This document shows positions 1 through 64,000 of a stretch of DNA of 64,000 bases, piece by piece (the stretch's first letter is position 1; every line of letters begins with the position of its first letter). The stretch spans positions 1-64,000 of the forward strand of contig NW_026250449.1 of the NCBI RefSeq assembly GCF_024521635.1, in the 5' to 3' direction. The notes beneath the pieces were generated by a model that saw nothing but the letters and a program-made list of their open reading frames with translations, searched no databases and had not been told where the DNA came from. Made by a program: the position numbers and the translations under genes. The DNA comes from Tricharina praecox. Its lineage: Eukaryota.

Positions 1-35
1 GGTAGTCCCCGAATCATGGAAACGAAATGCGAATG

Positions 36-42
36 AGAGACG

Positions 43-86
<44 letters not shown>
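36..86. repeat. (GA)n microsatellite; the CT-rich leader of an inverted array unit
   Basis: Visible GA dinucleotide run next to the inverted upstream motif at 137-250. Confidence 0.9.
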
Positions 87-88
<2 letters not shown>

Positions 89-136
89 GGTGGTTGGGGA
101 GGAGAGAACGACTGGTGGCGACGCAAAAACTCACCT

Positions 137-250
137 GGTGCTGAAGCTGAATCGCCTTTGAGTCACTATTGAGGCTTGTCGCTGCCGCAATCGAGGCATG
201 TGATGTCACTCGAGGCGAGTGATGCATAGTGACGTACCATCGGAGAAGTG
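137..250 (-). promoter_or_regulatory. Inverted copy of the array upstream element (palindrome at 206-222)
   Basis: Reverse complement reads atgcatcactcgcctcgagtgacatcacatgcctc...gcgacaagcctcaatagtgactcaaaggcgattcagcttcagcacc, matching the + strand copies at 37-53 kb. Confidence 0.75.
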
Positions 251-1459
251 CGGCACTCTAGCCGCATAGACCAGCTGACACTTCCGGTGGGTATGGAGAC
301 TCTCCTGTTAACTTACGACGATGAATAGACTCGAGGACTAGATTTTTTTTCCCGCACAGGGAACTCGGAGTATAACACTACGATCAACGGGATAACACAG
401 GTCGAGCCCGTGATCCAGTCCCCTCCTCAAGTAGGCAAGCAGTGCAGGAAGCCTACTCGGTCCGTCACGTGTCGACTGCCCAATACCCAATGCCCATATA
501 CCGGTATTGAAATCATGGCGATGTACTATAGAGCGACGATCGGCGCTTTACTCAGTCGAAGAAGCTCCTTGCCGGTACTGTGACTCAAGAGTAAAGCCAC
601 GTATCGGCATCAGCCTGTCGTATCCAACTACCCCTTCCTCCAGGTTTCTCCAGCTCTTGGCTTAGTTACTGTTTATCTCGCTCGCGGTTCCACTAGTAGT
701 TCATTAATTCACTACTATGATCCATCCCTCCGGTCCTACCTACCTATCCATGCTGTATACGCCGTTGATTCCCTCAGAACTACCCATGGACTGGCGCCCC
801 ATGCAATTACTTACATAGTCACAAACCACCGCAGCGGAACGGGCCGTCCATACCTAGTCGCTCGTTTTGCGCCGCTAGATGCAGATCCTCCAGCACGCGG
901 CGCGGGATCTCCGCCTAGGTAGAGAAAGCACGGTACTCTGCTTGGCAGGATTCGGCCTATCGTCCGGAAAAAAAAAGCTCGGATTTTCACCGGTACGCTA
1001 TATTTGGTTTGTAACTTTGTCACGCGCTGGTGGTTACGCCGTAGCAGTGTGATGGTTGTCTATGTTTCCGCACGCGTGTGTGTGAGTTGAACTACGGAAT
1101 TGTAAACAGCGAAATGAGACACCAGGAGAAAGGAAATATGAGATGCCAGAAGAACTAGCCGACACGCCCGCCCGCCATCTAGTCGTGATACCACTTTTCA
1201 ATACTCCATTACCCCATACCAGATACAATTGTTCGTTTTTATAGGAGATAGCTGAATGTCCAATTCAAGTAATGTACATCGACATAAAGAATCATGAAGC
1301 GCACACTCGACTAGAAAACAAAAAAAAACGGGTTTAAGTAAACAAGTAAAAAAAATATTGATTATAAAGCAAAAAAAAATAATGTCAGGCCACAAAAAAG
1401 CAAAGACATGCGCACTCAGAACGGATTAAAAACTCCCGAGAAAAGAAACCCCGAGAAAA

Positions 1460-2776
1460 TCAAACACCCTTGCGGGCCTGACGTTCCTCGTACTTGTCCG
1501 TCAACCTGCGGACCTCGTCTCCATGCTTGACCGTGCCAAGTATGACAGCAGGATTATTGCCCGCGACCTCATTGTACCAGTTGCTCCTCATATCCGCGTA
1601 TTCCTCCCTCACTAGTATGAGACCAATGGCGGCTCTATTGTCGCGCTCCATTCTGCGCCACTTTCTCTTTGCCTCCTTGGCGTGAAAGGCCTTCCAGAAA
1701 GCCGCCTCGGTTAGGTCCAGCTGCTCGTCGGTGGGCCGCTTAAGCATCAACCCCGTTTGCGTGAGCACCACACCCTAGTCCTGACGCATGTCGGCCCAGA
1801 ACGTCCTGGCCGCCTGCTCGCGGCTTTGAGCAGAATTGTTCTCATCCATGGGAACCGGCCTGGCCAGTATATAGGCGCTCCTGGCCGCACAGATGAGATC
1901 GGCGTCGAACCCGAACTTCTGCTCGACGTAGGCACGCACCAGGGATCTCCTCATATCGCCGTGAGGGCCGTGAGGGAGATACACGAGCAGCTCGCTGTCT
2001 CGCAACCCCCACATCTCCTTAGCCGAGCCAACGTCAATGATGTCGTACAGCTCGTGCAGCTTCTCATCGCAGGGGCGGTAGCAGCGGATGCTCTCGTCCA
2101 TCGCTGCGAGCCGCGACGACGGCATGAGGCAGTATCTGCACCGTCGTGCGAGCCACCGGATGAGTACATTCCGGAAACAGTTATCTCGAGCCGTCCTAAA
2201 TGGTGGCAATATAGGTTTACGGACCCTGGGATCTTCGGCTGCATTGTTGAGGATGCGGAAACAGCGAGTCTCTATTAAGTGGTATAGGAGCCGGCACGAG
2301 CTGGAGAGAGCTACGAATGGATGCGAGCGGATGTTTTCGACGTGGACTGGAACGAGGAACTCGAGGATATTATAGAGGATCTCATTAGGGAATGCGAGGA
2401 GCGTCAGGGTTGGTTTCGGCGGAGCTCTGGTGAAGCGCAGGGGTGATGTCGAACGTCGTATGGCGTCGGTCGAGAGTGGCACTGGGGCTGGTGCGGTGAA
2501 GTCACTGATGGAGGGTAGTGAAGTGGAGGGCCAGGCCGATGTCGAGGGCACTCCGGTAAAGGTCATGGTTGACGTCGAGGTCATTCCGATGAAAGAAATG
2601 GCTGACGCCGAGGGCGTTCCGGTTGAGGAGATGCCGGACATCGGAGTGAGTGCGGGGACGAGCTGGCAGAGGTCGGCGGTTCTTGGGATGGTTCGGTCAA
2701 GGGTGCGGCTGGGGCCGAGGGAAGTGGGGGGTTCGACATGGCTGATATCGGGGGAAGGCGTGGCTGATCCTAGCAT
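1460..2776 (-). CDS. F-box domain protein interrupted by one in-frame TAG at 1775-1777 (pseudogene or editing-dependent gene)
   Basis: F-box motif LLAFPNEILYNILEFL...FVALSSSCRLLYHLI after a Ser/Thr/Pro-rich N-terminus, then CRYC...CYRPC. ORFs 1775-2776 and 1460-1771 are in the same frame. The paralog at 25451 reads QDW where this copy reads QD*. Confidence 0.75.
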
Positions 2777-2909
2777 TAGCGAGCAATGGTGACGGGAGAT
2801 TTAGCGGTGAGAAGCGGCTTGGTGGTGTCGTAATATCGATGGTGTAATATCGATGGTGAGGTCGATGTGAGAGGATCGATGATGGGAAATGAATAAGAAA
2901 CAGGATAAC

Positions 2910-3038
2910 GGTAGGAGTGGTAGGAGTGGTAGGAGTGGTAGGAGTGGTAGGAGTGGTAGGAGTGGTAGGAGTGGTAGGAGTGGTAGGAGTGGTAGGAGTG
3001 GTAGGAGTGCTAGAAGTGGTAGAAGTGGTAGAAGTGGT
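2910..3038 (+). repeat. 9-bp tandem repeat (GGTAGGAGT)x11 plus about 3 degenerate units
   Basis: Counted directly; lies upstream of the F-box gene. Confidence 0.95.
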
Positions 3039-3510
3039 CGAAGCGCTAGCGTGTGGAGCAGGTTGAATGACCGTTGGCAGGTGGATGAGGTTGAATGGCG
3101 TTGAGCGGGAGACTAGAGCGGGCTTCATCATAGATGCTTCAAAGTTTACCTCTTTCTGACTTTCGCAGCACTGATCACACACAACCACCATCTCTTCGGC
3201 GGCAACTTCCGACCCATCGAGAATAACACCTATCACATGATGACTGGGAATAATATCGGCACACACACATTTTATGCGGTGGTGGGCATACATGGACGGC
3301 GTGGATAACATCCTGCGAGTCGAGTCTGGTGGCGATCGTGGATTTGTCTTTGTGCACCTTCTGCACGCGAGATATGTAATAAGTAAATAGGCATCTAGTG
3401 CATAACTGAGATGCGTCGCGACGAGCTCGAAAACATACAAAATCATCGAGGATGGAGTTACTCGCGATACATTTGAAAAACGAAGCAAAAAGATAACAGC
3501 TCCTGAAGAC

Positions 3511-3790
3511 CTAGGCATCGTCCTCTATGTCCCCATCCTCTTCCATGTCCTCATCCATGCCGGAACCCACCGCTCTGTCCGCGTCCTCATCCTTGTCCTC
3601 TCCCATGTCCTCGTCCTCGTCCATGTCCTCCTCACCACCTCCTTTGCACTTCTCCTGTTCCTCCATTTTTATATCCATACCCCAATCCATCTTTACCGTC
3701 ATCGGTATTTCAATGTCGATTTCCGTCTTAATCTCTATATTCATCTCCATCTTGATGTTGAGTCTTAAGTCGTTTTTGAGGCTTGCCGCT
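3511..3790 (-). pseudogene. Inverted, 5'-truncated member of the acidic Met-rich microprotein family
   Basis: ...IKMEMNIEIKTEIDIEI...EEDMDEDEDMGEDKDEDAD...DIEDDA*. Region 3180-3620 is the reverse complement of about 38310-38710, and 4000-4160 is a degenerate inverted upstream region. Confidence 0.7.
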
Positions 3791-4160
3791 GCGAGCGTCG
3801 AGGCATACAATGTTGTAATACCTCAGTCATCTGCTTAGTTACGGTAGAAGGTACGGACCTTCACCCCTACTTCCTACACTGTCGAGACCCTCCTTCTTGC
3901 ATAGACACAATACGATACATCTCTTAACCATCATATTCTTCACCATTTCCAACACACAACATCACACGGACTACGAATGACTTTGTGTGATGTGATGCCC
4001 GAGATCCACAGAGCAGCGGGTGATTACGACAGCTTGGATTTCGTACATATACTCTATTAGGAGGCACCCTAAGTTTCATTTCTACGGGAGGTCATGTTGC
4101 CTATCGCTAACCCGAGCGGCGAGCCGTAGCCGACAAGTACAGGGTCAGTAGAGCTGGCTA

Positions 4161-4185
4161 CAGTGTTCTACATAATCCAGTCCCG
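4161..4185 (-). mobile_element. Solo terminus of hAT-like MITE family A
   Basis: cagtgttctacataatccagtcccg matches the reverse complement of the family A right end (cgggactggtctatgtagaacactg). Confidence 0.65.
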
Positions 4186-4327
4186 TCATGAGGGGCCGAG
4201 GGCTGCTCAGGATACGGGGCAATGCACCACCGGATTCTTAGTTCCAATTCTTATCGATTGCCGAATCGAGCCAGGATATATTACAGCTCCATCGGGTATA
4301 AATAAAAAACACAATCCCTCCACACAA

Positions 4328-7300
4328 TCATCCAACAAACCTCTCCCAACTACCATCACCACAGAAAAGGCCTAGCCCGTTTTTTTTATTCCCCCTATCC
4401 GAAAACTTGCAGACACGGCCATCCTCCTCGGTCACATCTGCCGCTAGTCTCGTCTCTATATAGACGGCGTCGCATAGAAAAGGCCTCTCTCCAAAGTTCG
4501 ACCGAATTCTAACCCCCGGATTCATCCGAAACTGGCAACACACCATTCCTTTCACGCCCGTGACCGTGGCATCTATTTCGACGTCAGTCATAAGCTGTGT
4601 CACGTAACTCGAGTGAAACCGGACTTACCGAGAACCTTTCCGTCGCAGGTAAAGAACGCGATGTGGTTGATGAGATCCACAGCACAGCCGACGACGCTTC
4701 CCTTTCCGAACGTAGGCCAGGTATGTTTCGAACGATTCTTCTTGGCCGCGATGGTACCGTTGGCGGAGTAGCAGACGGCGCGGGAGTTCTTGTTGTAATC
4801 GGTGCACGCACTGGACACATCCAGACCGACATCCTCAGTGTCCTGAGGGTCCATCTCCTCGATTATGGTTTCGAAATAGAAATAGGGAGCTTGGGGTGGA
4901 ACTGGGTGGTTGAATCTGACTATACACCAGGGTTCGTCTAGGAATGTGGAATTAGTAAGCCCACTCGTAAAGCGATGGTCAGGAGAACTAACCCGGCGGA
5001 AGATATGCGCTGGACCCTTCAAACACCACGCTCGACCGCACACACCCCATATGTTCCCGGATAGGTCGCAACTTCCAGCCTGAAGGCTTCTTCACGAGTG
5101 GTTCGATGCCTAATCTTGTGTCGGCAAAGAGGGTGAGATCCATCGGTTTGTTGAGAGAAGTGAGCCGCGTGACAAGATCTACCGTCCAGCCGTGTTGATC
5201 GGTGGACTGCGCCGGAACACCGCGTTTTATGAGTTCGTTTACCACCTCGAAATTATCGCGGCCCGCTGCCAAAACCATGAGATCGCGCAGCATTTTGTCC
5301 TCCGGAGAAGGCTTGTAGACGTCCAGAAGCACCCCAAGTGTCTTCGGATGTCCGCGAACTGCTGCTAGCTTGATACATTCGGGGAGCGCACCAAAGGAGT
5401 TATCTGCATAAGCCATCATCGGCTCGAGAAACTTGTAGTAGCCCATTCGAGCTGCGATGCAGGAGACACCGAGCAGTATATTACGGGCCCCCGGCTCTTT
5501 GAAGAGTATCTCTCCATCTTTCTGTAGAGTGTTCTTGGCGCTTTCATGAAAATTAGAAGCCACAGCATAAAAAAGCTCATACGCGGCGGTACGGGCTCTT
5601 AGTGACCCCGAACAATCGAAACCCTCTTGCATGTACTGTCCCCCTCCGTGTTGTCTCAGGAGTTCAAAAATCTTGCTTTGGCAAGCCACTCCCGCCGATT
5701 CGAACGGAGTGAGTTCGATGGAGCTGCGCATGCTCTGGTCGGCCCCAGCCTCGAGGCAGAGCCTGACTCCTTCAATGCTGGTGATGGGTGTGTCTGCTGC
5801 AAATTTCAATGGCCAGTTGCCGTCTGGTGTGACGCGGTTCACATCGGCGCCGTGCTCAATCAGGAATTCCACGAGGCGGAAGTCAGGCGGACCATTGCGC
5901 TCGGTACAAACCTTCACTGCCACATTCAGCGCCAGCCAGTGCTGGCCAGCCATGGCGTTAACATCCGCTCCTGCGTCAACGATCAGCCGGGCAACCTCGA
6001 GGCTACCAGCTGTACATGCAGCGCTCAGGGCATTCCCATAGCCCGTAGCTGCCGTTTTCTCGCTCGTATTCTGTGCCCGGACATCGCCGACACCTTTCGA
6101 AAGAAAGTACTTTGTGACAGAGTAAAGACCCAAGGCGCAAGCATAGACCAGGGGCTTTTTTTCGCGCCGCTGATCTTGGGAAAGATAGGCGTTTATTCCT
6201 TCTGTAATGCGGTTGTCGGAATAAAATCTCAGGGCTTCGTAGGCTTCCATCCATGCGTCAAAGTTGCCCTCCATGTCCTCGTCTAGGAAGAAACGTTCGA
6301 CAATGGAGAGAAATGACATGTCGTCGGCGTCCGTATGCCCCTGCGCGTGCGGACCCCAGTATTTGGATGCGTACTTGTAGAGAGCCCATGTATCACATCG
6401 GCGTGCCAGCTCTTCCTTTTCGCTGCAAGGACCGTCGCGAAAGAGATCGAGACAGAGATATGTTAGGCACAGCTTTGCCAACTGGATGTTCGATTCCTGC
6501 GTGTCAATGAAGTAGTCCGAGTAGGGTCCTGTCTTCAATTCGCGAGCGACGAAGAACTCCTTGACCGAAAAGTGACCCAATGTCACCGTGTCAGCATTGA
6601 TGTCCAGTTGCACAAGACTGCCGCATATCTCGATGACGTCTTCGGGATCGTTGAGGAATGTTTCCGGATCGAGTTCCGTATCCCCAAGCTCGATGGCAAT
6701 CCCTTCAACCAGCTCACTCACACTTAAAGGACGAAGCGAGCAGGTCAGCCATCGGAGTATCCGTAATGCGAGGTCTTTGTCATCGTCCGATATCCCCCCT
6801 ACAATCCTCTCGTAGGTTTCGTTGAGACCTGATGGGAGGCTTGTGAGAGCCTTCTTGATAGCCTTATCGTTCCGGAGGCCGGCGATCTGATCCAACTGAC
6901 ACTTTGCCCAGCGAAACCTGCACTGAGTGATAAGCAATGATTACCGCAAGTGAGCTAAGACAGGATCACGTACATGCCATCCGCCTGTGAAGAAATGGCA
7001 GCAATAACTTCCTGCTTCGTCGCTCCCTTGAGTTTTCTTCTCAACTTGTTGTTTCGCTCGCATTCGTCCATCACAAACGAGGTGATATCCTGTGAGTTGA
7101 CAGACGCGTCGATGCGTAACTTGGGAACCTCAGCGAGCTCTGACTTGATGTCGACCTCGTCTCGGCTGGTGATCAGGAGACTGATACCTGCCAAGCGATT
7201 AAACTCCATCATGGTCTGCAAGATCTTCGTACGAGCAGCAGGCTCACACTCATCGAGACCATCAATAACAACACGTGTCCGGCCGAACGCCACTTTGGAG

Positions 7301-8485
7301 GCTGAATTCAACAAATATTCCTTGAGAAAACCTTCAAGCGGTGGACTCATATTGCTTTTCATGAAGACATCCTGAAGATCGGGTGGCATGTGATCCGGGG
7401 AATAGGTCTCGACGATCTGCGCGAGGAGTGAACCATAGATCCCCGCTGGTGTTTGCTTCTGGACGTCTCGATAATCGCAGTAGAAGTAAATGGTCCTGGT
7501 TGGGCACTTATTTCCCATCTTTTGCTCTTCCTCCAGGAGGTGATCGAGGATTATGGAGCTGTGAATGTCAGCATCACGGAGACTTATCAGCGGTGGGTTC
7601 GCAGCTCGGTACGTACGATAGTATACTCTTTCCGGTCCCAGCTACGGTTTGTCAGATAGAACTCGGTAACCAGCGGATGAGGCCAATCCTACCAGACCCA
7701 TGCAACCACATCACCGGGTTTCTCTCGGTCTTCCAGAGTTCAAAGGCTTTCGAAGTAAGGAACCACAGTCCCGTTCCACGTTGCTGAAGCTCGCGCGCAG
7801 CTAGATGATTCTCTCGTGGATTCGCGGGAGAAAGCCATGCAATGACCGATCGGAAAGTTTTGCCTTTGGACAGACAGTTGTTATCAATCTGAACTTTTGG
7901 GTAGAATAAGGAGCCACCAACTCATTTGCTCTTGTTGCTTTGCGATGCGCTCAGATTCATGAGCAAGCCGCATCACTCGTACCTCTTCGATTGCCTGCTT
8001 CAATGCGATGCTGATACGAGCACAGTCAGTATTCCGCATCCCGACGGTAGAGAGTGGATAACTTGCTTGTTCTCTCGCTGCATCGCCAACGAAAAAGTAT
8101 TCTTATATCTCTCCATTCGAGCAATCCAATCCCGGGTGTCCTGCTCTTTCAGCGGCCATTTCAAAGCTCTCCCCAACTTCCTTAGCCTGCTCCCGGAGGA
8201 ATCCTGTTGTTTGACCAGGAAGGCATAAAGCTCTTCCAGCTTGCCGTTGCACTCTTCCAACGTGCCTATCAAGCCACCAGCGATGGTCGAAGCTTGCCTC
8301 CCGGATTGCAGCGAGGAACACAGCGCCGTGAAAACTCCGCTTAGCAACGTGATCTCGGAGACGAGCAGCTGTACCTCCTCCGGGACACTGCTGACAGCCT
8401 GCCCGTATGCAATACCGAACTGGATGATTTTGCTGGCGATCTGGCAGATGCTGAAGCCGCCGAGCGCGATGGAAAGGGGGTCCAT
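4328..8485 (-). CDS. NLR-like STAND protein A: HeLo-like/SesA N-terminus, NACHT, winged helix, ankyrin repeats, SPRY (multi-exon)
   Basis: MDPLSIALG...ALKWPLKEQDT N-terminal domain; Walker A WLHGS|AGTGKS split by an intron; Walker B VVIDGLDEC; GMFRWA, LPSGLNETYERI and GHFSVKEF motifs; ankyrin repeats (GNALSAAC...GADVN); SPRY-like HPVPP..YFYFET...VVGCAVD...FFTCDG...NFGERPF. Confidence 0.9.
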
Positions 8486-9829
8486 GATCCGGGTGGTTCG
8501 ATGGTTCTGGAATTCGGTTATGGACTGGCATTTTTTTGGGCTGTGCCCCAGGTCATATATCATTGCCGGCCAGTATGCCGTGTATAACAAAAGGATGAGA
8601 GGGGTATCCAGTACAAGCCAGCTGCGGGGGTATCTGGAGTGGATGTTTCACACCGGGTGGTGTGCGCCTGTAGCCGCCCACTCTAGCTGCATGTCCTCTG
8701 TGGCCTGGCGGCAGTTTGCTGCATGCGCGAACACGGACACTCATTAGCGCAATCGAGGCGACCTGGCGACGCCGCGACAGGGGCGCCACCTTATGGTCTA
8801 TGATAGGCTTCCTTCCTTCCTGATTATTTTACTGCCAGCGAAGCGGACAATCACTACTGGATAAATGCCCTCCGATTGGCGGTGGACAGCATGAATTCCA
8901 GACTAAAATTACATATTTCGTGGTCATGCTGTGCTCGCAAAGCTCAACTTGCACTGCAAAAACTGGCGACGATCCCACGTAATCGCGACCGTGAGTGGAT
9001 AGCTGTAATCCATCGCATGTTTCGGCGTCTGCGAGTGGCCTTGGCCTGCATACCAAGAGTGGCTAGTCCCACACCCTGAACTTTCGGGCAGACGCGAGGA
9101 TCCACCCGGCCACTATGAGCGAGTCGACAGGCATAGTCATAAACTTCCATCTCACCCATCAAATTATCCACCAGCTCGACCACTATCAAGCGTTCGTTCC
9201 GAAACACAGCTAACTTGATAACTACCTATTCCTATTGGGTCTCTTCTTTGCTACCTATCGATCCAATGGCACCGCCTCAGTCATCATCACGAATAGACTT
9301 CGACAATAAAGTTTTTGATCGACAGGGCCACCCCACCCCACAAAGTGAGCTCGTACGCGTCCTCATCGAAAACCATTCCCAGAGTGTTGGCATCGACACC
9401 CATCAAAGGCGAAAAGAACCCCGCTTTCATTCTGCACGCCCCCACCCCCGGATTTGGCTAAACCATGATCGCCGAGGGAACCACCAACTATATACACCCG
9501 GGATCCCTCTACCGTCCATCGCCGCCTCCGGCGAACCCTGCGACATTCCCGGCACGCCACAGAGCTCCAGCACGTGCTTGAATAAGAACAGTCATTCGCG
9601 CCGTTGTCCGCCTCGGAGAAGCCGGCTTCCTCCTCACGTAGCCCTCCGCCATTCCCAGCGCGCAACACTCTCCTGTTAAACAAGCAGTCGATGACGAATG
9701 GGAGACGGTGCCGGTGGGATCTGGGAGGAGTATATCTTGATGATTTTCACAACTAGCTAGCTCTGAGTGTCTACAATACCCAGAAGCGGTGCTCATCCTA
9801 CTGGAAAAGGGAGTGGCGGCTACACATTC

Positions 9830-10632
9830 GGTGTTTTGCCAGTCGAAGCGAATCGTGTTAGCTGTGTGGACTATGACCCTATGCTCGAGTCGTTAGTACG
9901 GGGGATGGAATCGAATACACCAACAAACTGCGCTGTGTCGTCGCCCCTGAACAGCAACATGATCTTCGTATGATGCGTTCCGAAAGCTTCGGGCATGTAG
10001 GCGGCGACAATCCTCGCGTTCCGAAACACCTTTACTTGCTCATCCATTATCCATCCTCTTCCTCCACAGATCGTCCGACTCCAATTCCCATGCGCGAATA
10101 CCGCCTTCACGTGCCTCGCGATATCCTCATCAAATTGCCCCATGACCCACGCGATATCATGCATGTAATTGAGCCGCCATACCTCGCGTAGCATCACGTC
10201 GCCGAGTATCGGAGTATGCCATTGATGCCGACGTAGCTTGTTTTCCGAGTCGGTCGATCGCGGATACGCGTGAGACGGAAGGGCGAAGAGACTGTCTGCG
10301 TCGACGACTCGGTGGCAGCTGCCTTCGTTTCGGTAGCAACAGTAGTGGTTGAAGACTTCGGTTCGCCGCGACGGAAGCCAGCGCTCGCGTCGGGTTAAGC
10401 GACACTGAGGTCAATCACTTGCTTCGACGCAGTCGTTTCGCCGGCTAACTGTGGACGAAGAAAGTCGCGAAGTCTGTCGCTCTCGTCGTCGAACGTGGCA
10501 GGATCCGTGGGCTTGTACACGTGTAGCCGTCGCCGAGCTCGTGCGGGGTGATTTTGCGATCGTACGAAGCGAGAGAATGGAGGCTGGAAGTGCCATTGAC
10601 CTTGCGGGGCTTGTTGTTGGGGGAGATGGCAT
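9830..10632 (-). pseudogene. TDP1: TDP1 pseudogene (5' half, frameshifted, truncated)
   Basis: PTDPATFDDESDRLRDFLRPQ, VMLREVWRLNYMHDI, FGTHHTKIMLLFRGDDTAQ, then the same intron and VIVHTANTIRFDWQN. The pieces lie in different frames and the second HKD half is absent. Confidence 0.85.
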
Positions 10633-11206
10633 CGCGGCGTAGTTTGTGGATGGGTTAACGAATGAGGGCGTGAGAGTAGTTGCGCTGTTGAGGTTGAATG
10701 GGAGCGGGTGACCGGATGAATTCTCGGAGAAGCGTGGAAGAAAAGCGATGACGTCATTCGGTACCGTCAAAATTCATCAACACGCTTCTTCGCCAACCAC
10801 AGCCAAGTCATCGCGCGTTCGGTGTTGCGACTGGCCGGGCGAAAAAGCGGCCCGTCTCCTGGAGAGGGCATATCTCAGCCCTCAGAATGTCCCAACCAGC
10901 AATATGTGTCCGAATATACATAGGAAAATCGATTGCGAGGGCCGAAGAAGCTCTTCACCTACATATTCCTAAGATTGGAGTAAGTCAAGCCAAGAGCTTT
11001 AGGATTGTCCACGGCCAACCATGTGATACGTGACCATGCCCAGCTCTGCACCTGGCCAAAAGCAGTTTAGTCCGGCGGCCAGCGTACGACTTTCCCCGCT
11101 TCTCCGCTGTCATCGTATAAGAACCCCAGCATCCCATCCCGTCAAGCTTCGCGTCTCCATCTCTCCGAACCCATCCCGAAAGCAAAACCTCACGACCTCT
11201 TACAAC

Positions 11207-11606
11207 ATGCCCAGTGGTTCCCCCGAATTCCAGCAAGCTTGCGCGGACGTCAAGACGCTAGGCTCGAAGCCTAAGGACGTGGTTCAGTTGGAGGTACGGA
11301 TGTTTTGCTTCGTTCTGCTCAACCGTCTCGTCTCGTTGTTAGCATGTATCACGATCTGACGCGTCCTATATTATAGCTCTACGCCTTGTTCAAGCGAGTG
11401 ACCGTGGGTGATGTCACGGGGAAGGAACCGAAGCCTGGGTTCACAGACGTACGTGTTCCACCGTCGCTCCTACCACGCATCCAGCTGACATGGCACAGTT
11501 TGAAGGCAAAGCCAAGTTGGCCGCTCGCCAGAAAATCGCCGGGATGTCCGAACAGGACGCAGAGAAGGCCTACATCGATCTCGTCAAGAACCTCCTCAGC
11601 GCTTAG
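11207..11606 (+). CDS. Divergent acyl-CoA-binding protein (ACBP family), 3 exons
   Basis: Spliced product MPSGSPEFQQACADVKTLGSKPKDVVQLE|LYALFKRVTVGDVTGKEPKPGFTD|FEGKAKLAARQKIAGMSEQDAEKAYIDLVKNLLSA; GT-AG introns with CTGAC branch sites. Confidence 0.85.
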
Positions 11607-12982
11607 AGTACCGTGTTCGCGTTTGTGCCCATGAGGCGTGCGATGGGGACATGTCTGTGTTAGTTATATAGGAAATACACGCTCGTGCGCGCTAATAATA
11701 TGGCTTCTGGTCCTTTCCGCAGCTATACATGCTACCTATTCCCTTGTCCGGTAAGCCTTGGAGAAGTCGTCTTACTTATCGCACGAGTGTCGTCCCCGAG
11801 TGATGGCAAGGCTATCGTCATGTGATGCCCTGTTGCTCGTGGGGTGTACCCCACCGGTTCGAAGAGGCGATGCACTGTCCGTCCGTGGCGTCGACTGTTG
11901 CTCCGGTCTGTTTCGCTCCAAAGAACTCGGCGACATCGCGATCGCCAAACATGAACAATGAGATTTTCTTGGAAGAAACGTTCCTGACTCCTGGCATGTG
12001 ATGGATTCTCGCAGGTGTCATTCATGTGAAGACCGATGACTTTTTGCCAGTAAGTCAACTGCGCCCTGCGGTACGACTGCAATGACGCTCCCACTCGGTT
12101 ACCAGTACCACCGTCGCGCATTTGAGAACAGCAAAGTCTTGTCACTGTCATGTACATAGAATCGTAAAGTATACATCATAACCTAATGTACTCTATATAC
12201 ACTGCCGGTACCTGGGTTTTCCGGTACAAGCCTGGCTATGCGTCGTGGCGCCGTCCGCAGCGCCGCCAGCTGGCAGCGCTTTACTCTAACCCTGGTGGCG
12301 TGGCACGTTTCAAACAAGTTATCGTGTGGCTATGATTGGGGCGCAGGTTTATCCGGACCCCAGGAGTTGATCATCTAGATTAGATTCGTGGCTCAGCGAG
12401 TGTCTCGGCCACTAGAAATGTCTTCAGTTTAGCTCAGCCACAATCCGATCATGATAATCAGCTTAGACCATCCGGCCCTCGGGTACTCTAGTTACTGCCT
12501 TAGCGGTGTATGCAACCGATTTCGACTGTTTCTCGACTTTACAAACAACAAATTCGACGTCATACACTGTTCTCAGGCATCGGAAGCATGGCTCAGATGC
12601 ACGCAAATGTGGGGTTCTCTCCGTGCCGATATATCTTCAAGCGGTTGTGGGTCGAGCCTTTCCTGTAATGCCCCCAGGAGCGCATTTTACCCTTGTTCGT
12701 CACCCCTGGCGCAACCCGCAACCGCTCTTATAAAGCCGATAGGAAGCTGCATTTACGACCGGCAAGACGGATACGGACAGTACACGTGCTGTATACTGGG
12801 TTTGCAGTGCCACCAGGAGAGTGGGGCTGCAGCTGTTGATACACATCCGGTTTTATATTGTGGTCATCAGCCACGGGGTACATATTAGTTAGGTATTGCC
12901 GGGAGCACTGCGGCGATTCTTATATAGAGGGGTGGACCTGACGGAGGAGATTTCTCGTCACGTATTGTCGTTAACTATCGCC

Positions 12983-14578
12983 ATGGCGGAGACCTTCTCG
13001 CTCGTAGTCAACATCATTACCCTCGTCGATGTCGCCGCACGCATCGTGGCGGCCGGAAGCGCCTACTCCTCCAGCGCGCGCGGCCACACAGCACAAGTGC
13101 GACTGCTCGTTCAAGAAATAAACACCATGAGCGGGGTATTAACCGCCGTCAGCACGACACTGCAAAATAACGACGTCTCGCCGCACTCCACGAAATTAGC
13201 AGCCCTCATCGGAGGCCCGATAGAGGAGTGTACGACTCAGCTTAACGACCTGCATCTGTTGCTCATCAAACAGGTGACGGCGAGGCTCTGGTGGAAGCGC
13301 ATGGGAAAGCAGTTGAAATGGCCGTTGAAGGAGAAGGAGACTATGGGGTTGATAGAGAGGATTGGGAGGCTGCAGAGGAGTATCTCGTTGGCGCTGCACG
13401 CCGATGATCTGTAAGTGACATCCTCCCGCTAACTCCGGCGGTACGGGTCGAGCTAAAATAGCATGTCTCAGAGGTTTTCGGGGGAGTATTTCGACACATT
13501 TGGTGGAAATCAGAAAGGAAGAGGAGATCGCGAGGCAGGAGAGGAACCAAGCGAGACAGCGTATGTTTAGCCGGCTCCACGGATCTGGCGCAGTAACTGA
13601 TCCCCCGACAGGACGGAAAAGAACCGAGGTCCTCGCATGGCTATATCCTCAAAGCGAACCGCAAATCCACGATTCGGCGAAACGGCGGCATCTGCCTGGA
13701 TCCGGAAAATGGTTCTTCGAGAGCGCCGCCTTTGCTACATGGAAATTAAGTCCACGATCCTTCCTGTGGCTCCACGGACATCGTAAGTTGACTTTCCACA
13801 GCCGACCCAACCATCTTGCTGACCTACCTCCGAAGCGGGCGCTGGAAAAACAATCCTCACCTCCATAGTAATCGATAACCTAACCCCCAACCTCCAACCG
13901 AACCAGCAACTAGCATACTTCTACTGCTCGCCCACCTCGGAGCCAGTCCATCTCTACGGCTCGCTGATCGCCCAGCTCCTCAGCTGCACGGACTCCCTCC
14001 CAACAACCATCGTGGAACATTACGACCGTAACTGGAACCACCGTCCCTGCGCCGACGACCTGAAAGACATGCTCCTGCGTCTCCTCGCCGAAGCCGGAAC
14101 ACAAGGGAAGGAGACAACACTAATAATCGACGGCCTCGACGTTTTTTCCCCACACCAGGACCTTCTATCGACGCTCTCGGACATTCCCGCCTCCTCTCCC
14201 ACCTCCAACTGCCGCATTCTCGTTACCAGCCGCATCGAGGAAGAAATCGAGTACGCCTTCGAGACGCATACCCGAGTCGCCATCCAGCCACACATGGTCA
14301 ACGACGAAGTCGGCGCCTTCGTCAAGAGCGAGGTCGAGCGCCGACCGACGCTGAAGCGGCTCAACGCCAGCCTGAAGCAGGAGGTGATCGCGGCGGTCTC
14401 CCGCGGCAACTTCGGCTGGGGATGGGCAGTCGAGAGCATAGATATGGTCGCCCGTATGAGAACGGATGGCGATGTGAAGAAGGCTATCAAGGACATTACT
14501 AGTCGGACGGGGTATAGGGATAATAGGGGGAATGGAGGCGGGAATGAACCGATTGGGGAGATACCGGCTATGGCGTAA
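12983..14578 (+). CDS. Short NLR-like protein: HeLo-like/SesA plus NACHT, no repeat sensor domain
   Basis: MAETFSLVVNIITLV...QLKWPLKEKET; PGSGKWFFES; Walker A WLHGH|PGAGKT with the same intron as the paralogs; Walker B LIIDGLDV; RILVTSR; ends shortly after the NACHT helical domain. Confidence 0.8.
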
Positions 14579-16297
14579 TTGGAGGATTGGATTATAGGCT
14601 TTGCATTGCTGGATTTGGGGAACCGGGGCGTTAAATATTTACATTCATGATATATATACCTATGTTTTTGTTTTTCTGAGGGTATCAGCCAGTGGAAATC
14701 TCTGCCAGTGTCTTACATCGGTAGTCCCGTCGTCCGTGTTTCACCACCAGACAGGACTGGACGGACTACTTCCAAGCAGTCCGCCGAAAACACTGGACTA
14801 CACTCCGAACCGGACTATGTACTACACTTCCGTAGCCAGTGCTGCGCATGTTCTTGGACACACTGGTGGTGTTCCACCCTGTAGGATCTAGGGCGCCTCC
14901 CTGCTGTCCACCTGACCTCGATCCCATCGCCTGCTTCCCGGGGCCTCCCTTCGCCTCGTCCGTCCGTGTAACCGTGTTCCCACTTCCGTTGCGCGCAGAG
15001 CGATTTATAGGCCCTTGGTGTTCTTGCGCGGAGGCGTGCAGGAATGGTGGCGAAGAGGTCCGCCCCGCTATTCCTATGTAATACGCCGTGCCTCGTACTC
15101 CGGTATGTACATATTCCCCCAAACAACAACCTTGGGTTTCTCCACGGCTTCCTACAGATCATTACAAGGGTATTCGGACAGGCTGACTTTGTGGTTCCCC
15201 CCCGGCGGCGGGCTGAGGCATGGCTGATGAGAGTCCCGACTCCCCAGCACCGTGGTCAGCTCGCAACCACTAATAACCAAAACTGAGGATTGTCGCTGGT
15301 TATCCTGCTTAACAGAAAGAGTAACTGCTTGAGGTAAGAGGAGGAGTGACGGTCAGTGGTGGTGGCGGGTGGTGATAATTGAGAATTCATGCAGTTCCGA
15401 TTTTTCATCAGGCTGAACCCCATGCAACGATCTACCGGTACCTAACAATTTTCGAATAGATACCTAGGGTTTCTGCTCATTCTTCCTAATCGCACCGCCA
15501 ACACCATGTTGCCTATCCTTTTTCTTGGGCAAGATACCAGTACTGTAATGCGGAGTGGTGACTCAGATTAGACCTGATGCGGTCGGTCAACGTTGAACTG
15601 TTTTTCTATTGTTTCTATTCGTTCTATCTGTCTGTCTTGCTTCCTTCTTTTCATCATCATCATCATCATCAATGAGTACCCACACAATTGATCAACCTTT
15701 GTGTCTCATCCCGCAGACCAAAGTCCAAAGAAGCGCCGGAGCTATCCTTCAATCATAAGTAGTACGGAGGTGCTAATCGAACGACATGGTACACTTACGT
15801 GGATACAAATCCACGACCAACGACGCCAGCCAACCCACCACCACTGAAACGCCAGCAGCCCACCAGGGGCTGCAGGCTGCAGCTGCCGACCCACAACCTG
15901 AATCAGGCGTGGTTTCCGTCCTACCGAAGCGACATCCGCCAATCCAAAGGCGAGGCACATCTATTTTTGCTACCTGCCCGGCGCCTCGTCGTGAGCCATC
16001 TCGCTGACTGGCCAATGCCCGCATGCGCATACCACCATATAGGCCGATATGCAGGCGGCAATGCGCGTGCCCTCCCTCCCTCCCTACCAGCACCTCGCGC
16101 ATGTAGTGCGACGCAAAGCGGTGCCGCGTGCGCGCAGACGAGCGGGCTTTTCCTTCGCTGCTTCAATTAAATTGCGCGCACAGAAACGCCGATATAAAGC
16201 AGGATGCCCGCGCACTGCCGTGGAAGCGTCGGCACAAATATCACCGAAATCGCCACCTCCACCGCGTCTGTCGTCGTCGTCGCTGTGCGAAACCATC

Positions 16298-19200
16298 ATG
16301 GACCCGCTCTCCCTCGCCGTCTCGGCCATCACCGTCGTCCAGGTCGCCGCAAAGGTCATCTCGTTCGCCGTCGCGTACGGAAAGAGTGTCAGCGCCCTGC
16401 CGGAGGAGGTCCAGTCGCTCGTGTCCGAAATCGGGCTGGTCTCGAAGGTCTTGACGAATCTGCACGATACGCTGAAGGGCATTGCGGCGGACGAGAAGAC
16501 GGGACTGGTGGTCTCCAAGACTGATTTCCTCAAGCCGCATATGGATGAGTGTCAGGAACAGCTGCTGGTGCTCGCATCGTTTTTGGAGAAGGGCCGCAGC
16601 AAGAAGGCTCGCCTGAAGAATTTTGGGAAGAGGTTGAAGTGGCCGATGCAGGTGGCGGAGACGCAGGAGTGGATTGTGAGAATGGAGAGGTTTAAGGGGA
16701 GTTTCTTGTTGGTTTTGGAGACGGAGAAGCTCGTCGTGAACAAGAAGATGTGCAGTGAGGTGGTGGATATTAAGGTCGCTCAGGAGCGTGAGAGGGCCGA
16801 GAGACGGAGGGAGAAACAAAGTAAGACTACTCATTTTGAATGCTTGATGCGACAATTTAATCCTAATACGCATCAAGTCCAGAACTATCGAGATGCCGTC
16901 GCATGGCTCTCGGCGGTGGATCCGAGAGAGAACCACGACGCCGCAAAGAAACTTCAGCAGAAAGGCACAGGGAAATGGCTTATAGAGTCCGCCTCGTTCT
17001 TCGAATGGAAGTCGGCCGACAGATCATTCATGTGGCTGAGTGGCGGTGGTATGTTGCCCTTCCGAATCGGCCTGTTCCTCAAGCTAACATAACTGCAGCG
17101 GGCACCGGCAAGACGATCTTGTCATCACTGATCATCGATGCCCTGATAGCCGAAGGGATCCATAAACCAATATATTTCTATTGCGATTTCAAGGACATCG
17201 AGAAAATGACCAGAGCCGGAATCTACGCATCTCTGACGGCACAGATCCTGGCGCAGAAGTGGACGGAGCTACCAGCCCACTTCGCCGAGTACTACGAGAA
17301 CAACAAATCGAAGCCGTTCCACGACTGGAGTCTTCGGGAACAACTACTAATCTTGATCGGGATGATGGGACGGGGGAGGATTGTGGTGGACGCTCTCGAC
17401 GAATGTGCGGTGGATGTGCGCAGGGACGTGTTGATGACACTGGGGGAAATTTACCAGAAGGGCCAGATCAACGTGCTCGTCACCAGTCGCGACGAAATCG
17501 ACATCAAGCTTGGCGTCGAGATCATCGGGGGATCAAAGACGTGTATCAAGGTCAAAGCTTCGGCGACGCAGAGCGATCTGGCACTATTCGTCAACGGGGA
17601 AATCGAGAGGAATGGCACGAAGCTCGCGCGGCTCAAGGAATCGACGAAGCGAGAGATCGAGGCGACGCTCACCGGTCAGGCCGACGGGATGTTTCGGTGG
17701 GCGAAATGCTCCCTGGACTACATTTCGCGAATGCGGAACGATAAGTCCATCAAGCAGGCGTTGAATTCGCTACCGCCGGGGCTGAACGAGACGTACGACC
17801 GAATTTTGGCACGGATTTTGGACACGGACCGGGCGATAGCGATGCGAATCTTTAATTGGTTGACCTGCTCCCAACGACCATTGCTCGTCGCAGAGGTGGT
17901 GGAAGCAATCAGCATCGAGCTCGGTAGCAGAAGTCTAGATCGAGACACCCTCCTGAACGACCCCGAAGACTTGCTCGATGTTTGCGGCAGCCTGTTAGAG
18001 ATCGACCATGATGCTGGGACCGTGGTCCTGGGTCACTTCTCGGTGAAAGAATATCTCACGTCTCTCGGATTACGCAATGGCAAATACTCGGAGTACTTTG
18101 TCGATGTCAGGCTCACAAACTTTTGTCTGGCGAAGCTGTGCGTAACCTACCTATGCTTTGAGGATTTCGCCTCTGGGCCCTGCGAGAAGACAGCCCAGTA
18201 CGAGGAGCGCTGCCAAAGTCATTCCCTGTACCAATACGCGGCTCATTACTGGCCGGAGCATGCTAAGGAGCACGGTGATATCGACGACGAACCGTTCTTA
18301 TCAATCATGGAACACTTTTTCCTGGGGCCGGGGATGGATGGGAATTTCGAGGCGTGGATGCAAGCGCATCATACCAGTTACCGTGAGCACACTCAGTACC
18401 TCACCAGTGACCGAGGTCCGGGCAATCGACTAGTGTATGCGGCACGCTTCGGTTTATATTCGACTGTCCTGATGATGCTCTCAAAAGGCCATGATCCGAA
18501 TACAATCTGCGAGTACAAAGGTCGGAAGGAACGTGTCACCAGAGTCCGTGAAGGCCACTGCGGCACACCTTTAATTGCCGCGGTAGAGTCGGGGAATATT
18601 AAAGTAGTCGAGCTACTGTTATCGAGAGGCGCGGATGTCAACACGGTAGCCGGGAATCCCGGCTCAGCCATCAACATGGCCATCCGACATGGCCGACGGG
18701 ATGACTATGCCTTGATGCGATATCTTCTGCAACACGGAGCAGACGTCAACCACAAGGCACCAAATGTGAAGACGCCGCTCAGCAGGGCCATCGAAACACC
18801 CTCGCTCGAAGCTACGAAGATCTGCCTCGAGGCTGGGGCGGATGTGAGCGTGCGCTCCAATGATACCGATGATCATTGCATGCTGGATCTTGCATGCTTC
18901 TACGGCGGTCCCCAGATCTTCGATTTGCTATGGGAACATGGTGCCGGAGAGTATTCTAGCCCTCCTACCGAAACCAAGCCCACACCCGGGATAGACGGTT
19001 GGTCCCTTTTTTACGCCTGCTGGCCGAATTTCTTCGAAACCGCACAAAAGATATTGGAAAAGAACGGAGACAAGCTGTTTAAGGACCCAACTTGGATGGA
19101 ACCATTGCTGTTTGTGATTCGCTCATCTGCCGCCTATGGGTATTACAAGTTCTTGGAACAGTTGATGGCATATGCCGGCACGTCTTCAGATTCGTACACG

Positions 19201-20265
19201 ATAGCCCTTCAAGAGGCAGCAAGAAATGGGCGCGAAAAAACGGTCGGCATGTTGCTCGATATCGGCACCAGCGAGAGCAATCGCGGCTGTCCTTTGGTTC
19301 TAGCCGCAGCAATCGGCAACCGCAAGACAGTCGGGCGGTTACTCGAGGCTGGAGAAGACCCTCTGGCGCTAAACGAACACGGGTGGTCAGCACTACTCGC
19401 TGCAACAATACACAAACAGCCCGAGATCGTCGAGTTGTTCAACAGCACCGGCAAGTACCTCGCAAGCGGGGAATCTTCAGCTCTACCGCCGACTTCATGG
19501 CAGATATCTACCAAAATGCTTGAATTTATCGAAGTACCCTATCCGAAAGTTGAATTCGAGGGCTGGGAGGCCCACTCACTACCTGGTTCGTTGCTCTCCC
19601 CACCCCGAACTAGGTGTAGCTGATTACTGACACGACGGTTTAGAAAACACGCACAAGTACGTGATCTACACCGACCACCCTCTTGCTCCCCGGACTGGCT
19701 ATTGCTACTATGAGATTACAATTTTGGAGGCTGGCACAGATTTCTAGTAAAAATCTCTTCCCTGAATGCTGTATCCTCATTGCTTACATACCTGTCTCAC
19801 AGTTTTCAAATCGGCCTCTTCAGCAACCTCGCCCATTACGAAATCCATGACCCAAGCGTGGAATCGCACATGCCACTCCGCTCTCCTTCCCGCGCACTGA
19901 GCTATAGCCATGAAGGCGAAATAAAGGCAAGGGATACCAGCAGTTCCGATAACCCCACGCTCTCGGCCGGCAGCGTCATCGGGTGTGCCGTGAACCTAGA
20001 GCTAGGACTCGCATACTTCACTTGCGACGGAAAGCTGGTGGATGTTCCCTGCGGCAATGTCATAGGAATGGTTCATCCCGCCATTTACATCAGCCCCGGG
20101 ACAAAAATCAAGGCAAACTTTGGCGAAGAGAAGTTTCGGTTCGATACGAGTGTTTTGGAGACGCTGGACTACGGAGTTGAGCCGAAGGTGCGGTTTGAGA
20201 TTGATGAGGACCCAGTGGAGCTTATGTACGACTTTAGGAGGCCGGTGAAGATGTACATTGGATGA
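16298..20265 (+). CDS. NLR-like STAND protein B: HeLo-like/SesA, NACHT, winged helix, ankyrin, SPRY (multi-exon)
   Basis: MDPLSLAVS...RLKWPMQ; WLSGG|AGTGKT; IVVDALDEC; GMFRWAKC; GHFSVKEYL; ankyrin GTPLIAAVESGN...GADVN; SPRY exons HPLAPRTGYCYYEITI and VIGCAVN...YFTCDG...ANFGEEKFRFD. Confidence 0.92.
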
Positions 20266-21043
20266 ATGGATGCGGATTTAGACCTTTTTTAGGCGGTGGA
20301 TTTGGCGTTTGTATATTTGATGTTATGATACCTGTTGGGCTTTCGACGCGATTTGGATGGGAGGGGAGGGTGAGGGGGCACACTGACACGCCCGAGTTTG
20401 GACTTTGTATAATAATGAGGGATAGGTCTTTTAAATAGAGAACGTGTATGCACAATACACACATGCTTAGTGTTGACTCGTGGGAAGACCGGAGTGATGA
20501 AGACCTGAGAGGCCTGCATCCATTTCGCACCGACTGATAACAGCGCGTAAGAAGATAAGATCGATCCGATATGATTGACGCTCAGACGAGGCTGTGGCCG
20601 ACACACGGATGGGGTTAGGCAAGAGTCATTGGCCTTAGGTCAGCATGTGCTCGCGATTCGCGAAGGGAGGATTTGGGTAGCTCGCTCCTGGTTGAAAATT
20701 GATCCTGAAGTCTTTCCGCTGAACAAGCATCCCTACCGGTATTAGCGCCGTGAAGACCCCGCACCCTGCAGGCCAAATTGTTTTTGTCTCCATTCTCTTT
20801 CCGGCGCTTTCAATGATGGTTTGGCCGCAGTCGTCGAGCTGCTGCAAGCTGCAAGCTGCGGTGATGGGCGTCGCTCGCAGCGCGTTCGCTACCCGACGTC
20901 ATCGCATCGCTCGCGACTTCTCGACGCGACATTCGACCCTCGCTAGTCCCATTCACTGCGATCACCGTCACCCCCACTCAACACCATTGCAGACCCCACC
21001 ACCGGCTCCACGTCCTATTCGCTTTTTTACCCACCACGCCGCA

Positions 21044-22843
21044 ATGTCGTCTCCCTCCCGATCCAAGCGTCGCAAGGTCGACGGCACTCCCAACCCAAGC
21101 TCCCTCGCTTCGTTCGACCGCACAATCTCCCCACCCCCGCTCGACGACGATTACAACCCCACCGATCCGGCCACATTTGACGACAAGAACGACAAGCTTC
21201 GCGACTTCCTTCGTCCGCAGCCGGGTGGTGAGAAGAGTGCGCCGAAAGAAGTCATCGATCTCACTGTCGACGAGCCCGACGCGAGGGACGCAAATGGCGC
21301 TGGCTTCCGTCACGGCGTACCGGAGTCATCATCTGCTACCGTCACTGCCAACAACAGAGCCGCAGTCACCGCCGAGTCGTCGACGCAGACCGTCTCTTCA
21401 CCCTTCCGTCTCACGCGTATCCGCGGTCTACCCAACTCGGAGAACAAAAACACGGTCGGCATCGATGACATCCTCGGCGACGTGATGCTGCGCGAAGTGT
21501 GGTTGTTCAACTATATGCACGACATCGAGTGGATGATGGAGCAGTTGGACGAGGATATTGTCGGACACGTCAAGGTGGTGTTCGTCCATGGGAACTGGAA
21601 GCTGGATGACCCGGGGAGGCACAGGATGGAGGAGCAGGTGAAGGCATTCCCGAACGCCAGACTCGTCGCTGCGTACATGCCGGAGCCTTTCGGAACGCAT
21701 CACTCCAAGATCATGGTGCTGTTCAGAGGCGATGACACTGCGCAGTATGTCTCCCTTGCAAGCAGCCCCCGTGAACCCGCGTACTAACTGCACAGAGTCA
21801 TCGTTTACACTGCCAACATGATATCCTTCGACTGGGAGAACATGACACAGGCCGCTTGGATATCACCTCTGCTACCCCTCGGAGAATCCAAACCGCCCTC
21901 GCCGATCGGCGATGCCTTCAAGACCGACGCTCTCGACTACTTCTCTGCGTATGGCAAAGCGCGTACCGGAGTATTAGTTGAACAACTCAAGAAATACTCC
22001 TTCTCCGCCGTCAAAGCCATCTTCGTCGGTTCGGTACCTGGTCGTCACAAGACATACGAGGCCAAATGGGGCTGGCCGAAGCTGCGCAAGGTCCTCTCCA
22101 CCATCCCGAGCACCTCCGACGCCGACAAAACGTCCACGATCTTTGCGCAATGCTCCTCGATAGCCACGCTCGGCGTGAAGGACACCTGGCTCACTCCCGT
22201 CCTCTTCAAAGCCATGTCTGCGTCTGCCAACGTGGACACTCACCAACCGGATTACGGAATAATCTTCCCGACGGCGCAAGAAATCCGGGACTCGCTGAAC
22301 GGCTACGGCTCCGGCAGCTCTATCCACCTGCGGCTCGGCTCTCCCGCGCAGGCAAAGCAGCTATCCTACCTCACCCCGCTACTGCACCACTGGTCCTCCC
22401 CGCCACTGCCGGGAACATCCGCCTCCCCCTCCACCCTGGCGGGACGCGACCTTGCGGCTCCGCACATAAAAACGTACATACGCTATGCCAACACCCCCCA
22501 GCCCGCGACAACGATCGACTGGGCCCTCCTCTCCTCCGCAAACCTGTCGACGCAGGCTTGGGGCGCCGCGGAGAAAGACGGCATGGTCCGTATTTGTAGT
22601 TACGAGGCTGGCGTGCTAGTGCACCCTGGCCTCTGGGGAGAGGGGTTTACGATGGTGCCTGCTTTTAGAGAGGATACGGTTAAGCGTGTGGGATGGAAGG
22701 GCAAGGTCGTCGCCCTCAGGATGCCGTATGGTCTGCCCGTGCAGAAGTATACCGAGAAGGATCAGCCGTGGTCGCCTGGCTTGCCGTATAAAGAGCCGGA
22801 TTGGATGGGCAGGAGGTGGGGCGGCGAGTGGGGCGGTGAGTGA
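21044..22843 (+). CDS. TDP1: Tyrosyl-DNA phosphodiesterase 1 (2 exons, intron about 21746-21795)
   Basis: Both catalytic HxK motifs (GTHHSK, PHIKTY), plus SANLSTQAWG, SYEAGVL and GSVPG. Confidence 0.95.
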
Positions 22844-23814
22844 GAGGGGTGATTGTGGATTTGTGAAATTTGTGATGTGCCGATGGGATGTGCCGATGCG
22901 ATGTTGCACGGCGTGTGGACAAGCCAGCGAGTGATAAGGTGGAGATGTGTTTTTTTTTTTTCTTTTCCGGAATAGTGCGGGGTATGTGCTTCTTTCGCCT
23001 GGTAATGTCTGGGCTGTAGTGGTTATTGTGGGGATGTGGGATGTGGGATGTGGGATGTGGGATGTGCCGGCCCTCTCTGCCGTGAAGTTCACCGCGAGGC
23101 AGCTTGCTTCCTTGGGAACATACTGTACAGTTCTCTGCACAGATCCACTAGACTCCAGTTCATACTTACGCGCTATCATCCCCAAAACCAATGTAGTGCA
23201 GACCATGATCGATTGAAAAGCCGCCTCCTACCACTCACGGGTCCCCATGAGCAGACTGCAGTTGCTGCAGGAGCAGGTTACCGGTACCGTGGATAGTGAA
23301 GACGACGTCCCGACCACCGCGCCAAGGCCGGAGGCCGAAGCACACCCGCACATGGCCGAGTCCTGATTACCGACCAGGAGTGAATCTCAACCGTAGCGGT
23401 AGTGTCTTGCAGTACCGGTAATGCCGAGAACCCATGGTACAATCACGTGAACGGTGCGACCGATGAGACCGGCCATGCTGAGAATTTGAGATGAAACAGT
23501 TGCGGCCGTGAAGGTGAAAGAAAGATTAACGGATACCGTACTTTAGGTAATCTGTATGTAGGAGAGCAGGAGAGCAGGAGAGCAGTCAGGGCAGGAGAAC
23601 AGTGAGGGCAGGAGAACAGCGATGCGCATGCTTTCTCACTCGGAATTTCTTATTTTATCTACGTAGAAAGGTGTTCTGCCGCCGACTGCGGGACTCCACC
23701 AGATGGCCTACGAGTCTACGACGCGGAGTACGCAGCCATCTCATTGCTTCGGGTTTGGCTTGCACTTGCAGAAGGAAGGGGTCTGGGAATCTGGGAATCT
23801 GGGAATCTTAGGAA

Positions 23815-23975
23815 CGAGAAGAGTGCTTAGAGTGGAAGTGGAAGTTGGTGGTTGGTTGGCGATTGGGTTAAGCACCGCTGCCACTACTAAGCAGCCTGCA
23901 GGGTGGTTGCGAAGATTAGGCTCTGCGCAGGTTATCAATTCTTCCAGGACTCTGAGGACACTGTGGATGGGGATG
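23815..23975 (+). repeat. Dispersed ~150-bp repeat, second copy at about 27270-27430
   Basis: Both copies share gcagcctgcagggtggttg...ctgcgca..ttatca.ttcttcc.ggac.ctg.gga.actgt. Confidence 0.6.
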
Positions 23976-24460
23976 TATTATTCTCGACGGGCCGGACGTC
24001 GTCGCTACGAAAGTCTGTAAGAGGTGAAGCATATATCCCTTACATGTCCGGCGGTAATATATTTGTTCGACCTCACTAGCTTGGCCCGTTTTGGACTGGC
24101 GCACGAAGGTTGGCAATGAGTGATATCAAAAGAATTCGGCAAGTGGGCTCTTCCGCAAAGCCACATGTGTAAATTAGTGCAAACAGGCTCTCCAAAATTA
24201 TGTATCTAGCCGCGTATATTCCCACTTCTCTTCTCCCGAAGCTTCTCTTAACATTTGAGCGTGTATGCATACCTAGTATCTGATAGAGTCCGCCGCCGCC
24301 CTCGGTGTAGCAGTAATCGCCGGTGGCCAGTTTGGAACATGGCTGCCTTTTTGTAACTCGAGTCCCGGCCCGATAGCCTCTGTATCAGCGCTGTTGCTCA
24401 GTTCTCCGATATTGGAACCGCGGTTGTTTGAAGTACCGTGGGTTAGAGGTGGGGACGGGG

Positions 24461-24879
24461 TAGTGTTCTACATAGACCAGACCGGTCGGCCAACCGGACG
24501 GGTCGGTCGGGATATATCTCGACCTGACCATGGCTTTGGCCGGTCGGGATGTAACCCGAACGACCAGACCTTGCCAGGCTCGGTCGGCCCAGGTCGGCCG
24601 ACGTCGGGTTAACTGCTAATCCTATCAGCCGCAAAAAAATCCTTAGTTTCTAGCGGTTTTTAGAGCATTTCCGGCTTCAAATGTTGTTTCTTAGCCGGAC
24701 CTATCCCGACCCGACCTGAAAATTTGTGCTCGGGATATAACCCGACCGACCAGACCAAATTTTTTTTTAGTCGGGATATATCCCTACCGACCAGACGAGA
24801 GTTTTTTTTAGTCAGGATATATCCTGACCGACCCGACCATACCCAAATTTGGTCGGGACTGGTCTATGTAGAACAACTG
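24461..24879 (+). mobile_element. hAT-like MITE family A copy (no TSD)
   Basis: TIRs tagtgttctacatagaccag / ctggtctatgtagaacaactg; subterminal gtcgggatatatcccgaccgacc repeats. Confidence 0.85.
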
Positions 24880-25962
24880 CTCTAGTCTCCCGCTCAACGC
24901 CGTTCAACCTCATCTACCCACTAGCGCTTCTACCCCTTCTACCGTTATCCTGCTTCTTCTTCCTTTCCCATCATCGATCCTCTCGTACCGACCTCACCAT
25001 CGATATTTCGACACCATCGATATTACGACACCACCAAACCGCTTCTACCCCTTCTGTCACTTCTGTTTCCGGAACGTACTTATCCGCTGGCTCATAAGAC
25101 GGTGCAGATACTGCCACATACCGTCGTCGCGGCCCGCGGCGATGGACCAGCGCATCCGCTGCTGCCGCCCCGGCGACAAGAAGCTGCACGAGCTGTACGC
25201 CATCATCGACATCCGCTCGGCCGAGGAGATTTGGGGGGTGCGAGACAGCGAGCTGCTCTCGAATCTTCCTCACAGCCCTCACGGCGACATGAGGAGATCC
25301 CTAGTGTGCGCCTACGTCGAGCAGAAGTTCGGGTTCGACGCCGATCTCATCCGTGCGGCCAGAAGGCCGGATATACTGGCGAGGGTCGCCATGGAGGCGA
25401 ACAATTCGGCGCAGAGCCGCGAGTAGACGGCCAGGACGTTCTGGGTCGACATGTGCCAGGACTGGAATGTGGTGTACTCTCAAATGAGGTTGGTGCTTCA
25501 GCGGCCCACCGACGCGGAGCTGGAACTGACCGAGGCGAGGTGCTGGAAGGCCTTTCATGCCGAGGTGGAGAGGAGGAAGTGGCGCAGAATGAAGCGCGAG
25601 AATCGAGCCGCCATGGCCTCATACTGTGGATCGAGGAGGACGCGGAGATGAGGAGTAATTGGTAAAATGAGGTCGCGGGTAATAATCCCGCTGTCATGCT
25701 TGGCAGGGTCAAGCATGAAGACGAGGTCCGGAGGTTGACGGACAAGTACGAGGAACGCCAGGTACACAAGAGTGTTTGATATTCTCAGGGTTTTTTTTCG
25801 CGGGTTTTAATCCGTTGGGAGTGCTGATGTCTTTGCGGTTTTGTGGCCTGACATTATTTTTTTTGCTTTGTAATCTATGTCTTTTTACTTGTTTACTTAA
25901 ACCCGTTGTTTTTGTTTAATGGCGGGCGGGCGTGTCGGCTGGTTCTTCTGGTATCTCATATT
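24880..25962 (+). pseudogene. Inverted, internally deleted duplicate of the F-box locus (about 1135-3120)
   Basis: Encodes MDQRIRCCRPGDKKLHELY...EQKFGFDADLI and MCQDWNVV...KWRRMKREN. The N-terminus and F-box are deleted, it has extra stops and frameshifts, and the 3' flank is also duplicated. Confidence 0.85.
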
Positions 25963-27258
25963 CAGGCCTGGAAGTCGTCCGTCCCGTCCGTCCTAGTATA
26001 TGCCCGGACGAAACAGAATTTGTCGGGCCCGGAATACCAAGGACTATAGGGCTCCTGGCAAGCCGGAGGACGATTGGGGCCCATTTGGGCCTGGAAATTT
26101 TGGCGGTAGTACTAGCCTGCGGCAGTGGCGCAGTGGCGCAGTGGTGCAGCAGGCAGGAATGACGCAAAGGAGTTGGCAGCACGGCGAGAATTAAGGAGTT
26201 GGCAGCCCGGCGAGGAATAGAGGACTATATAGGAAGTAGACGGCCAAGGAGACACCTCTGCCGGCAGATCTTACACTATATGCATGTCCGTTGCTCGCTG
26301 CTCAATCCCGTGTCCGATCGGATCCAAAATTTTCACTGGCCAAAATTTTCCGGATAGCTGGCACCGTACACTTAGGCTCCGTTCATCTCACCATTATCTC
26401 ATTATGTGGATGTGCCAAGCACGTAGCGCGACATAATGCTTTTAGCATTATGTCGCTTTATGTCGTTTCAGCGCCCAGACTTCTGGAGCACCGCCACATC
26501 TACTGAGGTGAACTATTATGTAATAGGTCCTGGAGCCTCAAATGCGATGGAAAAATGAAATGGATTACGCGTTTCCACTGGGAATCTCGCGGATTTACTC
26601 AGTCATTTCTGTTCGGTGACTGGAGTCATTCCTGTTCATTGACTACAGCCACTCCTCCCATTACTAGAGTCATTCTTTCGATGACTCTGACTGTATGAGT
26701 TGATTGACTCTGGCAATGCTTCCCGGATGACGCGTGTAATAAAAACCATTGCTTCCATAGTCTTCAGCTTCCAGAAGTTGCAAAATCTTCCGAAGAATCA
26801 AGTTTCCTGCCGAGACAGGAGTTTTTGCTGCTCTAGTTGTTGAAATATATGTACTCTCGTTGATTTTCGCGTCATGGTGGTGGTGATGGTAGTGGTTGAA
26901 GTTGTCGATGGAGACTCCCCCCCCCTTTTTTTTTGTGTGTGTGTGTATGTGGCGCAGCCCTACTTGACGCAATAGCGAGATAATGGGTTGAGATGAACAC
27001 TTGTTACCTCAAATTTTTAGTGAAATAATGGTTGTCAACTTTGTGTGGTAGCAGGATGAGATAATGGTGAGATGAACGGAGCCTCAGTAGCAGCCGCTTC
27101 CGCACTAAGAATTTGCGGGCCCCATGGGGCCCCACTCGGTCCCCTGGCTTTTTGAACCTAGGACAGACCCGAGTCGTGCGGCCAAATTCTCGTCCCAGAC
27201 GAGACAGCGCCGCTGGGCCCCAATAGTCTTCCGTCCTAACGGACTATTCCCAAGCCTG
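25963..27258 (+). mobile_element. hAT-like MITE family B copy carrying a nested insertion (no TSD)
   Basis: Ends caggcctggaagtcgtccgtc / ggactattcccaagcctg; colinear with 53855-54241. Confidence 0.8.
26375..27083. mobile_element. PIF/Harbinger-like non-autonomous element nested in MITE B
   Basis: 28-bp perfect TIR ggctccgttcatctcaccattatctcat; 3-bp flanks TTA/TCA; empty site acac-tca-gtag in the copy at about 54160. Confidence 0.85.
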
Positions 27259-28532
27259 GAGATAAGTAACGAGAAGAGAAGAGTGGATGCGGGAGTTGGC
27301 CGTTAGTAATAGTGGTAAGCGCTGCTGTCCCTCCTACATTCACAGCAGCCTGCAGGGTGGTTGTGTATCTTAAGGTCTGCGCAACTTATCACTTCTTCCG
27401 GGACACTGGGGATACTGTCAATGGGGACCGTGCCGTAGATATGGTGGGAAGAGACTGTGGAAGGTGAAAGGGCTTAGGAAGCGAGCGGCATGTATGGATG
27501 GATCTATTACTGGTGTAAAGATACGTTGGTGGGTATCACTGTAATTGTCACTCGTCAGGTTCGCCACGCATTATCAGATTGGTCACCATCTATCGCTCGC
27601 AGAGCGGGTGATAAGTCATGCGTCACCCCCGGAAATACTGGGAGAAACTAAAATGGCTCAAAGAGATAGGGAGTAATATCTGCCGCTCAACGGGAGCCAG
27701 ACTCTGTTAGTGGGATACCTACACCTACCTATATAGATTACCTAGTACGAAGCCTCGAAGTCAAACAGTCCGGCACATTCTGACCAGGCAGCAGGCCAAA
27801 CTGCCTCCTCATCTGCGAACCTGGGATACACAACCGATATACCGAACTATCGAGCTCGACCTCGAGCCTGTCCTCTCCCCCTATTCATACATAGCACCGA
27901 CTGCTCTCCTCTAGAGTCCAGAGTCTAGGGTGCCCGCCTCGGAGACTCGTCACTCGGAGGTAAGGTTTGCGCTCGACAGTGGAGATACAAACTGTAATCT
28001 GTGAATATAGGTAGGTATTTGCTGTTGGCAATCTCTTACTTACACCGGTGTATTGATGAATTAGGAATTGTTTTCGCGCGGGAGAGTGGGTCCAGTCCAT
28101 CAGGAAGCAAAAATTCCTCCAGTAGGTACTAGGTAGTCGGCTGCGGATTTACTCAGTGTCGCGATGACGATGTGTGCGATGAGAACGGTAGTACGGCTAT
28201 CCATACTACCTGCCATGTATGATGTTACGTGGGTAGTGGGTACGTCGTCAGATGCACGTTCGAACATTGTGTTTATGTATTCATTGATATCAGGTGGCCA
28301 ATCTGCATAATGGAAATATCCACCCTGTTCATACAACCCATCCGCTCTCTCAACTTTTTCGTTTCTTGACTAAACCCCTCCCTCAACTCTTCCGGAGCCT
28401 TGGCCCTTCCGTTACTCAACGGGCTCCCTCATCTCTTCCATGCCGTTGCCCATCCCTGCCCCTCCCTGCCCCGCCCCCGCAGCTGGGTCGCCAGATATCC
28501 AGTCCGGGACAACCCTGCCCTATAGTCCATAG

Positions 28533-28709
28533 CTGGACTGTAGATCAGGCGGCCAATTGACTGCCCTGGGCGGGGCCAGCGGGGCCGGTGTGCTGTCCAC
28601 GGAACTGCCGCGACGGCCCCGCTCCACAGTCCACAGGTGGACTGTAGTTCAGGCGGCCGATTGACTGCCCTGAGCGAGGCCGGCAGGGCCGGTGTACTGT
28701 CCACGGGAC
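28533..28709 (+). repeat. Two ~73-bp direct repeats
   Basis: tggactgtag.tcaggcggcc.attgactgccctg...gggccggtgt.ctgtccacgg.act at about 28533 and 28637. Confidence 0.75.
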
Positions 28710-29959
28710 TTCCAGAACTTACGGGGCTACAGGCGGTCGCGACCGAGTCCTTGACGACCTCCTGCAAGGTGCGCTTAGTGTATGAGATCAGATGGGTGCG
28801 GGCGTGCGGTTGTACCTTGGCCTTTGGGCGAGGGGGGAACTGGCGACATTTGCTGACCGCGTTCCAAACGAGTTTTGAATCGTTGGGAATGGTTGACATT
28901 TGTCGCCGGGGGTTGACGATGGTCTGTTATTGCGCATTCGTAGTCACGCGCGGTGAAGGCGGTGGGGTTATCGGCGATGGTACATACCGTCTTTCAAGAC
29001 CGACCGAGGTTTTGTTGGTGGGGTGTTGTTGAACTATTGCAAGTCAGTAATATAAACACGATGAAGGCGATGATGGTTGTCTTACGATTTGGAATGACCA
29101 AGTGGTGTTTGATATTTGTTGGCAACTTGGTTGTGAGTGAAGAGCAGAAGATAGATTCGGAAGATGAAGACGAGGAATTTATAACGGATTCGACGCCAAA
29201 CCCCTCAACACCATCAACTTAGCCCTACAGCTTACATGCGGGGCTCAACTAGGGCGGTTACCCTCTCCGTATTTGAAATTGGAATGTGTGACAAACCGGG
29301 CATGTGGGCGAGTCATACCATAACAACCACCTTAGCCTTACCGCGATTCCTTGAAATCTTGGCCTTCCTGGCCAAACTCACTGCCAATTTCGCAATAGAG
29401 GACGATGTTAACGCTGACTCGGAGCAGGATGGAGAAAAGAACCACAAAGGAGGATAAGAGGAGCAGGACGGTATTCAAAACAAGGAGGCGGAGGAGCCTT
29501 AGTTCCGAGTGAGCCTTGCTTCTTTCTGTATTCCTTCAAATTTATCGAAAATAAAAGCGTCCGCAATGACTTTGTACTATTCTTGTATCCTTTGGAGCTC
29601 GTCGTACTGTGCACGACAGGTATGTAGCCTGACCAGATACCAGTAGTTGTCGCACGCTTGAAGCGGTTCGTTAGTGATACTCGGGAGTACTATAGATTAC
29701 ACCTCCGGCGGGCGACGGCCGCGGAACGGAAAGATGCCTACAATGTTGAGTATAGGGTACATACCACACACCGTGGCATGTGTGGGGTTCATATCTCGAG
29801 GGAGGGCAACCCGGGTCGAGTTGGGGTCCAGAAGTTGGGGTATATGAGGAACTCCTGTAGATAGACTTTCCTCTTCAGAAAACACCTTTACATCTAACAA
29901 CCACCGCCGTCTCCTACAGCATGAGTGTGTACACTACTCATATACTACTACTAACACTA

Positions 29960-30404
29960 CATAAACTTTGATAGTAGCAAGCGGAGGATGGCCTTTTTTG
30001 AATGAACGAATTCATCCCTGCCACGGGCGACGGGCGTGGGCATGCTGTGGCTACTCTATCACTATAGTAGCACGGATTCGGAAGGGATCCGGCGGGCGTG
30101 CAGCTGGCCTAGACTTCTTCGCTCCCGAATCTCGATGGGTACATACAAAATCCAAACCCAACCGGCAAGGCAATGCATGCGGGCCGTTTCGCCGTATGTA
30201 GATGTCTTGTCTTGCCTCCTCCGTAAACTCATTAAAATGGTTGGATCGTGGTCGGTAGTCAATAGTTAGGCGGTAATCCTGTGCCGACACCTCGCAGATC
30301 TGTGCTTTCACGGGCCTAAAAACGCAGTCGTAAAGCTTCACAGGTGTCAGATACTACGAAGTCGTCGCTAGATCGGCGGGTCTACCTATAAAATGTGAAG
30401 CCAT
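29960..30404 (-). pseudogene. Possible decayed coding relic of unknown family
   Basis: One frame continues through several stops (MASHF...TTS*YLTPVKLYDC...IVIE*PQHAH...WQG*IRSF); no domain recognised. Confidence 0.25.
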
Positions 30405-30471
30405 GTCCGTATGTAATGGGCACGTAGTAGTACTACTCCTTCGTCGCTGTGTTAGCCCTTGGCAGAGCTCG

Positions 30472-30660
30472 AACGTGTTCATAACCGCGCGTAGAAATCG
30501 ACAGCACGGAAAAAACCCGCGTGGCTTAACGGTCACGCACCGGGCGGAGTTTGCTGGACACCGGTCCAGCTATCGGGGTTTCCAAGCCAACCCCACCAGG
30601 GGTGGTGAAGGTTTTTTTTGCTCGTTTGGCGGCCGTGGTTCGAGCCCGGGTGAGGCACAG
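30472..30660 (+). repeat. ~190-bp dispersed repeat with Pol III A/B-box-like motifs; second copy 32700-33480 is split by a MITE
   Basis: acgtgttcataaccgcgc...ggtcacgcac...gacaccggtccagct.tcggggtttccaagcca...ggggtggtgaaggttttttt...gtggttc occurs twice. Confidence 0.75.
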
Positions 30661-30779
30661 GTTTTTCACACGCCGTTGTTTTTTTGGGTTTGATTATCGT
30701 GAAATTAGGCCTTAATAGGGAACGACAGATTACAGGTCGGTTTCCACCCGACTGTCGCCGCCCTCTGGTCGCGAGCTCG

Positions 30780-31177
30780 GCTGTCTGGCAGGTGCTTAAG
30801 ATTATGCGGGAGGGAAGGCGTGGCTGATGCTAGGAGTAGCGAGCAATGGTGACCGCAGATTTGGCGGTGAGAAGCGCTTTTGTAATATCGTGATATCGAT
30901 GGTGTCGTAATATCGATGGTGTCGTAATATCGATGGTGTCGAAATATTGATGGTGATGTCAGTACGAGAGGAACAATGATGGATGGGAAAGGAAGAAAAA
31001 GCAGGATAACGGTAGGAGTGGTCAGCGTGGTTGAAGCGCTAGCGGGTGGATGAGGTTGAATGGCGTTGAGCGGGAGACTAGCCACACACAACCACCATCT
31101 CTTCTGCGTCGACGTCCGGCCCGTCGAGAATGATACATATCACATAGTGACCGGGCTTAATATCGGCACACACACAT
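30780..31177 (-). repeat. Third partial copy of the F-box 5' region (about 2690-3270)
   Basis: Shared ggcgtggctgat.ctag...gagcaatggtgac...gtaatatcgatggtg...gtggatgaggttgaatggcgttgagcgggagactag and cacacacaaccaccatctcttc. Confidence 0.8.
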
Positions 31178-31424
31178 ACAGTAGCAAAAAGTAGGGTGCG
31201 ATTGATACGGAGTGAATACCGCAATCATTTGAATACCGAAGAACTACCAGGTTTCAACTTTCGAGTTGAATACGGAAGTAGACGGTTGCAGCGACAATAA
31301 ACAGATCCAACCCTCGAGGCTGAGCTGGAAACGATCGGAGTTTTCTCTTGTGCTACCGGCACAAGTTCTTTCCCCCTTCCTCCGGGGGCCCAAGTCGGGT
31401 GAGAGCCGACTTGCTCTCGGTGGA

Positions 31425-31860
31425 TGGTCTCTCCGAAACCGGGTGACAGACGGTTTCGTTTTGACAAGGAATAACAAAACAAAGAAAGCATAACTTCCGA
31501 GTTATTCGGCGCGTATAGCCCGGTCTACTATCCACCCAGGTTATACGTGGAGGTTTTCTTCTTTTGCTGCGCGAGAGCAAAGGTCTTTCCTCCTGGCCAT
31601 GCATGTCATGTGTGAAACACATGCCACATGCGTGGCCAAGGCCCATGTCTCCGAAAACGGGCTACAGACGGTCTTGGACGAGCAAATAAATAACCAAAGA
31701 AGCATAACTTGGTCTACTACAGCCCCAAGTTATACGCGGATAACGTGGTTTACTGCCCTCCATGTTTTACGCGGAGATCGTCTTCCTTTCAGAGTAAAGG
31801 TCTTACCTCCTGGCCATGCATTAGTGAGATGCATGCGCCATTGGCCAAATGTTGTTGCTC
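31425..31860 (+). repeat. Diverged ~220-bp tandem duplication
   Basis: caaagaagcataactt, ggtctacta and aaaggtctt.cctcctggccatgcat each occur twice in the same order. Confidence 0.65.
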
Positions 31861-32825
31861 TGGCCGCTGTGCGAAGGAACGACATTTGACTTGGGGTGCC
31901 AGTCGTTACGGGGCGGGGTAGCGGTGGGCGTATGGTGGATCCTTGCCTGAGAACTAAATCTACTCCGACAGCTGGCGCATCGTTTGCTGTCGGGGACGAC
32001 GCGGTCACGATTCTTGAATGTCAATCGCTGCTCCCGTTGATACTTTCTTTTTTGGTTTATTCATTGATTCTGAGTGCGGAGTCATGAACTGATCTCATCA
32101 AGCAATTATCAAAATCCATTTTGTGTCCATTCTACCAATCATTCAAGAAGTAGTATCATGGCCAACTGTCGATGCTAACAGCTGGGAAGTGGAAGCGGAT
32201 ATGTACCTCATCTAATATGATCTACTAATATCGAATGCAATCCAATGATAATTAAACTTCACCCGTCTCCCTGGCGAAGCAAAAAAAGCCAGCAGCGCAG
32301 TCAAGGCGTGTCACGTGATGACCACTGCCGAGTGCTATCCTGTGCTCCGTAGCCACCCCCGGGGCCGGCGGGTGGCTTACAAATCTTCAAGAGCTTCAGT
32401 GAATACAAACAGTCTTCCATCCAGCCGTGTTTGAGCGAGGAGCTTTCCCTCCCTCATTTCCCCTCGCCGATTGCATGGCCTATATATAGTAGGAATATCA
32501 GGGTCAGTCAGACAGCGAAGGATGGCGAGGCCAGCACAGTGTACTATCAGTCCAATTCTGTTACAATCACCGACATAAGCTCGTTTACTAATATCCAAAA
32601 CTTTATTACTTTGTGCAATTACTGTTAACTGTAAGTTCCTTTCTTCATCGGTGGCTACGAGGCCTGCGTGGTCGCTACGCCTGCGGCTCATGTTGGCGCG
32701 ACGTGTTCATAACCGCGCATAGTAAATGTTCAGCACTGAAAATACCTCGCGTGGCCGAGTGGTCACGCACCCGGCGGAGTTAGCTAGACACCGGTCCAGC
32801 TTTCGGGGTTTCCAAGCCACCCAAC

Positions 32826-33413
32826 CAGTGTTCTACATAGACTAGACCGGTGCGCCGACCGGACGGGTCGGTCGGGATATATCTCGACCCGACCAGACCT
32901 GATTTTTTTCTGGTCGGGATATACGCCGACCGACCAGACCTAGGCTTTAGTAGGTCGGGATATATCCCGGCCAACCAGACCGTGCCAGGCTTGGTCGGCC
33001 CAGGTCGGCCGACGTCGGGATAACAGAGAAGCTGATCAGCCGCAACATTTTCTGTCATAGTCGTGCGTCCGGAATGTGTCAATGACGACCACAGCAATGC
33101 TGGAAGTGTTGGGCGTCCGAAATGTTACTATAAATGTCGCAGAAATGCTGGCAGACAACAGGAATGCTGGCAGAGGGATGGGATGATTGCGGCGACTCAG
33201 GCGGATTTGAAGGAAATTGGGGAGATGTTGGCTACCCTATGCGAGGACGATCTAGTTTAGATAGGTGATTGGAAAGGGTACAAATTTCAATGTGTATACT
33301 TTCTTAGCCCGACTTATCCCAACCGACCAGACCAAGTTTTTTTTGGTCGGGATATATCCCGACCGACCCGACCATACCCAAATTTGGTCGGGACTGGTCT
33401 ATGTAGAACACTG
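32826..33413 (+). mobile_element. hAT-like MITE family A, 588 bp
   Basis: TIRs cagtgttctacatagac / gtctatgtagaacactg; 8-bp TSD cacccaac/caccccac; empty site at about 30581-30615. Confidence 0.92.
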
Positions 33414-34461
33414 CACCCCACCGGGGGTGGTGAAGGTTTTTTTTCGTTGGGGGCTGTGGTTCAACCCACGGTTTCGGCATGGGTTAACTTAACGATGTAC
33501 TACAGCGATCACTCGCCGCGTGAGATCGCGTGCGCTCAGCTTGTACCCGGACTACTGTGATACGATCATGCGTTCGCAACGACTTGACCAAGAACTTGCC
33601 GTGAACGTAATCTTTTTTTTGCGAGAGAATAGCTTGGTTTGGGTTCCAGCTCGATTCCGTAATTGAGCAACTCTGGATTTGTGTGCTCGTAGGTTTTAGG
33701 TGCCTATGTTAGCCACGTAGGTATGATAGAGTATATACGCAAACTATGATTCGAGTGTGTAGCGGGAGTGGCCCGGGGCTCTCAGCTCTAGTGCCCTCCT
33801 CCTTCTCTCGCCTCCTCTCCGCCAGCCTTTGCAACGATAGCCCAGCGGCAGATAAGAAATAATCAGGTGCTGGGCGAAATCGAGTGACCTTGAAGGACCG
33901 CCACGTGACGATACGGAGTCCGGTCACCTAATAGCCCATGTTATCACTCGTTTTGACATAGGCTGACGAAGCAGAATATGTTTCAAAGTGGAACACCTTG
34001 ATATTAGATTCGCCCGCTGTGGTTACTACGGAATATTCTTTATCCGGTAGGGAACTGGATAAGCCAATAAACACCCTGCAATCCTCCGGCCCCACGGATA
34101 TGGAAATCGCCTGGGGCGATGCCTACCGGAGGAGCTGGAAGGGGCACCTCCTTGATACCGATAATTATTATCGTGCTCTTTGCAGGTCTTGCGATCCGGT
34201 AGTGCTGCTAAGTATGTTCCTGCTTCGCTGAAAGGTCAATGTTTCTGTTACCTCATCAAACCGATTTGCATCACAGCTATCTCACCACGTTTCAGTCGCC
34301 AGGTGGCAGTTTGTACGTTCCATCTAGGTAGGTATTCACAATCTTATCGTCGCCCGTATATACTGTTATACATATATCGAGGTAGCGCCACAGACCAGTC
34401 TGCAGCGATCCCACCCCACCCAAATCGACCCTACACCCACCACCCCCGGCTATCCACAGCC

Positions 34462-35268
34462 CTAACCTCCAATCTTCTCGACAACCCACCTCGCAGCAGC
34501 CGTGCCATAGACCGTAACATACATCAGATGTGCAAGGGTATTCAAACCCGAGTCGCAGAAGGTATCTCCAGAGTCGCAGTAAGAACGGAAGACGCTGGCG
34601 TACGACTCGCAGCTCTGGTCGCTCGTGCGAGGGAACAGCCCGCTGCCTGTCGACGTCCCCACGTGGTAGGTTTCGTCCTTGGTGTGGCGGGGGTCGCCCA
34701 TTTGCAGGACTGCTACGACTGCGGGAGGTTAGCGGGGAAGAGTGAGGAAGGGAAGGGAAGGGGGACATACCCTTCGACGTGAGACTGGAAGCCATCGGCT
34801 CGGTCTTCGCGCCGATAAGCAATCCGCCGCCGCCGCACATAGCATCGCCTGCCATCTTGTTAGTCGTCTTCCCGACCGCATCCGCATTTACTACTTACCG
34901 ATTATATGCGCCCCCTGCGAGTACCCCATGAGCACGATCTTCGCGTCTGGGCAGCTAGCCGCGTACGCCGCAAACTGCTTCTTTACCGCCGCGGTCCCCG
35001 CCTGCGAGGAGGTGTCATACGGTGACAAAAGCGCGGGGTAGTCGATTGCCTCCTGCGTCACCGTCTTGCTCGAGCTGCTAATCACTGCCGCTGCGACGCT
35101 GCCGATTACCCCATCGCCCGCCGCCTCGGTGGAAGCGCGCGCTACGAGGATGTGGATATCGCTGCAGGACGTATCTGCTCGTGATATGAGTGGTGAATGT
35201 GGCACTGCCACGGAAAGGGTCGAGAGCGCGAGGAGGAGGGGGAGGAGGGTGGGCGTGATGAGTGGCAT
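34462..35268 (-). CDS. Secreted CE5 acetylxylan esterase / cutinase-family protein (3 exons)
   Basis: Signal peptide; CSDIHILVARASTE; SCPDAKIVLMGYSQGA nucleophile motif; MGDPRH; SYCDSGDTFCDSG...HLMY. Confidence 0.93.
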
Positions 35269-37577
35269 CGTTGAGGTGGGCTAAAGGAATGAGTGAATGA
35301 CGGTTGATGAGGTGGAATGGATATGCGCGGGATCCGTCTGGTATTTGTAGCTTTCCGTGAAGCTCCCGGTCTACTAGTAATGACTGCCCAGAGATGCTGC
35401 GATGCTGAGGAGATCGCGCGGTCCATTGTTTCAACTCCACGCCCTGAACCTACCGTTCCATAGCTTTGCCGGAATTCCGTGGACTTCCTCTGGAACAAAC
35501 GGCATCCGTATGCATCGCCAGCATATTCCCCATTCCAACTTCCAACTTCTGGTATGTACCATTACCCCGCCTTAGAAAAAAAACCTAAGCCTCAACCTTG
35601 GCGCGACAGATATATTGCGCGATTACGTCCTACAGGCTACACCTCATCTATTGCACGCTCGATCGATTGCACGCGGGGTACCTGCAGGCTGCAAGGAAAA
35701 ATAAGCCTTTTCGCCCGCCAGCCCGCACCACCGGAGATGGTGCGACATCCGGTGGGCAGGGGCATCTCTCGGTAGCGGGGCCGAGACTAAGACAGAGACC
35801 AGTGGCACTTCGCCGAGGCATAATTATTGCGCTAGCGGTAAGCCGCGGCTGCGGAGGTTCACGTAGAGTGCGGATGACGACTCGCGAGCCAGAGGTCATA
35901 CATATACGGGAAATGAGGCGAATCTGACTCGCCAGTGGATGCGTATCCCGGTGTCCGAGCCGCTGGGATTTATTCCCCGCTGATGGAAAGGGCCCGATAC
36001 CTATCGTATGTACAGTATCTGCCATGATCTATACATAGTAAGGTCGAATGCAATGATGATTAGACGAAGGAAACAAATACTTCCCCGGGTAAATGTTATC
36101 CGGTGATCGGGCAGGGTGGTCTCATCATTCCTGTCTCATCTCATGGGTCACGGTGGAGTCGGGATCCGAACAGGGGTCGACTATCGGGACGGGGATCATC
36201 GGTGATGCATAATCCAACGTCACCGTAACCAACCCAACCATAACCGTAGGGTGGGGGACGAGAGATAGAGAGTGAATCACGCGTACCACGGGTGAAGGGA
36301 TGCAATCATGCAAATATAACAGTAGAGTAGATGACCGGAACGGCGGGAAGGAGCGAGACAGGATGCTACTATCGAGTCACGTTGCTGAGGTTGCGAACGT
36401 GGCCGGCATCCGGAAGAAGCGGAGCAAAGCGAATGAACGTTGCTGACATATGCTATTGCAGTTTATCTGTTTCGCCGCGATGTCATGGCATGTTCCGCAC
36501 TTCCGATTGCGAGGTACATATAGTTACATGCATATCTGCAGGCTCTTCACGGCGATACTATCTACGCCTACTAAACGATTGCAAGTGCGAGTGACGGCGT
36601 TCCTGCAACGCATCATGATGGATCACCGATGAACCCTCCATCACGAAGAACAAGAAACGCTTTCGTTCATCACGACGCAGATGGTATTAAATACAGCCGA
36701 GTGAGCCCGACTCGGCGGAAAGGCGGACGAGAGCCTCTGTCCCGACAGGAAGCCGGTACTTAGCAATAACCTTATCCAAACCCCGGGTTCCGTATTTCCG
36801 ACACGTGCCTCACGAGTCTTTCTCGCTCCCCCGACATGTCACGGGTGATGGCCGGACAGAACGTACTGGAGTCAACTGCAGTTTACTGCCGGACTGCAGG
36901 ACCCCGTTCAGCAAAACCACAAACGGGACGGATTACGCTTTTCCCCTCCAACAGGCGAAGGAGACTGGAATGTTCCGGTCCAGTCCATCCGGACCGAAAT
37001 AAAGTATGTGTTCTAGCCTGCCGGGCAAAATGGGTTTTTTATAAATAGACCGGCCCGCGGGGCAAGCGACTTGTAGAACACCGCACATAGCCAGCCCTAC
37101 TAGGTTACCAAGGGCTTGGTGGCTGTGGCTCGCGGCAGCGATACGCAAAAAAGTAACATGCGTTCACGTAGAATATAAAATTTAGTTTTATCCTACATAC
37201 TGGAGTCCATGGACATAAAGAATCAGAGCTATCGTACGGAACTACCCGCGGCTCCGCGGTTCTCCGGCGTCACCCCAGCAGCCATCACTCGGGATAGCGA
37301 GTGATGCTAGATGCTTCACCGGCAGCGACAAGCGTTAATAACGACTATCAACGGCGATTCAACTTCAGCACCAGAACCGCGTGGGTTATCTAATCTCCAC
37401 GCGAGATCTCTCCTCCTCAACTTCGTCCCCCTCTTTCTCTCCCTCTCTCTCTCTTCTTCCTACAGGTAACACAACGAATCCCACGGTCGACAACCCCCCA
37501 CCGATCAACAAATTACAATTATCTACTACAAACCGTTCGAATCAACAACCTCTACAATTTCCCCAACGCCAGATACA

Positions 37578-37904
37578 ATGGCTACCCCTACCAGCCCCAC
37601 CATCGAGACCGCCAGCCCCGCCTCTGCCTCGAACCACAAGGTCCTCGAGTTCTTCGCTTCACCAGCCGAGCTCGTGGATAGTTTGGTCGGCGTCGCAGCC
37701 GAGGCTGCCGACACCGACGATCGGATGGAGATGGACGTGGAGATTGAGATCGAGAAGGGTATCCAGATCGACATCGAGATGAACATGGAGGTGGAGATGG
37801 GGATGGAGGAGAAGATGGAGGATATGGACGAGGACGAGGACATGGGGGAGGATGAAGACGAGTATGAGGATATAGAGGCGGATTCGAACATGGGCGAGTA
37901 CTAG
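37578..37904 (+). CDS. Acidic Met-rich microprotein, unit 1 (108 aa; family stop would be at 37934)
   Basis: MATPTSPT...NHKVLEFF...LVDSLVGVAAEAAD plus an acidic tail; ACAATGGC start context. Confidence 0.6.
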   Translation: MATPTSPTIETASPASASNHKVLEFFASPAELVDSLVGVAAEAADTDDRMEMDVEIEIEKGIQIDIEMNMEVEMGMEEKMEDMDEDEDMGEDEDEYEDIEADSNMGEY

Positions 37905-38105
37905 GAGGAGGACGAGAATATGGAGGAGGCATAGGCCTGAGGGAGCGTTTTTTTCTCTTTTTTTCTCTCAATATTACCCCAAATACCCCTGTCAAACATA
38001 TCGAATCGGTTACTTGACATGTCTATAAACAGGGCGGTAGGCCTCTATATATACACCTCCGTACGTTGCCGCTAGCGGCCCCTCGTCCGGTGGCGCCGCC
38101 CCGGC

Positions 38106-38260
38106 CAATGTTCTACATAAACCAAACCGGTCGGGCCGACTGGACGGGTCGGTCGGGATATAACCCGACCCGACCAGACCTGATTTTTTTCTGCTCGGGA
38201 TATATCCCGACCGACCAGACCATACCAAATTTGGTCGGGACTGGTCTATGTAGAACACTG
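38106..38260 (+). mobile_element. hAT-like MITE family A, 155-bp deletion derivative
   Basis: TIRs caatgttctacata / tatgtagaacactg; perfect 8-bp TSD gccccggc. Confidence 0.92.
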
Positions 38261-38310
38261 GCCCCGGCGCCCCATCGGGAGCGGCACTACCCAACGGCCA
38301 CATCTCTGAA

Positions 38311-39133
38311 CATGGGGGAGGACGAGGACGAGGACGCGGACATGTAGGTGGGTTCCGGCATGGACGAGGACAGGGAAGAGGATGAGGACATAGAGGACGA
38401 TGCCTGGGTCTTCAGGAGCTGTTATCTTTTTATTTCGTTTTCAAATGTATCGCGAAAACTCCATCCTCGATGATTTTGTATGTTTTCGAGCACGCCACGA
38501 CGCATCTCTAGTGTGCAGAAAGTGCAGAAAGATAAATCAAGGATCCCCACCAGACTCGACTCACAGGATGTTATTCACGCCGTGCATGTATGCCCGCCAC
38601 CGCATAATATGTGTGTGTGCCGATAATATGCCCGGTCACTGTGTGATATGTATTATTCTCGAGGGGCCGGACGTCGTCGCCGAAAAGATGGTGGTTGCGC
38701 GTGGCCAGTGCTGGAAGAGTCAGTAAGAGGTAAACCATCTGTCAAGCCGTCGACGTCTAAAACATCCGCTCGCATCCATTCGTCGCTCTCATTTATTAGT
38801 CATTACATACAGAGGTATCGTAGGGCCGTATCCAGCTCTACTAACCCTTGGCATGTCGTCCGCAACTTGAGGCACCGATACGCCACATGCGTTCGTGTAG
38901 AGGCATATAATGAGTACCTCGATATCTTGGCCTTACTGGCGGAACCATGGGCTAGTTTGGCGAGCGAGAGCGCCGACGCTGCCGCCACCGATGAGGAAAT
39001 GATGAATGGCGAGACGAGCCACATGGGAGGCGGAGAGAAGGGACAGATGATGAAAGTTAAGGCTCACAACAGGGCGGAGAAAATGGAGGAGGACGTGGAC
39101 ATGGAGGAGGGTGAGGAAGAAGATGAGGCCTAG
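38311..39133 (+). pseudogene. Two C-terminal fragments of the microprotein family (units 2 and 3)
   Basis: MGEDEDEDADM*VGSGMDED...EDDA at 38311-38405, and ESADAAATDEEM...EKMEEDVDMEEGEEEDEA* ending at 39133; each is followed by the family 3' block. Confidence 0.65.
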
Positions 39134-39716
39134 TAGGGCGCCGGGAGCAGTTATCTTTTTCTTTCTTTCTTTCAAATTAATCGCGGACTACTACATCCTT
39201 AATGATTTTGTCTTCTTTCGAGCTCGTCTCGATGCACCCCAGTTATGTACCAGATAGTTGTAGGGTCGTAGCTAGCTCTACTCACTATGTACCTACTTGC
39301 AGGCTGTGTGTTCGAGACGGCTTTACACAACATGCGTTGCTGTAGATATGAAACTCTTGGCCTCTGCTTACAAACCTGAAAAGGCTTACACACGGCAGGC
39401 AAGCTGTCGTAACTACCTGCTGCATCGTGGGTCCTAGGGCGGCGCTGCATGCGCATCACTCGCCTCGGGTGACATCTGATGCCGCCACGGTAGCGAAAAG
39501 TTTCAATTACGACTCAACGGCGATTCAGCTTCAGCACCTCGTAAGATTACGCTTCGCTACTACTAAATCTCTCCCCCCCAAATTCTTATCTCTGTCTCTC
39601 TCTCTTTTCTTCCTCCTACAATCCATCCGACGATCAATAACACCAACCGATCAACAATTGTCTACTCCAAACCATCCGAACCAATAACCTCTGCAATTCC
39701 CTCGCCGAGAGAAACC

Positions 39717-40118
39717 ATGGCCACCCCTACCACCCCCACCATGGATACCGCGAGCCCCGCCTCCGCCGACAACGACAAGGCCCTCGAGTTCTTGGCCGGA
39801 CTGGCTGAGCTCATGGATAGTATGGCGAGCGGGAACGGAGCCGAGGCTGCCGACGCCGATGAGCAGATGGACATGGACATGGACATGGAAGTGGCGATGC
39901 AGCTGGACTTTTGGATGGGGATGAAGATGGATACAGATGTGGAGATGGGGATGGAGGAGAAGATGAAGAAGATGGAGGTCACGGCGGACGACGAGGACGA
40001 GGAAATGGGGGAGCAAGAGGACGAGTACGAGGACACTGAGAGGGGCGCGGGCATGGACGAGGATGGGGACATGGAGATGTGTGCGCACATGATGATCAAG
40101 GACATGGAGATAGCATAG
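39717..40118 (+). CDS. Acidic Met-rich microprotein, unit 4 (133 aa, intact)
   Basis: MATPTTPT...NDKALEFLAGLAELMDSM...AEAADADEQMDMDMDME... Confidence 0.7.
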   Translation: MATPTTPTMDTASPASADNDKALEFLAGLAELMDSMASGNGAEAADADEQMDMDMDMEVAMQLDFWMGMKMDTDVEMGMEEKMKKMEVTADDEDEEMGEQEDEYEDTERGAGMDEDGDMEMCAHMMIKDMEIA

Positions 40119-40727
40119 GGCTTCGGGAATTGTTGTCTTTTTTTTTCTTCTTCCAATATTACCATAAATACCCGCATCTTCAATGACTTTTTTTATATCC
40201 TTTCAATCTCGTCAAGAGTGGCGACGCCGCGATAGTTATTTACCAGATACATGTAGTAGTTACCATAGGCTTGTAGCCAGGTATAAATATTGAGATGCCG
40301 ACCGCGGTCCGGCACCGATATGCAACATGCGCTCCTGTAAAAATGGAAATTTTGGTTTCTCCGTGCTGGAGTATTTGTCCGAATGGAGGCTATCGTACTT
40401 ACCCGCTGCTCCGTGCTTCAAAAGACAGAGATCATCAATTTATTTCGCATACCTCCTATCTACTTAGCCACTATGCGCTTTGTTTTTTCTTTTTGTTCTT
40501 TAATTAGGTACACCGCGCTTCTCCGGCAGCGCTTCACAATATATCACTTACAGCGAGTGACATCAAACGCCTCGACGGTGGTAGCGGCAAGGCTCACTAA
40601 CGACTGAACGGCGATTCAGCTCGAGCACCGAGTGATTTGTCTTTTCTGCACGCGAGAGCTCTCCACTCCAACTATCTCTCTCTTCCTCTCTCTCTCTCTC
40701 TCTCTTCTTCCTCCTACACCATCCATC

Positions 40728-40820
40728 CGACGATCAATAACCCTCGACGATCAATAACCCTCGACGATCAATAACCCTCGACGATCTATAACCCCCAACG
40801 ATCAATAACCTAACGATCAT
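40728..40820 (+). repeat. 17-bp tandem repeat CGACGATCAATAACCCT, about 5-6 copies, in a unit leader
   Basis: Directly visible; a similar expansion occurs at about 48590-48670. Confidence 0.9.
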
Positions 40821-40861
40821 CAAATCTCTACTCCAAACCGTCCGAACCAACGACCGTAACA

Positions 40862-41167
40862 ATGGCCACCCCTACGACCCCCACAATGACGACTTTCGCC
40901 TCCACCTCCGCCTCGCCCTGCAACGACAAGGCCCGCGAGTTCCTGGCCGGAATGGCTGACATGATGGATAGTTTGGTCAGCATCGGAGCCGAGGCTGCCG
41001 ACGCTGATGAGATGGACATCGACGTGGACATTGAGATCAATATCAACATGGGGATGGACATGTGGGTGGACGAGAAGATGGATGATATGGAGGTCACCGC
41101 GGAGGACGAGAACGAGGACATGGGGGAGGGCGAGTACCAGGACGGAAACATGGAAGTGGAAGCGTGA
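40862..41167 (+). CDS. Acidic Met-rich microprotein, unit 5 (101 aa; premature TGA, family stop at 41230)
   Basis: MATPTTPT...NDKAREFLAGMADMMDSLV; the frame continues after the TGA to EVMEEA*. Confidence 0.55.
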   Translation: MATPTTPTMTTFASTSASPCNDKAREFLAGMADMMDSLVSIGAEAADADEMDIDVDIEININMGMDMWVDEKMDDMEVTAEDENEDMGEGEYQDGNMEVEA

Positions 41168-41823
41168 ATGGATGGGGACGAGGATATGGAGGTGGATGCG
41201 GACATGGACGAGGTCATGGAAGAGGCATAGGCCGGAGGGAGCTACTTTTGTTACGTTTTCAATATTACCATAAATATCCGCATCTTCAATGACTTTTTTG
41301 TATCCTCTCGATATCATCACCTGTCGCAACGCTGCGACAGGTATTTACGAGATTTACAGTTGTCGTAGGCTCATAGCCAGCCATAGTAGTGACCATAGAT
41401 ATGCGGGCTGCGGATCGAGACAGCGATACGATACATACGCAATACGTATTCCGTAAAATTGGCATTTTTGACTTCCTGTCCTGGAGCACTGGTGCTGAGT
41501 CCAAGCTGTAGTAACTACCTGCTGCATGGATGTGGTTCTCCGAGGGCGCTGCATGCGGCATCACTCGTAGCGAGTGACATCACATGTCTCATCCCAGCTG
41601 CAAGCCTCAATAGCGACTCAACGGCGATTCATCTCTAGTACCGAGTGGGCTTTCGCTTCGCCACCACTAGATTACTCCCTTGCAACTTTAGTTCTCTCTC
41701 TCTCTCCCTCCTACACCATCCATCTGACGATCAATAACCCCCCACCGCCACAACAAAATTACAATTCTCTACTACCAACCATCCAAACCCGCAACCTAGA
41801 CAATTCCCACAACGGCAGACACA

Positions 41824-42177
41824 ATGGCCACCCCTCCCTCCTCCGCCATCCAGACTATCGCCCCCTTCTCCGCCTCCAACGACAAGGCCCTCGATTTCTT
41901 GGCCGAGCTCATGGATAGCTTGGTTGGCGTCGCAGCCAAGGCTGCTGACGAAGATGAGATGGAGTTGGACATGGAGAATGAGATAGGCATGGGTATGGAC
42001 ATCGAAATCGAAATGAACATGGAGATGGGGGTGGGAATGGAGGAGAACATGGAGGATATCCAGGTCAGGTCGGGGGACGAGGACGAGGACATGGGGGAGG
42101 ACAACAACGACGACGAGGACAAGGACATGGAGGAGGAGGAGGTCATGCAGAAGGGCGAGATAATGAATGAGGCATAG
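41824..42177 (+). CDS. Acidic Met-rich microprotein, unit 6 (117 aa, intact)
   Basis: MATPPSS...NDKALDFLAELMDSLVGVAAKAAD... Confidence 0.7.
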   Translation: MATPPSSAIQTIAPFSASNDKALDFLAELMDSLVGVAAKAADEDEMELDMENEIGMGMDIEIEMNMEMGVGMEENMEDIQVRSGDEDEDMGEDNNDDEDKDMEEEEVMQKGEIMNEA

Positions 42178-43188
42178 GCCCGTGGGAGCGTTTTTTTCTC
42201 TTCTTTTTTCAGTATTACCATAAATAACCGTATATTCAATGACGTTTTTGTATCCTTTTGATCTTATGATGAGTCGCAACGCCGTGTCAGTTATGTACCA
42301 CATACATACTAGTTAGTTGTTATCATGGGCTCGTAGTCAGCTCTGCTCTACTCTTGTAGATATCCTATTCTGTCGGCACTCTAGTCTCGGTTCCCCTGCG
42401 CTGGCGGTGTGTGCTTGCGCGGCGGGATATTGGGCAGTGTGGCCGGGATCTGGTGTTCTCTCTCTCTCTTTCTCTCTCTCTCGTTCTCTCGTATTTCATT
42501 CCCATTATCCGCGGGCTACCGCCGCCCCGGCTACGTTCCATTCGATCGGCCTAGTTTAGCCGACTTCAACATCAATCGCGGCGGCGGTGTACACCCCTTC
42601 ACTCTTCCGCCGCCGATAAATAACTCGTGGCGATTGCGATTGCGAGATACATCTTCAGTTTATATCGCATGTAGCCCTTCTAGCCTATGACGGACTGGCA
42701 CTCCTTCCCTGCCCACTCTGGCCGGCCGGGAGTTGAGACCCCGCCACCAGCCAGCACGATGTGGCGACGCTGCATGCCAAACCAAAAACACCATACGGAG
42801 CTGCACCCAGGAGATTTAGGTACCTACGTACTTTTCTTTATTTCTTACTTCCTCGTAACGAGCGCAGACACAGTACTGTACTGCTCCGCGCGTCTCCGGC
42901 GTCACCTCACACTACAGCACTTGATGCGAGTGACATCACATGCCTTTTGGCAGCGACAAGGTTCTATAACGACTGTCAATGGCGATTCAGCTCTAGCTCC
43001 GAGCGTTTTGTCCTTTGGCTACTCGCGATCCCTCCTCCCAAACCCCCCCCCTCTCTCTCTTTCTATCTATCTCTTTTTCTTCCTCCTACAACATCCATCC
43101 GACGATCAATAACCCCCACCATATAACAATTCTGTACTCCAAACCGTCCGAGCCAACACCCTCAACAATAAAATCAGCGAACTACACA

Positions 43189-43534
43189 ATGGCCGGCACC
43201 ATCGCCCTCAGCATCAAGACCGCCAGCCCGGACGCCGCCGACGCCGACAACCAGATGGACGTTGGCATGAAGACGGACATGGACATAGAGATGGGCATGG
43301 AGATGCACATCCGGATGGGGATGAAGATGGATAATCGATATGGAGATGGGGATGGAGGAGAAGATGGAGAAGATGGAGGTCATAGCGGTCGACGAGGACG
43401 AGGACATGGGGGAAGAAGAGGACGAGTACGAGGTCATGGACGAGGGCGAGGCCATGGAGGAGGGTGTGGGCATAGACGAGGGCGAGGCCATGGAGGAGAG
43501 TGTGGGCATGGACGAGGAGATGAAAGAGGTATAG
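43189..43534 (+). pseudogene. Microprotein unit 7, core helix deleted and frameshifted
   Basis: MAGTIALSIKTASP joins directly to DAADADNQMD; frameshift near 43335 before MEMGMEEKME. Confidence 0.65.
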
Positions 43535-43651
43535 GCCTCAGGGAGCATTTTTCTTTTTCAATATTACCATAAATACCCGCATTTTCAACGAAATTTTTGT
43601 ATCCATTCGATCTCGTCAGGAGTTGCGACGCCGCGGCAGTTATGCAGCAAA

Positions 43652-44190
43652 CAGGGCTGTCAACCGTCCGTCCGGACTACAGTCCACTAGTGGACTATAG
43701 TCCCATCCCGTCCCGGGCAGGCTATCCAGAGAACTGATCCATTCCGCCCGGAGGATGGAATGCCTGGATACCCGCCAGGTACCTATAAGTACCTAATAGC
43801 ACTAGCGTGCTATGCTGACTACTAGTTTGCGAAGTAGTATGACCACCAACAGAATTTTCAGACTCGAGCAGAATTTTCAACGTCGTCAAACAATCGACCT
43901 CAGAGGATAGAAACTGCTGTTAGTAGGAATAGGGATGACGTGAAAGTTCTGTACCGTGAGAGACACTTCGAAATGGAGCCGCACAGCCACACATCCCCAC
44001 ACCGGCGCCACTGTGTAGCGCCACGCCGCTTGCATTGTCCTAGTGTTCCAGTCAATTCCGGGCCCTGTAGGGTATCCGTCCTCATTTCTCCAACCCGGAA
44101 GACTGTAGTCCCCGGTCTCCTTAGCCCGACTAATTCCGTCCCGGGCCGGGCAACCTCAAACACGGACGGGACGGACGGTTTACAGCCCTG
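43652..44190. mobile_element. hAT-like MITE family C (no TSD)
   Basis: 22-bp TIR cagggctgtcaaccgtccgtcc / ggacggacggtttacagccctg with 1 mismatch. Confidence 0.85.
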
Positions 44191-44721
44191 CGGCCGATGC
44201 GAGGAAGTTGGTGAGGAGGATAAGCAGTGATTGGGTGTGGAGCGGAAGCAGAACACAGTGGAGAGACGCCACCGGGGCTTTCACCTTGACTGGCCAGGGC
44301 GGGCAGGAAACGGAGTTCGTGGGTTCGCCATAGTCTAGATACGCGGCATGCGGAATAAAACAGAAAGATCTCACTCTCGATCACAACCAGCAGTTTCGAC
44401 CCACGACGAATTCGCGCCGGATAGTCAAGCCCCCAGCCACGACTGCCTAGAACTACAAGCAATCACGAAGAACGGCACGGTTTTTTTACTTTTTTACTTT
44501 TTTTCTGGATTTCTATTTAAAAAAAAAGATGACAGACATTACACCCTTCCATAGTCTCCTTGTCCCACCATTGGAAAACCTGGATCCGCCGGTCACTAGG
44601 AAAAGGTATGGACTCAATTGCAACTACACTCGAGCCTGGAAAATACTCGAGGCAGAGGGGAAGGGGGGAAAGGAATTATCGAGGAAGCAACGTAGAAACA
44701 AAAGGAAAATGAGGACCTACC

Positions 44722-46530
44722 TTACAAGGAGGCCATATAGACCTCCTCGAGCCGCTGTCTGACCTCTTGCAGCCACACACGCCCCTCTTCCAGCGTTGCC
44801 AACATGTACACCTCCGCCTAGTGTCGCAGTTGCTCCAGCTGCTGCCATCGCTGCTCGCAGAGCCAGATGAAAGACACCCCACCCATACGAAGCAACTCAG
44901 GCTGCTGCTGAGCCCACAAGACCAACCTCTGGTACGTCTCCAGCAGGCCGGCCTCGCTCTGCGTGTTGGCCACAGCTAGTGCCTCTGACAGGTAGTCGTA
45001 TTGAAAAGAGACAATACGCTCGTACTCACGCTCATGGAGCTGGTACTCCTGCAGAAGTTGCTGCCGCAGCGTCATCAGAGGGGCGCTGCTAGGTTCCGGC
45101 TGCTGTTGCGACTGCCGCTGCAGCTCTTCGTACCGTCGCAGCGCTTGGACCTGCCGCTCCCCGTAGATCATCAGACCCGTCTCGAACTGCTGCTGTTGCT
45201 CGGTCTGGGTGAGGAACGTCGGAGGCGCGGACGAGATCACTTGCTCAGGTACCGGTGACTGTTCCCTCTGAGATTGAGCCTTCAGCGGCTGTGGCTGGAC
45301 GGGGGTAGAGGCTGGCCCGGGAGCAGAAGTAATCGGCGCAAATTGCACCTAAGCCTGGGCCAGAGCTTCGGCCTTCGCTTGCGCGATAGCGTCAGCTGTT
45401 GCCCGCTTCTTTGCCAGAAGCCGGGCCTTCTTCTGCTCCGCCTGGACTCTGGCTTGCGCCCGAGCCTGAGCGTCAGCATTTGCTTTCGCAATTCCCTCAG
45501 CTGTGGCGTTTGCCAGCCTCTGCTCGTCCGCATCACGGGCAGGTTCCCGAGCTTTGGCATCCGCTTATGCTTGGGCTTGGGCAGAAGCCCTCGCCTTTGC
45601 ATCAGCTTCCGCCTGAGCTCGATCACGAGCCTCAGCTTCCACCTATGCCTACTTCTGGCGGGCCACCTTATCAGCCTGTGCGCGAGCACGAGCCTCAGTG
45701 GCCGCCTGAGCCTTGGCTGCCGCCTCTTTCTGGAGGTCCATTTCACGGGCCCATGCCCGAGCCTTGGCCTCTGCTTCTGCTTGGGCTTGGGCAACAGCCT
45801 TCGCCCGCACATCCGCTTCCGCCTGTGCCCTAGCACGATTGGTCTCAATTTCCTCCATTGCCTGACGCTGGAGCTCAGCATCACGAGCCCGCGCTTGAGC
45901 CTGAGCATCCGTTTCCACCAGAGCTTGGCCAAAAGGCCCTGCCCTCGCATCCGCTTCCACCTGCTGCCTAGCACGAGCCTCAGCATCGGCCCTGCCCATG
46001 ATCACCGCTTCCGCGAAGTTTCTTGGCTTGGACCTTGGATTGATCTCCCAAGTCAAGATCTGTCTGAAGGCTCCGAGGACTTTCGTCTTCGTCGGCTTCG
46101 ACAGATCCGTCCGCGTATCGGCCATCTTCTTCATCTGCCGAATCTCATCTGCTAGCAGTGCGACAGCCACAGTGTTCCCCTTCTTCCAACAATCTTGGGC
46201 GGCCACCACGAGCTCTTCAGCCCGCTTTACCAGGCCCCTGTCGCGCAATTCGGTCAAGGCCGGAGGTGGGGAAAACCCAGAGACCGGCCGACGCGAATTC
46301 TCCGCGTGCGGTAACTTGGCGCCGTCTGGATCCTCGGTCGCCCGTCTCTTCGACCCGGTGCTAGCACCAGGGTGGACGGCGTGACCGGGACCAGGAACGG
46401 ACGCAGGTGTTGCTGGGGGGGCAGAGGGGGGAGGAGGAAGAGGAGGGGCTGGGTGTTGACTTGCCGTCCGGGACGTCCACTTTGCGGGTGGATCCCCTTC
46501 AGGTTCGTCCGTCGCAGTTCTTTTGAACAT
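44722..46530 (-). pseudogene. Ala/Gln/Arg-rich coiled-coil repeat protein, about 600 codons, five in-frame stops and no frameshift
   Basis: ORFs 45649-46530 and 44818-45348 share a frame; reading through gives ARQK*A*VEAE...AQAQA*ADAK...LAQA*VQF...LRH*AEVY...YMASL*. Confidence 0.75.
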
Positions 46531-47558
46531 GGTGGGGGTGGGGGAAATGTGTGGAAAAGTGAAGATTGTAGATGGTGGGGGGGGGGAAAGTGGTCAAATG
46601 GGTGTGCGATGTAGAGAAAAAAAGAAGAGGAGAGGAGGGGTGGGGATGGGGCTTTTTATAGTTGAATCTGCTATCGGCGAAAACCTGTTTTCGACCTCAA
46701 CTAGCCGTTGCAGCCCTTCATGTGCTGTCACTCGACACCTGAAAAACTATTTGGCCGACAGTCAGATGACTGAGGCCACGTGGAGCAAGATCTCCATGCC
46801 CTAGAGAGGTAGTAAGAAATGCATCAATGTTCACATTGATGGCAGCAATATTCTCCCGCTATTTGTGGACAGTATCATGATAATGCCTGCCGTGGCTGGA
46901 GGCACCGATACGCAACATGTCAAACTTTGGATCGGCGGCCAAGCTTAGGCGGCGCCTCAGTTTTGAAGTGAGGTCTCGCCGCGGATGATATTACGTTCTT
47001 CTTTTTCTCGGTATCAAATAAGGTATCTCCTCCTGTCTACCGAGATCATCCAACGCAACATGCGCTCCTGTAGAAATGGAATTCTTGATATCTCCGTAAT
47101 GGAGCATTTGTACCGAATGGCGGCTATCGTACCTACCCGCTGCTCGGTGCTTCAAAAAGTAAAGATCATCCATTTATCTCGCATACAGCCTAACTCCTTA
47201 GCCACTATCCGCCACTTTTTTTTTCTTCTTCTTTCATTGGGTGCTCCGCGCTTTTCCGGCAACGCTTCATAATGCATCAGTCAATGCGAGTGACATCACA
47301 TGCCTCGCCATAGCGACCAGCGTCAATAACGACTCTCAACGGTGATTCATCTTCGACACATGGTGAGCTTTTGCTTCACCGCCACTAGACTTCTCCTCCC
47401 CAGCTTCCTCTCTCTCTTTCTCCCTTTCTCTCTCTCCTCCTCCTCCTACAGCATCCATCCGACTTTCAATAACCCCCCACCGCAACAACACAATTACAAT
47501 TATCTACTACCAACCATCCAAACACACAACCTCCACATTTCACCAAACGCCAGACACA

Positions 47559-47951
47559 ATGGCCACCGCTACCACCACTACCACCCACACCATCAAGACT
47601 TTCGCCTAGGCCTATCCCTCCAACAACAAGGCCGTCGATATCTTCGCCGAGCTCATGGATACCTTGGTTGGCGTCGGAGTCAAGGCTGCCGACGCAGACG
47701 AGATGGAAATTGACGTGGAAGTTGAGATTTATATGGGAATGGTGATGGAGATTGATATGAACATGGAGATGGTGATGCGGATGGACGAGAAAATGGAGGA
47801 TATGCTGGTCAAGGCGGAGGACGAGGACGAGGACATGGCGGAGGATGAAGAAGAGGACGAGGATATGGTCGCGGGTGCGACTATCGACGAGGATGAGGAC
47901 ATGGATGAGGGTGATGATATGCACGAGGGCGAGATCATGGATGAGGTATAG
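47559..47951 (+). pseudogene. Microprotein unit 8 with in-frame TAG at 47607-47609
   Basis: MATATTTTTHTIKTFA*AYPSNNKAVDIFAELMDTLVGVGVKAAD...; otherwise a full 131-codon frame. Confidence 0.7.
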
Positions 47952-48727
47952 GCCTGAGGGAGCGTTTTTTTCTCTTCTTTCTCAATATCACGATAAATAC
48001 CCGCATCTTCAACAATTTGTTTTGTATCCATTCGATCTCGTCACGAGTCGCGACGCCCCGCCAGTTATCTGTCAGATACATACTAGTGTTATCGTGGGCT
48101 CGTAGCCAGCTTTAATCTACTCTATATATCCTGATTCCTGGCTGGTCGGATCTCGAGTCTCGGTTGGATCTCCAGTGCGAGCGAGCGAGCGAGCGTGCGT
48201 GCGTGCGTGGGGGAGCCCGTCGCGCCTGGCGCGACAGGCGTGTAGAATACGAGGTACTTACAAAGTAGTTATTGTAGCGCCGCATGCTTTCCCGTAAAAA
48301 TTGAAATAGAACTTTTGGTTTCTCCAATATATAGGAAGGTATGAACATACGGAATCCAAGCTGCCGTACAGAACTACCCACTGCTCCGCGCTTCTCCGGC
48401 GGTGCTTCACAATGCATCACTCCAGTCGAGTGACATCACAAGCTCCTTCGCCGCGACAAGCCTCACTAACGACTTTCAACGGCGATTCAGCACCAGCACC
48501 GATTGATTTGTCTTTTTTCTAAGCCCGATCTCTCTTCCCCAACTTCCTCCCTCCCTCCCTCTCTCCTCTTCCTCCTACATCGTCCATTGCACGATAAATA
48601 CCCCCGACGATCAATATCCCCCAACGATCGATAACCGCCAACGATCAACAACCCCCGACGATCAACAATTCTGTATCTCAAACCTTCCAAACCCACCACC
48701 TCTGCATTACAATCCGCGACCGAAACA

Positions 48728-49138
48728 ATGGCCACCCCTAACAACACTACCATTCCCACCGTCAAGACTTTCGCCTCCGCCTCTGCCTCGCCCTCCAACC
48801 ACAAGGCCCGCGAGTACCTGGCTGGACTGGCCGACATGACGGATAGTTTGGTCGGCGTCGGAGGAGAGGCTGCCGATGCCGACGATTGGATGGAAATCGA
48901 CCTGGAGATCGAGATGGCCGTAGGTATGGAAATTGACATCGCGATGGATATGGAGATACAGATGGGGAGGGAGGAGAAGATGGCGGATATGCAGGTCACG
49001 GCGGACGGCGAGGACGAGGATATGCGGGAGGACGACAACGGCGACGAAGACGAGAACATGGAGGTAGTTGCGGGAATCAACGAGGATGAGGACATGGAGG
49101 TGGATGCGGGCATGGATGAGGTCATGGAGGAGGCATAG
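48728..49138 (+). CDS. Acidic Met-rich microprotein, unit 9 (136 aa, intact)
   Basis: MATPNNTT...NHKAREYLAGLADMTDSLVGVGGEAAD... Confidence 0.7.
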   Translation: MATPNNTTIPTVKTFASASASPSNHKAREYLAGLADMTDSLVGVGGEAADADDWMEIDLEIEMAVGMEIDIAMDMEIQMGREEKMADMQVTADGEDEDMREDDNGDEDENMEVVAGINEDEDMEVDAGMDEVMEEA

Positions 49139-49751
49139 GCCGGATGGAGCCACTGTATGTTACTTTTTCAATATTACCATAAATGTCCGCATCTTCAATG
49201 ACTTTTTTTTTTCCTTTCGAGCTCGGCGCACTGGCCGCGAAAGTTATGTAAAATAACAGATCCTTACGAATTAGTTATTGTAGGCTCGTAACTAGCTCTA
49301 CTAACGATCGACTGATCGGCAGCGGCTGGAGGCACCGATAGGTGCGCAACATGCGTTCCAGGTGAAGAATATATAGAACCTCTGCTTTCTCCGAACATAC
49401 ACGAAACTATGTACATACGGGACCCAAGAGACGTACAGAACTGCCCGCTGCTCCGCGCTTCTCTGGCAGCGCTCCACGATAGATCACTCCGCCCGAGTGA
49501 CCTCACATGCCCCCACGGTGGCAGCAGCTAGTGTGAATAACCATTTTCACTGGCGATTCAGCTTCAGCACCGGGTGGACTTTCGCTTCGCCGCCACTAGA
49601 CTTCGGCTCCCCAACTTCTTTCCTCTCTCTCTTTCTTCTTCCTCCTTCACCATCCACCAGAAGATCGATAACCCTCCACCGCCACAAAATAATTCTCTAC
49701 TCCAAACCGTCACAACCCACACCCTCAATAATACAATCAGCGAACTACACA

Positions 49752-50111
49752 ATGGCCAACATCACAGCCCCCACAACCAAGACTTTGGCCTCCGCCTCCG
49801 CTGCCAAAGACAAGGCCTTCGATTTCTTGGCCGTGCTCATGGATAGCTTGGTTGGCGTCGCAGCCGAAGCTGCCGACCCTGACGAGATGGAGTTGGACAA
49901 GGAGACTGGCATCAATATGGAGATGGGGATGGAGATGCGGATGCAACAGAAGATGGAGGATATGCAGGTCGCTGCGGTGGAGGAGGACGAGGACATAGGG
50001 GAGGATGAAGACGAGGACGAGGATATGGAGCTCGGTGCCCGCGTGGACGAGAATCAGGATATGGCGGTGGGTGAGTACATGCAGGATGGCGAGGACATGG
50101 AGATGGTCTAG
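49752..50111 (+). CDS. Acidic Met-rich microprotein, unit 10 (119 aa, intact)
   Basis: MANITAPTT...KDKAFDFLAVLMDSLVGVAAEAAD...; CACAATGGC start context. Confidence 0.7.
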   Translation: MANITAPTTKTLASASAAKDKAFDFLAVLMDSLVGVAAEAADPDEMELDKETGINMEMGMEMRMQQKMEDMQVAAVEEDEDIGEDEDEDEDMELGARVDENQDMAVGEYMQDGEDMEMV

Positions 50112-50856
50112 GGCTTCGGGAGTCGTGATCTTCTCTTCTCTCTTACAATAACATTACCATAACTGTAATCTCAATGACTTTCTTTGTATGCTTTCGATCT
50201 CGTCACCAGTCGCGACGCCGCGACAGTTATGTACCGGTACATTTACTACCTGTGTAGTAATCCCATGCTCGTAGCCAGCTCTACTCTAATCTGGATATCC
50301 TAGATATCCGGTCGGAACTAGACCGTCGAGTCCCGGTTCCCCAGTGCGTGAGTGCGTGTGCGAATTTTACGCCGTGCGATTGGGATCCGCTGATCTCTCT
50401 CTCGTATTTCGTTCCCATAGTTCGCTGACTACCGCCATCGCGGCTGCGTTCCGTTCGATCGGCTCCACTCCAGCCGCTTTCAACCGCACATCCCACCACC
50501 TCCGCCGCCGACCAATGACTCCTGGAGCAAGCCGGTTCCCCGCCGGCCAACGAGATCGAGAGAAAGCGAGTGATATTCCCGGAGTTACACTGTTATAAAT
50601 CGCAATAAGCGCCATACAGGTAACAGCTTCATGTTCCGATTACAGCTATACTACCCAGCCCAACGAGGTAGCCAGCCACTGCAGCCTATATACTAAACGC
50701 ACGGACAACCGGTTCGTATATACAGTCTCCCGCCAGCGCAAAACTGGGCAGCGCAAGAATAACAACCGATGGGAAACTATCCATTGTACAAAAAACGATC
50801 CACCCAATTGCCCACCGACGCACCACCGGAATCGGTAGTGGTCGCTGCCTACCAAG

Positions 50857-52320
50857 CTACGTGCCGCCTGTCTCCGGTTTCCGGCCGATGACGTGCCACC
50901 TGTGTCGTACGGTTAGTCTACGCGTAGTAGTTTGGTGATGCGGATGGGGGCGGGGGCGGGGGAGGATGCATACATAACCTGATAAGCGTGAACCTTCCTA
51001 CTCTCGACATCCGCCTGGGCGTTCTTGCACATGTTCATGACCGTATCCGCGCTGAGGCCCAAGAAGCGGGTCATTGGCGCCATTCCGTAGGACTCAAAGC
51101 CGGTTGCACTGTTGAGCGCACCAATGAAGCCGGCCCGTTTCATCTGCGGGTTTTTCGGCCAGCCGCCCCATGGCTGTTTAAACTGTTTTACCTGGAGACA
51201 CGGGATGTGTCAGCTCGGTGGATAGGTAGCCACGGGGGTGGCTGGTGCAAGCTTACGGTGACGTCGACGAACCCCGCCTCCTCGACCATACGCTTCAGCC
51301 CGTCGCCGGTCGGCTGCATCAAGTTCGCGATCGAGATCGCCTTGACGAAGTTCGTCATGTACGTTTCCAGCGCCGAGCCTTTGTACGAGTCGTCGTCGCA
51401 GTACGTGTGCGTGCCTATCTCGGCTAGCTCGACGTATCCGCCTCGCTTGGTATGACTGGCGCGCACCCGGTCAGCAGGGGGGGGGGGGGGGGGAGGGGGG
51501 GGGGGTGGAAGTGACGACGAACAGGTACATCTGCTCAAGATATTTCCGCCAGTCCCGGATGCTCTGCGCGACGTTGCGCGAGTGGATGAGGTCGAAGTAA
51601 TCCTGTTGGAGTTAGTCAGTCGGTTGTCGGGGGCGTGATTGGCAGCACGCTGCTGCGGTCATGTGTAGTAAATACCTTGCGGAAGGTCCACTCCCCCTCG
51701 AGATCGTCGACTTCGAACCGGACGTTGGGTACCACCCACTCGGGCTGGATGGGGCTCAGATCCACACCGACAACTTCCGCCATTGGGAAGAACTCTCCGG
51801 CATCCAGCGCCCAGATACCCGTGCCGGTGCCGCAGTCGAGGATGTGCTGGGGATTGTCGCCGATGGGCGCCACGAAGAGCGAGCCCTTGAGCAAGAGCAG
51901 CTGCAGATGGTGGTACATATCGAGACTTCACCAGCACAGATTTAGCTGTGCACTACTGACGACGGGGCGCCAACGCACTGGGGGTACCGACCGGTCTTGC
52001 TCCGTCTCGTCGTTGGGCAGCAGGTACTTGCCCTCCTGCAAGCGGTGGTAACGGCGGCCATTCTCGTAGACGTAGTCGACTATGGACGAGGTTATGCTGT
52101 GTGTGGAACTCTCGCTACGGTGCGTGTCAGTCGTCGGATTGTGCGGCTCTGGAGTTAGGTGAGAACGTACAGGGTGGAGGAGTAGTCCGAAGACGAGAAT
52201 TCCGGATCGGTGTCGACTTCCAACTAGACACCGTCAGCGCCACGGACAGCACGGGTACCTCACGTTCGCGACAGGTGGACATACCGGTAGGTGATCGGCG
52301 ACGTCTGCTGCTGCTGCCAT
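50857..52320 (-). CDS. LaeA-like SAM-dependent methyltransferase (multi-exon)
   Basis: YVYENGRRYH...YLLPNDETEQDR; ILDCGTGTGIWA; GVDLSPIQP; FEVDDLE; GGYVEL; PWGGWPK; final exon HVIGRKPE. Confidence 0.92.
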
Positions 52321-53166
52321 ATTTGAGAGAGGTGGTGGAGGTTTGGCGGATTGTAGGGTGGGGGGAGGGAGGGCTTCGGGTATCCGGCGGCTAACAAGGG
52401 ATAGAGACCGATAAGTGAGGACAGAGATGAACGGCACGGCGGCAACAGCGTACTTATATATATATCGGGGGGGGGGGTGGGGGGGGGGGGGGGGGGTAAG
52501 CGCAGCCTACCTTCCTGGGAGGGATGCGCAGGACTACGCCAATTCCGATCCACGACGGTGCCGTGTCGTGCAGCATGCAGCATTGATAGTGGTTCCCGGC
52601 TTGGCGGTCCAGATACCGGGGCAGCGCCACACACCTGCATATGACGGCGATGGGGGCGTGGAACAGACTTTTTGGAGCGTCCTCCGCGTGTCCCCGTGGT
52701 ACTCTATATACAGGCCAGCCGTTTCGGTGCGTGTCTCGACCGAATGCCTTTGTCTCCAGTCCACAGTCTTCCCAGATCGGCGTGAGCTGGAGTAAAAGCA
52801 ACTGTCTTGGTGACTGCACGTATGGGGACCAGTGCAGCAGAGAAATTCCGGCTGCAGTGCTGGTAGCGGGTGAATTTTCGCATCGGATGTTCTGCCGCGG
52901 TTTTCAGGCAGTGCCTCACACAACATCACTCGCAACGAGTGATGAAATATGCCTCGACGCCGGCGACAAGGCTCAATAACGACTAGACGGCAATTGAGTT
53001 CCTGGCATCGCATGATCTTCACACCCCCCTTTGTCTCTCTGTCTTTCCGTGTTTTTCTTCTTAATCACCACCGCCAAACGCTCCAGACACTAAGTAAACA
53101 CCACACCGAGAATGAAAAAAGCGAAAACCACCACTGCGAGTCTACGGCAATTGTCACAATCTCAAA

Positions 53167-53323
53167 GAAGGCTATTGCTTCCATTCCTACCACCTCCACC
53201 CCCACGCCCACACCCACTACCGGCAATAACGCCACCCTTGAGGCAAGCAGAAGCTCCCTCGACATCTTTGATTTCTTGGCCGAGTTGAAGACCTGCTTCA
53301 ACTCTCGAGGACGACGAAGATGA
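53167..53323 (+). pseudogene. Highly degenerate microprotein unit 11
   Basis: Upstream element at 52926 is intact; Thr/Pro-rich stretch then IFDFLAEL; no ATG at the expected position. Confidence 0.45.
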
Positions 53324-53854
53324 CGTCGCGTCAACGAGGACCAACAGGAGGACAACTGTGTAAATATATTACCATGATTTATTTGGGTCGCAAGCAATTA
53401 CTGATTAAACAAAAAACGTATGATCCGTGGGCTGTGAGCGATAAAGTGCTACATAGTGGAACGGACTGCACAGTGCACCGTGCGCATGGACGGCGCAGTG
53501 CGGCCGAAAGAAGCTTAACGTAGGTAGGCGGTTGACCCTTGCTCGGCAGTGACCACATCACTCCATACCGGTACTTCGGTACGGTCTTCCCCGCGGATCG
53601 GCGTACACTGGAGAGCGGTCGGTAGATACATCATACATCATAATTCTTTACCCAACTCAATCTTATCCTTGCCACGTGGGTGCCACACGGCGGTGACGGG
53701 ATGAACAGATACCAAGATCCTCATGCAGCACAGCGTAGTAAACGTAGGTACTGCACCCGTCGGAAATCTTTTCATCCACCCCGTTCTTCTAGACGTTCGT
53801 TCCCAGCACTGCGCAGTCTTCAGTCTCCCTACTAGATACCACGCTTCTCAGCTA

Positions 53855-54241
53855 CAGGCCTGGTAATCGTCCGTCCCGTCCGTCCGAGGCTGTGCCCCGG
53901 GCGAGACGGAATTTGTCGGGCCCGGAATGTCAAGGACTATAGGTCTCCGGGCAAGCCGGAGGACGACCGGGCCCCATTCGGGCCCGGAAACTCTGGCGCT
54001 AGTACTAGCCTTGGGCAGTGGTGTAGTGGCGCAGCAAACAGGAATGAAGCCAAGGAGTTGGCAGCACGGCGAGAATTAAGGAGTTGGCAATGGGTACTCC
54101 CGTATGCGATCTGATGCAACATTTTCACCTGCCAAAGTTTTCCAGATAGCCGGCACCGTACACTCAGTAGCCGGCTGCTTCCGCACTAACAATTTCCGGG
54201 CCCCAATAGTCTTCCGTCCGGACGGACTATTCCCAGGCTTG
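53855..54241 (+). mobile_element. hAT-like MITE family B, 387 bp
   Basis: Imperfect TIRs caggcctggtaatcgtccgtcc / ggacggactattcccaggcttg; perfect 8-bp TSD ctcagcta. Confidence 0.9.
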
Positions 54242-54743
54242 CTCAGCTATGCGGTGACCGGTGCGAACCAGCGCTACATACCAACGCCAGCGGCTCGCTA
54301 AGTGGTTCGCCAGCGAGGTGTTAACTAGGACAAACCCTATGTCGATGCTCCACCGTGCAGAAGCGAAGCAACGACTCCGAGGCGCGGCGCGGCCCTGAAT
54401 GAGGATTGGCAGATGGGGGCTAGGGCTGCGTACTAGCAGTGGGCATGGCCGTGGATAGGGACTACTACCATACGCCACGGGGCGTGCCGAAGAATTTTCG
54501 GCGAAGGAATGTTTGATTTCGTCGAGCAACGAGCACCGAGTGACGTCAATGATCGATCTCTCTCTCTCTCGCGCGCACATGCGCTGTGACAAAATAAATG
54601 CCATCTCTAAACGGAAATCGCAAGGTCACATCGAGCTGAATCCAACCGCCCGAAAGCTCCCCTTTTATTCCCTCACTCCTTGCGTAAATATGTTCCACCG
54701 AACAAAAAATGCAGACAACAACCAGTTTTCCATCCATAGCATA

Positions 54744-56050
54744 TCACATCCCCAGCCACCGCAGCCACTCGGGCTTTGCCGTTCCTACCTCCTGATACCG
54801 CAGAAAGTACACAGAGAACGACCATGCCAGAGTCAGAATCTCAAACGCCGCCCTCCAAGTTGAAAATGCTTCGTTTAATTCCCATCTCTGATATATCGTG
54901 TCCACCTTCGGCAGCGGTACGTTGTCGTACACCTTTGTAAAATCCAGCGCCGGCCTCATAAAAAGACACATACCAACTATATTCGGGCTCATGTATCTCT
55001 GGAAGCCATCAAAGTCCAGAAAAGATAGATGACTTACCGCCATCCACCCCCATGGGACCACGACCGATTTCAACGTAGGGACATCCCAGTCCCGAAAGTT
55101 TATGGCGATCCCACAGAAACACCAGGCGACCATCAAAGGAAAAGGTACTAGCGCCCCTTGCTCCAGCGGATATCGGATGGCACTTTCTACACCGATGCTG
55201 ACGGCGATAATCGCGAGCCACCAGAGAACATCCAACAAGATGCAGTCCGCAATTGTCGACACACGCCGGAGGCACTCGTGCACCTCCTCTTAGTGTATGG
55301 AGCTTGGACCGTCTTCCACAGGAACCAACACCAGCAGGCCCTGAATCGCCATCCAGGGGAAGATATACATGAACCCGCAAGCGACGAACGCTGGCGACCC
55401 CGAAACGACGCATATTTTGGCGAATATGAAGGCCACCGGGATGAACGCGAGGGCCTCGGTGCGGCGGACCTTGCAAGTGACGAACTCGTAGTCGATGTCG
55501 CCGCAGGAGCCGTCGGAGTCGGTGTAGTTTCCGCTGCGGATGAGGAGCAGGGCGCCGGCCGTTGACTGATAGGGGCGTAGGGCCCGGCGGAATCGCGAGT
55601 CGCGGCGGTGGGCCGATCTTGCTAGTTGCTGACGTCGTTTGTGTCGTCCGCTGCGCCAAGGTGGAGAGCGAACATCGCTGCTGCGGGGTGGAAGGGTTGC
55701 CAAGGGCGTAGGGAAGGTGATTCCTCGCGTCGGCAAAATATTCTCCGCGGAATCCAGACGAGGCAGCAGATGATGATCGCCAGGTCATCATCGGCGAGAT
55801 GGGCGACAGCGCCAGCAGCCAAGCTCGATTTCCCGGATACAGAACCGACCCGTGCGGCTGAGTCAAGGAATAGGACTAGAGCGCCAAGAAGGTCGAGAAC
55901 ACATTGGCCTTGGAGAGGACCGGGGGTGTGCGAGGTTCGTCGGGTTGCGGGACGGCTATTCGATTCGAGGCGGGATCGACTGGGCGTCCCATAATCACCG
56001 TTTCTTCCGTGAGGACGATCGATAGAAGAATGGCACAGCATAAGAGAGGC
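54744..56050 (-). pseudogene. Probable disrupted multi-pass membrane protein
   Basis: Several hydrophobic segments; ORFs 55290-55736 and 54744-55283 are in frame across a TAA; the upstream part lies in another frame. Confidence 0.4.
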
Positions 56051-58103
56051 CGAATGTGCTCCCGCATTGTGAATGTTGTCCGTGCAGTTGATGAGGAGAA
56101 TAAAGGGGACCCTTGGGTGCGGAGTGGGCGAGGCGAGTGAAGGTTTCCTTTACTTCACGACAATGGAAAGCAAAGGGCTGATAAAGCGGCTGAAAGCGAC
56201 TGAGCCTGAAGAAACATGGTGTAGATGAATCATGATAGTTGATTGGGTTTGCTCCCCCCTACGGAAGCACTGGAGCTGCCCCAGCCACCAAGCTAAGTCT
56301 GTATTGGCTCCCCTGACAATGACACTGCCGGCAACGATGTGTTTCCATTCAAACCGAATAGACTTGACAGACAGACAGGCATCGTCGTGTACAGTCCCAA
56401 AGAGCACAGACTTTCACTCTTCACTTTGAGGTTATGATTCTGTGGTATACTATGGTACATATTACTTTCTATTCTGTGGCTGCGGTGTTCGAGAGGTCTA
56501 CATGTGTGGTGTGGTGGTATCGTAAGGGCGAGTGGCGATAACTTTTGACCTGGTATTTTAGTATAAAAGATTATGGGACATTAGAAGGGCTCCTAAGCTA
56601 GGTGGAGAACCTTGATTGAAATCGACACACAATTCTAACTCGTTGTGGTTGAATACCTAACACCGTATGGGAAAAAAGCAGTTGGTGTTGACACTGGTTG
56701 TCACGCAATAATTTTATATGAGGGCCCCATACTTTTTTGAAACACTCGATTTTTTTTCCGCCTCGTGAAGGGTGGGTTTTGGTTACTTGAAACTGGGCAT
56801 TTTTGGTGTAAAATGGCCCCTATTCAAAAACGTTTGACCCAGGTTGTACTTTGTTGGATGGAAAAGGCAAGATGCGGTAGATAAGATAAAGAACAATGAA
56901 ATTGGGCTCTGGAACAAGATGTGCAGGCCCTGGAGAGAATAAGGCTGCGGGGTTTGGCGCCAACATCCAAGGAGTGAGCGGCCCCGACTTGCAGGCGACG
57001 GAGAACTGGAAGTCGATGAAAGCTGCAACCGAACAGCATACTGTAGTACTAGGACAGAAAGGATTGGACAGAGCCCATTTGACACCAAAAATGGACATTT
57101 CCAACCCCCGATACAACAGCCCGAACGTATCGGAAGAAAATTAGAAACCATCGAGAGATCTCCACAAATACACTTACAACAATGTGAGAGCTCGGCATTC
57201 AGTTTTGAATTGTCGGTGTTGAGAAATACCATGTCGCGGAAAAGCTAATGGTCGGCAGGTAGCTTTTTGTATGGGAGCCCCATGCAAAATGTAATGTCAC
57301 TTTCCAACTCCGGCACAATACAACTTCATAGAGCCCCAACACGTGATGAAAGCCGTCAAAGTTTTACGGATGAAGAAGCTTGTGATTCTTCATCACTGGG
57401 TTTTCCGAACAGGTGAAGGGCACGCTTAGGTTGCATGAAAATGGGCATTCGTGGTGTGAAACTGGCCCTGTCCAATTGTTTTTGTTATGGTACTATAGCC
57501 ACTTCCCGGTTGCAGATTGTTGATCCGACGCCAATTGAGTCTAGAATGGGTAGGGTTAAGCTTACCGAGAGCCGCAGGTCGACACTGTTTGTGGAGAAAA
57601 CACAATGTGGCAGGATTTATTGCACATCAGCGTACAGTGCTGGCCGCCATAGTATAGGTACCTAGACACATGAGTAGACGAATCTGCGGTTCTGCATCTG
57701 CGAGATTACGGATTTCATCCGCGACCAAACTGACTCGCATATTGTGTCTCAGCTGCACGGACAACAGACCTAGCACAGGCGTCCGAGGGGCCCCGCAGTG
57801 AAGAATTTGAGGGATGGTGCGTCTGTCAAAAGAGTCCCATTGGCGGGCTAGGTATTTGTTGTTTGCTTCCGAAGACTCGCGTCCACGCCTCCACAGGTTG
57901 CCGGTGTCGTGACAATTACAGCTTTACTGTGCTTCTAGACATCCATGTTGTGTTTCAGTATGGCTCCCATATCCGTAGCGTCGGGCAGATATAGTGATAG
58001 CGTCCGCCGCGAGCCTGATTATGCACGATATCTGTGAGCGATCCGGCCTGGCGAAGGAACCCTGAACCGCAGAACTTATTCGTCCCCCCTCACAACTAGC
58101 ACA

Positions 58104-61100
58104 ATGAGCACAATACAGCATCTCAGCGTGATCGTCACACTGGGGTTTATCGGATTGATCATGGCAATATCGGTGGTCCTGGCTTTCGTTGATGCTTCGG
58201 AATCAGCAGCTACATCGACCGCCGCAATCGCTCCACGCTCCGAGGAACAAAGGTTCCAGAGTGGTGTCGAGTTCAATAATAACCTGGCTTCCGATCTCTC
58301 GCCGTGAGTTTCGCGACGAGTCCAGATCTTTGCGCCCGTGCTAACATAAATTTTCGCGCAGACTGCTCGCGCTGTAACATCTCTCACATCCACACACTCG
58401 CGTGGTGTGTTACTACTATTTTTACTGACAAGATTGCGTGTAGCTTCGGTGAGCGGTTTGCCCAGCAGTTCATGAGCTTCTCAATCGGTTGGCTCGACAG
58501 TTTGGTTTTCTCGATGGCCCCGTTGGGTGTCATCACCGCCATCGTCGGTATTTTTGACCGCCGAAATCCCCGGGAATCGACTCGGCTCACATTTGCAAGG
58601 CGCGATTAGGCTCGGTGGTCCATCGTCCCTGCGCGGACTCATCGGCCGCGCGAGGGAAACTCGTGCAGCGGCGGAGGTCGAACTGATGTCTTCAACGTCT
58701 CACGAAGGTCGGTCGGCAAGAAAGCGATGAGTGAGGGCGAGTTCGATGACTGACACCGGGACGAATAGTCTGCGAACTATGGAACGGCGACGCTATCGTT
58801 CGCGTGATGGGATCGCCCCGAATCCAGCAGTTCTTCTTCTTCGAGAATCTTCCCGACAACTATCGCGACGGAAAGCTTACCCAGAATCCAACCGAGACCA
58901 AACTTCCAATATTCACTATGTCGGGGGCCCTAGGGAACGTCATCGTCAAGAGACCGAAGCGGAGGTCGCTGTTCAATTGGCACATCACTAAATCAAAGGC
59001 GAACGACGACGAAGCAGGGGTCACCGAGCCCACGAAAAATATAGCTCCGAATATTTCCTTGAATCTTAACGTCGAGCAGAAGGCGTGGGAGCTCTACGCA
59101 GCCGTCGTGGTTGGCATCCTGACACAGGTTGCCGTGATCGGGATCGCAACCTATACCTCCTACTCACCCGCATTACAGTTCAACAAGGCCGGCCTCATGA
59201 TCCAAAGCCACTCGTACCGTGAGTATCCAGTCTCATCGAAAATGAGCCTTCTGTGCCATTGCAGATTCCCCCAGAACGATCAAAAAAATGCTGATTCACT
59301 CTGATAGCAATGGCTTGCATTGGAACTTTGTTACTCATGACCGGAATGTTTGTAGCCGCCTCGGTTGTGCAGCAGAGTACCGACGAAGAGAAATACGAAT
59401 TGCACCCCGATCTGCCGAAGAATGTAAAGCTTTTTGTCTTCTGGTAAGCCCCAACAAGAACTACTCGCTCCATGCCACCCGCCTGGACTCCGTACTCACC
59501 AGATAACAGGATACAGAAGGGTCGAGTGATCAACGATCAGAATTTCGATTCTTACGCGATCTTCGTCAATGACGCTGTCGATGTCGTCCGCACGTCAAGG
59601 CGGCATTCGCTCGAGGATAATTCGGACAGAAATGCAATCCAACACATACAAATTTTCACTGTCTTCGGAACCGTGGCGGCGATCGCCGGGTTTGTTTTGC
59701 AGTTCATTGGTCTGCGTGGCCTGCATTGGTGAGTGCCATCGCATCCACTCTTCGCCGAAAGGCCTGGAGGCTGAAATTGATGGGTTTTTAAATTTAGGTC
59801 GGCTTCGACGGCACAACTGGCGGCAACCATTCTCATGACGGTAGTGAGAGCATTACTCCGTCGTGAAATCACCACGCGACCTGCCGCTGTAAAGCTGGAA
59901 AAAGGCTTCGAGTTGGAGTGGCTCGCAACAAAGCTGTCTGAGCACGAGGGTAGCTTCAAGAAGCACTTTTGCGACCATCATATTGCGAAAGACTTCAGGG
60001 ACGGCTCCTGGTGTCAATCCAAACAGAAGGTCGCAGATCACAGCACGCCGACCGGCCACCTGTCCGAGCCCCCTGGGGATCGCGTAGTACCGGACGCCCA
60101 GGAAGAGACCTCCGATACGATGCAATCGAACCCCGAGGGAACCGCTCTGGCCATCATCCCACGGCACGGCATCCTAGTGCCACCCGCAGTACCACCGGAA
60201 CCGGCGCCAGTCGCACCCGCTGCACCGCCCTTCGTATCCGCGGCAACAAAATTGGTCGCACTCCGGAAGCATGTCGGCCAACTTAGCAAATGGCCCGGGC
60301 CGGCACCCGAGAAGGCGGTCGCTGTGGCCGATGCGATCGAATTCGTTCTGAGCACGCTTTTCCCATCGAGTCCATCGCATAAGTTTACCTGGGATCTGGA
60401 CGTGCCGGTTGGACGTCACCGTGGAGAAGCAGTTGGTGGACCGGACCCTCCCGAAAACGAGCCCTTATCGCCCGGTAACAATCGCATTCGCCTCACCGCC
60501 GATGCGGTTGAAAACAACAAAAACACGGTTTGGAAAGTCAATGCCGACCATATCGAGGCGTTGCTGTCGCTCTGGTTGCGCCATGCTCACAATTCGAACG
60601 AAGGACCGCAAGAGCCTGATACGGACCCCAGCAAGTCAGATAAGGAGACGGACTGGCTTCGGAATAAACCGCGAAAACAGAGCATGTTACTTTTGGGTGC
60701 TGACACACTCCCTCTTCGGAGAGATCTGAAGTGGTGGGTACCAGGTGGTGCTCCGGAACTCCTGGAAGTGCGCAGAAACACGGAAGTGGCGACCCCGGAC
60801 GCACAATCCCCGCGAACGGACGGAAATCCGGGTACCACGGCCCCTGACGTAGAACCTAATAGCTACCGGATCGATAGCCATAGGATCACAGGGTTCTCGG
60901 GCTTACCGCAGCCCAGTCAGGATAGCGACAGCTGCAAGGACGGTCCGAAAACGATCGACTTCGAATGCCGGGCAGTTTCCCTTGACGATCTGTGGTGTAC
61001 TTCAGCTCAGAATTCCAATGCGGCTAGTACTGCGGCCTCACTAGGGATCGTGACGACAGCCGGGAAAGAGCTGTTGTACGCGCAACACATCTTTACTGTC

Positions 61101-64000
61101 TTCATGCTGGCCGTCGCGAAGAAGGCGGAGATAGGCGGGAAGTCCGAAGCTTCTCAAGAAACAGCAACGAATCGTCTCACTGCGTGGCGGAATTTTCGGC
61201 TTCAAAACTCCGTGGTTGCTAAGCTGGCACTAGGGATCCAGAATACCGGCCTCGCCAGAAGCCTAGATGAAGCATATCTCTTCGTCATTCCTCCGTTGAG
61301 CGTGGAGTCCAAACTGCCAATCGACGCAGCTGTCGACTTAGTTGTCCGGAACCTAGAGCAGCACGAGCACTTGCGTAACTGGGAGAAAGCCAACGAGGCG
61401 TATCGCGATATGCTTCAGGTAGCAAAAAAGTTCGGCACCGCTTCGTGTCCATTCCAGCTCAAGGCTATAATCGCCACGGCGGAATATCTCGGCAGGAGAG
61501 ACAGTCACAGGAAGCACCTAGGATCGCAGGAGGAATTCGATGTGGCGACGAGCTTGACGGAGCTTTTTAGTGATGCGGCTAGATCTTCGTTGCGCATGTT
61601 GTATCAGCGCCAAAACAGAGCGACGCATTACGATAAACTCATCGCGAAGGCCGGTAACACCGAAATGTTAAATAATACGATCGATCTTGATAGCAAGACC
61701 ACGAAGAAAAAGAAAAATTTAGAGGAGGCCGATCTCTCGGATGTGTACTACGGAGCTGGCCGCCACCACGACGAAATCAACCATTCACCGATCCCGGCTC
61801 CGGATGATACCGCAAGAATCGGTGAGGAAAAGGACGCGATCCTTGTGGGTGTCGGGTTTAAAGAGTTGTGTGAGATGCTCTCCACCAGGAAAGAGTGCAA
61901 GCAGAACGACCTCCAGAGACACGGGAACGGGCAGGATCTTGTTGGGTGGTCGTTGATGCACTATGCGATAGTGCGAAACGATGCTTGCGTTACGTATGAG
62001 CTACCATTCATCCACAAATTGTACTGTGCTTACGTGTATTTCTTAGCGAGTTGATAGATGCCAATGCACACCTAAACCTTCAGGACATATCGGGGTTTTC
62101 ACCGATGCACTTTGCGGTGCAGCAGAAGCTGTCCGACGGTCGAACTTTACTCGCAAGAGAAGCAGATGTTGAGACTTGCGCACGAGACGGCACTTATCCG
62201 CTACACTGGGCAACGAAAAGCGAAGATCGATGGGTGGAGGAGTTGCTGAAACATAAAGCACGGGTTGAGGTCCGCGACAACACCAAACGAACGCCGCTCC
62301 ATTGGGCAGCTTTGGGGGGAAAAAAGGACGCCGTTGTTCGATTGCTGCTGGCTGGTGCTTCACCGAAAGCACAGGATGAACAGCAAATGACACCTCTGCA
62401 TCTCGCGGCCATTGCCGGTGACTGTGACTGCATCGAATCATTATCCGAAGGTTCCGACGTGGAGGCGAAGGAAAAAAGTCAGAGAACACCACTCATGCTG
62501 GCTGTATTGAACGACAATGAAAACGATGGCGCCGTGGAACTTCTCCTGAAGAAGAAGAAAGCTAACATAAAGGCCACGGACGCCGATGGTAGGACTGCCC
62601 TCCATCTCGCAGCCTGGAAGGGCCACAATTCACGGGTGGCACTTCTACTCAACGCCCTGCAGAGCCAAGGGAGCGCCGGTAAAGAGGAGGCGCAAGAGGA
62701 AACAACCGAAACCCGCAGGATGACCCCACTCCACATCGCGGCGTCTCGTGGCCACAAATCCACAGTAAAACTGCTGTTGGATAGAAAAGCGAACAGCCAA
62801 GCAAAGGATAGCGGGGGAAACACAGCTTTATCTATTGCGCTATCGGAAGGACACTCAACGGTGGCAAGGGTGTTGCTGGACGCGATTTTCGGCATTCCCG
62901 GCAGGGACGAAGATTTACCGCCCCCATTTGGTTCGGAGACATTTCACCTACCAGAGGTCGCTAATGGCCCACTGCTAAGTGCTGACATGTTGCGGAGCTA
63001 CAACATCGACATCTTGGCCAAGAACCATGACGGCCAGACGGCACTCCATCTAGCGTCCGCCTGCGGGCAGAAAGGAGTTGTAGCTACGTTACTGGACTGT
63101 GGGGTAGATCAGAACGAAACGGATTCTCAAGGGCGAACAGCGTTACATCTAGCAACGTTGAAAGGCCGCGAAGAGGTCGTTAAACTGTTACTTGAACAAG
63201 GAGCCAACTTGTATGGCGTGGATACGCACGGGGAAACGGCGCTCCACATTGCGAGCGAGTGCGGACACGTCCCCATCGTACAGCTGCTCCTCGAGAAGGA
63301 TCAACTAGAGGCGGATAAACTAGAGGCGGATAAACTAGAGGCGGATACGGGAAGAAGTCCGCCGAAAAACCGTGTCTCGTTTATCGACATCCAGAATTCC
63401 AGCGGGTCGACGGCCTTGCACCTAGCTGTCCGGACCGGAAACGAAGAGCTTACAAAGCTTCTACTGGATTGGAAAGCCTCGGCCACAATCTCGAACGGTT
63501 CGGGAAACACCCCACTACTTATTGTCATCAAGCACACCATTAATGATGTTCCCTTGGTCAAAATATTGCTTGAAACCGGCAAAGCGAACACAGAAGCGAA
63601 AGATGGAGACGGATACACGGCACTTCACCACGCCATACGCATCAAAAACATGGATATCTTCAACCTCCTCATCTCGAACGGTGCCGACGTGAACGTCCTG
63701 GACAGGTCACGAAATTCGATGTTGCACTTCGCAGTTCAGCGATCCTTTCTAGACGCTGTTAAACCACTTATAGACTCCCGGGTAAGTATTACTTCGCGGA
63801 ACGAAGCCGGCGAAACAGCTCTACATCTCGCCGTCGAGGGATCCGATGCAGCCATCCTCACCGCCTTACTCGAAGCGGCACCCTGTGCCTCCAGCGAATG
63901 CAATCATGACCAATTCTGTGCAATACCCAGCGTTGATGGAAGCACGCCCATGCATTACGCCTTTAATCAAGATTTCTGGTCTCCAACCATAGCCAGGCTT
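58104..64000 (+). CDS. Large N-terminal transmembrane plus C-terminal ankyrin-repeat protein (multi-exon, 3' end outside the window)
   Basis: Spliced N-terminus FNNNLASDLSP|LLAL|FGERFAQQFMS...MAPLGVITAIV|GAIRLGGP...IGRARE...ELMSSTSHE|VCELWNG, then APNISLN. After an intron at 61994-62046 the frame is open to the window end with many TPLH/TALHLA ankyrin repeats. Confidence 0.9.

Follow-up and report, generated by a model that had tools for sequence, protein, structure and literature searches.

Organisation of the array

The window (the whole 64,000-nucleotide stretch of Tricharina praecox DNA that was analysed) contains eight near-complete units of about 0.8–0.9 kb each, arranged head-to-tail on the plus strand. 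The units were called by a blastn search of one unit against the window, a MAFFT alignment and an nhmmer profile scan. They occupy positions 37150–43660 and 47210–50250, with a start-to-start spacing of 971–1315 bp between neighbouring units, and their pairwise identity is 0.68–0.77. The matched spans in these analyses are 37216–38010 (A), 39390–40254 (B), 40498–41357 (C), 41498–42309 (D), 42853–43651 (E), 47232–48083 (F), 48347–49255 (G) and 49415–50243 (H), slightly narrower than or equal to the unit limits listed below in most cases. Six additional fragments, two of them inverted, are present in the window. The features, in order of position, are as follows:

68..257, minus strand: inverted promoter fragment, with a palindrome at 206–222
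3387..4045, minus strand: inverted decayed unit, the C-terminal half of which is ORF 3511–3750 (79 aa)
29411..29628, plus strand: solitary fragment, tail and 3′ flank (profile positions 634–852)
37150..38010, plus strand: unit A, ORF 37578–37904 (108 aa), in-frame premature TAG
38310..38500, plus strand: fragment, C-terminal tail and 3′ flank (profile positions 610–825)
38916..39257, plus strand: strongly decayed unit, two profile pieces (407–482 and 670–858)
39360..40260, plus strand: unit B, intact ORF 39717–40118 (133 aa)
40480..41360, plus strand: unit C, ORF 40862–41167 (101 aa), ended by an in-frame TGA
40728–40810: 17-bp promoter repeat of unit C
41500..42310, plus strand: unit D, intact ORF 41824–42177 (117 aa)
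42850..43660, plus strand: unit E, a pseudogene with ORF pieces 43189–43572 and 43340–43534
43652..47210: insertion splitting the array, with a high-copy repeat (about 43612–44713) and an unrelated minus-strand gene
44818–45171 and 45649–46530, minus strand: ORFs of the unrelated gene within the insertion
47210..48090, plus strand: unit F, start codon at 47559; codon 17 is an in-frame TAG and the remainder stays in frame
48350..49270, plus strand: unit G, intact ORF 48728–49138 (136 aa)
48591–48665: 17-bp promoter repeat of unit G
49400..50250, plus strand: unit H, intact ORF 49752–50111 (119 aa)
52888..53289, plus strand: fragment with the promoter (palindrome at 52926–52942) and the N-terminal portion of an ORF that breaks off after it

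Units A and C have lost 10 and 21 C-terminal codons, respectively, to an in-frame stop. The frame of unit A remains open past the premature TAG up to the ancestral stop at 37932–37934, and in unit C 21 further codons follow the TGA in frame, leading to the ancestral stop at 41228–41230. An internal ATG in unit F gives a 98-aa ORF (47655–47951). Unit E has lost the segment encoding the helix, its frame is split by a 1-nt insertion and its branch in the unit tree is the longest. Pieces of the 3′ flank and of the promoter are also preserved in the inverted unit at 3387..4045. The fragment at 38310..38500 is 85–90% complementary to 3144–3608 and is, therefore, part of a younger inverted segmental duplication.

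The sequence-only reading had counted about 11 head-to-tail units between 37130 and 53330; these correspond to eight units and three fragments, all in the plus direction. The inverted copies that it placed near 1–250 and 3.1–4.2 kb are present, and the four copies that it considered intact do contain uninterrupted ORFs. The two that it described as truncated are units A and C, and its broken copies include F, with the TAG, and the frameshifted E. The fragment at 29411..29628 was absent from that reading and is new here. Repeat insertions, one of them MITE-like, break up the array, and the surrounding region contains many repeats and rearrangements, including inverted segmental duplications.

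Gene structure and promoter

Every unit, about 0.85 kb long, comprises a complete gene without introns. A promoter palindrome and a second conserved block are followed by a CT-rich tract, the ATG, an ORF of 100–136 codons and a conserved 3′ flank. The context of the ATG, ACAATGGCC, is kept across all units, and both the ATG and the ancestral stop fall in identical alignment columns in all eight. The palindrome is located about 300 bp upstream of the ATG and has arms TCACTC and GAGTGA around a variable centre. Its positions in the units are as follows:

48417..48433: promoter palindrome, example
37285–37304: promoter palindrome
40545–40560: promoter palindrome
41561–41577: promoter palindrome
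42918–42933: promoter palindrome
49484–49500: promoter palindrome

Units B and F have versions of the palindrome with one mismatch. The pattern has 14 matches at eight loci, compared with 0.82 expected, and every one is located within the units or fragments. Co-regulation of the copies, as proposed in the sequence-only reading, is plausible, since the promoter blocks are common to the units.

Coding signatures and selection

Of the 17 distinct gap blocks in the CDS, 16 have a length divisible by 3; for the flanks the figure is 16 of 39 blocks (p = 2.6e-4, Fisher test). The blocks were counted in an alignment made at the DNA level, not the codon level. The sole out-of-frame gap is the frameshift of pseudogene E. 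The dN/dS ratio is 0.60 (bootstrap 95% CI 0.44–0.80), with none of the 1000 replicates reaching 1 or more, and among the six frames pN/pS is lowest in that of the ORF (0.64 versus 0.79–1.26). Differences at the three codon positions are 0.236, 0.186 and 0.329, and 34% of the synonymous sites differ. The sequence-only reading had named dN/dS near 1 with indels in random frames as evidence against a functional family; the alignment gave a ratio of 0.60, not 1, and indels in frame.

The GC3 is 0.74–0.84 in all seven copies examined; the GC content of the flanks is 0.37–0.53. Codon choice in the family is strongly biased (GAG 88%, AAG 93%, GCC 53%, ACC 58%); in four neighbouring genes, the codons for Glu, Asp and Lys are used nearly evenly, with GCC at 30% and ACC at 32%. 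Part of the preference for GAG may stem from a hexamer repeat. Two of the ORFs were predicted by the gene caller of the source and two others are found letter-for-letter in the ESM Atlas.

It is highly improbable that the units are non-coding, that is, minisatellite-bearing regulatory or lncRNA units with ORFs that exist only since purine-rich (GATGGA)n contains no stop codons. TRF detects arrays of period 6 and period 18 within the ORFs, the protein is of low complexity in its central part, and antisense ORFs of 83–212 aa cover the same stretch. The boundaries of the antisense ORFs, however, vary between units, and the ATG context and stop position of the sense ORF are conserved in all of them. 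The non-repetitive first 50 codons have the same GC3 (0.74–0.82) and in-frame indels only, and the five indels of the non-repetitive N-terminal half are multiples of 3 as well. The low pN/pS of the sense frame also argues for coding, and no match to Rfam was found at E ≤ 0.1. Slippage of the 6- and 18-bp repeats, instead of selection, could be partly behind the in-frame indels of the central part and tail.

Constraint on the family proteins is weak. The identity of the CDS (0.74) barely exceeds that of the flanks (0.68–0.72), and dN/dS in the first 23 codons is 0.97. Among themselves, the intact copies have a dN/dS of 0.67, no lower than that of the stop-bearing copies (0.52). These values, together with the presence of stops or frameshifts in four of the eight units, the six further fragments and the breaking of the array by MITE-like and other repeat insertions, are consistent with a relic array. 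The ancestral gene would have been amplified once, all the copies would be drifting to pseudogenes, the coding signatures would be a memory of past selection and the present ORFs would be functionless. This explanation is rather unlikely. At 0.14–0.22 substitutions per site, neutral substitution would produce 9.0 in-frame stops in seven copies and many out-of-frame indels; only three stops in these seven copies (P = 0.019) and one out-of-frame indel in the eight units are observed, the stop deficit being only moderately significant. The high GC3 is also kept in every copy despite the 34% synonymous difference, next to flanks with a GC content of about 0.5 or lower.

History of the array

The tree of the units is star-like, with internal branches making up 9.7% of its length and terminal branches of 0.14–0.22 substitutions per site; support is 100% for C+G, 83% for D+F and 80% for B+E. 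This topology indicates a single old duplication burst without later homogenisation. Repeat-induced point mutation (RIP) can be ruled out as the source of the divergence because the ts/tv of the flanks is 0.95 and the RIP indices are normal. All copies probably arose in one old burst of unequal crossing-over and then diverged independently under weak purifying selection, without gene conversion; about half of them are now dying. The birth and death proposed in the sequence-only reading can be recognised in this old burst and in the four intact copies, three copies with a single stop and one frameshifted copy that it left, plus fragments.

That the unit is part of a genome-dispersed transposable element or satellite is extremely unlikely. 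A MITE-like element, the high-copy repeat at 43.6–44.7 kb and inverted segmental duplications do lie nearby, and fragments occur in isolation at 29.4 kb and 0–4 kb. The copies, however, are strictly head-to-tail and have no terminal repeats. Domain scans of seven family ORFs and of two author-selected sets of 14 and 69 ORFs gave no transposase, no RT and no further TE domain; the two sets were drawn from the 151 stop-to-stop frames of 110 aa or more in the six-frame translation, together with two shorter frames. The depth of metagenome contigs over the units is about 4–19 (X1), similar to that of the single-copy flank at 50.8–52.4 kb (9–12), and reaches 78–249 over repeats; this depth, which is weak evidence and does not equal copy number, gives no sign of the dispersed high-copy element that the sequence-only reading had considered as a counter-indication.

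Protein features

Protein alignments display the four-part architecture noted earlier from the sequence: a Thr/Pro/Ala/Ser N-terminus, a conserved helix segment, alternating hydrophobic/polar runs of 9–20 residues and an Asp/Glu/Met tail. The proteins are about 100–135 aa long, with 30–36% Asp+Glu, a pI near 4, a net charge of −29 to −38, 10–17% Met and 0–1 Cys per protein. Methionine is found in at least six of seven copies at ten alignment columns, which form the pattern MxMxMxMxM...MxxM. Summed over the proteins, MxM pairs number 27, compared with 13.4 expected from shuffles; MxxM is not enriched (8 versus 13.2).

The body of the protein is largely built from a degenerate (GATGGA)n hexamer, which gives rise to the alternating Met/Ile/Val-acid stretches and to the Asp/Glu/Met tail. 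AlphaFold2 predicts a single helix at residues 19–40 with low confidence (mean pLDDT 51). All six proteins tested are on the disordered side of the charge–hydropathy boundary, and the body outside the amphipathic helix looks disordered in these predictions. The same six proteins contain neither a basic (nuclear-localisation) cluster nor a segment of transmembrane grade, the highest 19-residue hydropathy being 0.66–1.52, below the transmembrane level used. No signal peptide was found in the family proteins.

Search for homologues

The sequence-only reading recognised no known family and suggested a lineage-specific one. An exhaustive HMMER search of 1.84e9 representative proteins yielded no more than three entries, two from the window itself and one false positive, and a word-indexed protein search returned the same two and nothing else. 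No Pfam match above the cut-offs was found for seven ORFs of the family, no PDB match at E ≤ 1 and no homologues in the ESM Atlas beyond the family's own copies; of 597 matches to a pattern in contigs from JGI metagenomes, none was confirmed. The family is thus unrecognised and lineage-restricted as far as protein-level searches go, which unannotated small ORFs in related genomes would escape.

The sole non-self HMMER match (P0003; E-value 2.9e-11) is an acyl carrier protein (PP-binding) and was rejected. It consists of five repeated weak matches to the linker and helix I; an hhalign comparison gave a probability of 7%, with the DS of the family not aligned with the carrier serine, and no match to PP-binding in Pfam was found at E ≤ 1. 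Acyl carrier domains resemble the family in being acidic, about 80–100 residues long and in having a 'DSL'-like tripeptide around residue 35. They form, however, a four-helix bundle with the carrier serine opening helix II, whereas the low-confidence model of the family protein has one helix.

Possible function

The array probably represents a genuine lineage-restricted protein-coding family of Tricharina praecox (ascomycete, Pezizales), with a polyanionic product that combines a helix with disorder. Judging from its sequence, it is a real gene family evolving by birth and death, of a type well known from genomes, and located beside NLR genes. A look-up of sequencing runs containing this DNA returned four metagenome runs of DNA type and no RNA run; expression, location and partner of the proteins we infer. 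The product would be a cytosolic or nuclear polyanion with one N-terminal amphipathic helix and a disordered remainder. The helix might mediate docking or self-association, and the polyanionic region with its many Met residues might provide a low-specificity binding surface. A tentative first choice for its role is to act on basic proteins as an electrostatic decoy or buffer. The roles suggested in the sequence-only reading, namely a nucleic-acid mimic, an activation domain or chaperone-like peptide, a Met-based metal binder and a conflict or antidote factor, are all speculative.

The second choice, itself unlikely, is a soft/divalent metal-ion sponge acting via MxM motifs and carboxylates. 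The proteins would be an intracellular Met/carboxylate buffer for Cu(I), Ag(I) or divalent cations, tandem-amplified for dosage, and the array a functional analogue of that of CUP1 without cysteine. Cu(I) sites made of Met alone, however, usually occur in proteins outside the cell or in the periplasm. The high Met content, the conserved Met columns and the excess of MxM agree with a sponge, and tandem amplification with strong codon bias is consistent with a dosage-driven product. Further points in its favour are that the copper-binding 'Mets' motifs of Ctr transporters are MxM and MxxM (PMC6981102) and the MxMxxM motif is selective for Cu(I)/Ag(I) (PMC9117721). On the other hand, the family proteins lack both a signal peptide and a membrane segment, and thioether copper sites are characteristic of oxidising compartments; MxxM shows no enrichment, and support from His or Cys is absent. 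Moreover, the copies are old and diverged, unlike a recent dosage amplification, the Met pattern is a direct consequence of the ATGGAG-type hexamer repeat, and no copper-related gene adjoining the array was found in the scanned sets of 14 and 69 ORFs.

A broader proposal, which is very doubtful, is an undescribed class of cysteine-free Met/carboxylate polyanionic 'sponges', docked by the helix, disordered until binding of soft or divalent metal ions (or basic proteins) and amplified as an adaptation to stress in a fire-following fungus. Such a class would be the thioether counterpart of a metallothionein array, born largely from expansion of the ATGGAG-type hexamer. If the Met/acid composition does serve metal or basic-protein buffering, it would represent new protein chemistry for fungal stress biology. 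The array is an unusually clean case, with eight old paralogues that lie adjacent to each other, have their own promoters and represent every stage from intact to dead. With much of the ORF traceable to a hexamer repeat, it can be used to examine how low-complexity repeats turn into selected proteins and at what pace such genes die.

Comparison with known systems

Polyanionic disordered proteins such as prothymosin alpha, and acidic DNA mimics, are comparable to the family proteins in length, pI, Asp+Glu content and predicted disorder, although the classical DNA mimics are folded. The family proteins have no homology to them, contain no basic nuclear-localisation cluster and are far richer in methionine.

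The CUP1 gene of yeast is tandem amplified, with nearly identical repeats and a variable copy number. As in the CUP1 array, a short ORF with its own promoter is repeated head-to-tail in units of 1–2 kb; unlike the CUP1 repeats, the units of the family are 68–77% identical and derive from an old burst. Cup1 is a copper metallothionein (PMC6981102). It uses cysteines for copper, in contrast to the family proteins, and the 0–1 Cys per protein rules out a CUP1-like cysteine-rich metallothionein.

The family partly resembles the 'Mets' regions of Ctr transporters (PMC6981102, PMC9117721) in its MxM clusters in a disordered acidic context, and its Met positions are conserved between paralogues. The N-terminal regions of Ctr are extracellular (PMC6981102); unlike Ctr, the family has no transmembrane domain, extracellular targeting or sequence homology, and its MxxM is not enriched. 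A Ctr-type extracellular region on a transmembrane protein with MxxxM helices was rejected, given a hydropathy below transmembrane level and a length of 101–136 aa.

NACHT/NPHP3_N and ankyrin genes are located at 5–8.6, 13.8–19.6 and 59.8–64 kb of the same window, and the association of the family with these NLR genes is one of proximity alone. In NLR-linked amyloid signalling pairs, a HET-s-type short motif is common to the NLR and the effector. Such a pair was rejected: when every six-frame segment of the window was searched with the protein profile at E ≤ 10, it matched only copies of the family and no motif common to the family and the NLRs of the window. Orphan families near fungal NLR/HET loci are common, and their origin and function are seldom understood. 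In Neurospora crassa, lineage-specific gene clusters adjoin HET-domain/NLR allorecognition genes, and telomere proximity and expression behaviour are central themes of the study of these clusters (PMC10684091). The family differs from the clusters described there in belonging to the class Pezizomycetes, in its unrelated protein and in the unusual regularity of the array, with eight head-to-tail units that each have their own promoter. Like these N. crassa clusters, it has no homologues outside its lineage, consists of clustered duplication paralogues and has genes of the HET/NLR type around it, in a region that is rich in repeats and undergoes rearrangement.

Layout of the array and anatomy of the units

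The array consists of eight near-full copies (units A–H) of a gene encoding an acidic, Met-rich microprotein, found with a profile built from aligned units and scanned over the window. The scan also returned a number of family fragments. In a search with the unit from 48.15–49.43 kb as the query, diverged copies extended across 37.2–43.6 kb and 47.2–50.2 kb, with further copies on the minus strand close to the start of the window.

Units and fragments of the microprotein family in the window
37216–38010, plus strand: unit A; one in-frame premature stop, 10 codons ahead of the ancestral stop, with the frame kept up to the latter
39390–40254, plus strand: unit B; intact ORF, 133 aa
40498–41357, plus strand: unit C; one in-frame premature stop, 21 codons ahead of the ancestral stop, with the frame kept up to the latter
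41498–42309, plus strand: unit D; intact ORF, 117 aa
42853–43651, plus strand: unit E; helix segment lost, 1-nt insertion
47232–48083, plus strand: unit F; single in-frame TAG at codon 17, remainder in frame, 98-aa ORF from a later ATG
48347–49255, plus strand: unit G; intact ORF, 136 aa
49415–50243, plus strand: unit H; intact ORF, 119 aa
68–257, minus strand: family fragment
3387–4045, minus strand: family fragment
29411–29628, plus strand: family fragment
38310–38500, plus strand: family fragment
38916–39257, plus strand: family fragment
52888–53289, plus strand: family fragment

Adjacent units start 971–1315 bp apart, and identity is 0.68–0.77 in every unit pair. Between E and F, some 3.5 kb of foreign DNA interrupts the array; a MITE-like element and two decayed units separate A from B. 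The sequence-only reading had described a head-to-tail array with inverted copies near the window start; its unit count and spacing, the inverted copies (68–257 and 3387–4045, both on the minus strand), the conservation of the flanks and the set of intact copies (B, D, G and H) were all recovered by the unit search, alignment and profile scan.

The unit alignment shows a conserved block in the 5′ part that ends in a palindrome with arms TCACTC and GAGTGA and a variable centre. The palindrome pattern has 14 matches at eight loci, all within units or fragments (0.82 expected). A second conserved block, CAACGGCGATTCA, has 10 matches at no more than two mismatches (1.75 expected): the eight units hold eight of them, and the other two lie at 148, within the inverted fragment, and at 3064. 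It is followed by a CT-rich tract, the ATG, the ORF, the stop and the 3′ flank; units C and G also have a 17-bp repeat between the CT-rich tract and the ATG. The ATG context in the units is ACAATGGCC, the stop occupies the same alignment column in all units, and the conserved 3′ flank is about 150 bp long. Since the B/C, C/D and G/H gaps are only 130–220 bp, there is no room for anything else between units. Scans of the array found no Rfam families and no tRNAs.

Evidence for protein coding

Five tests agree that the units are protein-coding. In the DNA-level alignment, 16 of the 17 distinct gap blocks in the CDS are multiples of three, compared with 5/10, 5/14 and 6/15 in three flank regions (16/39 in total; CDS versus flanks, Fisher p = 2.6e-4), and the only out-of-frame block is the frameshift of E. 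In-frame indels of the hexamer-rich part could be explained by repeat slippage; in the non-repetitive N-terminal half, the indels (9, 6, 9, 3 and 3 nt) are likewise in frame. The dN/dS ratio is 0.60 with a bootstrap CI of 0.44–0.80 (Nei–Gojobori, 21 pairs from seven copies), and the ORF frame gives the lowest ratio among the six frames. Both indel frame and dN/dS had been proposed as checks in the sequence-only reading, with a near-neutral ratio and random-frame indels counting against it; the interval lies below 1, and the gaps in the CDS are nearly all in frame. Split by region, dN/dS is highest in the Thr/Pro N-terminus (0.97), followed by the helix (0.58), the tail (0.51) and the alternating region (0.48).

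Third codon positions are the most divergent (0.329 versus 0.236 and 0.186). GC3 is 0.74–0.84 in every copy, the first 50 codons included, with a flank GC of 0.37–0.53. Codon choice (GAG 88%, AAG 93%, GCC 53%, ACC 58%) shows a far stronger skew than that of four neighbouring genes, although the GAG excess may be partly repeat-derived. In filamentous ascomycetes, C- or G-ending codons are a mark of well-expressed genes. Three stops were observed in seven copies against 9.0 expected in a neutral simulation from the codon consensus (P = 0.019). The constraint on the ORFs is weak, the CDS (identity 0.74) being barely more conserved than the flanks (0.68–0.72).

Divergence and history

A maximum-likelihood tree built from the units is almost a star: internal branches make up 9.7% of the total length, terminal branches measure 0.14–0.22, and the only groupings with at least 80% support are C+G (100%), D+F (83%) and B+E (80%). 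The near-star shape and the few supported groupings therefore point to one old burst, after which the copies diverged independently for a long time, with no concerted evolution. Repeat-induced point mutation (RIP) was considered as the source of this divergence and was ruled out, since ts/tv among flank substitutions is 0.95 and the RIP indices are ordinary. It was also ruled out as the source of the three premature stops, which need transversions or double changes relative to the other copies. In a younger event, a tail fragment and adjoining DNA were copied in inverted orientation (3144–3608 versus 38310–38735, 85–90%).

Metagenome contigs and probable inserted repeats

The contigs covering the array come from four soil-metagenome runs of one study, X1, X2 and X3 among them. 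The X1 version is identical or nearly identical to the window; the X2 and X3 versions differ by about 1–2.5% in the pieces that cover units A, B and D, and two of the pieces overlapping ORFs show gaps (24 and 3 letters). The best-supported 40 variants are all outside the ORFs of units A–H. Several contig joints skip 1.3–2.3 kb, equal to one or two units, with sides of fewer than 30 letters, too short to serve as copy-number evidence. X1 depth over the units is about 4–19, similar to that of a single-copy flank (9–12), although contig depth is not copy number; it climbs to 78–249 over the MITE-like element and over two further repeats.

The MITE-like element has a unit of about 41 bp with the palindrome TCGGGATATATCCCGA followed by CCGACCAGACC. 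Its copy directly after unit A has an X1 depth of about 80 versus about 8 in the flanks, and numerous contig ends fall at 38225–38261. The other two regions probably represent high-copy repeats that inserted within the array or next to it; their ORFs have no Pfam match. Loose contig ends are abundant at 43652 and 44271.

Repeats in and near the array
24718–24875, 32870–32981, 33335–33410 and 38182–38257: MITE-like element copies
42510–43060: probable repeat, summed X1 depth 78 versus about 8
43612–44713: probable repeat, summed X1 depth 170–249 versus about 8

Neighbouring genes

T. praecox belongs to the Pyronemataceae (Pezizales) and is included among sequenced post-fire fungi (PMC7055920). 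An unrelated gene without a Pfam domain lies within the gap of the array. Its 293-aa ORF (45649–46530, minus strand) is 100% identical to a 464-aa T. praecox ‘hypothetical protein’. A paralogue of the gene with 66% identity lies on a different contig. An internal repeat of about 134 nt (45495–45976) codes for a segment rich in Ala, Gln, Glu and Arg, and in the metagenome contigs the gene is rich in variants and its depth is raised.

Other features of the window
1372–2180 versus 25063–25864: segmental duplication in inverted orientation, about 0.8 kb long and 82–87% complementary, overlapping part of a 333-aa ORF (1775–2776, minus strand) without a Pfam domain
2697–3518, minus strand: ORF without a Pfam domain, immediately downstream of the inverted family fragment; perfect 9-bp microsatellite GGTAGGAGT ×14 at 2910–3038, read as a (TTP)n run
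38400–38726, plus strand: paralogous piece of the preceding ORF, after the family fragment located at 38.3 kb
4603–8647, minus strand: NLR-type gene
13823–20262, plus strand: NLR-type gene
59781–64000, plus strand: NLR-type gene
20723–22843, plus strand: Tdp1 (tyrosyl-DNA phosphodiesterase) gene in two adjoining frames (intron or frameshift)
9874–10410, minus strand: inverted partial copy of the Tdp1 N-terminal part, 11 kb off (matches I6, I7, I17 and I19; 71–89%)
34894–35280, minus strand: cutinase-domain ORF piece (E 2.7e-22)
44818–46530, minus strand: unrelated gene within the gap
51616–51918, minus strand: class-I methyltransferase piece (Methyltransf_23, E 7.3e-09), just downstream of the array
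51477–51505 and 52467–52496: two poly-G runs of about 29–30 nt, separated by about 1 kb, located after unit H and before the last fragment

Among proteins of at least 616 aa, the best match of the Tdp1 fragment is a Pezizales protein (48% identity), in keeping with the placement of T. praecox. Introns or frameshifts probably interrupt the NLR-type genes, whose ORFs carry NPHP3_N/NACHT, the GPIID winged-helix domain, ankyrin repeats and pieces of SPRY, plus a single PigL_N match that is weak and below threshold. The family profile scan of the window gave no tie to the NLR genes beyond proximity.

Search for relatives

Relatives were sought at the protein level. Pfam gave nothing above threshold for the family proteins, and a word-indexed search of 5.8 billion clusters returned only two proteins, both from the family's own contig. 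HMMER against 1.84 billion representatives found the same two and P0003, a polyketide synthase in which each of five carrier-domain repeats was weakly matched. This protein was rejected as a false positive because of the repeated weak matches, an hhalign probability of 7% and an alignment confined to the linker and helix I; it is a repeat-inflated chance match. None of 597 pattern matches in JGI metagenome contigs was confirmed, the PDB had no match at E ≤ 1, and the ESM Atlas had no usable match (its models had a pLDDT of 0.53–0.55, and structural neighbours were not used). Word searches of open-access text found no description of this family.

Protein features

The proteins contain 10–17% Met, 30–36% Asp+Glu, 2.5–5.9% Lys+Arg and 0–1 Cys, with a net charge of −29 to −38. 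AlphaFold2 predicts a single helix in copy D (residues 19–40; mean pLDDT 51, seven-sequence alignment). In the protein alignment, hydrophobic residues of this segment are spaced i, i+3/4, i+7, and its hydrophobic moment is 0.37–0.46 in six of the seven copies; in copy F it is the alternating region that has the highest moment (0.49). The charge–hydropathy plot places all six tested proteins on its disordered side, and none has a membrane-grade segment or a basic cluster. Every copy contains alternating hydrophobic/polar runs of 9–20 residues, which match a degenerate GATGGA hexamer. Met is present in at least six of the seven copies at ten alignment columns. The 27 MxM pairs observed are about double the 13.4 of shuffled sequences, and MxxM pairs are not enriched. 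The homodimer prediction score of 0.00 speaks neither for nor against self-association.

Interpretation and comparison with known systems

The best reading of the sequence data is that the array represents a genuine gene family that arose by tandem duplication, is restricted to its lineage and is slowly decaying. The interpretation offered by the sequence-only reading thus stands in part. The family and its birth-and-death pattern hold in the coding tests and the tree, with an old burst, four intact copies and stop-bearing, frameshifted and fragmentary ones; its unrecognised, lineage-restricted nature is supported at the protein level by the negative Pfam, PDB, HMMER and JGI results.

Judging by their anatomy, the proteins may combine a docking helix with a Met-studded, polyanionic, disordered binding region. 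Of the possible roles, a decoy or buffer for basic proteins ranks first, as a tentative suggestion; a sponge for soft or divalent metals ranks second and appears rather improbable. MxM-type motifs are reported as the Cu-binding motifs of Ctr transporters (PMC6981102; PMC9117721), whereas the family proteins are without the extracellular or membrane context that those motifs have.

The array belongs to a genomic kind that has already been described. In Neurospora, lineage-specific genes and their paralogues are reported to cluster with HET-domain genes (PMC10684091), and the T. praecox array resembles these clusters in being a grouping of lineage-specific genes and paralogues.

Follow-up and report, generated by a model that had tools for sequence, protein, structure and literature searches.

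A conserved inverted repeat upstream of an orphan tandem gene family in Tricharina praecox, a candidate protein-binding promoter element

The window analysed here is a stretch of 64,000 nucleotides from the post-fire cup fungus Tricharina praecox (assembly GCF_024521635.1, contig NW_026250449.1, positions 1 to 64,000 of the forward strand), in which a family of related open reading frames (ORFs) spans positions 37578 to 50111 on the plus strand, each ORF lying downstream of a conserved upstream module. With the units numbered U0 to U9 after their modules, the family ORFs are those of U1 (37578-37904), U2 (39717-40118), U3 (40862-41167), U4 (41824-42177), U5 (43189-43572, frameshifted and carrying a deletion), U6 (from 47559, with a stop after codon 16), U7 (48728-49138) and U8 (49752-50111). 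The encoded proteins are 101-136 amino acids long, acidic and rich in Met, Glu and Asp, and neither a Pfam family nor homologues were found for them. Judged from these data, the genes appear to form a species-specific, orphan, tandem family. Between U5 and U6 the array holds a non-family gene on the minus strand (44818-46530), which matches a 464-aa gene model named as a hypothetical protein of T. praecox. No description of the gene family, of the motif considered below or of a factor binding it was found in the literature and databases searched.

Each module is about 125 bp long and contains an inverted repeat (dyad) of the type TCACTCG-N3-CGAGTGA. The modules of the array, all on the plus strand, are those of U1 (37249-37373, dyad 37285-37304), in which the spacer is 6 bp and the arms can be extended to 9 bp; U2 (39419-39538, dyad 39456-39472), the sole copy with an altered right arm (CGGGTGA); U3 (40508-40630, dyad 40544-40560), with two mismatches in the left arm; U4 (41529-41643, dyad 41561-41577), which is perfect; U5 (42881-43001, dyad 42917-42933) and U6 (47240-47359, dyad 47277-47293), both with two left-arm mismatches; and U7 (48381-48501, dyad 48417-48433) and U8 (49447-49572, dyad 49484-49500), with one each. 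Two dispersed modules have perfect dyads: U0 on the minus strand (136-257, dyad 206-222, TCACTCG-CCT-CGAGTGA), which past its CT tract continues into different sequence and then the window end, and U9 on the plus strand (52889-53009, dyad 52926-52942, arms extendable to 9 bp), where the ORF, which no longer has the family ATG, is cut short at 53323 and the downstream boxes show decay. A dead copy on the minus strand (3765-4017), in which an insertion of about 150 bp splits the module and the dyad is degenerate, precedes a piece of the family coding sequence and 3' region (3757-3390). The motif thus outlives the decay of the ORF, as had been proposed, the module being present at three decayed ORFs (U5, U6 and U9).

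When the pattern was scanned over the window with up to three mismatches allowed and compared with 100 shuffles, 13 matches were found against 3.16 +/- 1.79 expected, a number reached by none of the shuffles. Nine of the 13 are copies listed in the original prediction, the remaining four (4600, 33509, 41632 and 42621) are at chance level, and the tenth listed copy, at 37285 with its 6-bp spacer, was established by reading the sequence. An nhmmer search with a 134-column profile of the module returns exactly ten full copies in the window (E 7e-33 to 1e-28) and, in addition, the dead copy as two minus-strand pieces (4017-3960 and 3813-3765), so that all ten listed dyads, from 206 on the minus strand and from 37285 to 52926, are real. 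All ten copies go back to a single ancestral promoter, and the excess of the scan over shuffles therefore reflects paralogy and does not amount to ten independent events. Since the chance that one 7+7 palindrome appears in an ancestor of 134 bp is about 0.09, not an improbable event, the informative test is retention of the dyad since duplication, which it passes.

Within the module, a CCGCG..TCTCCGG box is followed by (A)TCACT(CG)-N3-CGAGTGA and then by CATCACATGCC, AGCGACAAG, AATAACGAC and CAACGGCGATTCAGC, 3' of which come a pyrimidine (CT) tract, a leader of about 110-170 nt and ACAATGGCC. The right arm is exact in nine of the ten modules and the left arm in five, with one mismatch in two and two mismatches in three, which agrees with the earlier description of the left arm as the more variable; the counts given for the spacer, 3 bp in nine copies and 6 bp in one, also stand, and its columns are free, being changed in 5-6 of the 10 copies. 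The TGACATCA box, said to overlap the dyad in most copies, is exact in 6/10, has one mismatch in 2/10 and is lost in 2/10 (U1 and U9). Among the other boxes, GCGACAAG is exact in five modules, AATAACGACT in three and AACGGCGATTCAGC in three (nine with up to two mismatches). A 16-mer, CGAGTGACATCACATG, that includes the right arm occurs with at most three mismatches in 8/10 modules, and CACATG follows CATCAC in five (U0, U4, U5, U6 and U8), outside the best-conserved windows. All ten full modules have the same orientation relative to their downstream unit, and in 8/8 complete units the start of the dyad lies 261-318 bp upstream of the ATG, on the strand of the ORF, where about 250-310 bp had been noted earlier; the family stop codon that precedes it lies, by the coordinates, at a variable distance of 346 to 1552 bp.

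The module copies are old, given a mean dS of 0.45 (15 pairs among six intact family ORFs), a unit-wide mean pairwise identity of 0.666 and a near star-shaped tree with a total length of 3.13 substitutions per site. Over this time the dyad has been the best-preserved non-coding sequence upstream of the family genes, contrary to what would be seen if it were no better conserved than neighbouring spacer DNA. CGAGTGA is changed in 1 of 70 cells and ranks first among 292 upstream 7-column windows, and only 0.13% of 20,000 column shuffles yield a window as conserved (P=0.0013); about 21.9 substitutions would be expected there and one is seen, with a Poisson probability of 7e-9, or 2e-6 after multiplication by 292, on the presumption of equal rates across sites. 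In the left arm, changes affect 8 of 70 cells (P(<=8)=6e-4 by the same test; rank 19 of 292); the split dyad as a whole, with 9 of 140, ranks first of 282 (P=0.00065 by shuffling). The inner CG is invariant in the right arm only and its left-arm counterpart varies. CATCACT, a word overlapping the left arm, ranks third for conservation among the upstream windows (4/70 cells changed). The CATCACATGCC columns are of moderate conservation (0.708).

It is quite improbable that the dyad is itself functionless, conserved only by shared descent or by homogenisation between repeats. Such a view would draw on the paralogy of every copy, on the possible chance origin of the ancestral palindrome and on the conservation of the module taken as a whole, which does not exceed that of its surroundings, at a pairwise identity of 66-79% against 67-80% for the coding sequence and 61-81% for the leader. 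However, the column-shuffle probabilities of both right arm and dyad, the one and eight changed cells in arms for which about 22 substitutions each are expected, and a spacer that varies freely between them all speak against it, as does the loss of the dyad in the dead copy. This copy matches the consensus at only 40 of 58 otherwise conserved columns, compared with 25 of 46 variable ones, which speaks against a mutational cold spot. Moreover, conservation is packed into short blocks with free positions between them, and blocks so short would be hard to explain by gene conversion.

A covariation test had been proposed for the alternative that the dyad works as RNA, folding into a hairpin within an upstream non-coding transcript or a long 5' leader. 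In 8/10 copies the MFE or the centroid structure includes the hairpin, with z-scores down to -5.4, and all three one-sided stem changes that preserve pairing are G.U-compatible on the plus strand. However, in none of the seven pairs have both bases changed, unpaired cells number 6 of 70 and the covariation score equals that of shuffles, so that no compensatory stem change was found. The structure does not form in U5 and U6 despite an intact rest of the module, its stability spreads from -4.8 to -15.7 kcal/mol, and the inner CG of the right arm is invariant while its pairing partner varies. The position of the CT tract, a fungal core-promoter feature, downstream of the dyad also counts against a role in RNA. 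A search of positions 36500-54000 against Rfam (E<=1) gave no match at the dyad, its sole match being an unrelated, sub-threshold mir-341 at 38131-38231, and no tRNA or tmRNA was found. An RNA role is thus improbable.

The other suggested alternative, in which the dyad would be a site for recombination or mobility and would delimit the repeat unit or move it, is contradicted by the extent of the repeats and is the least probable of all. The dyad is palindromic, it occurs in dispersed copies (U0 and U9) besides the array, and U0 is chimeric, its downstream part being unlike the family units. However, homology between units reaches 45 bp or more past the dyad on its upstream side in 10/10 copies, and farther in subgroups, and also about 900 bp downstream, while the junction in U0 lies after the CT tract and not at the dyad. 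At their 3' ends the units show no partner dyad in the unit alignment, and the module profile has no match there. Because the dyad lies inside the repeat unit, reading it as a recombination site is unsupported.

A protein-binding element is the best-supported reading of the dyad because it combines top-ranking upstream conservation with a free spacer and with an orientation and a distance relative to the ATG that are both fixed. On these sequence grounds, the dyad is probably the core of a cis-regulatory module of about 125 bp, a predicted protein-binding promoter element. A single ancestral gene unit would have been duplicated, in tandem as well as to dispersed positions, and would have passed on the module, which purifying selection would have kept since then. 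A sequence-specific DNA-binding protein, probably a dimer or two inverted protomers, would contact the outer half-sites TCACT and AGTGA, which lie about one helical turn apart, leaving the 3-bp centre unread, and could either activate or repress. The right arm may also belong to an asymmetric site that overlaps the dyad, CGAGTGACATCAC(ATG), and would be able to stand alone, and the dyad, this site and the other boxes would together drive transcription starting at or past the CT tract. CT tracts precede transcription start sites and are typical of core promoters in filamentous fungi, and on this rule rests the placement of the dyad in the promoter; its location 5' of the CT tract is suggestive of a position upstream of the transcription start. 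The persistence of the module at the units with decayed ORFs was counted against the promoter-element reading.

The dimeric factor of the original prediction is plausible, although the asymmetry of the arms (1/70 against 8/70 cells changed) and the 6-bp spacer of U1, which a rigid dimer should not tolerate, speak against it. The same features allow for a possible, if doubtful, account in which the functional unit is not the palindrome but the asymmetric composite CGAGTGACATCAC(ATG), made up of the right arm, the CRE-like TGACATCA and the E-box-like CACATG (the bHLH E-box being CANNTG), with the left arm as a weaker auxiliary half-site or a relic. Besides the stronger right arm and the spacer of U1, this account can point to the 16-mer, found in most modules and once alone without a left arm, and to CGAGTGAC, of which there are seven occurrences outside the modules where 2.36 +/- 1.25 would be expected. 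It is at odds with U1 and U9, which are without CATCAC and yet have perfect dyads with extended arms, with the high rank of CATCACT over the left arm and with the only moderate conservation of the CATCACATGCC columns.

Comparison with known systems places the module among the phylogenetic footprints of the promoters of paralogous families, from which it does not differ in kind. As in other tandemly duplicated families, short invariant blocks alternate with free positions in copies that are about 67% identical, their distance and orientation to the start codon are fixed, and conservation exceeds that of neighbouring non-coding DNA. AflR, a fungal Zn2Cys6 regulator, binds TCG-N5-CGA sites in the promoters of the aflatoxin/sterigmatocystin clusters. 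The dyad resembles these sites in its inverted TCG...CGA core and in occurring once per promoter, a few hundred bp from the ATG, across physically clustered genes. In contrast to AflR sites, its spacer is 3 bp (6 bp in one copy) and not 5 bp, its left TCG is intact in just 5/10 copies and its right CGA in 9/10, its best-conserved bases are the outer TCACT/AGTGA, outside TCG-N5-CGA, and the promoters are paralogous and not independent. Among 94 ORF translations scanned in the window there was no match to Zn_clus or Fungal_trans, nor to any DNA-binding-domain family. An AflR-type Zn2Cys6 palindrome was rejected on account of the spacer, of triplets that are not both conserved and of the lack of a linked regulator in the window. 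The CRE/ATF bZIP site is the palindromic octamer TGACGTCA, of which TGACATCA is a variant that overlaps the right arm in 6/10 modules. However, the canonical octamer is found in 0/10 modules, for which reason a canonical CRE/ATF bZIP site was rejected; the TGACATCA box is also less conserved than the right arm and is lost in U1 and U9, where the dyad stays perfect. Elsewhere in the window there is a single perfect CGAGTGACGTCA, at 54537.

The dyad, a real element but one of an ordinary kind, is therefore most likely a docking site for a transcription factor. Shared binding sites are to be expected in paralogous promoters, and the finding has no bearing on a long-standing open question. It does offer a precise candidate operator (17 bp plus the overlapping 16-mer) for an orphan, locus-restricted family of a little-studied Pezizomycete, and a clean case of promoter blocks outlasting coding sequence in a young tandem family.

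The original prediction went further in proposing that the site defines a regulon. The binding site itself is the best-supported part of this claim, whereas a regulon beyond the gene family is weakly indicated: all ten full copies belong to one paralogous family, so that co-regulation beyond it rests on a single 16-mer noticed post hoc. This 16-mer, CGAGTGACAGCACATG (46719-46734, minus strand), differs by one mismatch from that of the modules and sits in the TATA-containing promoter of the non-homologous gene inside the array, 189-204 bp upstream of its ATG (46530) and about 65 bp upstream of TATAAAAAG. It has no left arm and its flanks are non-homologous to the module. The chance of a 16-mer with at most one mismatch in the window is about 0.0015, and its local-alignment score of 27-29 is inside the range of shuffles (maxima 27-34). 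It is conceivable, if rather unlikely, that the right-arm word, as full dyad or as 16-mer CGAGTGACATCACATG, is a candidate operator of a lineage-specific regulator that jointly switches on a locus-restricted island of orphan genes, made up of the acidic-protein array and the embedded unrelated orphan gene. If so, selection would be stronger on the promoter than on the proteins, for which omega is about 0.63 and three of whose units keep the module above a decayed ORF, and the array might matter as regulated transcription units or binding sites and not through any one protein.

When up to three mismatches are allowed, TCACTCG-N3-CGAGTGA finds 13 matches in the window, where 3.16 ± 1.79 are expected; nine are copies listed in the original prediction and the four others correspond to the chance expectation. 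The tenth copy, at 37285, has a 6-bp spacer instead of the 3 bp of the other nine. A 134-column profile of the upstream module that has this dyad as its core recovers exactly ten full copies in the window (E 7e-33 to 1e-28), U0 at 136-257 on the minus strand and U1 to U9 within 37249-53009 on the plus strand, together with one decayed copy at 4017-3765 (minus strand) that an insertion has split. Pattern matches and module profile thus bear out the ten copies claimed. The unequal upkeep described for the two arms holds as well, the right arm being exact in 9/10 copies and the left arm in only 5/10. In all eight complete units the dyad lies 261-318 bp before the ATG, in keeping with the 250-310 bp proposed, and it persists, as had been noticed, in units with a decayed ORF (U5, U6 and U9). 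The overlap with TGACATCA reported for most copies is found, exact in six of the ten, and the three boxes said to follow the dyad are present, exact in only three to five of the ten.

A complete unit comprises about 950 alignable bp, in which a CCGCG..TCTCCGG box is followed by the dyad, by CATCACATGCC, AGCGACAAG, AATAACGAC and CAACGGCGATTCAGC, by a CT-rich tract, by a leader with CGACGATCAATAACCC, by ACAATGGCC with the ORF (101-136 aa) and by a conserved 3' region of about 180 nt. In U3 and U7, CGACGATCAATAACCC occurs as a 17-bp tandem repeat. This leader repeat, CGACGATCAATAACCCT-like, reaches four to five copies only at 40706-40825 (U3) and 48566-48685 (U7), with one copy in the other units, and has TCAATAAC in common with the module box AATAACGAC. 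About 90 nt past the stop, the 3' regions contain a conserved palindrome (e.g., 41310-41355 and 50196-50249), which reads GTCGCG-ACGC-CGCGAC in U8 and CCTGTCGCA-ACGC-TGCGACAGG in U3; one apparently compensatory pair differs between the two, the stem is broken in other units, and the palindrome may possibly form a 3'-end hairpin. In U0 the family leader is missing after the CT tract, its place being taken by another repeated sequence (1-140, minus strand), which recurs with 80-85% identity over 40-64 nt at 42457-42520 (after U4) and 50394-50433 (after U8). U0 would thus seem to be a chimera whose junction falls in the CT tract, and its downstream gene is interrupted by the start of the window.

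The proteins of the family are very acidic and rich in Met, Glu and Asp, with a conserved N-terminal half and stretches in which hydrophobic and acidic residues alternate (e.g., MEMDVEIEIE). Three units carry decayed ORFs, through a deletion and a frameshift in U5, a stop after codon 16 in U6, and loss of the ATG and truncation in U9, and family fragments lacking the module occur at 38310-38503, 38915-39258 and 29504-29630. No Pfam family matches the family ORFs, and a word-index protein search returned the window's own U1 as sole match. Exhaustive HMMER comparison with 1.84 billion representatives retrieved only U1, U3 and one bacterial-type polyketide synthase; this last match sits in acyl-carrier linker repeats and was rejected as a homologue, being judged compositional. 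The only credible matches in these two very large searches are the window's own proteins. No usable feature match for the family came from the ESM Atlas, whose model is of low confidence (pLDDT 0.53).

Because the ten copies are paralogues, copy number alone is no proof, and the useful question is what has been retained since duplication; the chance that the ancestral 134-bp module contained a single 7+7 palindrome is about 0.09. The module copies are old, as is evident from a mean dS of 0.45 (15 pairs among the six intact ORFs; mean omega 0.63), from a mean pairwise identity of 0.666 across the unit and from a near-star tree of the upstream region with a total length of 3.13 substitutions per site. 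RIP was considered as the cause of this divergence and rejected, since its signature is absent (transition/transversion ratio 0.88). Over its whole length the module is no better conserved (66-79% pairwise identity) than the CDS (67-80%) or the leader (61-81%), and conservation within it is concentrated in short blocks. In a test on 298 upstream columns of the ten copies with 20,000 column shuffles, CGAGTGA was the best of 292 seven-column windows, with 1/70 cells changed, a value equalled in 0.13% of the shuffles; the next best were GGCGATT (2/70) and CATCACT (4/70). The left arm as written has 8/70 cells changed (rank 19 of 292). With 9/140 changed, the split 7+3+7 dyad ranks first of 282 (P=0.00065), and the three spacer columns differ in five to six of the ten copies. 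Given the tree length, each arm should have accumulated about 21.9 substitutions, and the Poisson probability is 7e-9 for at most one in the right arm (2e-6 after multiplication by 292) and 6e-4 for at most eight in the left arm. The motif, and above all its right arm, is consequently better conserved than the neighbouring DNA, contrary to the outcome that the original prediction had named as refuting it. In the decayed copy the dyad is degenerate, and the consensus is kept at 40 of 58 otherwise conserved versus 25 of 46 variable columns, which supports selection over a mutational cold spot, though from one copy only, whose alignment is ambiguous. We conclude that the dyad is a genuine cis-element kept by selection.

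The ALTERNATIVES tested for the dyad were an RNA hairpin and a recombination or mobility site, both raised in the original prediction. As a hairpin, 64 of 70 stem cells pair, and the structure folds in eight of the ten copies, U5 and U6 being the exceptions, with energies from -4.8 to -15.7 kcal/mol. The covariation test gives it no support: none of the seven stem pairs shows a two-sided change, six cells are unpaired, and three are one-sided wobble changes. No Rfam family matches the dyad region. The right arm is kept even where its pairing partner has changed, and in this it resembles a DNA word read by a protein rather than a stem. Nor does the dyad behave as a recombination or mobility site, since it lies inside the unit, with homology continuing through it to either side; the chimeric U0 changes sequence past the CT tract and not at the dyad.

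With anatomy and conservation observed, we consider a protein-binding promoter element, with moderate confidence, the most likely reading of the dyad, and we infer binding, dimer geometry and transcription start alike. Inverted TCACT/AGTGA half-sites would lie on either side of an unread centre and overlap an asymmetric CGAGTGACATCAC site, and together with the other boxes they may act upstream of a TATA-less core promoter with a CT tract. CT tracts have a role in fungal promoters. No regulator gene was found near the array among the 94 ORF translations scanned in the window, which comprise 17 plus 77 from a set of 222 stop-to-stop ORFs of at least 95 aa, the remainder being mostly overlapping or antisense frames.

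The proposal that the dyad defines a regulon fares less well, as every one of the ten full copies comes from a single family and the sole hint outside it is the 16-mer CGAGTGACATCACATG. With up to three mismatches this word occurs nine times (0.54 expected), in eight modules and, with one mismatch, at 46719-46734 (minus strand). About 65 bp downstream of the latter site is TATAAAAAG, and 189-204 bp downstream is the annotated ATG of a gene embedded in the array (44818-46530, minus strand). This gene, non-homologous to the family, matches at 100% identity a 464-aa model named hypothetical protein of Tricharina praecox. The chance of CGAGTGACATCACATG at one mismatch or fewer is about 0.0015; however, the word was picked post hoc, and the score of the pairwise alignment (27-29) falls inside the shuffle range (maxima 27-34). 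Homology of the embedded gene's promoter with the module was rejected, as their alignment is limited to the 16-17-mer. CGAGTGAC occurs seven times outside the modules (2.36 ± 1.25 expected), with no clear promoter context seen at 11395, 27547, 27949, 33881, 36588 and 54537, the site at 46727 being the exception. At 54537-54548 (plus strand), CGAGTGACGTCA fuses the right-arm word to a perfect CRE octamer and is directly followed by a (CT)n tract; no plus-strand gene could be assigned downstream of it. At 11395-11417 (plus strand), CGAGTGAC is followed 5 bp on by GGTGATGTCAC, the reverse complement of GTGACATCAC, and about 110 bp downstream lies a short ORF whose translation may resemble the C-terminal portion of an acyl-CoA-binding protein. 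In U1 and U9 the CATCAC box is missing, yet their dyads are perfect and can be extended to 9 bp, so that all copies are explained neither by the palindrome alone nor by the 16-mer alone; the right arm is their common denominator.

By type, the dyad module belongs with the phylogenetic footprints of paralogous promoters, and it adds a further example to a well-known class. Cluster-wide Zn2Cys6 palindromes, such as that of AflR with the consensus TCG-N5-CGA, are similar, but the dyad departs from this consensus in spacing and in conservation of the left triplet. The likeness to the CRE consensus is that of a one-base variant only, and this module box is lost in two copies. A literature search found nothing on TGACATCA with Aspergillus promoters; among the matches listed, those for TCACTCG/CGAGTGA binding sites had unrelated titles and abstracts, and those for the Tricharina praecox genome included none whose title or abstract dealt with the family or the motif.

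The window, which covers 64,000 bp of a contig 121,505 bp long, is fungal, with genes for NACHT/ankyrin NLR proteins, tyrosyl-DNA phosphodiesterase, a cutinase and a Methyltransf_23 protein. Three or four NACHT/ankyrin NLR paralogues are seen (4988-8647, 12893-14575, 16043-19623 and 59781-64000). A tyrosyl-DNA phosphodiesterase fragment at 9874-10410 (minus strand; Pfam E 2e-23), about 10 kb from an apparently complete gene at 20723-22843 (plus strand), is probably a pseudogene copy. A decayed family unit and its 3' flank, which includes an ORF starting MPRSSGAVIFLLRF / MPGSSGAVIFLFRF, recur in inverted orientation about 35 kb apart (2700-4050, minus strand, and 38310-38726, plus strand), which points to a segmental duplication. 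The microsatellite (GGTAGGAGT)n, with a 9-bp unit, extends over 2874-3076 and translates as (TPT)n on the minus strand, and one related copy lies at 30982-31042. Finally, a short, MITE-like element built on the palindrome GGTCGGGATATATCCCGACC is found at 24718-24875, 32902-32977, 33335-33410 and 38182-38257, one of its copies standing directly after the U1 ORF.
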